Assembly (NCBI GenBank): GCA_032718475.1
Contig: JAUCBJ010005572.1
Location: 3,058-67,057, forward strand
From: Nemertoderma westbladi
Taxonomy: Eukaryota; Animalia; Xenacoelomorpha
Length of the DNA stretch: 64,000 nucleotides
Direction of reading: 5' to 3'
Part shown: positions 1-64,000 of the stretch, piece after piece
How the letters are laid out: every line of letters begins with the position of its first letter
How positions within the stretch are numbered: the first letter of the stretch is position 1
The notes under the pieces: generated by a model
Told to the model about the DNA's origin: nothing
The model's database searches: none
What the model saw: only the letters and a program-made list of their open reading frames with translations
Translations under genes and position numbers: made by a program

Positions 1-1107
1 GACGGTTTAATTTTGTTGCTATGTAAGCCTAATGTATTATTCGACTGACTGTATTATATAATCTCTGACAATATTATTCACCTTCGGGAATATTAACAGT
101 TCCTTTAGGACGTGGCGCTTTATCTACATAAACAGAGTTATGACTTAAACTACTCACAACGATATGGCTTAATTATAATTCACATATATGGCGCATTCTT
201 TAGGAATGCTTCTTTAACAGACTCACTCATACACAATGCTGCACAATACTGCACACTAATCTGCCAATCTTCACTGATTTTAGTCACATATAAAAGGAAC
301 ACAGGCTGACTCATGTAGGGTCTATCAAATAACATTAGATTCACTTCAAACCACTTTAACATAAGTCACAATCGTTTATCTGTAACCCTTCTCTCTTACC
401 TTCGGTATATCAAGAATATTGGGTTTCGGGGTTGTTTATCGTTATTCCAAATATAATAATTCATCAACCATATTATGAAGAACTGACGGTAAATAGCAGT
501 ATAAAACAACAATGAAAACACTGATTGCTATGAGTTTGCAATGTTTCAGCAGTCAGCATGTATGATCAGTTAGCAGTAGTCTTTAGGTATGTAGTCCGCA
601 GTGAGATATTTACAGAGTGATATTTATCAGTTAAAGGATATATGCCCTTTATAATTAAACCTACCAGTGTACGACTAAAAAACAGTACAGCACAAAATAC
701 TTCCAAGCCGTTCTTTCTTTGGCTCAAGACTGAATGTAAACACTGCACATAGGCATTGCGTCATTTCTCGGAAATTTTCTGTACAAGGAGCCACAAAAAC
801 GCTCTCATTGGCTGACTGAACTGAGAGACGCCGTAGAACAAAGGAAATCAACACGTATGAATGTCAGCTGTTAACCGTAGTCATAGTAACTACTGTTCAA
901 GAGTAGCTATCACCCCTTTGCGTCACGAATTGCCATAGAATCATAAAATATGCCTTTCACAGTACACATATGGAGGAAATAGGTCTTAGATCCTCTAAAA
1001 ACACCGATACAGCAATAATACGGTCTCTTACACTTATTAAATCAACTACAGAGTATTTTAATGTAAAAGATAATAAAAATAACGGGGCAATTCAGCAAAG
1101 GCTTTTA

Positions 1108-1695
1108 CAGATCTCATGGTCAGCCATACACAGTGTCGGCAGACCCAGCTACATAGCGCCCTCAGACCCCACCGTCAACCATGCACAGTGTCGGCAGACC
1201 CAGCTACATAGCGCCATAAGATCTCATGGTCAACCATGCACAGTGTCGGCAGACCCAGCAACATAGCGCCCTCAGATATCATGGACAACCATACACAGTG
1301 TCGGCAGACCCAGCAACATTGCGCCCTCAGATCTCATGGTCAGCCATACACAGTGTCGGCAGACCCAGCAACATAGCGCCCCCAGATCTCGCGGTCAACC
1401 ATACACAGTGGCGGCAGACCCAGCAACATTGCGCCCTCAGATCTCATGGTCAGCCATACACAGTGTCGGCAGACCCAGGTACATAGCGCCCTCAGACCTC
1501 ACCGTCAACCATGCACAGTGTCGGCAGACCCAGCAACATAGCGCCCTCAGATCTCATGGTCAACCATACACAGGGTCGGCAGACCCATCGACATAGCGCC
1601 CTCAGACCTCATGGTCAGCCATACACAGTGTCGGCAGACCCAGCTACATAGCGCCCTCAGACCTCACCGTCAACCATGCACAGTGTCGGCAGCCC
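1108..1695. repeat. 55-bp tandem minisatellite, about 10.7 copies
   Basis: Unit CAGTGTCGGCAGACCCAGCAACATAGCGCCCTCAGATCTCATGGTCAACCATACA; unit starts every 55 bp from 1131 to 1681. The same family occurs inverted at 38553-39058. Confidence 0.95.
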
Positions 1696-3266
1696 CGCGT
1701 TTGATGAAAGTTATTGGCTGACCACATCACAACGTATATTCTCACCAGCAGTTTGCTACATTACAATGTTGTGAACAGGTAGTCCCCCGGGAGAAAACAG
1801 TGCCCGCAATCTTCAGAGGGCGTCAATGCAGGGTGATGCAGGGTTTTAGCAATGAGCAACATCATAGGCAAAGTTGTGATCCTATATAGTTAATAACCCT
1901 ATAGGCCATCATTAGGCAAAGTAGTCTTTGCTGACGACTTCTCTTGTGCTCCTCGATAAACCGTCATCAGCATATGGTTGACATCGCTAGCGCGTTGCAA
2001 AAACTCGATAAATTTCAGTTCTAATCCTATCCCACAGAGGTACAATGAGTCCTAATTTCAATGTGCCCCCCCCCCCCCCCCATCCTACTGGCCAATAAAT
2101 ATAAAAATACAGAATAGGATGGATTTTTCATTTGGTATGCCAAGTTTGTAATTTGGGAAATGCATTCCTACAGTAATGAGTTTGCTTGTAATCTTTACTT
2201 GAAAGTTGAAACAGTTGAGTTTTATTGGCAAACTAAACAAACAGTCTGCGACAGGAATTATAATACGCCGATTTTACAATATGATGAAGCTACAAAGAAT
2301 TTAGGCATTGAACATATTATATTACCTCACTTATTGGTGTGTAACATCGAATAGCCCCATAGTTTTTTTACACGGAAAAGGACAGGCTGTTACTGTAACC
2401 TCGTGCTGTCCAGCACGAGGCCAGATTCAGGGGATAACAGCTAGTTACATAACGGTTATCTATCCAGACTAATGCGTTTCCCCGAGATCCACAACTCATC
2501 ACGAACCCTTTGCCCCGTTCTAACTTCGGCTTCAAGAACTACCAAAAGCTGGGGTTCTAGGCCCCCCAACAGGTCGTCTTAGCCAAGATCCCCTGACACG
2601 CAACGAGTTTCTACGGTATTTTTCCATGGAATCTGTGTTATGCAGAAATGTGTCAACCCCACACAACACCATTTCGAGAAAATTGAGTTTGAAGTTCCTG
2701 ACCACAAATCAAATCCGGGCAAGTTCCCAGATGAAGAGAATTAATACTTTCGGACTGTTTGATGTAAACTTAACTGTTTGACAGTAAAGTATTGTTTGTT
2801 TGATATAAATTAATATGATCCCTTCAATTATTCTGGAATTATGAGCATTTTGTGGCGTAACACATTTCTGCAAAATTGTTTTTGTTCATTAGACATTTTG
2901 TTAAAACATGTTAAACCACATTTTCGGTTTTTTTTGCTGTTCCCAGTGACTTTAACACTGCTAACTTAGCAATCCAAAACCCAGTTCCTCCACCCCCGTC
3001 CGTACTATTATATTAATGACAAAAAATTGACTTTTTATTTCCTTGCATTGTGGTGTACTAATGAGTAATCTAAGGTGAAGTAACAAAAGGCAAAAAAAAA
3101 AATAAAGAAAGATGGATAGCCCTACACAAAGACGGTTTTATGCCTGGGTACACGCATTGATAAATGCACCCGAAGGACTAGAAGTTACATACCCATAATT
3201 CATTCCGAAACGACCGCAGATGGTGTGATTAAAAGTATAGTTAACCGCCATATGAAAGTACACGAA

Positions 3267-3768
3267 GTGGGGACTTCGCGCAGCACGAAGTTGGCAGAGC
3301 CTTAGCGAATTGACACTGTTAGGGGGTAGGTCAATTTATGCAAATAGTCACGTTGGCCCTCTAGCGGCAGACTGGAGAACTGCAGATGGATTCGCCTCCT
3401 TTGAAAGTCACAGCTAATGGTCTAATACATATCTGCCAAGTTTCAGCTTAAACGGATTAAAAGCAAAGAAATGGGAGGGCATTTAATGTTTAGACATGTG
3501 GCCCTCTAGCGGGAGACCATTGCACTGATGGTGTCTGAAAGTCTCTCAAAAATCTCAACTTTTGCTCATATTGATACCTACAAATTTTCAACTTGGCAGC
3601 TTTAAATCCGACAAAGTTATTAGCATGTCAAAATCGTAACGACGACGACAACGACGACGACGACAACGACGACGACGACGACGACGACAACTATTTGCAT
3701 AAATTGACCCACCCCCTAACAGTGTCAATTCGCTAAGGCTCCGCCAACTTCGTGGCTCGCCCCACAAC
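3267..3768. mobile_element. Non-autonomous foldback/MITE-like element with internal (ACG)n microsatellite
   Basis: About 80-bp imperfect inverted repeats (CACGAAGTTGGCAGAGCCTTAGCGAATTGACACTGTTAGGGGG...TTTATGCAAATAGT near 3277-3348 and its reverse complement near 3690-3755); (ACG)n at about 3639-3690; a related arm recurs at about 40046-40140. No clear TSD. Confidence 0.65.
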
Positions 3769-5506
3769 ATGGAGGGACAGAGCAACTACTGTATGACGGA
3801 AATAAGATGGAATAAAACAAATTAAATCCATGAGGAACTTACACAAAGTAATTTACTATTACAGCGAACAACAACAGTACAATAATACTGACCAGAGAAT
3901 TATTCGGTGATAGAGACTCTTACTCTAAACGAACATGAACATGGAAAGTAGCCTTAGAAGTGTCTAGCTAGAGTATTCTGAAAGAGATGGGTGGAGTAAT
4001 ACATACCCCCACATTGCCACATTACACAAACACAATACCTACATCTACTGCAGATAGCATTTTTTTCAAGTAAAATAGAAACACAGAAACAACACCGATA
4101 CAGTAAAATTATTTAATAAATATTTACCGGTGCATATTCAACCAATTTGAATTCCACACTGTTGGTTTGGAAATAAAATATGGGAATATACAGTATGTCA
4201 TAAACTAATGCAATGGGTTCATGTAATAGTCCACAATCATTGTTTTTCTTATAAAAATCATGGCTTTTCTAGTAGACTACATTTAAAAGTTAAGAGTAAT
4301 GTTGGTTAAATCATTTGTGCAGAATTCATTCTTAGTGCCGCATAGGAGAATGTGTCTTTACTGTAAATATCACACGGTCGCATTTCGTAATGACACCATT
4401 GTGGCTCTTCCACATTCCCCTTTACACTAATAAGTTTTACACCTGGCCTACCTATTTACATGTATGTTTACATGTAAACAATGTAAGTTGTAATGTAATT
4501 ATGCTGTAAGAATGTCAATGTAAGTTACATGTTTACAATGTATAAATGTGTTGTACTATATTTTGGGCGTATTAATATTTTGTATATGTGGAACGTATAC
4601 AATCTACGTCTACGAATAACAATAAAAATAATATTATTATGCATATTTATGCTGAATGTAAATAATTGTAATCGGGAATCTTCCATTGAAATAATATTGA
4701 AGAAAAACTATCTGGAACAAACACACGCACACCTGGAGCAACTAAATTCGTATTCGTTTTTTGCTTTTCAAGGCAACATAATTGTGTATAATTTGTTTAC
4801 TTTTTGGAAAATCATCAATAATGCCAGTTGGGCATCAGTCGAATTATTGATAACAACAACATTACCTCACAAAATCTGTCAAAACATTTACTAGCTACTC
4901 CCCATGCTCGGTATAATGCAAGTAACTGACGGACCATAAACACATTTTGATGATTTTAACAGTCTACACGGTACATTAGCAAAAATTGTGCAAAACTCTG
5001 TTAATTTTTCAGTTTAATATGTAGTTTCAATTGGGAGCCATATTAAAGGATGCTAATGGTATAGCCGGAGTCAGTCAGTATGCCGAGGAAGAGGTATGGC
5101 CTTGTATCATTACCATCGTCTATGCATGTAATGGGGTATCACATAGGTTAATGCACGATATTTAACAAGTTTCCCGACTCTTGGATATATAAATATTGAT
5201 GAGAATTGAAGTTAAGATACAGAACAACTCATTTATCGAATGTCAATACAATTTGTCTTAAGCCAGTAACTTTTATCTTTAAACTTTTAACTTACTGTAA
5301 TTGTGTTTTAATAATCAGACTTCTTAATATCACATTGTCAGGAGTACATTTTTACAGTACAAGAAACAGATCCCACCCTAAAAAAAAGAAGCCCAGAAAT
5401 ATCAAGTTATTGACTTACCAAATTTTGATGAAAATGCATTAAAATTCATAGAACATGATTCAATAATAATAATATTATTTTCAAAAAAAAGTCACAATTT
5501 CCCAAG

Positions 5507-5657
5507 TGTACAAAATACAGAAATACAATAGTGTGCTAAAGTATGTAATGTAGCCCAAACTACCAGCAACAGAGCAATCAGCAGAGATCAGTACATTGCT
5601 GTAGGCCTATGAGTCTGAGTGTGTTGAGTATGGGGCGAGCCACGCGGTATCACCACA
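5507..5657 (-). repeat. Gypsy 3' LTR (151 bp)
   Basis: Matches 10227-10396 except for a 19-bp deletion (TGGATATGGATATATCATA) next to the outer terminus; the PPT abuts at 5658-5667. Confidence 0.95.
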
Positions 5658-5702
5658 CCCCCTTTCTAGCATTGACACCGTAGTGCTGGCAATGCTATCA
5701 GT

Positions 5703-8700
5703 CTATAGTCTGCGGGGTGGGCGTCTCACCCGCCGTGGGTAGCTGCGCCGCGGGGGCTCCACCTGAGTTTCGAGCTCTGGGCTCCACGTGACGGTGCGTG
5801 GTGGCCGCGGTGGTGGTGGCGCTGGTTCTGGAGCCAGCTGCGGTTCCAGGTGTGGCGCCGAGGTGTCTGGCAATAGAAGGCGCCGGTTGCGGACCAGGGT
5901 GCGTCCCGAGGGTGTTCGAACCCTGTATTTGCGGTTGGGTGCAACTTCCACTACCACACCCATGCGGTCCCAGCGCTTGGTGGTGGGGTGTTGTATGCGG
6001 ACAGGTGTTCCCAGGGGAAGGGGTGTCAGGGCCTTGGTGCCCTGGTTGTAGCGCCTGACTTGCGCCGCCTGTAGTGAAGGGAGGACCTTGTCCAGGTGCG
6101 CCCGCGTTGCCTGGTGGGTTGCCGCGAATGCCGAGTGGTGCGTGGGAACCCGCGTCCGCGTTGGGTGGCCAAAGAGGATCTCGGCCGGTGACTTCCCATG
6201 CTCCCGAGGGGAGTTGCGGAGTTCCAGGAGCCCCTCCTGGAACCGCGGATTCGTTGTGGAGCCGCCGGTCTTGCTAAGGAGGCCCTTGATGGCCTTGACG
6301 GCGGACTCTGTGAGGCCGTTTCCCTGGGGGTATTCTGGTGATGACGTCACCGGGATTACCCCCCAGTCGTGGAGGAAGTCGATGAAGGAGGCGGCGGTAA
6401 ACTGAGTGCCGCCGTCGGACCGGAAGTGGGTGGGGACCCCGAACCGAACGAATAGTTCCCGTAGGTTGTCCGGAATGTCCGCCGTCTTTGCTGCTGTTGG
6501 GGAGGAGGTGACGGGGTGCACCTCGGGCCACCCGGAGTAGCGGTCGACGAGCACCAGGAAGTCCGTCCCGTTGAGGGCGAAGAAGTCCCCTGAGACTGAC
6601 TCAAAGGGGCGGGTTGCTGGGGCGTCGGCCGTGGCCATGGGTTCCTTGGCCTGGCTGGACTGGTGGTCCATACAGGCGCCGCACGCAGTGACGGTGGTCC
6701 TGACGTCATTGGTAATGCCCGGCCAGTAGACGCACTGGCGGGCGCGCCGGAGCGTTTTCTCCACACCCTGGTGCGGCGCGTGGAGTCGTCGTAGGATGTC
6801 GCGACGGGACTCCGTCGGGACGACGATTCGTTGCCCCAACAGGACGAGACTCTGGTCCGTGGTGAGGGAGTCTCTGATGGACCAATAGGGGGCCAGAGCG
6901 CCCTCGTTGGGTTTGTGGGCGGGAAACCCCGTCTCGATGGCCGACCGTAACGCAGTGTAGTTGGTGTCGGCGTCGGCTGTCCGCGACAGCGTGAGTAGAA
7001 CTGGGTCAGCGAGGCGGTCCGACTCGTCGTCGAGTTGGGCCGCCATGGACGCGGTGATCGAGTGGAGACAGTACGCCATCTCGCCATCGTCGACTACGTC
7101 CCGCGGGGAGGGGTCGTCCACGGGGGACCGGGAGAGCACGTCCGGAATGCGGTGCTCCTTTCCCTTGCGCCACACCATCTTGAAGGAGTAGGGGAGGAGT
7201 CGCGTTTTGAGGCGCTGGAGGCGTGTATTGTCGGTTGCGTCGACAGTGTAGCGGTCAATAATAGTGACCAGGGGTGGTGGTCGACCACTAGGGTGTACTG
7301 TGGGAGGCCGAGGAGGTATAGACGACATTTCTCGGTTGCCCACACTACCGCGAGTAGTTCCAACTCCACCATCGCGTACCGAGATTCCGTCTCGGTAGCG
7401 AACCGCGATCCTCACTCCACGACTCGCCAGTCGGCGCCGTGTCGCTGTAGGAGGGCGTATCCGAGGCCGCGTAGTCGGGACGCGTCCGTTTGGAGCATCG
7501 TCTCCTTGGTTGCGTCGTAGGGTGCGAGGACTGCTGGGGATAGCAGGACGTCCTTGGTTGCCTGGAAGGCGCGCTCGTGGTCCTCGTTCCAAAGGAACGT
7601 ATTCCTGGTGCTCAGGAGGGGCCGCAATGGGCCCAGGGTGGAGGCGATGTCAGCTGTGAACGGGGCCAGCTGTTCGACCAGGCCGATGAAGCTGTGGAGG
7701 TCGGTTAAGTTCGTGGGGCGGGGGAAATGGGAGATGGCCCGGACCTTGTCGGGGTCGGCCTGGATCCCGGTAGCCCCCACGATGTAGCCGGCGAACTTCA
7801 CAGCGGATTGTGCGAACTGCACCTTGTCCGGGTGGAGAGTTATGTGGTGCTCCCTGCACCGCTGCAGGAAGGCGCGGATGCTGGCCACATGTCCGTCGAG
7901 GGAGGCGTTGTGGAGGAGGCAGTCGTCGACGACTTTAGCGAGTTGTGGAAGTCCGAGGAGTGCTTTGTCGCCACGGCGGTTGAACTCGTCCCCGCTGGAG
8001 ACGAGTCCCATTACGCTCCTGGTATGTTTATACCGCCCCCACGGAGTTATGAAAGTAGTGTGGAGCTGCGATTCTGGTTCGAGAGGAACCTGCCAGTACC
8101 CCGAGGCCGCGTCGAACACAGAGAAGAACTTGGACGACGTGTCGATGTCGGAGACGACCGTTCTCGGGTTCGGGGACGGGTAGTATGGGCGTCGCACCTG
8201 TGAGTTGAGGTGTCGCAGGTCGACGCACAGACGCAACTTCCCATTGGTCTTCAGAGCCACCGTCATCGGGTGAACCCAATCCGTAGGTTCGGTGACCCGC
8301 TCGATGACATGGCGTCGCTCGAGTTTGTCGAGGAGATTCTTAACGTCATCCCGGATGGCGTGGGGGATGGGCCGGGCACCGTTTGCGTGGAAGGGAGTGG
8401 CCCCTTCTTTGAGTTCGATACGCATCGGCGGCCCGCTCATCGTGTCGAGGGGTAGCGAGGCGTTGTCGAAGACGTCGCTAAACTCGGCGAGAAGATCCTC
8501 CCAAATCCGCGGAACATCGTCGATGCGGAGATCCGGCGTAGCGTCGCTGATGGAGGCTACCGGGGCGCCGCCCGGGGAACAGCATCTCGCCGGGAAGTTG
8601 GGCGGGAGGATCCCGAGGTTGGTTATCGTCGCCCGAGAGAGGATGAGACCATCGATGTCGGGACAGATATAGATCTCCGTTGTGGCGGAGGCGCCGTCGT

Positions 8701-10164
8701 AGTTTACCCGCACCGGGAGTCGACCAACTGTCTCGAGTGGGAGTTTATTCGCCGCGGTGAAGTCGTCGGTTGATCGGTGCGGGAGGAGGTCCTTATCTTC
8801 GCCTCCGAGTCCGTGGAAGTCGGTCAGACCCATCATGTTTCCAGTGGCGCCGCTGTCTGGGAGCGCATGCCGGATAGTCCCGAGTTCCTTGTCCCGGCGG
8901 GTGTCATGGAGTCCCACCGTGATGTAGCGGAGGCTGCAGGTAGCGGGAGTTGCCGTGACGGATCGGATCCCGAGTCGCGGGATGATCGAGGAGACCCTGT
9001 TGGGTTTGGGGCCGGGTTTCTGGGTCGCCTTGGTACCCTGTCGGCAAACCGCCTTAAAGTGGCCCTGTTTACCACAGCCGCGGCACGTGACGTCCTTAGC
9101 GGGGCAGTTGGGGCGTCCTGCGGCGTGTTGGCGGCCGCAGTTGTCGCATCCCTTGGCAGTATCGGGACGGCGGTTGGACCCGCTTCGCGCTCGGCCCTGG
9201 TCGTCGTTGCGCGGCCGGTTGTACGCGGATGGGCGTCCGCGCTTGTAGGCTGACACCTGAGTGATAGGCTGCCCGCCCCCCAGGATCGAGTCGTTTCGCC
9301 CACTCGCCTCTACACTCTGGCAGATCCTGACGCAGTCCTCGAGAGTCGGCTGGGAGAGAACCTTCAGGAGTTCGGTCCGGGTCTTCGAGCACCGGATACC
9401 GACGAGGACCTGCGTTACTATCTGTTCGTTGCGGCAGTGGCCGCACAGTTCCGCGTTGTCGGCGAGTTCCTCCAGGGCCACACGGAAGGAGTCAAAGGAC
9501 TCGCTGGCGCCCTGTCGCCGATCGTGGAACTTAATCCGGTCGATCGCGACGCTCCGCTTCGCGCGGAGGTGGCCCTGAAGTTGGTCGAGGATCAACTCCG
9601 GCGTGGTCGCATCGTCGTCGATGTCGAGGTGCAGCGTGACCCGGATCGTCTCTTGGAGGCCGCTTCCGAGGGCAGAGAGGAGGGCGTACACCTGCTCTAC
9701 GTTGGGGAACGTCGCCATCTGTTGGCGGTGGGCGTGGACCCACCAGGCTTGGCGCCACCTGCGGAAGGTAGCGTAGTCCACCTCGTTGTCGACGCGCTCG
9801 AGGCTGGCGATGTCGATGACCCGACGTCTGGGAGCCGGGGCCGGGTGAATGGGGAGGACGTCCGCGTTGGGGACCGCCGGTGCCGGACCGGGAATGCACA
9901 TCCCGCAGCCGCTGCGGGGTTCATGGCCGCGAGGAGCTGCGCTAAGCGGGTGTCGGAAGCCGCTTGTTGCTGCGCGAGGATCCGGGCCAAACGAGCGTCA
10001 GAGTCAGCCTGTTGTTGGGCCAGAAGTTGGACCAGATCCGCGAAAGGTGGCCGGGTAGGAGAGGCCGCCATCGCCGCGATCGTGTCTCCGCTATCTCCGC
10101 AGGATGACTCGGAGTCGGAACCTGTAGGTAGCGGGGTAGACTTCTTGCCCTTTGACTTTGACAT
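5703..10164 (-). pseudogene. gag-pol polyprotein with two frameshifts and one nonsense codon
   Basis: Starts MSKSKG; frameshift near 9900; two Zn knuckles (CDNCGRQH...C and CRGCGKQGHFKAVC); protease LPDSGA; RT LRLCVDLR, FDAASGYWQ, VVDD; RNase H TDAS; in-frame TGA at 7412-7414 (VVE*GSRF); frameshift near 7275; integrase HHCC and D,D,E motifs (GDFF, SDGG, ESAVK). Confidence 0.92.
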
Positions 10165-10217
10165 TCTTGCAGTGGGTTAGCCTAAGTGATGGCTACTGAA
10201 GGATCAGCACCAACACA

Positions 10218-10226
10218 CATGCACCA
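10218..10226 (-). promoter_or_regulatory. Primer-binding site, probably tRNA-Gly
   Basis: Minus-strand TGGTGCATG immediately after the 5' LTR is complementary to the ...CAUGCACCA 3' end of tRNA-Gly(GCC)-type tRNAs. The tRNA identity is inferred from 9 nt only. Confidence 0.65.
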
Positions 10227-10396
10227 TGTATGGATATGGATATATCATACAAAATACAGAAATACAATAGTGTGCTAAAGTATGTAATGTAGCCCAAACT
10301 ACCAGCAACAGAGCAATCAGCAGAGATCAGTACATTGCTGTAGGCCTATGAGTCTGAGTGTGTTGAGTATGGGGCGAGCCACGCGGTATCACCACA
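10227..10396 (-). repeat. Gypsy 5' LTR (170 bp)
   Basis: Direct repeat of 5507-5657, followed on the minus strand by the PBS. Confidence 0.95.
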
Positions 10397-13300
10397 CCAA
10401 GTATTATTAAGAGCAACTCCGGAAGTCCCCTTCCCAGAAGTGGTACTCCACCTCTCCAGACTGCCTGCCAATGGCTTCCACATATCAACTGGACACATTG
10501 GTTACTCTACTCTGGTCTCTTGCCCTTGGTCCCACCTGGAGTCACACCGGCTGTCTACCATATTGCGCACAAGGTATATTGTTCAAACTGGTCCGATCCA
10601 ATTTCGCATTGTTTCCTGCATCTTGTGGTGTATAAGACGGTATAAGTAGGTAAGTTGGCCTACATTTTATGCGTTGGACTTAGAATCTCTAGGTACTGAG
10701 TTCAATCGGACCGCGTTCCAGTGAATTTTTTTTGATAAAGTAAGATTGGTAGTAAGTCATTCAAGGAAACAGTTCATGCGTTAGTAGACGAGGACCTTTG
10801 CGCTTGACCATGAGGGTGTAAATTGCGGACATCCCCCCCCCCCCCCCCCCCCCGAGAGCGGCACTGACTATCTTAGAAACAAAAATAAGTTCTACAGAAA
10901 TTATATGTCTTCCCTTTGAATTCATGGTTGAATAGGAAAGCGCATTTCCTCTTACAGATCCATTGTTAGACAGACGAATGGGTTTCTTATCGATTCAATA
11001 TGGGAATAAGCATGGCATAGCATACATAATTGTGGTACTTTTACTTTTATCATTTTGTACACTTTGGTCGATTTGATAGAAACTACAAACAAACTGAAGT
11101 GCTGATGCGAATTCGTTTAGCAGCGGGACATTCAAACATTTCTAAGGAAGCTTTATTGGCGCTGATTCAGCTATGAATGAATCGCTTCTTTTTACGCGGA
11201 AAGAATTATAATCAGGAAACTTGTCAAAGATTGCACAACTTTTGTGAGGATATTTATTCATACTGCAATTGCATTTTGGGCACAAGTTTAGAATAAAAAA
11301 TACTTCATTCATGAAGCATTTTTTATTCTAAACTTGGCTTTAGCCTCGTTTTCGATTTAGATGCAAGGACGCAAACACACCTAGCTGTACGGGAAGCTAC
11401 CACTACCTCTCTTAGCGGCAATGCATCGGCTGTAAACGGCTAGACCGTTTGTGAATCAGCTGCAAGCCGCTAAGTGTCGCTGCAAGCCGCTAAGTGTCGC
11501 TACGAGTATCTACGGAAGGTGTCTTTACGGTTTTGCAGGTAAATCGAAAGGGGAACTTTAACAAACAAGAGTCAAGTTCGGGCTGGTTTGTCATCTGAAG
11601 ATTGTTTGTTGATTTAAGGTTTTATTTTTTTAACGAGCATGGCTTTCCGAAGCTTGGCCTTGGGTATATGCTGATGAGGATTAAAGCAATTAATGACAAG
11701 TGCCTCTTTATAACATTTTATCAACTTCAATGCAATTGGCCTTGCGTTTTCCTTACTGCTCTAAGAGAGAAACATTCGATATCAGATATCATCGATTTAG
11801 CTAAAATTTGGTTGAAGCCAAAGGGCGCATCGTGTGAATTGCGTTACAGAATAGCTTGTGGAACCGACACTAAGTGTCGTAATCCCCACCTTCGCGGGAG
11901 GGCATATTTACTAATGAGACGAAATACGCAATCCCTCAAGTGAAATCAATTTAATTTAGCATGAAAAAGAGCCCTTTGAGTAGGGATGTAAGTAGGTAGA
12001 CAAGGGGACTCTGTCAGTGTCTTATTAGTTAAGAGTATGTACAACTGTTATGTCGTTACTGCCTGGAGTTATATCTATCTCCATTGGTACTCACCAATCA
12101 TTATCATGATGGTAGCTCCACATTGCTTGCGATCTCTCTAAAGGAGTCAGCAATTAATATAATACCGTCACACATAGCCTCCGGATCCAATTCCTGATTG
12201 ATAATTCCTGGAAAACAGGTATCTTTCTTTTGCCAAATCCCCCGTCACTAATGGAACGCACCAATCAAAACTTACTAATCAATAGATAAATTTAGCCCAG
12301 TAGAGTTTTGCCGCCCTTTCGGTATTTCCCTGAACGGAACGATTCTATTTACAGAAAACGTAACTAAAGGGAATTTCTTTAACTTTGATAAGGCTTATGC
12401 ATTTTACTCTGCATGATAAATTTATTTATCATATTTGTCATTATTTGAAAATGAAAACTTGTTATTATTATGGAGATGAAAAGTACCACAATTTGTGCTC
12501 CCTGCTCAGTCAAGTAAATCCCCATTTCTTTTTCTTTATCAAAACTAGTGACTTTCAGCAAACACAGGAATCTAAATTGAACCATGTCTAACACAGGTTG
12601 TCATTGTTCTATAATAGCAGTGTTCGCTAATACGTATCATTTCGCCTACAGGGTAACGCAGGGTTTGGGATTAATTTTGCCATGTCTTCGTTGGTTTCAT
12701 AGGCGGGTTAAGTAAGACCTATCATTATCAGGATAATTGATTTTACTAAACGACCGGCTATGAAAAATATACCAGTTTATGTGACGAACTGATAAAAGCC
12801 GAAGAAGAAGGTCCGGGGACCTGTTGACCAGTTGAGGGACATGTTGGGCGGACTAGTATACATAATCCCACGCTCTGCAGAGTTGTTAGAAGTCAGTTTG
12901 CGTTTGGATTAATTGTTCTTGAGCAAGTATGTATGTATGATGATGGCCTATAAAACCAATGCATTCCACTTTGATTTATGAGAGGGCTATTGACTGCTTA
13001 GCTTAGGAGTTTGACAAAAAGGTTTCAGCAACATTGGCTAAGTGGATGACTGACTAGCTTATCATTTTTAAGTTCTGCGTTTGCTAATTTTTTTAAACAA
13101 TGCATATTGGAGAAGGGGATCCTTTTAAGGTGTTCAAAATGGAATTCTCCAGGGAAAGCGTCTTGACTTACGATACGTAAATTTCTTCAATTCACTTTAT
13201 TGCATGCTTTTTTTTTACCGAGAGTGCATTACAATATCAACTCGATTAAACATTGAGTATTATACTGTTCTTCAATGCACAGTGACCAACCACATTCTAT

Positions 13301-13582
13301 ATAATATACAATAAGGATGATTCAGTTCACCATATCAGATTATATGTATTATTTAAATCAAAGTAAAATAATATAAAATCAATGTAAAAAAAACTGTAAA
13401 ATCAATGTTTGATTGATTTTAGATTATTTTACATTTATTTTACATTGTTTTACTTTGATTTAATTCAAGGAAATATCAATTAGGAGGACAAATATTATTT
13501 CCATCTATATTATTTGCATCAATATTATTTCGCATCTTTGTGAACTTTGCATCTGATTGTTGTTATTTGTTCTATAATATAT

Positions 13583-13667
13583 ACAGACACACACCTGTCA
13601 AGACGTCGAATTTACATATTTTCCATAGAAAATATGTAAATTCGACGTCTTGACGGTGTGTGTCTGT
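13583..13667. repeat. Near-perfect ~85-bp palindrome
   Basis: ACAGACACACACC(T)GTCAAGACGTCGAATTTACATATTTTC, a few-nt centre, then GAAAATATGTAAATTCGACGTCTTGACGGTGTGTGTCTGT. An AT-rich imperfect foldback also lies at about 13352-13463. Confidence 0.85.
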
Positions 13668-15143
13668 TGAATGATTGCATGATCACCACCTATAATGGTT
13701 TTGCGGTGTACTTACATATATTCGAAAGTGAGGTTGGTTGTCTGAGGCATAAATAAACCTGCTCTTATGCACTTATGCAAATATAACACATGTTCATCTG
13801 TAAACTCTATATTTATTAATTAATTATTAGAAGAGGAAGGCCTCAATTTGGATTGTGTCACTTCATTGTTTACTTTTTGTTTGCTAGGGAGGGTTAGCCA
13901 TAAAAATGACTACTTGAATTATAAATAGTTCCGCCTTCACAAAGAAATAGTAAATGTAATTTTCATTTGATAGAAGTACTTAATACTACAGCTGAAGCGT
14001 TTTATCTAAATAAATCTATAGCAATTAATAAGAGAGTTCGATTGTTATGTCCCTGCGTCTGGCGTTAGTGGCGTCGCATTCAGATCTCATAATGATTAGG
14101 CATCTAACGGGTGTAGCCAAATATTTCGATTGCTAATCTGTATTAATACGAGTTTGCTCTATGCTGGTAACATTTTAACCATGTTCGTTGGGGCATTGCT
14201 GATAATTAACTGGAATCAGGCATGCCTGAACCTGATAATTAAATAAACTCGTTCTATGATTACTGTTTTTTTATCATAATGATAACAAATACAACGCAGA
14301 AGGCCAAGTACAGGTGCTTTGAATAGTTTCTAATTAGACGAAGTTAAATAAAAGCCTCGTGGTTAAGATTAGGCTTAGCAACTTAAACAATTATTTTTTG
14401 ACATTAGGTCTTCAGTCCGAGTCTGGTTTCATTACCATACATTAATGATACGTTTTCCCTGTTTCGAACTGAAGATTTGCACCGAATTATTATTAATGTA
14501 ATATAATCGATAATGCCACTTATATCCCAGATTATCCTATCTTAAAAATTTGGACAAACCGCCATGCTGGTAAATGGGAATTTTACCCAGGGGGTCCGCT
14601 CCAGGGAGTACGAACTGCTAGACGTATGAACTGATAGCATCTGAGTGTGTCTGCTTGGAGGACTGGAGACACTTAGCCAAGGGGAAGCTGCATCCCCTGC
14701 ATCAAGTACTTCAGTATGAGAGGTGCTAAACCATTAATATTGGTGCAGAGAACATGGGAGATGGGATGCAGTTTCTTATGTGTAAAGTAAAATATGGGCA
14801 AATAATGCTTTATATTTGAGTGCATTTGTATCCCCAGTTGAGGAAATACAATATATTTTATGTCTGTTTGCGTGTTTGGATCTTCTCAAGTGCTCCTTTC
14901 CATCATAAATTGGTAATTCTTCCAGAGTCCTTCATTCTGAATTTTCAATTTTTCTTAGTATGATTTGTAACTAACACGAGTTCCTGATCTAACGATGGCT
15001 TGGTAAAACTTGATCACGCATTGGGGATTTTGTTTACTCTTTTGGATTCTGATGACTGCCAATGTGCAAAGCGACCGCGGCTAATTAGCCGGCGTTAGGA
15101 CTTCTTACTGTAAAAGTATTCACTATGTATGTACTGTATCTAT

Positions 15144-15734
15144 TCGTAACGTAACGTAACGTAACGTACTTCGAATACGTAAGGGAAAGGCATGGGCAGC
15201 CTTGAATAGGCTTTCCAGGATTTGGAAGTTACCGAGAATTAATCGGAAACTTAAGGTCCGATTATTTAGAGCAGCAGTAGTTCCAGTACTCCTCTATGGG
15301 AGTCCATGCTGGGCTCTAACTGCTGAGGACACCAAATCTCTGGATGGCACATTCACAAGAATGCTACGCCGGGTTCATTGTGTCAAGTACAATGCACACA
15401 TCTCCAACCAGACACTATATAACATTGGAGGTGTCTCATTGGTTCCCCCAAGCTTGACACTAGAACAAAATCGCCTCCGCTTTGCAGGACATTGCTTTCG
15501 CCGTGAGGACCAGCCAGTGCATAATCTTGTACTTTGGCAGCCTCATGGAGTGAATAAGCATGGTGGACAGCCCATGACTTTCTTGAGACGCATCTTAAAG
15601 GACACTGGCCTTAAAGATGCGGATGATCTAGCAAATGTCATGGGTGATAGGGAGTTGTGGCGGTGCAATTTTGTTGACAAGCCGGCACAGCATTCTTAAA
15701 AATGCAGCTGCAATGCAGCATGCCGATCCTAGTA
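15144..15734 (+). mobile_element. 5'-truncated RTE-like LINE (RT C-terminal region) with TSD
   Basis: Encodes KVRLFRAAVVPVLLYGS...RLRFAGHCFRRE; (TAG)n tail; 13-bp TSD GTACTGTATCTAT at 15131-15143 and 15735-15747. Confidence 0.9.
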
Positions 15735-15968
15735 GTACTGTATCTATATGTATATCAGGTGAATTCCTCTGAAACTATAGCTCGTCCGTCAATGAAAGTT
15801 ATGTCAATCGACGCAGCTCAACCCCAGGATCTTGAAAAAAAAGTTTCGAAAAAATTAAAGTGCCTTTTTTTTATTTCGAAAAATAGTCCCAAAACACGAA
15901 AATTGCCATAGACTCAATTTATTTATTTTTTTATACTGAGTCATTAACAAAAAAGGTGAAGGTTCAAG

Positions 15969-18454
15969 ATGGCGGAAATCAAAGAAACAATGGAGAAATG
16001 AACACTGCACGCCTTAAATCATTTTTAGCAAAGCACGAAGTACCATCTACTGGACGCCGAGCTGAACTACTGACCCGTGCGGATCGGCTTATTATTAACG
16101 GTGTCGTATCTCTGGATTCTGTCGTCCCGGTCGACTCCTTAGTGGACCCCGCTGTCATTCCCAAGACGACGGTGGTAAACAATCCTGAGTATACCTCCCT
16201 AATCCCGGAGGCAAACTCGCTGGAGAATCCCGCCCTAATCCCGGAGGCGACGGAGGAAAACTCCCCGGAGGATCCCACCCTAATCCTGGAGGCGATGGAG
16301 GCAAACTCCCTAGAGGATCCCACCCTAATCCCAGAAGCTATGGAGGTAAACTCCCTGGAGGATCCCGTCCTAATCCCGGAGGACTCAGAGGTAAACTCGC
16401 CGGAGAATTATGCCCTAATCCCAGAGGCGACGGAGTTAAACTCCCCAGAGGATCCCACCCTAGTCCCAGAGGCGACGGAGGTAAACTCCCCGGATGATCC
16501 CGCCCAAAGCCCTCCATTTGCTTCAGTTACTTGTAATTCGGTTCTAATAGAGGACTTACAAGATTATGGCTCTTGGAAACCCCGTAGGTCTAGCAGGAAG
16601 ATCACTGATTTCTTCAGAAAAACCAGTTCTTCACAACACGGTTCACCAGAATTACCGCAATTTTTAATACAAACATTCGCAAAGGACTGGTGCTTTTAAA
16701 GCCAAGTGAAACTGACTGGAGGTACTTCCAACCTGGTCAGAAATTAACAACAACGGTAGTGGACTCCTTCCTCTCATTACTGGGTATTCAAGGTGGAAAC
16801 AGAATTGGCTGTATTGACACCGCTTTGTGCAGTAAATTGCATCAGAACAACTTTGATACTGCCAGTGCCATTAAGTATATTGCCTCCTCTTGCGACATTG
16901 GCACCACATCACTTATATTCTTCCCTGATTGTCACAAGGATCACTTTGTTCTACACATTGCAGATCTAAAGCAACATTCTGTCCATACCCTGTGTAGTCT
17001 TAGCCAGTTTATGGAACCAACTACCATCACAATACGTATATGTTATCTTTTAAACCTAATTGATCACATAGCGCGGGGAGTACCTAATGCGTGGTCAACT
17101 GTGTCGCATGCTAATCCCTTTCCGCTCCAGAGACCGGGGAGTAACGACTGTGGCATATTTGTATGTCTATATGCCCTTGCCCTCTGCAGTGACTTTTAAT
17201 TAACTCAGGATGTCTGTTCTGGTGACATCAGACATTGGTTACACAGTTGTATTTCCAATATCAAGCTATATGACCCTAACTCGCTAGAGCCTTTCCTGTA
17301 CACATTGCAGGATGATCATTGACCACATTGCACAAGCAAAGATGCAGGTATGGCAACACAAACTCATTCTGCAGGCCTCAAGAAGGACATTGGGAAGTTC
17401 ACTCGGTACACCATAACAGATTTCACCCACCTGTTTAATATTATTCAAGAAATGCAGTTCCTGGCATTCCTTGCACGTCAGAACGACAGGGACTATGCAG
17501 TGGACGTGTATGAACTCATGATTTGTCTGAAAGAAACAAGATTCACGGTGAAATGCCGCAGGCATCTCAAGTACACCTCCATAGATATGGGTGGGCCAGT
17601 ATCGAACGATGTCCTCCGTCATGACCTTATAAAGTCAGTAGATACTTTGCAAGCTCGACTTACCAAAACAGAATTTCAGAACAATCAACTGCAGATTGAG
17701 TTGAAGAAGTTGCGAGATGAGCTGGCACATGAGCGGCACTCACGGCTCATTCTAGAGGCTTCTATCAACAAACAGACTAAACTGGAACATCCTCCTGGAA
17801 GTCCCTTACAGTCAGCCGACTGTGACAAACCCATTAATCAAATAACCGAAAGCACATGGTTTGAACAGAAAACTAAAAAAGTGAATCGCTCTGGTCTTAA
17901 CCAACATCTGCCAACCACAACTGCTATATCCACTAGCAACCGTTTCAAAGGTCTACCAGTTGAGTATACAAACCCCAGCCAGGCAGGGCCGGCTGAATTC
18001 AGTGAAGACAACGCCTAACACTGTCGATCCAATATGTCATTCATATGGGGAAAATAGTGACTGGAGAAAGGGAAATCCAAATACTCATATGAAGAAATAC
18101 TCCGAGGCGCTGAATTTTCAAGTTGAGTCTAGAGATAAAAACACACACGAACGTTGGCCAGTAAGCCAGAATAAGCTGTCAGCTCCAAGACACCAGCGTG
18201 TTGATTACCCTTATTCATATCTATATGTCAGTGGACTTCCTCAACATACAAGCGAATCACAAATCCGTAACTACTTGTCCAGCAGGAAAATCATGGTACA
18301 ACGAATCAGATGGACAGTAAAGTTTTGTCAATCCAATAGCATACGCATAACCGTAAACAAAATGGATCAAAATCGTCTTTGTAGTGCTAATTTCTGGCCA
18401 AGTGGAAGAAATGTTGTGAGTGGACAACCAATAAGAGGACTAATCAAGGCCTAG
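15969..18454 (+). pseudogene. LINE ORF1: SAP-like domain, 15-aa acidic repeats, Ulp1/C48 cysteine protease, coiled coil, RRM-like domain
   Basis: MNTARLKSFLAKHEVPSTGRRAELLTRA fits SAP. (EANSLEDPTLIPEAM)-type repeats at about 16130-16505. C48 motifs PGQKLTTTVVDSFL, DHFVLHIAD, PLQRPGSNDCGIFVC. The same frame runs through two stops into a coiled coil and STSNRF, then shifts to LYVSGLP...FWPSG. Confidence 0.75.
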
Positions 18455-18889
18455 CAACACCGAACTGTGGAGCTAACTCAATACTGGGATCAAAACTGTA
18501 TTATTAGTAATGGGTTACAAGGGTCAAACTCAAGGTCGATACATACTGTGCCCTATGATTATGCACATTGGAGTTCCCAGTTCAACTTGGATCCACAAGA
18601 CCCCAATATTAAGGACTCACGCGGTCACCTAAGAAATGGGATGCCCCATGATTATGCACTCGGAATTCCAAACTTAATTTGCAACAATCTCGGCCATTCC
18701 AGCACATAGAAGCTCCAATGTTTGACTGCAAACTCGCTGATCATGGTAGATACCCCCAATGGCCTCATCCAAACTTGGAATATCGCAATCACAAAAACAT
18801 CCACACTAAGGACAAAGCGTACCTGAACCATTTTTGACCCACCCCTCAAGCAATCTCATCACCCTTGGCACTCCTATGAACTAAATAAT

Positions 18890-21800
18890 ATGGCTGAACG
18901 TATACGGATTGGTACTTTAAACTGTCATGGAATTATTAGTAATATCGACTACATCTCACAGTTATTGGGTGTGCTAACGTACCAGCTATCCAGGAACATT
19001 GGCTTGATGGAGTCGAGGCGAATAGTATCATAGCATAGCAGAAATAAGCCCGGACTTCGACTGTGTCCACCTTGTGAGTGATCTAATGAAAAACCCATCA
19101 CGTAAACGTGGTGCTGGAGGTGTATGTCTACTTATACGCAAAAATGTTTGCAACAAATTCAGTGTAGTGTCATCATCCGACGACATTGTGGGTGTCATGG
19201 GCTCCATATCGGCTCCAAATCCATATCATATTTGTTTCTGGATATGCACCCGACTCATCCAAACCCGACTCTTTTTTTGAGGAGTTCCTTGGCAGGCTCT
19301 CAAATATTTTGGATATTAATCAACATGCAACACCATTTATCCTCTCCAATTTCAACTTTGATCTGGGTGCTCTCCAGGGTCTGGGTTGGAATAGAGAAAA
19401 GGCTACGGCTCGGGGCATTCGACTTCATCAATTCCTGCAGGAGCAGGGCTTACTACTGGCCCTAGACACCTACAGCCACTTCGACGGTCCAACAGTCACA
19501 TTTATAGGTCATGGCTCTTCCTACATTGACCACATTCTTAACACTTCAGAAGTCATGTCCAATGTTGTTAATGGTTGTGTTTACAAAACAAACCCCACAA
19601 ACTTCTCTGATCACGTTCCAGTAGTTGCTACTGTCGATCTCTCCAGGTTATGTTCAAATCATGTAGAATCAGCGGACAGAATTAAATCTAGATCTGCTCC
19701 AGCTCGCATACAGTGGACGAGGGTAAATAAACAACAACTTTCTAGGTATTGAAACAATGTGTCAGAGTGTCCAAATAATCTATACGCCGAAGTTGGTATC
19801 CCACCTGCACAGTGGTCTGTCAATAACATAGATAAGTTTGCAATGAGCCTACGACATAATCTGCATAATGCTTCCTCAAGGTACCTGCCCACTTCGAAGG
19901 GCAGGAGGAAAACAAAAAATCTAAGGATCAGGTCAACGGAAATCAAAGAAAGATCGAAGGTCTGTCAACAACTATACAATTTACGGGTCTGCGAGGGGAA
20001 GCCAACCAACAGTATCCATGGCAACGCACTGAAAGAGTGGAAGCGCTCCCTGCGGCGTCTAAAGAACTGGGTAACAAAATCTATGGTGAAAAACGAAACC
20101 TCACATATTGCGAGCACTTCTAAATCAAATCCGAGAAAGTTCTGGCAGCACTTCAATTCAAAACAGCGTTCCGATAAACTGCCTCAAACAGCTGTGAATG
20201 CCATCAGACAGGATCTCAGAAATAACCATCAAAAGAGTAGTGACTATTCTTCCTCCATAGATCAACTAAAGAGCGAACTTAGGCAACAATGTGCAAACTC
20301 ATTTGTGCCAACAGTTTCACCTTTAGCTGTTCAGAGTGCTATATCATCGCTGGCCAAGGGGAAGTCACCTGACAATCATTCCCTCTCCGTAGAACACTTT
20401 CTGTCCCTTGACGCACAAATCATTAGCTCTGCTCTTGCGGATTTAATCAATGCTTGTTTTAGAACTGGTCATACGCCGGAATTCATGGGGGAAACCATTT
20501 TGACACACATATATAAAGGAAAAGGCCGCAACATCAATGTGTCAAAGTCATATAGACCAATTGCTACAGTCTGCATTTTCGGGAAGATATTGGAATCTGT
20601 GATTCTACACGAATATTTCTCCTTGACGGATTTTATTCCACAACAGCAACTCGTTTACCAGAAAAAGCTGGGGGCAGATCTAATTATCAGCACTATCCTA
20701 GAATTCTTAGAGTCCCAGCGCAGAACCGGCACCAATGTCTTCCTTTGTCAAATGGACATTTCTGGCGCATTTGGTAGCCTCAACTTTGTTCTACTGTTCC
20801 GTAAACTAAAGGAGATAATAAACCCTTATATCTGCCTAGTTCTACTAGCGTATTATGAATCTACTTGTGCCTTTCTCAAGGTTGCCGACGAGATAGATGT
20901 TTGTGGGACCAACCTGGTAGGTGGAGTCAAGCAGGGGTCACTGTTGTCACCTTTACTGTTTCTTCTTTATATGAAGGATGTTCTGGATATCCTAACCTTA
21001 AACGGATTTGGGTCCATCGTTGGGCTCATTTGGCTGGGCATCACTGCTCACTGCAACATCTGTCACCGAACTGACATTGGCTGCTGATATTTTCAGCATT
21101 GAAATGAATAAAGTGAAACTGGAGATTGATATGAGCAAAACAAAGTGGTCCAGCTATGGTAATGATTATACATGTGAAAATGTCCCTACATTTATGTCCA
21201 TCAATGGAACATTAGTTCCACGATCAGATGACATGACCTTTTTGGGCTTCCCCATTGTACATCCACGTCGCAACAGCCTCCAGGATTGCATCCGCTCGAT
21301 AGCCATAATGTCGGATTTATTTCATCGAAATGGGTGGAATGCGCGCTGGCTCGATTGCAGCACAATGGGATACCTGTGGCGGTCCATAGCTGTACCAACC
21401 ATATCCTACTCATCGCGGTATCTGATTGGTTCGCTATGTTCAAAAGAAATCGCTGAACTTGACTCGTATTACCGGAAGACTCTGCGAGGTTTACTTTTCG
21501 TGGAACCTTATTCAAGCAACAACGTAACCTTTGCATTACTCAGATGCAACGATTTTAGCGTGGAAATCTATAGACTTTGTGTCGGAACATTAACCAGAGT
21601 AAATAAGTGCCCAAATGTTTTATTACAGTCCATCCTGCGTATTGCATTACAGGCTAACTTGTCTGGGACAACAAATAACCTTTATGTAGGACTGGGCTCA
21701 GTTTTTGAAAAATATTCTCAAAAGTATGCTATCCCCAGTTTGAGCTCAATTTTGTGTTATAAACATAGTAAATGCTCACTATATAAGCTTCTAAAACCTG

Positions 21801-21934
21801 CAGCACTCACAATGGCGGAGGAATCCGACCGCGATTTTATTTTGCAGTGCTATACGCAGTCGTTGCCTTTCAAAACGCGTCATCATAGGATAGAACAATA
21901 TTTTAACTGGATAAATAAAGTTAGGGTGACTTGA
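18890..21934 (+). pseudogene. LINE ORF2: AP endonuclease plus reverse transcriptase, disrupted
   Basis: APE motifs IGTLNCHG, IQEHW, GGVCLL, YIDHI, SDHVPV; RT motifs KGKSPD, SYRPIA, DISGAF, GVKQGSLLSPLLF. Several stops and frameshifts; the YADD motif is absent at a frame junction near 21045. Confidence 0.88.
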
Positions 21935-23014
21935 TTGCTGGATCGTATCCTATTTTGATTTATCGTGTATGAACTATAACTACAGTAGTAATTATTGAGT
22001 CTTTATTTAATGAACCGAATACAATCAGTAATTTTACCTGAACTTACGAGCATAGCTTTTTTAGATGATCCTGTTTTTATTCTTTTATTATGAATGGCTT
22101 AGTAGTAGCAGTCTGTTTTAATTATCCTCAAATGTCATATCAATTATTTTACTAACAGTGCTATTTTATATACTTCTGCAACCTGATTTTACTTTGTACT
22201 TCCCTTTTAAATTAACATAAATAAATGCCGGCTTGTCCGGATGAGGGCCAAGTAAACTACTATTATTGATTTAATGGATAGGCCCAAATTGCAGAGAAGT
22301 AAATTTCTTGCCAAGTGTGTTACCCTTTCACTCCTTCCTAGACTGTAAGCAAACATCAACTGTTATTATTTGTATTATCTTGCGGGGCTTGAGCGAATTT
22401 CCAGTTTTCCCGTTCATGAATCAAGAAAAATGTGTAGCAATACTGTATGGCACTTAGAAGGATAATTGAAGAGTTAAAAAGTAAAAGTAAATTTTCTTCG
22501 GCCACTAGGCCAGGGATTACGCACAAAGTCTGACGCCTTGTAGCATTGAAAAAATATATCAAATAATGCTCTAATAACCAATAGTTGTTGTAATTATTGA
22601 CGCGTCCCCATAGCGTACAGTCAGTCTTATTATATCATTGAATATTTTTATTATTTTCCACGAACCAAGGTTGCAAACATAACTATTCTAGTTCAATCCT
22701 AAAATTTATTCTCGATTCAATATTATACTAACTATGGTGAGTCCGTTTACTGTCATCAATTTATTTTTTGTGCTTTTAATAAATTATCTCAAGAAATTAA
22801 TTTCCTCTAAACTAGTCGACAACATTCAGTGCAACGACGACCGCACTTTATGCAGTTCGACAGAAAGAAACGAGGATAAATGATGTGACGTCGCTCGCAA
22901 GAGATTTCCCCAGAGTACGTCAAACGTATCTGCGTTATCATCCAAATGAAGATACATAAACACCATTTCCATTAAAACCGAATTTCACTAGAACCACCAA
23001 CATCAAGAACCATT

Positions 23015-24230
23015 CGAAGTGTTATGGGGAGTCCTCCTGGGAGACACACTTGCACCATTCTTGTTCATAATTGTGGTTGACTATGTTCTACGCGCATGTC
23101 CTTAGATCATCATAATGATGATGAGGTGATGGTAACTCCCACATACTGGCTCCAGAAGTCGAGGAAATCCTGACACTTGCACCATTCTTGTTCATAATTG
23201 TGGTTGACTATGTTCTACGCGCATGTCCTTAGATCATCATAATGATGATGACGTGATGGAAACTCCCACATACTGGCTCCAGAAGTCGAGGAAATCCTGC
23301 CAAGTACCTAACTGATCTAGACTTTGCTGATGACTTAGGAGTACTCTCAGAATCACGAGAGGGAGCCCAACGGCTCCTCAGCTCATTTGAACAGGCTGCT
23401 TCTTGTGTTGGTCTTTTTATTAACTCAAAAAAGACCAAAATTTTGACAGTTACTTTGAAAGTCCTCAACAAGTCTCTGACCTTGTGAGCATAAGCTCAAA
23501 GGATGATATACTTGAGCATGTGGACGATTTCTGTTACCTGGGCTCATGGATCCGGAAGTCAGGCTAGGACCTTCGAATACGTAAGGAAAAGTCATGGGCA
23601 GCTTTGAATAGGCTTTCCAGGATTTGGAAGTCACACAGAATTAATCGGAAACTTAAGGTCCGATTATTTAGAGCAGCAGTTGTTCCAGTACTCCTCTATG
23701 GGAGTCCATGCGGGGTTCTAACTGCTGAGGACACCAACTCTCTGGATGGCACATTCACAAGAATGCTACGTCGGATTCACTGTGTCAAGTACAATGCACA
23801 CATCTCCAACCAGACACTATATAACATTGGAGGTGTCTCATTGGTTCCCCCAAGCTTGACACTAGAACAAAGCCGCCTCCGCTCTGCAGGACATTGGTTT
23901 TGCCGTGAGGACCAGCCTGTGCACAATTTTGTGCTTTGGCAGCCCCATGGAGAAAATAAGAATGGTGCACAGCCCATGACTTTCGTGGCGACGCTACCTA
24001 AAGGACACGGGTCTTGAAGATGCGGATAATCTCGCGAAAGTCATGGGGAATAGGGAGTTGGGTGGGTGCAAGTGCAACATTGTTGATAAGCCGGCACAGC
24101 ATTCTTAATGCACGCTGCAATGGGCTTGCCAATTGTGGATGACATGGTGGTGACAAAATGTTTTTTTTGTCAAGCTGATATAGCACCTCAATGTGTAGTT
24201 TCAATGCAGCTGGCCGATTATAGTAGTAGT
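23015..24230 (+). mobile_element. RTE-like LINE fragment (RT core to 3' tail) with an internal ~126-bp tandem duplication
   Basis: GDTLAPFLFIIVVDYVLR and YLTDLDFADD motifs, same family as 15144-15734; block near 23047-23172 repeated at 23173-23298; (TAG)n tail near 24220. Confidence 0.88.
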
Positions 24231-24600
24231 AGATCCGCCTTCATCAGCATATTCCGAATCTGAGAACCGTTTTAAATTTACCAAAAATTCCCAAGGATAT
24301 TATCAAAATACTAAGGTTTAAGTTTTGAGTCGTAAATCGCTATAATTTTAATGTTTTTTTACTCAATTGAAGAATATTAATTAAGCGTAATGAAGAAACA
24401 AGATGGAGAGTTTGAATAGATAAACTAAATAATATTTAATATTCTAGAATAGAGATTCTAGAATATTCTAAAAAAACATTAGAATTATAACAATTTACGT
24501 CTCAAAATTTACGACTTAGTATTTTGATAATATCTTTGGCAATTTTTGGTGAAATTTAAAACGGTTTTCAGATTCGGAATATGCAGATGAAGGCGGTTCT
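24231..24600. mobile_element. MITE/foldback element with ~120-bp imperfect terminal inverted repeats
   Basis: CCGCCTTCATCAGCATATTCCGAATCTGAGAACCGTTTTAAATTT... pairs with ...AAATTTAAAACGGTTTTCAGATTCGGAATATGCAGATGAAGGCGG. Confidence 0.8.
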
Positions 24601-25633
24601 TATATTATTTAGATTAAATTCCAAAGAAGAAAAATAAAGTCGACTGAGATGGTTAAATATTGCTAAAAAGTCGATTTTTAACGGCTTGTTGTATCGAAAT
24701 AGATAATAGATAATAGAAATAAATTTACTTAGACTTCCACTAACATTAAATTGAAGCGACACATAATCGAAAATTTGAGGAAGTCCAAAGGTGAGCTGCA
24801 ATTTTGGACACAATTTTTAAACCCTGGACCTCCTGACCTGATTTAAGTGGAAAATTGGGATGTTTTGAATAAATTGTAACTGTAAATTTAATATTATCGC
24901 ACACTATAATAGGTTATATGAAGCAATGAATTATTTAGTAGTTTCCGTACCAAACTAAGTTGTGTTTCTCTGGCTATTTCCCCGATTTCGCAGTTGGAAT
25001 GTAAGCAAGGGTCAGCAAGGGTTAACTGGAGGTGGAACAAGCAATTATAATGAATTGGAACTGCAATTAGGATCTACTTTATAGCTACTGTACTAATTCA
25101 GAAGGTGGTTGGGTGCGGATGTCAAGCATTTATAGGGAGAGATGACATATTCAACTGCCGCAAAATCCCGAGCTATCACTCAACGGAATGCAATTTGGGT
25201 TGCTAATGATGCGTCGCTAAATGAGCATTATTTGTTCAGTACTACATGTAGAACACGTCCTGTACATCGGCAACTATGTTCCCTTTATTAATTAATCACC
25301 AAATATTAATCAAAAAACAACATTAAAAAATGTTGAAAAGATATACTAATCATGTCCGGATTTACTAAACCCAATAATTTTAATTATACACATGCGTTAA
25401 TTTGTTTTCAGATGCGGGTAAGCCGGAGTTTCATTATAATGCTATACATCCTTCGGTGCATTATTGGGCCTTCATGGTGCAGTACCAACAACGCGGGGGA
25501 TACAGCAGGTGATGACACATTAATATTTCACACTCAGCTTTATACCATACAAATATAAACCGTTTACTCACCTTGGAATAGAAACTTTCGAAGCTTATAA
25601 ACAAACGCTTTAATATATAGAATATTAATATTA

Positions 25634-27082
25634 ATGGCAGTGTTGTTACTAACCATTACAATATGCGTGGTTGCTGTGTATAGTGAGGCGTTTAACCTCA
25701 ATGAAACCACACCGAATGCATCACATGAGAATCTACGCAAAATATGCCCGCCGGAGCAGTGCTTCCTTGCTGGTTACGGCCATGAGGCTTTCGACAAAGA
25801 AGATGACTGTGTCTGCGAATACGAGAGTTACGACGGGTTCATGGAGAGCAACTCGGGTCTTCCTCAACACCAGACATCGATGCTACTCGACGATATGATG
25901 TCCAAGTACGATGTGCGGTTGCGACCAAGTTTCGGGGGTGAGGCGGTCACTATCAGTGTGACAATGTGGATCGACACCATTGGTCCTATATCTGAGGCGG
26001 ATATGGACTTTAAAACGACATTCTATTTCCGGCAGTACTGGTCGGACGAACGTCTCAGATTCAACGCCAGCAACGCTATGGATATTAGCCTCAACATGGA
26101 CATCAAAGGCCAGCTCTGGATACCGGACACGTTCTTCCCTCAAGACAAGCATTCCTTCGTGCATGACGTCACCAAACAGAACTCTCTTTTACGCATCTCT
26201 CCAAACGGAGATGTTCTCTATAGCGTCAGGGTTACCGTCCAAGCCAACTGCCCGATGGACCTGAGTTACTTTCCCATGGATGTACAGAAATGCCGGTTGA
26301 ATATCGAGTCCTTCGGTTACACTGTCAAGGATTCCATATACCGCTGGAAGGAAATTGAGGGAGAGGAAGCTGTAGATCAAAACGAAAATATCCATATCAA
26401 CCAGTTCCAATTAGCGGCTGTCACCAGAGAAGAAATATTTATTATTCTATCCACCGGTAATTATAGTCGTCTAAACGTCGACTTCATCCTGCGACGATCA
26501 CTCGGCTACTTTCTCATCCAGACCTACTTCCCCGCAATGCTGATTGTCGTCATCAGCTGGGTCTCCTTCTGGATCTGCCGCAAGGCCGTCCCTGCTCGCG
26601 CCAGTCTGGGAATAACCACAGTGCTCACCATGATCACCATAATGAACGGCGCCAATGATACACTCCCAAAGATCAGCTACATCAAGGCTCTAGACGTCTA
26701 CATGGTTGTCTGCTTTATCTATGTATTCACGGCAATGCTAGAATTTGCGGTTGTGTGTTTCCAGGACCAAGAGCAGGGGATAAGCCACCCGCACAAAAAC
26801 AGCCTCGAATCTATTCACGAAACCGCCACTCAGTCAGAGCTGAAGCGTCTGTCGTCAGCTGGTGCCAACAACATAATCTCTGACCGACGTAGGCCCAGCC
26901 GTTGGCTGACAAAGTTGCGCACCAAACCGGTGCCATCCAGGTTCGACATCTACGCCCGCTGTTTGTTCCCGCTCACTTTCACTCTGTTCAACGGACTCTA
27001 CTGGGGAATCTACCTCAGCATCACCTGGAACCTGATCGAGGAGTTACAGATGAAGCCCCATTTAGGGAAAGCAGCAACCTAA
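25634..27082 (+). CDS. Cys-loop ligand-gated chloride channel subunit, Rdl/GABA-A-like, single exon
   Basis: Signal peptide; YDVRLRP; LWIPDTFF; Cys loop CPMDLSYFPMDVQKC; ESFGYT; TGNYSRL; TM1 YFPAMLIVVISWVSFW; anion-selective PAR motif in TM2 PARASLGITTVLTM; LPKISYIKALDVY; TM4 FPLTFTLFNGLYW. Complete uninterrupted 482-aa ORF. Confidence 0.96.
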   Translation: MAVLLLTITICVVAVYSEAFNLNETTPNASHENLRKICPPEQCFLAGYGHEAFDKEDDCVCEYESYDGFMESNSGLPQHQTSMLLDDMMSKYDVRLRPSFGGEAVTISVTMWIDTIGPISEADMDFKTTFYFRQYWSDERLRFNASNAMDISLNMDIKGQLWIPDTFFPQDKHSFVHDVTKQNSLLRISPNGDVLYSVRVTVQANCPMDLSYFPMDVQKCRLNIESFGYTVKDSIYRWKEIEGEEAVDQNENIHINQFQLAAVTREEIFIILSTGNYSRLNVDFILRRSLGYFLIQTYFPAMLIVVISWVSFWICRKAVPARASLGITTVLTMITIMNGANDTLPKISYIKALDVYMVVCFIYVFTAMLEFAVVCFQDQEQGISHPHKNSLESIHETATQSELKRLSSAGANNIISDRRRPSRWLTKLRTKPVPSRFDIYARCLFPLTFTLFNGLYWGIYLSITWNLIEELQMKPHLGKAAT

Positions 27083-27429
27083 CAGATCAGCTTGGATGAC
27101 TCCATGGAGGTGTCATGTTTAGGCCCGGGTCACACATGAGCTTTCAACTTTCAACATTCAACGTTCAACATTCAACTATCAACTTTCAGATAACTAAGTC
27201 CCGGTTCACACATAAACATTCAACTTTCAGCTCATAAAAATTATTGTATATTGCTTAGAGCAGATATAAAGGGTTGAACAATTTTCAGTTGGCAGTTATA
27301 AAAATCGGTATTGTTTTCTAGATTATAAGTGTTTTTTTATTTTATCTAAAGTAATAATTTTTAATATGGATAAATAAATCGATGACGTAATATTAGCATA
27401 ATTCTGCCTTACATAGGCGGCGAAATAAA

Positions 27430-27670
27430 CGCCGATATTGGGTTCACCCGATCAATCAAAAAAAGGTTGTTGTACGGCGTTATCGGAAAACTTTATCAAG
27501 ATTTGCGGACAGATGTTATAAAGGAAATAAAGGAAATTTTTTAATTGCATATACGAGAATGTCAATTTCATCCTTTGATGAATTAATCTCATCTATTGAA
27601 CCCCATATATAGAGAGATAGCAAGTGGAGGAAGTCTATACGCTATGGAAGACTACTTCTAACTTTATAGG
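27430..27670 (+). pseudogene. Harbinger transposase N-terminal remnant
   Basis: WVHPINQK (27439) ... YTRMSISSFDELISSIEPHI*RDSKWRKSI matches the WVHP / RMS..F..L / R..I pattern of Harbinger transposases. Confidence 0.65.
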
Positions 27671-28089
27671 TATTAACTATTTACATACTTGTGTGTAAAG
27701 TAGCACTTTACAGGTGATGATCCGAGTGGCTTTGTTACCAGAACTAACGTTAATGAGTGATTGGAAATAAAGCCACGAGGATCAGAACACTGTAAAGTAC
27801 TTTGCAACAAGTATGTTTGTGTTTATGTTTATGTTTTATTCCAAAATGTTAACATTACGAAATTATTGTACACATACATTATAAGTGATAGAAACTGCAC
27901 AAATTATACTAGTAGTTGTATAAATAAATGTAAAAATCACATAAATTATGTTATAAATAAGTTAACTTATATTTATGGTGGCGTTTGGAGCCATGTTATA
28001 ATAATATAGCTAGGCCATACTGGTTATTAATAGCTATACCCCTCCTACCGGTAGGTAATGCAGTAGGCATATCTGGTTGTCAGACAAAT

Positions 28090-28623
28090 TGTGACGGGAT
28101 CCAGGAGGGATCCCGATTTATCCGATGTTTAGTTCACGCGTCCCCGCCGTGTGTAAAGAGTAAAATGAGTTCTGATGTTCGGTGTATATAATGATCAGTC
28201 TAATAAGATATAGATATAGGTTGTTGTACACGGAAGGCGGGATACGGTAACTAAAGTCCCGGTCCTTCCCTAGCTAAACTATCTAACCTAACTAGCACCA
28301 ATATGATACTGGGATAACTGACTGGTATGATTACTGGTAACTGGTTATATTGCACGGTGGCCTTATTGCTGTACCTAATCGATGCCTTTCCCCCCCTCTG
28401 ATTGGTTGATACCCTTGTTGGCGCCCTTTGGAGTGTTTCCCTTCACTCCCTGTGTTCTCTCTCGGTTAGGGGTTTGGCCCCTGACCTCCATTGTGTGTTT
28501 CTCCTTCCCTTCCCACTTTATTGGGGTAACACGAGGTTGATATTGGTAATCAACCTCGTGCTCCCAATATTGCTTAATGGCTCACTCTATGGGTTTGTGT
28601 TAGCGGAATTGGATAAGCTAACA
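28090..28623 (-). repeat. 3' LTR of copy A (534 bp)
   Basis: Direct repeat of 35622-36155; PPT adjacent at 28624-28632. Confidence 0.95.
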
Positions 28624-29245
28624 CTCCCCCCCATGCTATCTTCCCGGTAAGAAGATAGCATCCAACTAAAGTGCGCTACAATTCCGCTGGAACTCGATCT
28701 ATTATCGGGTGTGGGGTGGGGTTATTTTCTTGGAGTCGGCTTTCCAGGCCGCTCCCTATGGGTATGATGTCACTACCCTCTGGCGTCTCGTGTCGGGCCG
28801 ATCGTGCGCTTCCCTCACACAATTTTTGTTTCCCCAACACTCTCGCCACTCTAACTTCGCTCTCTAACTCAACTCGCTCTCTCCCCACTCTTACAACTCT
28901 CCCCACACCTGAATCGCACTCTAACTTCTCGCCAACAGCTCTTCTCACTATCTCCTCTCTACTCTCTGCCACTCCCTAAGGCCCTAATCTCTAATGCTAC
29001 CCCTGTGCTATCATACTATCTACCTTATCTAAGGTCTAACTTGCTAACTATCTAACTTCTCTAACTCTAACTAACTCCTAACTCTACTAACTCTACTCTA
29101 CTCTCTGCTAACTCTTACTACTTCTAGCTCTAACTAAAAGCCTCTAACTTTCTACTAACTCTAACTAGAACTCTCTAACTTTCTGCTAAGTCTACTAACT
29201 CTTTTCTAACTCTGACTAAAATCCTCCAACTAACTCTATCTCTAT

Positions 29246-30140
29246 CTACGTGGCGCTAACGGTGCCCACAACCACAACCGGTACTACGTACCCTCTTACT
29301 AACTCTATCTCCATCTACGTGGCGCTAACGGTGCCCACAACCACAACCGGTACTACGTACCCTCTTACTAACTCTACCTCCATCTACGTGGCGCTAACGG
29401 TGCCCACAACCACTCTACTACTGCTTCTACTCTGCTACTATCTTTCTAACTCTACTAACTCTCTACTATCTCTAACTCTACTAGCTGGCACCCTATGTGC
29501 CCGTCTCTACCACTCTACTCTATCTACATCTCCACCTCCACTAATACCTCTATCTACGTGGCGCTTGCGGTGCCCATAACCACTCCCTGCTACTACTTTC
29601 TACGTGGCGCTTCCGGTGCCCACAACCCCTCTTACTACTTTCTACGTGGCGCTAACGATGCCCACAACCACTCTCTTGCTACTTTCTACGTGGCGCTTCC
29701 GGTGCCCACAACCCCCCTACTACTCGTGGCATGACAATATGCCACACTCCCTTACCCCGCCGCCTTCTAACCTACTCTCCTTCTACGTGGCGCTTACGGT
29801 GCCCACAACCCCCCTACTACTACTCGTGGCATGACAATATGCCACACTCCCTTACCCCGCCGCCTTCTAACTTCTCTACTACTACCTAACTTCTAACTGC
29901 TACTTCTTACTATCCTCTACTAATTATTATTTAATTATTTTAATTATTTGTTTTTAATTAAATAATTATTTTCTTGTGGGAAGGGCGTCTCGCCCTCATT
30001 CCCACCCCCCTCAGTCCAAAATATTGGACGACTAAACCTCTTAACTAGGGCGATTCTTCCAACAGGCACTCTCCCACTGCTGCTCTTGTAGGTCCTGTAG
30101 GATTCGCCGCTACTCGTGGCATGACAATATGCCACACTCC
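29246..30140 (-). repeat. 3' non-coding repeat/hairpin array of copy A
   Basis: Eight copies of CTACGTGGCGCTNNCGGTGCCCACAACC (29246, 29315, 29384, 29554, 29600, 29642, 29686, 29783), three copies of the hairpin GTGGCATGACAATATGCCAC, and a duplication of the ORF end (about 29975-30110 versus 30262-30397). Confidence 0.85.
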
Positions 30141-30326
30141 CTTGCCCCGCCGCCTTCTAACTCTACTCTCCTATCTTCGAACTACTTCTTACTTCTACTA
30201 ACTATTATTTTAATTATTTAATTATTCATTAATATTTATTTAAATTAAATAATTAATTTGTGTGGGAAGGGCGTCTCGCCCTCATTCCCACCCCCCTCAG
30301 TCCAAAATATTGGACGACTAAACCTC

Positions 30327-32711
30327 CTAACTAGGGCGATTCTTCCAACAGGCACTCTCCCACTGCTGCTCTTGTAGGTCCTGTAGGATTCGCCGCACTC
30401 TCTTCGCCAATTCCATCTCACCAGGAATTGGTTCTCCCTCTTTCACCACCCTAAGGTTGGGTCTCTCCACCGTCTTCTTAACTAGCTCATCTCCTGGCAT
30501 CAAAATGCCACCTCCCTCCTTGCTGTCTCCCGCCGGCAGAATGAATAGAAAGTGAAAGAACAGGCAGAACAGAAGGTAGCATAATAGTCCTATCCCTTTC
30601 CATCCTGCCTTCCTTCTCGACTTCCCCCTTGTCGGTATGCCTCCAACCCGGACCTGCGTCTCTTCCGGACACTCCTCTGGACACTCCTCTAGACACTCCT
30701 TCCGACACTCCTCCGGGCACTCCCCCGGAGTGTTGTCCTTCGGACACCTCGCCGTCCGCTCCGCTCCATCTCCATACCGATGCTTGCTGGGAAACCTACT
30801 CTCCTCTGCCCACTTTCTTACTGTCACCTCCCTATCTGGCTCTACTATCTCTTGTTTCTCCTCTACTTCCTCTGCGCCTGCGGTGCCTGGTAACATGCAC
30901 CCTGATGTCTCTGTCACACTGCATGGGATCTTAGTTTTAACTGGGCCGCTAAGCATCCACCCGAACGGCGTGAGGATCGCCGTCGGATCCCGCTGCCTGT
31001 CTTCGCCGAAGACCGTCTTCGTTCTCTCGTGGGCCGTCGGGCAGTCCATCCCTACTATAATGGACACCTTCCTAACGTCCACCGTTGGTATTGAGAAATC
31101 GATACCGTCCAGGAATCTATATTGCTCGACCTCAATGTTGGTTGGTCGCCTGGCGTTGATGTTTATCGATTCTATGACGTGGATGGGGTCGATCGTCGCC
31201 CCATAGCCGCATCCCGGTGCAATCGCTGCTATCCTGCACCGCCCCGTCCTCGTCTCCAGGACCTCATCTTTACTCGAGACGGTAGTTACCGCCATTCTGT
31301 TCGGCCTCGTCTTTAGCCCTATCTCTTCGGCCACCCAGTTCTCCACCAGCGTGAAGGCTGCTCCGCTGTCGACCAGCATTAACGTCGTTACTGATCGACC
31401 GCCCTCTCCTGATATCTTTACTGGTACTACCCCGAGTAGTACTTTTCTCTTCTTCTCCTCTTCTGTCGTGCTTGTGGCCATTGCCTGGCCTCCAGTCTCG
31501 GACTCTCTAACTGCTGTTTCTTTACACTCTCCGGGTCTGTGTCCTTCTAACACACATCGATGACATAGTCCGTTTGCGTCTGTGTAGGCTACACGATCTT
31601 GTTTGGGCAACGCTTGCCAGTGCTTACAACTCCTGGTCTTATGTGTTCCGTCCCGATGTAATTGACATTCGAATCCTGGATTATAGCGTTCCCTGTATAG
31701 TCCCTCACGTATCGCGCCTAGGTTTATATGTACCGATTTAGTGTTTTGGTTGTCTGTATTCGGCCTACTGGGTACATTGGGATTATGTTTATTTATGGTG
31801 TTATTTTCTTTCTGTCCCTGCCACGGTGTGGCCCTACTACCAGCTAACTGTGGACTAGCAGTCCCCTGTGTGGCCGCATGTGGTAGTGATTGTCCTACTC
31901 TCGGGAATGGATCTGCAGGATCGTGTTCGGGTTTATGGCTTGTCCCCAAACTATCCTCGCTATAGACTGGGTCTGTTATTAGTTCGGCTTCATAGTTGAG
32001 GAAGCTCGACATCTCTTCTAAGCCCGGTTCCGCACCCTTCTTCTCCCGTGTGGAGAAGGCTATCTTCCTCCACTTCCTTCGTAACCAGATCGGCAGTGCC
32101 TGCGCTATCGTGGTGATGTTGTTAGACGCGTTGAGTTCGTATGGTGCGTCTAGCGTCTTTAACACGATTAACGCCTTCTCGACCTTGTTTGCAAAGGTCC
32201 TTATGCTAACGGGATTGTCCTGTAGGCCATCCGATGTTATGCCTCTCAGGGTTTGCCGGATGATCTTGGCCGGGTGCCCGTATTCCCTATCTAGCGCCCG
32301 CCATGCTGTTGTGAAGCCGCCCTCGATGCCCTGGTATTGCCTCACGATGTCGTATGCTGGGCCTCCTGTATATACTTGCAGATATTTTAGGCACTCCGCC
32401 TGCATCAAGTTCTTACTTAATATTTCGTTACTATACATGCGCCGAAACTGTAGATATTCTTCCGGCCTACTCCCATCGAATTTAAATGGTTCCACAGGTG
32501 GTAACTCGATCCTAGTTTTTAATGCATCGATTAATGTGGCCATTCCCATCGCTTGCGCTTCTAATGGGTTCGATGGATGTTGTATAGTTTCTCTTGTTGG
32601 GTACGGTCCGTTCGTCCTATCTGTTGTTGATTTAATTTGTTGCGTCGGATATATCATTGGGGGTAACGGCCCCCTCCATATTTCCGTGTCGCACGATCTG
32701 TTCTCGTCCAA
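30327..32711 (-). CDS. BEL/Pao Gag core (DUF1759-like), Zn knuckles, aspartic protease and C-terminal transmembrane-like tail
   Basis: PFKFDGSRPEEYLQF...LKYLQVYTGG...AWRALDREYG; CQLH...H...C and CHRCVLEGHRPGEC; LVDSGAAFTLV; IIVGMD; TPFGWMLSGP; then GIGLLCYLLFCLFFHFLFILP. Probably the 3' part of one ~1700-aa ORF starting at ATG 35465. Confidence 0.88.
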   Translation of the reverse strand: MDENRSCDTEIWRGPLPPMIYPTQQIKSTTDRTNGPYPTRETIQHPSNPLEAQAMGMATLIDALKTRIELPPVEPFKFDGSRPEEYLQFRRMYSNEILSKNLMQAECLKYLQVYTGGPAYDIVRQYQGIEGGFTTAWRALDREYGHPAKIIRQTLRGITSDGLQDNPVSIRTFANKVEKALIVLKTLDAPYELNASNNITTIAQALPIWLRRKWRKIAFSTREKKGAEPGLEEMSSFLNYEAELITDPVYSEDSLGTSHKPEHDPADPFPRVGQSLPHAATQGTASPQLAGSRATPWQGQKENNTINKHNPNVPSRPNTDNQNTKSVHINLGAIREGLYRERYNPGFECQLHRDGTHKTRSCKHWQALPKQDRVAYTDANGLCHRCVLEGHRPGECKETAVRESETGGQAMATSTTEEEKKRKVLLGVVPVKISGEGGRSVTTLMLVDSGAAFTLVENWVAEEIGLKTRPNRMAVTTVSSKDEVLETRTGRCRIAAIAPGCGYGATIDPIHVIESININARRPTNIEVEQYRFLDGIDFSIPTVDVRKVSIIVGMDCPTAHERTKTVFGEDRQRDPTAILTPFGWMLSGPVKTKIPCSVTETSGCMLPGTAGAEEVEEKQEIVEPDREVTVRKWAEESRFPSKHRYGDGAERTARCPKDNTPGECPEECRKECLEECPEECPEETQVRVGGIPTRGKSRRKAGWKGIGLLCYLLFCLFFHFLFILPAGDSKEGGGILMPGDELVKKTVERPNLRVVKEGEPIPGEMELAKRVRRILQDLQEQQWESACWKNRPS

Positions 32712-35465
32712 GGGGTTCGATGTTCTCGCTCCTATTGGGGTATATTGTTGATATTGTGATGGGGGAATGTCACCCTGTCCCCCCCCCCACCGGTATGTTT
32801 GGTACTGGGGTTGATGTTAATATATTGGGGCCCATACATCTATCTACAATGACTCTCCCCTCCCCTGGATATATGTTATGTCCCTGGAAATTATAGTCAT
32901 GCTGCTGTACCGGTACCGATATAGGCCTATTCACTTCTTGCCTACCTACCGGTATGTACTCCGCGACTTCCGGGTTTAATCCCGTCGTCCGCGCTACCCT
33001 ATCGCCTACTCTATCTCTCCCAGCATGGCCTATAATAGTATGTGCAGTAAGGCCTACAGTATGTCCTGCAGTCTGCATGTGCCCTTCCGAATCGAAGTTT
33101 ATTCTTCGCGAATCTCGAATCTCCCCGCGACTACCGTACTCTCGATCGGCAGCTATATCCCGTCGGGAAGCTTCTCTTCGATCCCCATTCCTGTTCTCTT
33201 CTTCGTATCGGTACATCCTGTACCCCTCTCTTGGCGTGCGGTGCGTTTCTCCGGGGCGACGGCAATCTCCCGAAGTTCGACCCCACTGACTCCCTAACTC
33301 CATCTCTACTATCGACGGCTCGCTATCCGTCCTCGCTCTCCTATCGTTCGTGGCGACACTTCTTCTACTATCTTCTCTTCTTCTCTTTTCGACCTCTCGG
33401 TTAAACTCTACTAATCTTCTTCTATCTTCAACCCCTCTATTAAACTCTACTAATCTTCTCTCTTCTGACTGGGCTCGACGTTCCGTCGCCCGCCCTTTCG
33501 CGACGTCAACCTGTCTCTCTCTGCTCGATCGCACGCCGCTGGGGATACTCGCAATCCCCCTATTACTCTCCGTCGCCGGGTATTGCGGTTTACCTGATTC
33601 GGCCCGCGCATTATCCGCTGACGGCTGTGGGACACTCTCTGCCCCCCCTCTCTCTCTACTAATCCCTCGCGGCGGGGTGCCCGTAGCCCCCCCCCCCCCA
33701 CCCGCTACTTCTAACTTCACTATCTCTTACTACACTTCTGCGTCCCTCTTGTCGGACACTCTCTACCCCCTTTCTCTCGCCACTAATCTTCTGTGGTGGG
33801 GCGCCCGTAGCCCCCCCCCCCCCCACCAGCCACTTCTAACTTCACTACCTCTTACTACACTTCTACACCCCTCTTGTGGGGCATTCTCTGCCCCCCCTCT
33901 CTCGCCGCTAATCTCATGTGGTGGGGCGCCCGTAGCCCCCCCCCCCCCCACTCGCCACATCTAACTTCACTATCTCTTACTTCGTCTCTACACCCCTCTC
34001 TAGTCGACACACTGTCTCTACTGCGGCCGGGTCTATTCACCCCCGCCTCTCTCTCTACTACTGCGTGGCCTACCAGGCCCACCTCGGGTTGGCTCAACCG
34101 CGCCACTTCCTGCCTACTAACTACGTGGCCTACCAGGCCGCCGTCTGCCGGGCTATACACGTCTGACGCGTTCACATTAATAGCACCATTCCCAATATTA
34201 TTTGTTAAATCAATTAAATTATTAGAATTTGAAACGGAATTATTTAAATTATTTAAGTTAGAATTATTATTATTTTCAAAATTTAAATTGCTATTCGAAT
34301 TATTTGAATTATTTTGATTATTCTGAATATTTGAATTAATATTATTATTTGAATTTAAACTTAAATTACTACTACCGGGTAAGATATTTCCTGTAATAAA
34401 GGGATTAGGGTTATTTACTACGGTACTATTAATACCAATATTTCCTAACGCACTACTACTACCCCCCCCCCCCCCGCCCGTACGGTTACTGTACATACTG
34501 TAAGTGTACCGCACGCTCTGTTCTCTTGCCTCACGCTCTTCGCGTTCACTCTCTCGCTCCTTCCTTCCCCTCAGTCGCCACTCTAATTCTTCCATTTTTA
34601 ATTTATATGCCATGCGTTCACTCTCTCGCACCCGTCTTTCTTTTGCGGAGGATGTAGCAGACTTATAGGTTGCGACGGACTCCCGCCGCCCCTCCGTCCT
34701 ACTAACTTTCCCCCGCTCTCCGGGGTTCTCGCTGACCAACGAGACCGAATCCTCGGAGCTAACCTCGGATTCGCCCTCGTGCGGTCCCGCCCAACCCACT
34801 AACTCAACTTCCCTGGCATCGACTAAGTATGGCCCTATGTACACTACACCAGGCCCCATACCCCTACGTTCCCATAGCCCAAACAGTTCGAAGGCAACCC
34901 CTCTCGCTCTCTCCTCGGCCAGTTCTCCCTGCCCAGAACGCACTAGGTAATCAAAGTATCTGTTCGACTCACCTAGTCGTCTCCTCAACTTCACCTGGTC
35001 TATCTCAACCCCTCCTCTAGCTTCCTTCAGTTGTTCCCGGGTCGCGGCGTAGGCTCGTCGAAGTCGATCAGAAACCCCGACATCCTCGTCGCCGACCTCC
35101 CTTCCATCTCTCCGGGTCCGACGTCGTACCGGCAGCCCCACCGTTGCCGTTCTGGTGGGCCGTCCGTCGCCCTCGGCCTGTGGCTGGCCGGCGACATCGG
35201 TACGTCGACCCTCGCTCCGTGTCGACTCGTCTTTCTCCTCTCCCGTCTCACTCTCTCCTCTACTCGACTCGCTCTCTCCTCGTAGACGACCCCCCACATC
35301 TTGGTTCGCCGGGTTGCTCGTTATCGACGTGGCGTCAACCGGCGTCGACGTGGTCGACGTAGCATCGACCGGCGTCGTGGGTTCGTATCGTATCGCCGTG
35401 GCCTCGCGGATCGTTAGATCGTCGTCCGGGGTCCGCGGCGGTGTCGTTCCTCTCTCTCGACTCAT
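32712..35465 (-). CDS. Long low-complexity N-terminal Gag extension (charged coiled coil, Asn-rich tract, ~41-aa repeats); frame broken only at poly-G runs
   Basis: ORFs 33855-35522, 33763-33960 and 32770-33720 join at plus-strand poly-C runs (about 33936, 33811, 33687, 32779); collinear with copy B 52222-55300. Confidence 0.6.
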
Positions 35466-35621
35466 CTTCGTCTTTAGTGATTGGTGGCTGGTGGTTATTG
35501 AGTTTATCCAGGGCAGCAGCACGGATTTAGTTACTGCCGAAGGGTTTAGTTACTAGCTAGGGCAGCAGTTGGTTTTAGTTACTGTTACAGTTTAACTAGG
35601 GCGGCAGCTCGATTTAGTTAC

Positions 35622-36155
35622 TGTGACGGGATCCAGGAGGGATCCCGATTTATCCGATGTTTAGTTCACGCGTCCCCGCCGTGTGTAAAGAGTAAAATGA
35701 GTTCTGATGTTCGGTGTATATAATGATCAGTCTAATAAGATATAGATATAGGTTGTTGTACACGGAAGGCGGGATACGGTAACTAAAGTCCCGGTCCTTC
35801 CCTAGCTAAACTATCTAACCTAACTAGCACCAATATGATACTGGGATAACTGACTGGTATGATTACTGGTAACTGGTTATATTGCACGGTGGCCTTATTG
35901 CTGTACCTAATCGATGCCTTTCCCCCCCTCTGATTGGTTGATACCCTTGTTGGCGCCCTTTGGAGTGTTTCCCTTCACTCCCTGTGTTCTCTCTCGGTTA
36001 GGGGTTTGGCCCCTGACCTCCATTGTGTGTTTCTCCTTCCCTTCCCACTTTATTGGGGTAACACGAGGTTGATATTGGTAATCAACCTCGTGCTCCCAAT
36101 ATTGCTTAATGGCTCACTCTATGGGTTTGTGTTAGCGGAATTGGATAAGCTAACA
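35622..36155 (-). repeat. 5' LTR of copy A (534 bp)
   Basis: Direct repeat of 28090-28623; contains TATAA followed about 28 nt later by an Inr-like TCAGTT on the minus strand. Confidence 0.95.
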
Positions 36156-37666
36156 CAAATTTCCACCTATTGTTTACATGGTATCCAATGCGGCGTTAAG
36201 TAATGTTCCCTTAGTGGTCATAACTTAACGCCGTCATGGTTTACCACGTAAACAATAACACCAAATACAATACTAAATGTACAGGCCAATACAATGCTGT
36301 AATGTCCTCGAAAGTTGTAAAGTTCTAAATAACAACTCGCTGGTAATAGTAACGGCGTTGAGTAATGTTACAATTTTGGTATAAAGTATATAACATAAAT
36401 GTTATATACTGTAGCTGCTATAATTTATAAACATTAATTACTTTCTGATTGGTTGTCAATGCTGGAAATGCCAGCTTTCAACTTTCATGTAAGATAGAAC
36501 TAGTGCATTTTGAAAGTTGAAAGTTGCATGTTGAAAGTTTACTGTTATGTGTGAACGTAAAACGTCCCCATAGGATACGATATGTTCTGTCTTTTAATTG
36601 ATAGTTGAATGTTGAAAGTTGAAAGTTTGTGACTCGGGCCTTATGACGGATTTAATGTAGTTTCATTTCCCTATTAAACATATTTATATTTTAACGAAAT
36701 TATTGGAACGAAAGCTCAATGAAAAGTGATGAAATGGAAAAGATAAGAATCATTTTATTTATTGTCTGTATTTGAAAATATTTTTATTCAAGCAAGAAGG
36801 AAAAACATACCGGTAGGCGCTAAGTGTGATATGAGCATAATTAATTAGAGGATGACTTTAATTGGAATTTATATAAGTTACACTAAAAAGTATAAGTTTT
36901 AATATTTTGTTGTTTAAAATGCACCTTTCTTTTAATCTGTAACATTTAGCAACGCATATCAACCATTACTGTGTTATTTTACTTTATTTTTAATGTTGTG
37001 TTGTTGTTATTCTCCTTTACCAAGGGGAACGGGAATGTTCCCACCCCACCACCATCTGACCTTATTGCATTACATTTGTTTTCAATATTTTGTATTTTCC
37101 GATTTTTCATTTAAACTTATCAACTATCGTGATAAAATGGCTACCTATAATGTCACATAAAAATTAACTGAAATATAACCAATAAATTATTTATTATAAT
37201 TATAAATTATGATACCCCAAATAATTATTTAGTACCAAAAGCAATTATTCAGCATTAAATAAATAAACAGTCTCCCCAAAAACGAATTATCCTTACCTGA
37301 TCGGATATTTAATTTTGGTAAATCCTTCCCAAATTTAATGGCAAAACCCCAAAATATATACAAATTCCCACAAAATGGATTACGATTTCACCAAACAAAA
37401 CAGATATACTCCAAAAATATATACATATCCCCCGAAAAAATATATTTACATTTTCCCGAATTAAATATATATAATATATTCTCCTCAGGGGCGATTTTTT
37501 CTGAATCATATATTATACACATTTTGATATGATTTTTGAATTTTTTTTTATTTTTATTTTGATTCTTGATTTTGATATGATTTGTTATAGTATTATAAAA
37601 ATATACAGTAATATAAATAAATAATAAGCATTTCTATGGTTGTTGATGTATAATTAATGTCGAAAA

Positions 37667-39342
37667 TCTATGTTCTACGCATTTCCTTAGATCATCATAA
37701 TGATGATGGGGTGATGATAACTCCACCTACTGACTCCAGCTGACGACTTAGGAGTATTCTCAGAATCACTAGAGGGAGCCCAACGGCTCCTCAGCTCATT
37801 AGAACAGGCTGCTTCTAGCGTTGGTCTTTTTATTAACTCCAGAAAGATCAAAATTTTGACAGTTAACTTTGAAAGTTCTCAGCAAGTCTTTGATCGGATG
37901 AGCATAAGCTCAAAAGATGGTATGCTTGAGCATGTGGACTACTTCTGTTACCTGGGATTATGGATCCGGAAGTCAGGTGAGGGCCTTCGAATACGTAAGG
38001 GAAAGGCATGGGCAGCCTTCAATAGGCTTTGCAGGATTTGGAAGTCACCGAGAATTAATCGGAAACTTAAGGTCCGATTATTTAGAGCAGCAGTAGTTCC
38101 AGTACTCCTCTATGGGAGTCCATGCTGGGCTCTAACTGCTGAGGACACCAAATCTCTGGATGGCACATTCACAAGAATGCTACGCCGGGTTCATTGTGTC
38201 AAGTACAATGCACACATCTCCAACCAGACACTATATAACATTGGAGGTGTCTCATTGGTTCCCCCAAGCTTGACACTAGAGCAAAATCGCCTCCGGTTTG
38301 CAGGACATTGCTTTCGCCGTGAGGACCAGCCAGTGCATAATCTTGTACTTTGGCAGCCTCATGGAGTGAAAAAGCATGGTGGACAGCCCATGACTTTCTT
38401 GAGACGCATCTTAAAGGACACTGGCCTAGAAGATGCGGATGATCTAGCAAATGTCATGGGTGATAGGGAGTTGTGGCGGTGCAATTTTGTTGACAAGCCG
38501 GCACAGCATTCTTAAAAATGCAGTTGCAATGCAGCATGCCGATCCTAGTAGTATGTTGCTGGGTCTGCCGACACTGTGTATGGCTGACCATGAGATCTGA
38601 GGGCGCTATGTTGCTGGGTCTGCCGACACTGTGTATGGTTGACCATGAGATCTGATGGCGCTATGTAGCCGGGTCTGTCGAAACTGTGTATGGTTGACCA
38701 TCAGATCTGAGGGCGCTATGTTGCTGGGTCTGCTGACACTGTGTATGGTTGACCATGAGATCTGAGGGCGCTATGTTGCTGGGTCTGCCGACACTGTGTA
38801 TGGTTGACCATGAGATCTGATGGCGCTATGTAGCTGGGTCTGTCGAAACTGTGTATGGTTGACCATGAGATCTGATGGCGCTATGTAGCTGGGTCTGTCG
38901 AAACTGTGTATGGTTGACCATGAGATCTGAGGGCGCTATGTTGCTGGGTCTGTCGAAACTGTGTATGGTTGACCATGAGATCTGAGGGCGCTATGTTGCT
39001 GGGTCTGCCGACACTGTGTATGGTTGACCATGAGATCTGATGGCGCTATGTAGCCGGTACAAAATCGCCTCCGCTTTGCAGGACATTGCTTTCGCCGTGA
39101 GGACCAGCCAGTGCATAATCGTGTACTTTGGCAGCCTCATGGAGTGAATAAGCAAGCATGGTGGACAGACCATGACTTTCTTGAGACACATCTTAAAGGA
39201 CATTGGTCTTGAAGATGCGGATGATCTAGCAAATGTCATGGGTGATAGGGAGTTGTGGCGGCGCAATTTTGTCGACAAGCCGGCACAGCATTCTTAAAAA
39301 TGCAGCTGCAATGCAGCATGCCGATAGTAGTAGTAGTAGTAG
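37667..39342 (+). mobile_element. Composite RTE-like insertion: RTE 3' part, 55-bp satellite, second RTE 3' end
   Basis: RT C-terminal ORF 37856-38515 nearly identical to 15202-15699; satellite 38553-39058; second RTE end 39059-39342 with (TAG)n tail; flanked by TAATGTC(G/C)AAAA at 37655-37666 and 39343-39354. Confidence 0.85.
38553..39058 (-). repeat. 55-bp minisatellite, about 9 copies, reverse complement of the 1108-1695 family
   Basis: Unit TATGTTGCTGGGTCTGCCGACACTGTGTATGGTTGACCATGAGATCTGAGGGCGC. Confidence 0.95.
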
Positions 39343-40254
39343 TAATGTCCAAAAAAAGTAGGGCAAACATTTCATATTTGGTGAAGAAATATTTTTTGTT
39401 AATAATGAGTTAAATTTGGGGCTTATGCCAATTATATTAGATCATATTATAAATTTCTTCTTAATCTTATACTGAATCATATCATAGGCCTATATATATA
39501 TGTGATTTATTAAATTTATTTATTTTTCACAATTTAATATTGGAAATGAAAGCGCACCGAAAGTCTATAAAATTAATATAAAATTTAATATTTGGTTATT
39601 TATGTAGGATCTGTCCGATATTATATCCTCTATCTTAGGACTGACTGCGCTGCTACTACTTTTTCATTCACAATGTGAACTATTTTGCGCGTTTATTTCA
39701 TATTACAGGGGTGGCTGGTTTTGTCATCCCAAAACAAAATATATGATAATATTAAATATATTGCTTATTTCTTCAGTATGTTTCCATAATATTAGATTGA
39801 CGTATTAAATATATTTTATTATAATTCTCTGTAGAACTACTACTTTTATTAGTTTTATAGGCTTTAGTATATTATTTGTTTCTATTTGTTAATAATTTGT
39901 ATCTTTCCATTTGTAATTCAGTTGGCCATGACAAATCCATGCTAACTGCTGCAATATTATATAGTATTTAGTTGAATTATATATTATATTAAAATGTACG
40001 TACGAGGTTGTTAACTCAAATTTTCTTACCTTCAAACATCAATTAGGTTGTGGGGCAAGCCACGAAGTTGGCTGAGTCTTAGCAAACTGACACTGTAGCG
40101 TGTTACGTATGTGGGTCAATAATGGCAAATAGTTGTTGTCGTTGTCATTGTTATATGGGTCCTTAATTAACCCAGGACCAAGGGCGTCCCTATCCCAGAA
40201 CGAAAGGGGTCCTAGTTACTTAATTTGTGTCTAATGTTGACGGTGACCCTGAAC

Positions 40255-40760
40255 TATTTGTTATGGGGAGTCCTCCCGGCAGGGAGACGCACTTGCGCCA
40301 TTCATATTGCGCCATTCTTGTTCATAATTGTGGTTGACTATGTTATTCGCATGTCCTTAGATCATCATAATGATGATGGGGTGATGGTAACTCCACCTAC
40401 TGGCTCCAGAAGTCGAGGAAATCGTGCCAAATACCTAACTGATCTAGACTTTGCTGATGACTTAGGAGTACTCTCAGAATCACTAGAGGGAGTCCAACGG
40501 CTTCTCAGCTCATTCTAGTGTTGGTCTTTTTATTAACTCCAAACAGACCAACATTTTGACAGTTAACTTTGAAAGTCCTCAGCAAATTTCTGGTCAGATG
40601 AGCATAAGCTCAAAGGATGGCATGCTTGAGCATGTGGACGACGTCTGTTACCTGGGATCAAGGATCCGGAAGTCAGGTGAGGAGGACCTTCGAATACGTA
40701 AGGGAAAGGCATGGGCAGCCTTGAATAGGCTTTCCATGATTTGGAAGTCACGTAGAATTC
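40255..40760 (+). mobile_element. RTE-like LINE internal fragment (RT core)
   Basis: APFLFIIVVDYVIR...YLTDLDFADDLGVLS...CYLGS; same family as 23015-24230, truncated on both sides. Confidence 0.85.
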
Positions 40761-40975
40761 TCAACCCATTTCCATCATTTTAATTCGTTTAAGCTGAATC
40801 TTGGCATTACTCCAACTACACTTCTACTCAGTTTGCTGCTATAGGTCGAAAACTCTCAATGTGAAAAACCTTCTCTCATTTCGTTATTTGTTTTCCATTC
40901 AGGCTGAAACTTGCAGATATACATGCTACTCCGTAGTCCATCTATATACATTATATATACACTATATATATAAAT

Positions 40976-42689
40976 ATTAATGAGGGACACAAACATTAAC
41001 GAGGGACAAAAACATTAATGAGGGACACAAACATTAATGAGGTACACAAACATTAATGAGGGACCCAAACATTAATGAGGGACACAAACATTAATGAGGG
41101 ACACAAACATTAATGAGGTACACAAACATTAATGAGGTACACTAACATTAATGAGGTACACAAACATTAATGATGGACAAAATTATTAATGAGGGACACA
41201 AACATTAATGAGGGACAAAAACATTAATGAGGGACACAAACATTAATGAGGGACACAAACATTAATGAGGGACACAAACATTAATGAGGGACACAAACAT
41301 TAATAAGGGACACAAACATTAATGAGGGACACAATGACATTAATGAGGGACACAAACATTAATGAGGGATACAAACATTAATGAGGGACACAAACATTAA
41401 TGAGGGACACAAACATTAATGAGGGACACAAACATTAATGAGGGACACAAACATTAATGAGGGACACAAACATTAATGAGGTACACTAACATTAATGAGG
41501 TACACAAACATTAATGAGGGACAAAAACATTAATGAGGGACACAAACATTAATGAGGGACAAAAACATTAATGAGGGACACAAACATTAATGAGGGACAC
41601 AAACATTAATGAGGGACACAAACATTAATAAGGGACACAAACATTAATGAGGGAAACAATGAATTAATGAGGGACACAAACATTAATGAGGTACACTAAC
41701 ATTAATGAGGTACACAAACATTAATGAGGGACAAAAACATTAATGAGGGACACAAACATTAATGAGGGACAAAAACATTAATGAGGGACACAAACATTAA
41801 TGAGGGACACAAACATTAATGAGGTACACTAACATTAATGAGGTACACAAACATTAATGAGGGACACAAACATTAATGAGGTACACTAACATTAATGAGG
41901 TACACAAACATTAATGAGGGACAAAAACATTAATGAGGGACACAAACATTAATGAGGGACAAAAACATTCATGAGGGACACAAACATTAATGAGGGACAC
42001 AAACATTAATGAGGGACACAAACATTAATGAGGGACACAAACATTAATAAGGGACACAAACATTAATGAGGGAAACAATGAATTAATGAGCGACACAAAC
42101 ATTAATGAGGGACAAAAACATTAATGAGGGACACAAACATTAATGAGGGACACAAACATTAATGAGGGACACAAACATTAATGAGGGACACAAACATTAA
42201 TGAGGGACACAAACATTAATAAGGGACACAAACATTAATGAGGGAAACAATGAATTAATGAGGGACACAAACATTAATGAGGGATACAAACATTAATGAG
42301 GGACAAAAACATTAATGAGGTACACAAACATTAATGAGGGACACAAACATTAATGAGGGACACAAACATTAATGAGGGACACAAACATTAATAAGGGACA
42401 CAAACATTAATGAGGGAAACAATGAATTAATGAGGGACACAAACATTAATGAGGGATACAAACATTAATGAGGGACAAAAACATTAATGAGGTACACAAA
42501 CATTAATGAGGGACACAAACATTAATGAGGGACACAAACATTAATGAGGGACAAAAACATTAATGAGGGACACAAACATTAATGAGGGACACAAACATTA
42601 ATGAGGGACACAAACATTAATTAGGGGCACAAAGATTAATGAGGGGCACAAACATTAATGAGGGACACAAACATTAATGAGGGATACAA
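40976..42689. repeat. 19-bp satellite, about 90 copies
   Basis: Unit CATTAATGAGGGACACAAA with recurring variants (GGTACACTAA, GGGAAACAATG, TAAGGG); about 1.5 inverted units at 42791-42820. Confidence 0.97.
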
Positions 42690-45600
42690 CCCTCACACTC
42701 TAAATATTAATTTAGTTAATAGTGCCCAACAAAAAGTTATAATAATATGAAGGCACTCATTCACCCATAACACCAATAATAAATCATTCATGTTTGTGTC
42801 CCTCATTAATGTTTGTGTCCTGGCCGCTATGGGCTTCCGTAGTTATGTTATTAGGGGACATCTGGTTAGATTTTGCTTTAATAATTCTTCCGATTAACAC
42901 TTTACCATCATTTTATGCCACGTGCTGCGCAAACGCGCCACGTCGTGTATGTATGTGTTTTAATCCAAAATTATATCATATTATTGGACTTGTAAATGAT
43001 GGGTAATTGTTTTTTAAGAATTTCTCAAATTTTATATTTTATACAAATTTTATTTGTTAATATACGATTATAATATATACTGTAGTATAAAAGTTTGGAC
43101 GTAGCCTAATATGAAAAACCTTCAGCCACTACATCTACTTTATTAAGTTCGCAGTTACCTGTAGTGTACTGTACAATCCACGATATTGTATTAGCTAATA
43201 TTTTAATTTATTAAATAATGGCGTACATTCTCCTCTCCTCTAAAGATGTCATGTTCTAGGTCTACATAACAACCTCTCGTCTTCGATTTATAGATATGTA
43301 GGGAAAACAGAACGATTACAGACGATATATTTACAATAATTTCTAACGATAGATTTAAATTCAAAACAAAAAGGTTGGAGTAAAGGAAATATAATGATAA
43401 ATATATCATGAGATCGATTTGAGCAGCAGTAATCGAGATCATTGTTTTTCTCAGTAGAACAAATAATCCTCGGAAAACAAACCACTCCTAACGACAAACA
43501 AGATAAGGATGAGAGGTTGGAAACATATCCATTATATATATTCGATCAATTCCATTACGATGAAACGTAAGGAAAATTGAGAATGCGACTGTAATAATAC
43601 AATTTGAAGGAAGATGTAATGTTAGTGTTTTGGTTTATAAGTGGGTTCCCACCCACCCATTAATTACTGATACATTTTACTCTCATAAATTATATTTCCG
43701 ATTTTTTTCTTCATTGTATACTAGACATTAAATTGTTTTTGATATATATATATCTATAAAGAACATCATAAACATTTAACGGCATATCACAGGGTTAACA
43801 CTTTGCACGCCAACAGGCTTTTTAATTCATCCCCATGGAACATGTAACACAGGATGGACCAGTTTTCCAGAGAAGAATAATTTCAACAGCCGCTGACTAA
43901 GTTAAAAGTTATTAGGAGCCCACTCGACAGGCGAGATACTTATTGTAAAAATCTGCGGGATACTTACTGTAAAAATCTCAGGATATATAACACTGACTGA
44001 CTGACTGACTGACTGATAATTATCCAGGTTCAGGCACTTCCTGCCTGGCGATTTTGTTGAAATTTTACAAGTAAATTGCTTTGGTGGTTCATAATCGCGT
44101 TACAAAATATCAGATCGATTCTATGTGTGGTATTCGATATATTTAGTTTTTTGAAATTATTTTGTCGCGAAATTAAAAGCAATGTTAAAGTAACAACTCC
44201 TCCCTGAGCTGCAGCAGCTTTATAGCTGTGTAGGAATAGTTGAGTTCAGGGCTGCCTGAGATAGAATTCCATCAAGGCAGAATTTCTTGACTACACCCCT
44301 TCTGCTGCTGGCTGCTGGCTGAGTCTACACATCCTTTATCAGCTCTCAGGGATAAACAGAAAATAGTTCAGTTGTCAATAAACAAAACAAATTATACCAC
44401 TGCAGTAGGATTATATTATTATTATTCCACGAATCATTGGGCTGATTATTTTGTATAGGATATATGTAAAAAGTTCTTAAAAATAATATTCTTATTTTTT
44501 TTTATTACATAGGATTAGCATCATTATTTAGCTGAAGCATTAATAGTGTAAATTAATTTAATTATATTTTAATACCATTACTACATTGGCATACTGTAAG
44601 ATAAGTTTTAACATTTCATACAAATAGTGGTGCGAGCATAAAACTCAAATCACGCAAATTTAAAAGAACCGGGTGTGTTATAGCAAAGTTTCATTTTTTA
44701 TTATGTGGGACGAGCCACAAAGTCAGCTAGCCCCACGCCTTATAGTTTAGACAATTGTTTAGTTTTTACTCACTGCTGACCGACAAGGTTTATTTGTAAT
44801 AGTCTTGTAAATAGGATTTTTCCCCCGGGCTCCTTCCAGCCAGCTTGCTGGCTTTCTAGTTAATGTAGTCGAATCATTGTATGCCGAAATAATACATTTT
44901 ACGATCAGTACTAATAAGGTTCGTATAGGCCTATTAGCTCCTATATTCTAGGTCTGTGGTACTTGTATACTCACTCAGATACAGTACAATAATTAATTTA
45001 ATTAATCGTTAATATTAATGGTAAATAATTAAATCTGAAACACATTTCATTCAATTCGGCACCCATTAAACCCATATATTCCACATTCTACCCCCGAAAA
45101 CTAGCCGGTATGAAATATGGGCACAAAGAAGCAAAAGGATTTAACCCACAATGAAAATTGCCACCAAGTAAAGGTGAAATAATAGTGCAAGATACTGAAG
45201 TATAATATAAATATATCAATCACCATAACCACCAGATATTTTAAATACTAACTTTTCATTTAATTAAACTAATTCATATTAGATAACCTATGTTCTAGAT
45301 AACCTGAAAGAATGAGAGAATTTGAATGTAAATTATAATTTTATTATTAATTTATTGACTGTAAATAATGAAAAATAATGATATAAATAATGATGTAAAT
45401 TATGAAATAAAACATTGATAAATATCACGCGGCCGACGCTACATTTAAATTGTTTCGAACGGAACAACAATAATTTATTTATCAACTAATAAAATAAATA
45501 AAACCATGAAAGACCAATAGGTGAGGGTTCGTAAGAGTTAACGTTTTTTGGTGGTAATGGGGGGGGGGGGGGGGGGCAGTAACGTCTGTAGGCCGAAACC

Positions 45601-45948
45601 CCCGACTGCATAAAGTAAAATGATTTACGACTGACGAAATATATGGCCTACAAATATTAGGCAGGGGCGCAAGTGTATGATAGATTATCATAAAAGCGGG
45701 TGGTGGGAGCATAGCAGACACTGCTCCAGATACAACAACCGGCCATTGAGATGATTTTTTTAATTGCCTCTTTTAAGATTGTAGTTGCAAATCAAATAAC
45801 ATTACCGTTGCGCTGTCGCCAAATGTCACCATATTTACTGTACTGTACGTACATCGCTTTCACCATACAAACAATACTGCATTATAAATATCAGAATTAT
45901 TACTTTTTTACAATATTATTTAAAATGAAATGACTATGTAATTTAGGC

Positions 45949-47280
45949 TTACATGAAGTAAATATTCCACCCCCTTATTTTAGCTATTAACATATGAATT
46001 AACAGAGTTAATATTAGTGGCAAACCAAACATACTGAATATACAGCATGCCATTGGGAAACCAAAGTAGTCAGTTAGTAAGCCACCGAGTATGGGTCCTA
46101 AAATATTGCCGAGCGAAATGGTTATCTTCAATCCAGTCTGTAGGAGAGTCCTGGTGTCTACGTTGTCATGACATCCCCCGGGTCCTAGTGCGATTCGAGT
46201 CTGCAACTCCAGACCAGGGTGGCGGGTTATCCCTGTAGTTATGCCCAATAGTGCGCAACCTAAAATCGATGAAGCGAAACCAGACGACCCATCTTCGTTA
46301 TTGGTAGGTCCAATAAGTTGCATGGTAACGGGAGTCAATAAGTAACCCAAAACAGTTGGATATGTTGGGTTAATTTGCGGGTATTTCTGCATCAAGTGAG
46401 CGGATAAGAGTCCGAGAGAGGAAGAAACCAATGGATAAATCGCGAAAATACCTCCGATCTCGTTCTGGTTTTTATGGAAAACTCGGTGTAAATGCAAGGC
46501 GTAATTCGCTGTGACCATCATGATGCATCCTTTATGGTAGGCTTGGATGAGAGCTAATATAGAAATACTGAAGTTTTTGTATAGACTCCAGTAAGAGGGT
46601 CTGTTTCCAATGGACTCGGGCCTATCAGTAAGAATCGCTGGAGACTCCACATAAGAGTAGAGGCAAATTATGGTAAACAGAGCTCCAGGTACGACAAATG
46701 TTGCGAGGAATCCGATATTAGCGTACGCCAAGGCGCCAAAGGTGGGACCAGAGGCAGACCCTATTATTGATGCGATAACAGCCAGACCGGAGAAGAAAGT
46801 CCTATGTCTTGGAAACACATCCATTAGTAGACTGTAACCATAGTTGCAACTAATATTGAGACCTATTGCTTCGAAGATCCTGAGTGCGAAACACACAATA
46901 ATATACACGATGTTGTTGGAGATATACTCTACGAACCCGAAGCAAAGAAGGGAGATTGCGCCAAATGTTCCAAAGACGGCGAGAGATACACGAGTTCCTA
47001 AGGAGTTAATTGTGAGAATAAAGAAGGAATTGATAATGATTCTCACCACAGAGAATGACGTAAATAGTGATCCGATTAGAGTGTTTGACCAGCCGCGTGG
47101 TTGAACCACCAAAGGAAAGAATGATTCTAGCAGAGTTACGCACCAACCCGGCACGATCTGCAAGGCTGTCAACATCACCCCTAATATGATCATTCGTTTT
47201 GAGTAGGTTTGATTAGGCTGGGGACCGGTGGGTGTCTGTATGTCAGGGTTATCTTCTGGATGGCCCAGGGTCTCTGCCAT
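45949..47280 (-). CDS. Major facilitator superfamily transporter (SLC18B1-like), single exon
   Basis: 443 aa with about 12 hydrophobic segments; FFPLVVQPRGWSNTLIGSLF, LRIFEAIG, FPRHR, GSASGPTFG, SLGNILGPILGGLLTDYFGF are typical of MFS/SLC18-type carriers. The subfamily is inferred. Confidence 0.88.
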   Translation of the reverse strand: MAETLGHPEDNPDIQTPTGPQPNQTYSKRMIILGVMLTALQIVPGWCVTLLESFFPLVVQPRGWSNTLIGSLFTSFSVVRIIINSFFILTINSLGTRVSLAVFGTFGAISLLCFGFVEYISNNIVYIIVCFALRIFEAIGLNISCNYGYSLLMDVFPRHRTFFSGLAVIASIIGSASGPTFGALAYANIGFLATFVVPGALFTIICLYSYVESPAILTDRPESIGNRPSYWSLYKNFSISILALIQAYHKGCIMMVTANYALHLHRVFHKNQNEIGGIFAIYPLVSSSLGLLSAHLMQKYPQINPTYPTVLGYLLTPVTMQLIGPTNNEDGSSGFASSILGCALLGITTGITRHPGLELQTRIALGPGGCHDNVDTRTLLQTGLKITISLGNILGPILGGLLTDYFGFPMACCIFSMFGLPLILTLLIHMLIAKIRGWNIYFM

Positions 47281-49803
47281 GGTTTGATAAGTCTTTATCT
47301 AACAATAGAAGCCAACGGGCGAGAATTCTAGTTGGTGATATTAAATGGTACTACAAATAAAATACAAATGTCACGCACGGTTAGAATGGGAAAGCAAGCG
47401 CGGCAAGCTACTGTATGTTAGCTAAATGGAGCGATCTATATTGATACAACATAAAAAAAACACATTTACAGCTCGTGGTGGCCATCAATTGCGTCTCAAT
47501 ATTACAATCACGCTTCATGCAATGAACGTGATACAGTTTTGAAATAAGTTGTTTCATTTTTATTTAAATTTCGAATTTGAACCTAATAAACAATCATCTC
47601 CAGCAGATATTTCTTCGTGTGACCGAAACGAAAATTGTCATAAATTTTCGCATAAAGTTTAATAAAATGGTGTCGAAAGCAACATTTTGAAATTTCGATG
47701 TAGCTACAGTAGTATAGCGCATATCGGCGTTAGCGCCCAACGTCTGTTGGGCTGTTGTGAAACTACCAGAACAAGATAAAACTGTACTGCACCAAAATAA
47801 GAGTACGAGGAAGCTACACTACAGAATAACAGTCTGTTCTTGTAGAAACACCCATGACTCTTCCCCTGCCTTGAATGGGGCCAGCCCTTTTAAAGACCAC
47901 ACCATCTGATTTATCTATATTTGCTTGCAGATAACTCAACTACACTGCTATGCTGTAAATATTAAACTAAATCCATTCACACATTCATATTCATACAGTA
48001 CAATGACAGTCATAAATACATTCAATTTGTGAAAAAAGTAAGTATAATACTGTAGCCCAGAAATGGCTGTGTGTAATTAAACCGTTTTCTGATTAAAACG
48101 TTTTTTTCATAATAACAATAACATAAAGTTTATTGAAAAACCCCTAATTTCTAAGTGAACTAAAATTGTAAAACTATATTTAAATTGTTTCTAGGTTAAC
48201 CAACTGCCTTAATTTTTTAAATAAATGATGGGAAAAGAATGCAAAATCCCAAAAACAATACAATAATTAACTACATAATCGAGTGTTGGGGCTATTACTA
48301 ATATAGTGATATTATGGATAAATAGATATCTATTTAATGGTAATTCTGATCTTTAGTGTGAATGGAAAAGTTATGGCAGTGCCAATATTTCGGCCACAAC
48401 ATGTGATAACACGTAAGGTACTGTACTGTAAGTACAATACATACAGTAGTTAATAGTTATAGTGTTGAATGTCAGAATTTAGAACACAACAGTAGCCTAC
48501 CGTTAAATGTTTAAGGTTATACGTAGCCAGATGCATCCCGACTCGCCCTGTTAAAGGCCTGTTATTTGTGTAATAATTAATTTTTTTAATAATTTTTAAT
48601 AATTTTTTTTCAATAATTATATTACATGACTTCGTCAAAATAGTAACACTGAAAAAATATTTTTGATGACAATAAATATCCGACCTGCATATTTCCATTA
48701 TGTGTACCCCGCCCGGTGATCTTGGCCCACAGCTATAATTGCAGATGAACTATAACTACACGTAAATCAACTATTGAATTGAATATGTAAAACATTGATT
48801 CATAATAGCTTACAACACTGCATCTAAAGTATTTGATAATTATTGTAAATTATATGTAATAAATTCTCCATTTTTTTTCCTTGAATAACGTGGAATGAAC
48901 AGGAAACAGAGTACCAGATGTTGGCAATGAAATGATCGTAAAACTTATCATCATTTCTATTATCGAAACATTTGGCAGAAACATCGCGATTGCTATAAAC
49001 ATACTGTATTAGCATTGACTTACTGACTGACTGGATCTACAGTCAAACAGGCTAACCGTATTCTACGGTCCCTGGGATGATCGGCTTCTCCGCCCATAGG
49101 CTGGACTCGAAAAATAGACATAAACGAAAAAGCGTAATAGGCGCAATGATAAAAACACCAGCTGGCACTCATAAAAATGGATAGAGATGGCCTAGTAATG
49201 ATATTCTATAGGAATGGCTGTTACGGGAGCGATCCCTGATGCACTTCGGCACAGTGCATTGTAACTAACCTACAAGGTTTCGATGTCCTGACATTAGGCC
49301 GCCTCCAATATACAGTACACCATGTCCCAGAATATAGTGTCGTATTTCAATGACCCTCCCCCCCCCCCCCCCCCCCCAATTTTTCTACAAATCTTAATGA
49401 GATTGCATGCAATTTGAAACAGAGATAGTTTCACCTCCCGACCACTAACTGGGTGAGCCAGAATTTTTGTTTTTGCTTTCAATCTTTAGCTACAAGTGTT
49501 TAAGAAACACTATACTATTTCTTGTTGTCTCTTTTACTTGAAATAAAAAGTCGGTTCCTTTTCGGGCCGCTAGGCCCGTCACGACTATTTCCCTCTAATG
49601 CGTTCCAAATTTCTGACCTCCTAAAACCTGATAAAAATAGTTGTTATTAAAATGGACTAAAATTAACTGGATCTGGACAGCAATAATATCCGGGCACCTA
49701 GAGACGAGCTTTTTGTGTAAATTCATCGAGAAGTTTTACCTCTAGCCTTCCTAATTTATTATTGGTGTTTTGGGGAATGAGTAGTTTTCATATTAATATA
49801 ACA

Positions 49804-50088
49804 TTTGTTGGGCGCAGCTTTGCAAAGTTGGCAATAACGTCAAGGTGGGATCGAACTGGTGACCTCCGGGTTGGAAGTCTGACGCTCTAACCATTCAGCT
49901 AGCGTTAAATTTCTCCGTGTCTTCATGGCCTCCCATCGGATGGGAGGCGGATGGGAAGTATTTCCTGGTCTACCTTATACCTGAGCCGCTAACTGAATGG
50001 TTAAAGCGACAGACTTCCAACCCGGAGGTCACCAAGTTCGATTCCACCTGGACTTCATTGCCGACTTTGCAAAGCTGTGCCCAACAAA
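49804..50088. mobile_element. Inverted pair of tRNA-derived (SINE-like) heads forming a foldback element
   Basis: Arms 49804-49904 and 49987-50088 are imperfect reverse complements. The plus arm has A-box-like TAACTGAATGG and B-box GTTCGATTCC. The spacer holds the palindrome GCCTCCCATCGGATGGGAGGC. Confidence 0.7.
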
Positions 50089-51248
50089 AGGTTAAAAACA
50101 ACAGTATCACGGAGTAACACTAGCTACAGTATGGACTTCCACTTATTTTTCGCAAACCTATTATGAGTTAGGTTTATATTTCGGGTCTTCCTTAACCTTG
50201 CCTGCGTCGTACACTAAAATGAGCCGATGATGCGTTGCTAAAATAATGTAACTTGTCATGTAGGCATACAAGTACAGTATAAACGTATACAGTTACATGC
50301 TTTTCATTTACAACATGTTGGTTGTTACAAGTTTTTGAAATAGCAAGATTTAACAAACCATTCTATTGGTGCGAAATCCATTAATTAATAATTTATACGT
50401 ACATATTGGCTCTATATTTTTTTTTCTATATATTTATTATATATATATATTTACAGTATATTGTGAATTTTTCTATATATTTAAATTTACGCCCCCATGC
50501 GGGGCAATTGATGACTTTATTTAGAAAATATATCTTAATTAAAATTAACACAGTTTTAAGTAAAATATTATAAATTAAAACAAAAATAATATCCTTTAAA
50601 AGTAACCAAATAAAGGTTATATCAACGCTCGACTTGAAAGTGTTGGGGAAGAGGTACAGTTTAACACATGATAGCGGTTGGCGGCTATTTCACCGCAGGC
50701 TCATTCCATGAAAAGGTCAACCTCCCCACTAATTTCTAAAAATGAGAATCTTTGAATTTATACTTATTTTAGGTCAAAATTTATCGTACTTCATGAATTC
50801 AGTGCTAAAAATTGTATCAACACAGGTGGTTTCTCAAAAATAGTCGAATTACAAATTATGCACCTGTTCTGCACAAAATGTGAATAAAAGTGTGCAAAAG
50901 TTTCGTTTCCTGTAGGCACTTCCTATGACCAATAAATTAACATTTCTGAGGATGTACCAAATCAAAAACAAACCCATTTTTGATTTTTTTTAGTTTCGTT
51001 TAATTTCACCAGTGTTTAATTCCTCTGTAATGAAATCGATAAAGTTAATCATGTGATGTCCCATACTTTACCTAAAATGTGAAATTTTTAGTTTTTTCAC
51101 AGAGATGTAACTCAGCCTAATCACCCAGTGGAATGTAAAGCACGTTTGTGTTGCGTCATCGTATAAAACAATTAGTTTCATTTTCACTCCCTCAGAAATA
51201 TCATGGCGGCCAATTGAAAATTGTCCCATACTTTACCATTAAAATGGC

Positions 51249-51354
51249 GATTATATTAGTGCACTGTATTAATGTAAAATGTGAAGCTAGGAGTGTTATT
51301 ATTATAACACTCCTGGCTTCACATTTTACATTAATACAGTGCACTAATATAATC
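51249..51354. repeat. ~106-bp near-perfect palindrome
   Basis: GATTATATTAGTGCACTGTATTAATGTAAAATGTGAAGCTAGGAGTGTTAT pairs with ATAACACTCCTGGCTTCACATTTTACATTAATACAGTGCACTAATATAATC with one mismatch. Confidence 0.9.
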
Positions 51355-51564
51355 TCTAAGGTCATAGTAGGCCGTAAGAATATGAGTCTATATTTGAACT
51401 GAGAATCATTCATCAGTCAAGTAATCTTTGGGTTTATGCATGTAAAGTCCCATACTTTACCAAAAAATAGTGAAATTTTTAATTTATACACAGAGAAGTA
51501 GTCTAACTCAGCCCAATCACCCAGTGGAATGCAAAGCACGTTTGTGTTGCGTCATCTTAAGAAA

Positions 51565-52157
51565 TGTGAGCGGATTCAATTCCGCATCACCAACCCCCAT
51601 ACAGTTGGAAAGGGCGCCTTTAAGCAATATTGGGAAGTACGAGGTTGATTACCAATCAACCTCGTATCACCCCCAATAACGGGCACAATACACAGCCCCA
51701 AAGAGCCACACAATAGAGGTTAGAGGTCAAGCTACCTCGAGGAGAGAGAGTAACAGCAGCGGGGGGAAGCACTCCCACAGAGGTGAAGGCGAGAAGTAGG
51801 TTATCAACCAATGGGGGGACAGGAAAGGCATCCGCTGAGTAGTAGGGCCAAGGTAATGTAGGGTGATTAGATATATATTACCGGTCAATGTTTGTGCCAT
51901 TTAGTTTACTCAGTAGTTTACTCAGTCACTTAGGGTAGTACGGTGACACTTTAAGACCGTCACCGCCGTCACCAATCAGTTACCATATCATTACCGGTCA
52001 ACTGTGCTATCTCAGTATCTGTTATCACCTATATTATATATATATTACCGTTCAAGTTTATTAACAACACTGGAACAACAGACTCTCTTTTTCCATCACA
52101 CAGTGCGGCTGACGCGTACATAAACCAAACTGGTCGGGATCCTCTGATCCCATCACA
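51565..52157 (+). repeat. 5' LTR of copy B (593 bp)
   Basis: TGTGAGC...CATCACA; TATA-like run near 51882 and TCAGT near 51910 and 51922. Confidence 0.95.
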
Positions 52158-52221
52158 GTCTTAAAGTCTAAGAACTGCCAAATTGTGACTGCCAGCCACC
52201 AGAGAAGAACAGAGTTAAGAG

Positions 52222-55200
52222 ATGAGTTAAGAAGGAGAGACGACACCGTCGCGGACCCCGGACGACGACCTAACGATCCGCGAGGCCGCAACGCGATGGT
52301 ATCAACCCACGATGCCGGGTTCGTCGACAATAGACGATCCGGCAATCCAAGCGGAGGGGGCCGTCTACAAAGAGGAACGATCGAGTCGAGAAAAGGGAGA
52401 GACAAGTCGACGCACGACGGCGGTCGAGGTACCGATGTCGCCGGCCAACCACAGGCCGAGGGTGACGGACGGCCCACCAGAACGGCGATGGTGGGGCCGC
52501 CGGTTTGACGCCGAACATGGAGAGAAAGAGGGGATGTCGGCAACGAGGACGTCGGAGTCAGCGACTGGCTCCGACGGGCCTACAATGCGATGAGGAAACA
52601 GATGAAGGAAGCTAAGGAGGGGCAAAACTGGACCAGGTGAAACTAGATCAGCGACTAGGTGAGTCGAACAAACATTTTAACTATCTAGTTCGATTTGGGC
52701 AAGGAAAGTTGGCGGGTGAAAGAGCGAGAGAGACTGCCACTGAACTGTTCGAACTGTGGCAATCTAGGGGTGTAGTGTACATAGGGCCATACTTAGTGGA
52801 TGCCAGGGGAATTAAGTTAGTGGGTTGGGCGGGACCGCGGGAGGGCAAATCCGAGGTTAACCCCAAGGATTCGGTCTCGTCGGTCGGTGAAAACCTCAGA
52901 AAGCGGGGGAAAGTTAGTAGGACGAGGAGGCGACGGGAGTCCGTCACGACCGACAAGTCTGCTACATCCTCCGCAAAAGTAAGAAGGGTGCTAGAAATAG
53001 ATCTGGCGTGCCAGTTGGATATCGTGGTGCTAGACCAAAAGGAGTTAGAGAGGCAGTTGGAGGAGGGAGCTGCGTTGCTAGAGAGAGAGAGAGAGAGAGT
53101 TGGCGAGGGAGTGTAAAGAGAGAGCTGATAGGGTAGCCAGGAACTGTAGGGAGAAAGAAGAGAGGGAGAAAGAGAAGCGCGAGGAGCGAGAAGGGAGGGA
53201 GAAAGAGGAGCGCGAGAGGGAGAAAGAGGAGCGCAAGAGGGAGAAAGAGGAGCACAAGAGGGAGAAAGAGGAGCGAGAAGGGAGGGAGAAAGAGGAGCGC
53301 GAGAGGGAGAAAGAGGAGCGCAAAGAACAAGAAGTGAGAGAGGCAGCAAGGGTGGAGAGAGAAACAAATGAACATAGAGAGCGGGTTGCGAGAGAGGCAG
53401 AGTTGGCCGAGCAAAGTTTACGAGAGGATAGAGAGAGGGAGAGAGAGGGGAAGCGTATGCGGGATGATATGCATACCCGGCTAAGAGGGCTTATGCAGTA
53501 TCAGGCCAAGCAGAAGCGCCGACTAGAACTGGCGCAGTTGGGGCTATCAGAGAGTGAGGCTGGCTCGGGTAGTATTTACGAGGAGCCAGAGGTAGTGAAA
53601 ACGTTTGTTAATACCCCACTTACAGGCACCGAGAGAACCAGAACTGGTGTAGCCGTACGGGCGGGGGGGGGGGGGGGGGGGTAATAATAATACGTTAGGA
53701 GATATTAATATTAATAGTACTGTAGTAGATAACCCTAATCAAACTTTTATTACAGGAAATAGTATTTTACCCGGTGATTTAAATACAAATAATCCAAATA
53801 ATAATTTAAACCCAAATATCCAAAATAATCCAAATAATAATATTAATTTAAATATAGAAAATAATAATTCTAATTCAAATATTCCAAATAATTCGATTAA
53901 TAATTTAAATTTAGAAAATAATAATAATTCTAATTTAAATAATTTAAATAATAATATTGATAACGGCTCTATTAATACTAATGTAGACACAGGTAGTCCA
54001 GCCAACGAGGGCCTGCAAGGCCACGCAGTTAGTGCGCAGGGAGTAGCGGGGGTGAGAGACCCCGAACGGGGCCTGGTAGGCCACGTAGTTAGTAGGCAGG
54101 GAGTAGCGGGGGTGAGTCAACCCGACGGGGGCCTGTCAGGCCACGCAGTTGCACAGGGAGAGGCGGGGGTGAGTAGACCCAGCCGCAGTAGAGACAGTGC
54201 GTCGACTAGAGAGGGGTGTAGAAGTGAAGTAAGAGATAGTGAAGTTAGAAGTGGCGAGTGGCGAGTGGGGGGGGCTACGGGCGCCCCACCACGGAAGATT
54301 AGTGGCGAGAGAGGGGGGCAGAGAATGCCCCGCAAGGGGGGCGTAGAAGTGAAGTAAGAGATAGTGAAGTAAGAAGTGGCGGGTGTGGGGGGGCTACGGG
54401 CGCCCCACCACGAGAGATTAGTAGCAAGAAGGGGGGGCAGAGAATATCCCACAGGTGTCGGCGGATAATGCGTGGGGCAAGTTAGGTGAACTGCGGCAGC
54501 CGACGACGGAGAATAGTAGGGGGATGGCGAGTATCCCCAGGAGGGTCCAGCCGGACAGAGTAGAGACAGATGTTAGCACCGAGAGTGGGCGAGCGAGAAG
54601 ATGTCAGTCGGAAGAGAGAAGAAGATTAGTAGAGTTTAACCGGGAGGTCGAAGAGAGAAGAAGTGAAGAGAATAATAGAAGAGTCGTTGCTAGGAGCAAC
54701 CGGAGAGCAAGGACGGATAGAGAGCCGTCGATATTAGAGATGGAGTTAGGGAGTCAGTGGGGTCGAACTCTGGGAGATTGCCGTCGCCCCGGAGAAACGC
54801 ACCGCACGCCAAGAGAGGGGTACAGGATGTACCGATATGAAGACGGAAACAGGAGAGGGGATCGAAGAGAAACTTCCCGACGGGATATAGCTGCCGATCG
54901 AGAGTACGGTAGTCGCGGGGAGATTCGAGATTTGAGAAGATTAAACTTCGGTTCGGAAGGGCACATGCAGACTGCAGGACATACTGTAGGCCTTACTGCA
55001 CATACTATTATAGGCCATACTGGGAGAGATAGTGTAGGCGATAGGGTAGCGCGAACGATGGGATTAAACCCGGAAGTCACGGAGTACATGCCGGTAGGTA
55101 GGCAAGAAGTGGATAGGCCTATATCGGTACCAGCACAGCAGCATGACTATAATATCCAGGGACATAACATATATCCAGGGGAGGGGAGAGTTATTGCAAA

Positions 55201-57728
55201 TAGATGTATGGGCCCCAATATATTAACATCAACCCCAGTACCAAACATACCGGTGGGGGGGGGGGGGGGGACAGGGTGACATTCCTCCATTACAACATCA
55301 ACAATATACTCGAACAGCAACGAGAACATCGAACCCCCTGGACGAGAACAGGTCGTGCGACATGGAGATATGGAGGGGGCCGTTACCCCCAATGATATAT
55401 CCAACTCAAACAAAATCAACAGACAGGACGGGCGGACCGCACCCAACAGGAGAATCTGTACAGCGTCCTTCGAACCCATTGGAAGCACAGGCAATGGGAA
55501 TGGCGACACTAATCGATGCATTAAAGACCAGGATCTAGTTACCACCAGTCGAGCCATTTAAATTTGACGGAAGTAGGCCGGAAGAATACCTGCAATTTCG
55601 GCGCATGTATAGCAACGAGATATTAAGTAATAACTTGACGCAGGCGGAGTGCCTAAAATATCTACAGGTATATACAGGAGGCCCAGCGTATGACATCATG
55701 AGGCAGTATCAGGGCATCGAGGGCGGCTTCACGACTGCATGGCGGGCGCTAGACAGGGAATACGGACACCCAGCCAAGATCATCCAGCAGACCCTGAGGG
55801 GTATAACATCAGGTGGCCTACAAGACAACCCTGTTAGCATAAAGACCTTTGCGAACAAGGTCGAGAAGGCGTTAATCGTACTGAAGACATTAGACGCGCC
55901 ATACGAACTCAACGCATCTAATAACATCACCACGATAGCGCAGGCACTGTCGATCTGGCTGCGGAGCAAGTGGAGGAAGATCGCCTTCTCCACCCGGGAG
56001 AAGAAAGGTGCGGAGCCAGGGCTAGAGGAAATGTCAAACTTCCTCAACTACGAAGCCAAGTTGATTACAGACCCAGTCTATAGTGAGGATAGTTTTGGGA
56101 AGGCGCCAAAGATCGAATACAACAGGCCTAAACCCAAACACAATCCTGCAGATCCATTCCCGAGAGTAAGACAGTCACTACCACACGCAGCCACACAGGG
56201 GGCTACGAGCCCACAGTTAGCTGGGAGTAGGGCCACACCGTGGCAGGGACAGAAAGAAAATAACACCACAAATAAACATAATCCCAACATACCCAGTAGG
56301 CCGAGTCTAGATAACCAAAACACTAAATCGGTAGATATAAACCTACGCGCGATACGTGAGGGACTATACAGGGAACGCTACAATCCAGGATTCAAATGTC
56401 AATTACATCAGGATGGAACCCATAAGACCATGAGTTGTAAGCACTGGCAAGCGTTGCCCAAACAAGATCGTATAGCCTACACAGACGCAAACGGACTATG
56501 TCATCGATGTGTGGTAAAAGGACACAGATCCGGAGAGTGTAGAGAAACAGCAATAGGAGAGGATGAGACTGGAGGCCAAACCATGGCTACAAGCATGACA
56601 ATAGCAAGAAAAAAGAGGAAAGTACTACTCGGGGTAGTACCAGTGAAGATAACAGGAAGGGGCGGTCGATCAGTAACGACATTAATGCTGGTCGACAGCG
56701 GAGCCGCCTTCACGCTGGTGGAGAACTGGGTGGCCGAAGAGATAGGGCTAAAGACAAGGCCGAATAGAATGGCGGTAACTACCGTCTCAAGTAAGGATGA
56801 GGTCCTGGAGATGAGGACGGGGCAGTGCAAGATAGCAGCGATAGCACTGGGATGCGATTATGGGGCGACGATCGACCCCATCCACGTGATAGAATCGATA
56901 AATATCAACGCCAGGCGACCAACCAACATTGAGGTCGAACAATATAGATTCCTGGACAGTATCGATTTCTCAATACCAGAGGTGGACGTTAGGAAGGTAT
57001 CCATTATAGTAGGAATGGACTGTCCGATGGCCCACGAGAGAATGAAGACGGTCTTCGGCGAAGACAGACAGTGGGATCCGACAGTGATCCTCATGCCGTT
57101 CGGATGGACGCTTAGCGGCCCAGTTAATACCGAGATTCCATCCAGGGTGACGGAGACATCAAGGTGCATGTTACCAGGCACCGTAGACGTTGTGGACGAA
57201 GAGGAGAAACAGGAGACAGCAGATAAACCAGATGGGGAAGTAAAAGTAAGAGAGTGGGCGGAGGAGAATGGATTTCCCAGCAGGTATCGGTATGGGGATG
57301 GAGAGGAGCGGACGCCGAGATGTCCGGAGGACAACAGTCCGGAGGAGTGTCTGGGGGAGTGTTGGAAGGAGTGTCCAGAGGAGTGTCCAGAGGAGACGCC
57401 GGTCCGGTTGAGAGGCATACCGACAAGGGGGAGGTCGAGTAAGAAGACAGGATGGAAAGGGATAGGACTACTATTGTACGTTCTGTTTTGTCTGTTCTTT
57501 CACTTTCTTTTCATTCTGCCGCCAGGAGACAACAAGGTGGGAGGTGGCATTTTGATGCCAAGAGACGAGGAAGTTAAGAAGGCGGCGGAGAGACCCGATT
57601 TTAGGGTGGTAGAAGAGGGAGAACCAATTCCTGGTGAGTTGGAATTGGCGAAGAGAGTGCAGCGAATCCTACAGGACCTACAAGGGGAGCAGTGGGAGAG
57701 TGCCAGTTGGAAGAATCGCCCTAGTTAG
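52222..57728 (+). pseudogene. Gag-protease-tail polyprotein of copy B; upstream part disrupted, 55605-57728 still open (707 aa)
   Basis: MS*EGETTPSRTPDDDLTIRE aligns with the copy A start; stops and frameshifts upstream; Gag core, CHRCVVKGHRSGEC, LVDSGA and GIGLLLYVLFCLFFHFLFILP are retained. Confidence 0.85.
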
Positions 57729-58973
57729 GTGAAGTTGAGTCGTCCAATATTTTGGACTGAGGGGGGTGAAAATGAGGGCGAGACGCCCTTCCCACACAAA
57801 TAAATAATTATTTAAATAAAAAAAAAAAAAATTAAGTAATCAAATAATTAAATAAGAAGAAGGTAGAAAGTAATAGTTAAAAATAGTAAGAATAGTAAGT
57901 AGCAGAATAGTAATAGTAAGAAGTTAGTAGTCAGATAGTTAGTAGAAGCTAGATAGTAAGTAGAAAGTTAGAAGATAGTACGTAGTAGTTAGAAGATAGT
58001 AATTAAGTTACCGTTAGAAGTCGGCGGGTATAGGGAGTGTGGTATATAGACATACCACGGGAGTAGGAGGGTACGTAGTACCGAGAGAGTTAGAAGTCGG
58101 CGGGTATAGGGAGTGTGGTATATAGACATACCACGGGAGTAGGAGGGTACGTAGTACTGAGAGGGTTAGAAGTCGGCGGGTATAAGGGAGTGTGGTATAT
58201 TCACATGCCACGAGTAGTAGAGGGGTTGTGGGCACCGCAAGCGCCACGTAGACAGAGGTAGTAGCAGAGTTAGAAGTAGTAGTAGAGTGGTTGTGGGCAC
58301 CGCAAGCGCCACGTAGATGGAGGTAGTAAGCAGAGTGGTTGTGGGCACCGCAAGCGCCACATAGATAGAGGTGGTAGCAGAGTTAGAGGTAGCAGTAGAA
58401 TTAGGAGTTAGTAGAGTTAGAGTTAGTAGAGGTAGAGAGTTAGTAGAAGTAGAGAGTTAGAAAGCTAATAGAGTTAGAGTTAGAATCAGTAGAGTTAGAG
58501 TTAGTAGAGTAAGTAGCAAGTTCGACTTTAGATAAGGTAGATAGTATGATAGCACGGTATGATAGTATAAGAGATTAGGGCCTTAGAGAATAGAGGAGTA
58601 TGAGAGAAGTCTGGAGATGAGACAGGATGCGAGAGAGAGTGCAGACAAGTGCGATTCAGGTGTGGGGAGAGAGTGAGAGTGTTAGAGTAGAGAGTAAGGT
58701 AGAGTGGAGAAGTGTTGGGGAAACAAAAATTGTGTGAGAGAAACCCACAATTGGCCCGACACGGGACGCCAGATGTCTTGGTGCAAGATAGATGAAGTTG
58801 CACCAAGACAGGGTAGCGATATCATACCCATGGGTAGCGGCCTGGAAAGCCGGCTCCGAGGAAAAAATAACTCCACCCCACACCCAATAGTAGATCGGGT
58901 TTCCAGCGGAATTGAAGCGCGCTTAGAGGTTGATGCTATCTTCTCACCAGGAAGATAGCATGGGGGGGGGGAG

Positions 58974-59501
58974 TGTGAGCGGATTCAATTCCACCTCACC
59001 AACCCCCATACAGTTGGAAAGGGCGCCTTTAAGCAATATTGGGAAGTACGAGGTTGATTACCAATCAACCTCGTATCACCCCCAATAACGGGCACAATAC
59101 ACAGCCCCAAAGAGCCACACAATAGAGGTTAGAGGTCAAGCTACCTCAAGGAGAGAGAGTAACAGCAGCGGGGGGGAAGCACTCCCACAGAGGTGAAGGC
59201 GAGAAGTAGGTTATCAACCAATGGGGGGACAGGAAAGGCATCCGCTGAGTAGTAGGGCCAAGGTAATGTAGGGTGATTAGATATATATTACCGGTCAATG
59301 TTTGTGCCATTCAGTTTAGTCAGTAGTTTACTCAGTCACTTAGGGTAGTATGGTGACACTTTAAGACCGTCACCGCCGTCACCAATCAGTTACCATATCA
59401 TTACCGGTCAACCGTGCTATCTCAGACTCTCTTTTTCCATCACACGGTGCGGCTGACGCGTACATAAACCAAACTGGTCGGGATCCTCTGATCCCGTCAC
59501 A
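58974..59501 (+). repeat. 3' LTR of copy B (528 bp)
   Basis: Matches the 5' LTR apart from a 65-bp deletion at a CAG microhomology and roughly nine substitutions counted by eye. Confidence 0.95.
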
Positions 59502-61786
59502 AGAAACAATTAGTTTCATAATCTACTCCCTCAGAAACATCATGACGGCCAATTGAAAATTGTCCCATACTTTACCATTATAATGTCGATTACATTAGTG
59601 CACTGTATTAATGTAATATATGAAACCTGGAGGGCAGGAGTGTTATAATGCTTTAGGGTGATAGTAGGGGGAAGCATAGAAGTATGTATTTGAACTAAGA
59701 ATCATTCCTGAGTTAACTAATCTTTGGGTTTATCCATGTAAAGTCCCGTACTTTACAATAAATATCACATGTAGTATTTTAGCAGATAAGAAGATCGGTA
59801 AGTACAGTAATTGATACAATTACAGAAATGGAAAGAATTTCTAAACTTTTCACAGAATACATCTGTACCAAGTTTGGTTATATTTCATCAATAATTGGCG
59901 GACTTATTTCGGTTTTTATCAAAATTTTGAATCTATCGGTACCAACAGACAGACAGTCTGATATGTAACCTTTGATTCTTAAACCTCAGATTATTTCCAA
60001 ACTTTTGTCAGACTTCATACGTACCAGGTTTGGTTTAATTTCATCTATAAATGACCATAATACAGCATTATCGATCAAAAATTAGACAGATGACAGACAA
60101 CTCCTCAATGGCACCCATATGCTAAGACTTCGGCTCAATTTGTGGGCCGCCCCACATTTTGTATCCATATCTTGGTTGGAAATACTTAGTTGCACTTTAT
60201 TATCACTAATTATCCAGAAATTACTGTTAGATCACAAGTGTAAGACCATTTCGACCATAAAATTCGTACAGGTCCCGTACTTTACTTAGCAATGTCCCAT
60301 ACTTTACCACACAAACCACGTTGTAAATAATTAGCAATGTAACAATTAGTCTGATATTTATATTTTTATTTAAGCTAAATAATACAGCTTTATCCTAAAC
60401 ATCAACTCAACACCGTACCTGCGCACAATTCGCTAAACTTTAGAATTGAAATCATAAAATAGAAAAAACCATTTCGTACGAATCCGTACTTTACCTTAAT
60501 TGGACAAGCTTGTTGCTGCACGTGTGAACTTAGCCTTTTAGATTACTTATTTTACTAATTTTAAGCTCAAAACACCATTTTATATTGATAAAGTCGGTTA
60601 CGATATAATATTGGCTATTTCTCGTTAGATAATTCCTTGTCTGAGGGTTGTGACGCCATCTAGTGCCATTATCTGCATATCCAGCTTGTATTCGGCCTGT
60701 ATAAGGATCCACCTTATTGGCTATGCTCCTTACTGATAAGCTGATATATAAGTACGATTAGTTCTGTGGTTGATTCACTCTTTTTGTTATTGTTGGACAG
60801 AAGAAGTCGTATTGCCCATGCAGAGGCACTGATCCCCGGTCAGGTTTAATTGACTGGTGGTTATTACAGGCCTAAGGTCTCCACTTAAAGAGTTAATAAT
60901 TGAATTATAATTATTTATCGTTATATTGGATATTCTACTGGTAAATTCAATTTGTCTTTCTTATTTGCTTAATATATCGCCGATATTACAGAATCAAGGA
61001 GGTTTTACACGCGCCACAACAGGTGGGTTGCTGTAATTAAGTATCAGTGATAATCTGGACAATTGTATCGGATTTGTGTGTTGTCATATCTCTGACTTAC
61101 TAAATCATTAATATATGGCGATATTTCAGACCGTTAGCGTTAATATAAGCAAAGCTCTTATTATTAATTACATCACGATTGAGAGTTGTCACAAATTGAA
61201 TACTGTAGTGATATCAATATAATTAGACCCAAAGACTTGTCTCTTAGGCCTATACGTTTCCCCTAAAGGGAAACACAATCACCAGACTTGAGTCCTTACA
61301 GAATTAATTAGTCAGTCATTTACTTGTTATACTGTGTTGTCACACCCTCCCGGTATCGTATCTCAGTTAAATACAATAGATAATCAAATACCGTATTGAA
61401 CTAAGTGAAGTTATAGAGCAAATCAATGCATCGAAGGGAAAAAGGGTAAATAAACAGATACAGTGAGCGGTCCTTCGGTGAAAGGTACACTAGCGCAATC
61501 CCGTTTATTGTATCAGACCGGACATCTTGCCTTCATTTTTACATGGTTTATTAAGAAACAGAAAAGAGTCAAAATATATGAAAATTGAGAGTGAAAGAAC
61601 ATATTTTATCAAATGCGCTAACAAAGCTGGTGTTTTCTCAAAAGTGACCAAGTCCCGCCATAATCTTCGCGAAATCAAAGCTGATATTCGAAAGTTCAAT
61701 CCAAGCACAATTTTGTGCACATATGTGCTGTGGATAACATTGTACAGGCAATCAAAGTTCAAAATTGTGTACGAATGTCCCGTACT

Positions 61787-62621
61787 TTACTTTGGAATAA
61801 GCCCGCAGAATTTACAAAAACAATCCGTCGAGGAAAGGTCGTGAAATGGGGCCGAGTCCACGCATATCAGATGGTGAAAACCATGGGCGGTTGCCCTGGT
61901 TACAACGTGTCGATTTGATTGGTTTCCACGTTTCCACATTGAACGAGCTAAAAGCTGGGCCTGCAGTGTAGTTTCCATTTACAAAGTTTGTTTGTCGTTC
62001 TGCACGAAACTGACGATATTCTTCGAGAACTACTACTACGACTAGGTCGAGCGAACTCGGACAGTGGAAATGAGATCCTTCCAGGCTTCCCGATTCCCCA
62101 TAGTTGTCGCAATTTCGTTTCTCCCAAGTTCAGTATCCCTTTCAAGTTGATCTATATATGTTATGGCCGGTCGTCCACGACTATGCTTTCCATGAGTTGG
62201 TTGCCAGAAAAGTAGATCTGGTATGACCTCGTCTTTACTTCGCCAGCAGTGCCCACTGAATCTTAATCTGCGTTCACGGAGGGTGGTTGATACAGGTGGT
62301 ATTGTACCATAAAGCTCGGCGTTTGTCATGTGTTGTCTCCAGCTGATGTTTAGGGCTGCCCTTAGTAGTCTTGTGTAGCAACCATCAATTCGTTGTTCAA
62401 GTGATTTAGTCAATGTCCAGGTCTCACCCAGGTCTTCGAGAACAGACTGTTTTAGAATTCCTGGGTGTAGTTCTACAATATCTTCTACTAAGGTGTTGCA
62501 CTTGGTAAGATGGTGAGCCAAGGTAGCTGACGAGTTAGATGGCAGACAAAGGAGGCGTTTGGTATTGGGAGGTATTGGCTCTATATTGAGACTACCAATA
62601 ATTTCCAACTGAGAGAACTCT
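61787..62621 (-). pseudogene. Possible decayed coding remnant (transposon-like, Cys/His-rich end) interrupted by an RTE insertion
   Basis: Removing the RTE restores a continuous frame ...KQSVLEEYRQFRAERQ...; a nearby frame reads FHHLICVDSAPFH...CFCKFC. Family not recognised. Confidence 0.3.
62031..62432 (-). mobile_element. 5'-truncated RTE-like LINE of a second subfamily, with TSD
   Basis: GETWTLTK...IDGCYTRLLRAALNISW...RRLRFSGHCWRS...GRP; (TAG)n tail; 11-bp TSD TCTTCGAGAAC at 62020-62030 and 62433-62443. Confidence 0.9.
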
Positions 62622-63547
62622 CCCAGTGAAAAGTGCGCAAGCGTATCGCAAGCGTGCAACGCAGGCGTATCTCATGTGATTCCCAAGAGTTATGGCCCGA
62701 CCTTTACGCAAGCGATCTACTTGAGTTATGTCACATAAATAGTCGCAACAACTTGCGTTTAAGTCGCATAAAAATCACAACAACTTGCGTTCAGTCGCAT
62801 AAAACTCACATGCGATTCACTTGCGACTTTCAAGCGTCATGACGCATAAATATCGCAAAAATCTACTGGTTGTGATTTTTGTGTAATACATTGAGACCTT
62901 TTGTGACAGAAAATATGATACAGTAGTTGATTATTCCACTACTGTGTGATACTATGGGCTTCCGTATCATCTGCCTACTGTACTTACCTTACATTACTTT
63001 ACATTTCACTCTCTAGACTTAGAACATTAGACATGCTGTATGAATCAATACTAGAAATTGTTGGTTATATAAAGGATAATACAAATAGATTAGAATAACC
63101 ATGATACACTTTTAACTATTCCCTATAATTTTCAATTCTATAAAATAAATTTATATAATCTCCTGAATTCGACAGCCATATTAGATAATTCATATTCATC
63201 AATTTTTTATTTTAAAACTATTTATTTCTTGTTAGGCAACTTTATTTTAATTAATAATCTTTAGTGTAATTAAATTCATGCGATTCGCATGGGAATTAAC
63301 GCATGAGAATATCATGGTGTAAAACATGCGTAAAATAAGCGTTGAATGAGGATGATTCCCATGCTATTTTCACGCACGGAATCACATGCGTAAAATAAGT
63401 TGTGAATTGCATGCGTGGAATCGCTTCCCTATTTTACATGTGAATCACATGCGAATCACAAGAGTTTTATCGCTATATATTGAGCCGCAATAAAAACGCA
63501 TGACGCTTTAAAATCACTTGAGATACGCATGCGCATTTTTCACTGGG
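62622..63547. mobile_element. Non-autonomous DNA transposon, EnSpm/CMC-like termini
   Basis: TIR CCCAGTGAAAAGTGCGCAAGCGTATCGCAAG versus CTTGAGATACGCATGCGCATTTTTCACTGGG; 2-bp flanking duplication CT; subterminal CATGCG/TCGCAT repeats. Confidence 0.78.
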
Positions 63548-63884
63548 CTTTAGCTTTCAGAAGATAATAAATTATAATTCTTGCCAAATTATGTAGGCCC
63601 TTAAGGTATGTGATTTAGACTTAATAGGGAAGATTAACATAATGCATGTAGGTTTGTTTGCTACTGTAGTGCAGTGGTTGATCACTTTTAGTTGTGAATG
63701 GTGTCGACACGGCCTTTCCTTATTGATAGTTTAGTGAATCTATCTGTTCGATTGTTAAACAAACTGATAATTATTGTTGACTCGCATCGTCAATTCCTGT
63801 AGTTCCATAAATCTGTGTCTGGTGTGTCTGGGGGATCTACTAATGGACAATGGAACACCATTTAGAATCCGTCGTTGTTGGTTA

Positions 63885-64000
63885 AGCCCCGTTCACATCC
63901 AACGGTGCGTAAGCCCGTAAGCCCGTAAGCGGTAAAGTAGTCTGGCGGTATTGAAGCGGTAAGCCAGCGGCACACTACCCGGAGCCCATTCACACCCAAC
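63885..64000 (+). mobile_element. Probable left end of a Harbinger-like non-autonomous element (runs off the window)
   Basis: TAA followed by GCCCCGTTCACATCCAAC with an internal repeat GCCCATTCACACCCAAC, resembling the 27122 terminus; the other end is not visible. Confidence 0.4.

Follow-up and report, generated by a model that had tools for sequence, protein, structure and literature searches.

Putative Tf1-like self-priming in two BEL/Pao-derived LTR elements of Nemertoderma westbladi

Primers of LTR retrotransposons

Self-priming is described for the Tf1/sushi group and predicted for Tcn1 and the copia TAR lineage in the available text of the sources (PMC6317226, PMC4600332, PMC5341516). 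In Tf1 and Tf2 of Schizosaccharomyces pombe, Tj1 and the Tf1/sushi group, the primer-binding site (PBS) by the 5' LTR is the complement of sequence in the element's own LTR (accessible parts of PMC10085805, PMC7175516 and PMC4600332), an arrangement shared by the two elements reported here, A and B. Tf1 RNA is cleaved between bases 11 and 12 (PMC7175516), cleavage occurs within a three-duplex structure (PMC10085805), and the Tf1 PBS is copied into cDNA ends (PMC11042837), as given in the accessible portions of these papers. In the copia TAR lineage (Houba, Osr-1) and plant Tcn1, self-priming was predicted from a complement of at least 10 nt located 0-5 nt past the LTR (PMC6317226, available text). 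These are plant copia or chromovirus elements, and the same text gives no internal start or splice-join primer for them.

The ICTV profile describes BEL/Pao replication as poorly understood and tRNA-primed (PMC8742986). The Belpaoviridae (BEL, Pao, Tas, Suzu, Sinbad) are assigned host-tRNA priming, with an 18-nt PBS for tRNA-Arg or tRNA-Gly (PMC8742986). In the available text of a BEL/Pao survey (PMC3118150) the terms PBS, primer, priming and tRNA are absent, as are PBS, priming and tRNA in that of the Sinbad paper (PMC554778), and the accessible parts of PMC3601003 and PMC5445492 draw no link between BEL/Pao and self-priming. A literature search found no report of BEL/Pao self-priming in the text open to it, with most subscription papers, Repbase and supplements outside its scope. 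For Cer7 of C. elegans, a self-encoded tRNA-like primer has reportedly been proposed.

Elements A and B and their primer-binding sites

The window, the whole stretch of DNA analyzed, is 64,000 nt of Nemertoderma westbladi (GCA_032718475.1, JAUCBJ010005572.1, positions 3,058-67,057, forward strand). Two related LTR elements lie on opposite strands of it. B occupies 51565-59501 (+), A occupies 36155-28090 (-), and their parts are as follows.

51565..52157, +, B 5' LTR, 593 nt, TG..CA ends, with an insert that the 3' LTR does not have
58974..59501, +, B 3' LTR, 528 nt
51560-51564 and 59502-59506, target-site duplication (TSD) of 5 bp flanking B
58962..58973, +, B polypurine tract
55539..57728, +, B gag (DUF1759, Cys-His boxes) and aspartic protease (DSG)
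35622..36155, -, A 5' LTR, 534 nt, same sequence as the A 3' LTR
28090..28623, -, A 3' LTR, 534 nt
36156-36160 and 28085-28089, TSD of 5 bp flanking A
30327..32816, -, A gag and protease open reading frame (ORF), without pol

The B LTRs differ by 9 substitutions over 527 aligned positions, in addition to the one insert. The TG..CA ends, the TSD and the polypurine tract are BEL/Pao LTR traits, and A and B share them with the Belpaoviridae, together with 5-bp TSD length, a DUF1759 gag, Cys-His boxes and a DSG protease. A Pfam search detected DUF1759 in both ORFs (E 7.5e-10 and 1.1e-10), and the DSG motif is present in both. A triple Cys-His box in gag is a BEL/Pao hallmark (PMC554778, available text); two boxes per ORF were identified by eye in A and B, and a third was not seen. 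The upstream part of gag is spread over several frames in both elements. No Pfam match to RT, RNase H or integrase was found in A or B, and all seven BEL polyproteins that were aligned in the window matched gag-protease only; RT, RNase H and integrase are therefore absent from A and B. The ten long homologues scanned were all BEL/Pao polyproteins with Peptidase_A17 and DUF5641. A BEL/Pao gag-protease with such homologues and a missing pol identifies A and B as young, non-autonomous BEL/Pao-derived elements, and the family assignment made in the initial annotation is upheld by the DUF1759 gag, the DSG protease and the ten homologues. Membership in Tf1/sushi (a Ty3/gypsy chromovirus group) was ruled out, the proteins being of BEL/Pao type. 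A and B differ from the Belpaoviridae profile (PMC8742986) in that such a tRNA PBS and pol are both missing.

The two elements end at the same residue motif past the protease (regions 52616-57728 and 30327-35549). The gag N-terminus is very long and of low complexity in both, with Glu/Arg/Lys-rich and Asn-rich tracts.

The pair would form a stable gag-protease-only BEL/Pao family, a type for which a literature search returned no example. The A/B family is highly repeated in sequencing runs labelled organism A. Viral and metagenome contigs searched with the LTR patterns gave 0 matches, viral contigs scanned with the element proteins contained no relative, and a homologue search found no near-full-length match among 7,311 candidates.

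The sites that concern priming are located as follows.

52158..52167, +, B PBS position, adjoining the LTR end, complementary to 51948-51957, without TGG
51948..51957, +, B predicted self-primer core, exactly complementary to the 10 post-LTR nt, with the cut predicted after 51957
35613..35621, -, A PBS position, first 9 nt past the A 5' LTR, complementary to 35787-35779
35779..35787, -, predicted self-primer core of A, homologous in position and likewise preceded by TAGGG.AG.AC.G.GAC
35526..35601, -, A leader repeats, with long complementarity to R (the part from predicted start to core)

No TGG occurs in the first 20 nt downstream of the 5' LTR of A or B, and judged on this missing TGG neither element carries the PBS for a host-tRNA 3' end expected of BEL/Pao. 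The PBS instead lies directly past the LTR in both and is complementary to the element's own LTR, as in Tf1. The claim that B has no TGG-type PBS and that its 10 post-LTR nucleotides match its own LTR held exactly, 51948-51957 being the sole site in the B LTR with exact complementarity. Among 6,731 internal positions of B, only one has a 10-nt LTR match, the PBS itself. Dinucleotide-shuffled LTRs contained a PBS complement in 12 of 20,000 cases for B and 59 of 20,000 for A. B fits the TAR/Tcn1 rule of at least 10 nt at 0-5 nt, whereas A has 9 nt.

The second claim, that A has the same arrangement at the homologous LTR place with different letters, was likewise reproduced: its complement is 9 nt long, and cross-pairing reaches only 6 nt (A PBS against B LTR) or 4 nt (B PBS against A LTR). 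Core and PBS were both read in two copies of the window family, A and B. In a comparison anchored at the LTR end, 5 of the 9 pairs differ between them with pairing retained in all. A one-gap alignment of core and PBS requires fewer events, and the changes are still mirrored. The A leader contains three further copies of the PBS 9-mer, starting at 35582, 35553 and 35534. The PBS-LTR complementarity of A and B is confirmed as a real, non-random feature of the two sequences.

Splice-join complements in BEL/Pao relatives

An alignment of 20 long homologues retrieved 104 BEL/Pao loci, all on contigs of metagenomes or MAGs that presumably represent host-animal DNA. The loci L078-L104 are BEL/Pao polyproteins whose contigs belong to prokaryote genome records (mainly MAGs), and are probably host-animal DNA binned into prokaryote genomes. 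Flanking sequence was sufficient for an LTR repeat test in 73 of the 104. Thirteen were chosen by eye for a repeat ending in CA and a definable LTR end, which was set by copy divergence in 11 and by the contig ending there in 2.

In 10 of these 13 loci (L001, L002, L024, L032, L039, L080, L089, L090, L092, L101), the PBS complements an exon-exon join over a GT..AG intron in the LTR, with 10-15 nt. It begins 0-3 nt past the LTR, and its letters are different in each. Shuffled controls reached the observed length in 0-2 of 200 cases per locus, and 9 of 210 cross pairs reached 10 nt, two of them within the sister pair L080/L090. Most donors fit a GTAAG pattern; the ones assigned to L080 and L090 are uncertain. 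A TGG PBS was found in two of the 13, L086 and L004 (at +5), and L098 has an interrupted match only, not a perfect one. In these 10 loci the complement is formed by the join only. Complementarity to a splice join cannot arise by an accident at the DNA level, and so in BEL/Pao the PBS encounters the LTR RNA itself. Read from sequence, A and B are the contiguous version of this splice-join complement.

Further splice-join candidates are L005, L020, L026, L030, L047, L081 and L085, and candidates occur in both halves of the gag-protease tree. A more permissive scan, left out of the counts, covered 65 loci whose LTR end was not fixed; it tested 3,868 sites and gave a match of at least 10 nt in 20 loci, many of them by chance. 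In the gag-protease tree (59 rows, quick method), A and B lie on a very long branch and are unplaceable among the relatives. The splice-join relatives share 22-30% identity with the A/B gag-protease, and with this identity and branch length any transfer of the mechanism from the relatives to A and B is inferential. An intron in the window LTRs was considered and set aside as less probable, the complement being contiguous and the would-be intron of A being a pairing partner of its leader. In B, position 51852 is donor-like and the AG sites are pyrimidine-rich (fraction 0.65), and A has a donor-like site that is non-homologous to that of B and poor acceptors near the core (0.29-0.41).

Predicted promoter, RNA folds and priming pathway

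Both LTRs contain promoter-like motifs, from which the transcript start was predicted.

51808..51812 (+) in B and 35937 (-) in A, CCAAT box common to both LTRs
51872..51906, +, B TATA-like run at 51872, followed after about 30 nt by an initiator-like site, start predicted at 51903 by motif spacing
35849..35881, -, A TATA-like site (35881) and TCAGTT initiator, start predicted at 35851 by motif spacing
51923..51939, +, B R segment, predicted partner of leader 52174-79 and 52185-91

The spacing from TATA to initiator is about 30 nt in both elements despite differing sequences, and the B 3' LTR and most aligned family copies fit the initiator better than the B 5' LTR. On motif spacing only, the core begins 45 nt (B) and 64 nt (A) from the predicted start, and the 5' fragment through the core 3' end would measure 55 nt (B) and 73 nt (A). 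These values support the internal position put forward earlier, inside R and not at the cap. Between the predicted start and the core, the A sequence has a pairing energy of -50.0 kcal/mol with the leader, significant at 6 of 2,000 shuffles; upstream of the predicted start the pairing was not significant (631 of 2,000). In B, the same R:leader test was not significant (920 of 2,000).

The structures predicted around the core are listed below.

51941..51947, +, B hairpin 5' arm
51958..51972, +, B hairpin 3' arm and alternative U5 partner region, pairing with 52103-52114 in a helix stacked on the primer:PBS helix
52103..52114, +, U5 partner of 51958-51972
52136..52151, +, U5 inverted-repeat hairpin, 6 nt upstream of the LTR end, pair probability about 1.0
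35647-35627, -, A counterpart of the U5 inverted-repeat hairpin, 8 bp

The region folds better than shuffled sequence (z -3.15 in B, -5.65 in A), and an Rfam scan of 51500-52400 gave only two sub-threshold chance matches. The hairpin originally described around the core is present in B, where the core lies inside an 11-nt loop of a 7-bp stem (51941-47/51959-65), and is weaker in A, with a 5-bp stem and a 14-nt loop. This local hairpin competes with a three-way junction of the primer:PBS helix, the U5 helix and the U5 inverted repeat, and in A also with a U5 decoy. From the predicted start, the junction is 2.4 kcal/mol more stable than the hairpin in B (-69.8 vs -67.4) and 6.0 kcal/mol more stable in A (-73.9 vs -67.9). 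The decoy fold is the minimum-energy form of A at -77.5 kcal/mol, and forcing primer:PBS pairing costs 3.6 kcal/mol. Of three B RNA lengths folded from the predicted start, two have the primer:PBS form as their lowest-energy structure. The primer:PBS bases of B pair with a mean probability of 0.85, 0.41 and 0.00 at three RNA lengths, and those of A with 0.01; with this last value and the lower decoy, energy models alone do not favor the priming form of A. The decoy of A is a PBS-like site in U5, 35669-35660 (-), that vies with the real PBS for the core, and none was seen in B. The U5 helix was equalled in 57 of 1,500 shuffles for the B 5' LTR, 8 of 1,500 for the B 3' LTR and 91 of 1,500 in a further tally, a modest significance; it cross-pairs between A and B and is therefore conserved, not covarying. 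Among six folded joins of the relatives, the primer:PBS helix closes a multiloop as in A and B in five and only partially in L092.

It is likely that A and B prime minus-strand synthesis with their own RNA in a Tf1-like manner, a 5' fragment of a predicted 55-73 nt serving as primer. Self-priming, the use first proposed for the pairing, appears to be the likeliest one given the own-LTR complement and the mirrored changes, and the 10 of 13 relatives strengthen it. From the observed pairing and its statistics, we infer a start, fold, cut, primer use and helper element as follows. Transcription would start at the TATA/TCAGTT initiator, 45-64 nt upstream of the core. The local hairpin would open and the 9-10-nt core would pair with the PBS, while the bases after the core would pair with U5 and the U5 inverted repeat would complete the three-way junction. 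R sequence upstream of the core would pair with the leader. RT/RNase H borrowed from a presumed autonomous partner would cut directly after the core, as in Tf1, and the primer left behind would be a 5' fragment of 55 nt in B and 73 nt in A, close to the size of a tRNA. If the primer is copied into the plus strand, LTR changes would be written into the PBS, and read-through into the long primer could yield the inverted R copies of A. Such copying would explain the mirrored changes, the inverted R copies of A and the repeated PBS units. In that case the mirrored changes would record priming itself and not selection alone.

Like the Tf1/sushi elements in their accessible descriptions, A and B are without a tRNA match, and extra helices, predicted in A and B, flank the primer:PBS duplex. 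In Tf1 the first 11 nt of the transcript serve as primer, whereas the A/B core is predicted 45-64 nt inside. Unlike in Tf1, pairing is predicted to extend between upstream R and the leader, the superfamily is BEL/Pao, the own RT is missing, and in the BEL/Pao relatives the core is built by splicing. Set against the Tf1 multi-duplex 'pretzel' (PMC10085805, accessible part), the predicted three-way junction is not the lowest fold of A and has helices unlike those of Tf1. A and B probably represent self-priming of the Tf1 kind in BEL/Pao, for which tRNA priming is listed, and the internal core and long primer predicted for them are the new elements. The chances are about even for a broader proposal, in which a large part of BEL/Pao would be tRNA-free, its primer being a tRNA-sized 5' piece of the element's RNA that is cut off at an internal three-way junction; in most sampled members the core would be built by splicing out an LTR intron, and the window family would be splicing-free with a hairpin-to-junction switch as gate.

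If true, BEL/Pao would join Ty3/gypsy and Ty1/copia as the third LTR superfamily with self-priming, and its geometry, an internal core and a long 5' primer, would be new. Such elements would evade control by tRNA supply and tRNA fragments and would presumably be overlooked by annotation tools that rely on the PBS. The A/B pairs and the splice-join relatives predict, per base, the RNA start, the cut and the content of the cDNA 5' end.

An unlikely alternative keeps the same core:PBS pairing and takes the primer from a cut or terminated 3' R copy, or in trans from the second RNA of a dimer. The core is found in both LTRs, the hairpin could display the loop for a kissing start, and no canonical polyadenylation hexamer lies downstream of the core, so that the RNA 3' end is undefined. 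However, the U5 helix adjoins the core without an intervening base, and together with the 5' copy it makes a compact, closed junction, Tf1 uses its 5' copy (PMC10085805, PMC7175516, accessible parts), and the 3' copy of the spliced relatives would have to retain the intron for inheritance and so could not supply the join. Equally improbable is that the pairing is a structural switch for packaging, dimerization or translation, with another primer such as a tRNA half or small RNA. The hairpin, decoy and junction forms lie about 2-10 kcal/mol apart, and the hairpin stem is retained where the loop differs. Half-tRNA priming exists in copia lineages (PMC6317226, available text), and the 64-kb window contains 0 tRNA genes. 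Against another primer, the complement starts at the first post-LTR base in A and B and within 0-3 nt in 10 relatives, and the different letters would demand a different external primer for each family. A tRNA anticodon arm ending at 39/40 fits neither core by hand comparison with general tRNA rules, with no 31-39 pair or a pyrimidine at 37.

A 10-bp helix within a closed 11-nt loop is sterically implausible, so the intact loop:PBS pseudoknot with its 7-bp stem closed, which the initial annotation took as the priming complex, was rejected and is very unlikely. The B stem is real and is retained around a different loop in one family contig, but the A stem has just 5 bp, both elements favor the open junction over the hairpin in energy, and the hairpin may at most nucleate pairing or guard the 3' copy. 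The three-way junction is the better fit in these models, and the hairpin may be a gate or nucleation step for core:PBS pairing. Chance or a functionless DNA-level inverted duplication, suggested by the short matches and the degenerate motif repeats in the A LTR and leader, is largely refuted and has hardly any probability left, since shuffles rarely reproduce the match, site and mirrored letters agree, and an exon-exon join cannot be copied by a DNA-level event.

Variation among copies of the self-priming candidates was read from aligned family contigs. Positions 51937-51973 show no substitution at 2% or more (summed depth about 8,400 in run X1), an invariance biased by the failure of contigs with another loop to align. 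The next 40 nt, 51974-52014, vary widely among contigs aligned to B in three runs. One contig of run X4 retains both stem arms around a different loop, a third loop variant, and another family contig retains the first 8 PBS bases followed by a different leader. Single-base deletions in the core make up 2-27% of aligned depth (11% in X1, 27% in X2), and no mirrored PBS change was found among the 12 of 44 indel rows listed.

Near the start of U3 (51628-51678; about 36097-36052 in A), a 14-bp perfect hairpin lies inside a 7-bp stem, and this is the LTR part with the deepest coverage across the family. Elsewhere in the window, a separate Ty3/gypsy-type element with RT, RNase H and integrase occupies 5507-10398 (-). 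Its LTRs are identical over 151 bp and flanked by a 5-bp TSD, a terminal CA is present on the 3' LTR but missing from the 5' LTR, and TGG motifs occur 20-35 nt downstream. At 15887-21934 (+) lies a fragmented, RT-bearing element of non-LTR-like type, with a weak SAP-domain match upstream. Two single-ORF host genes encode a Cys-loop ligand-gated ion channel subunit (25601-27082, +) and an MFS transporter (45949-47298, -). Tandem arrays of 55-nt and 19-nt units are present at 998-1767, 38442-39167 and 40937-42700.
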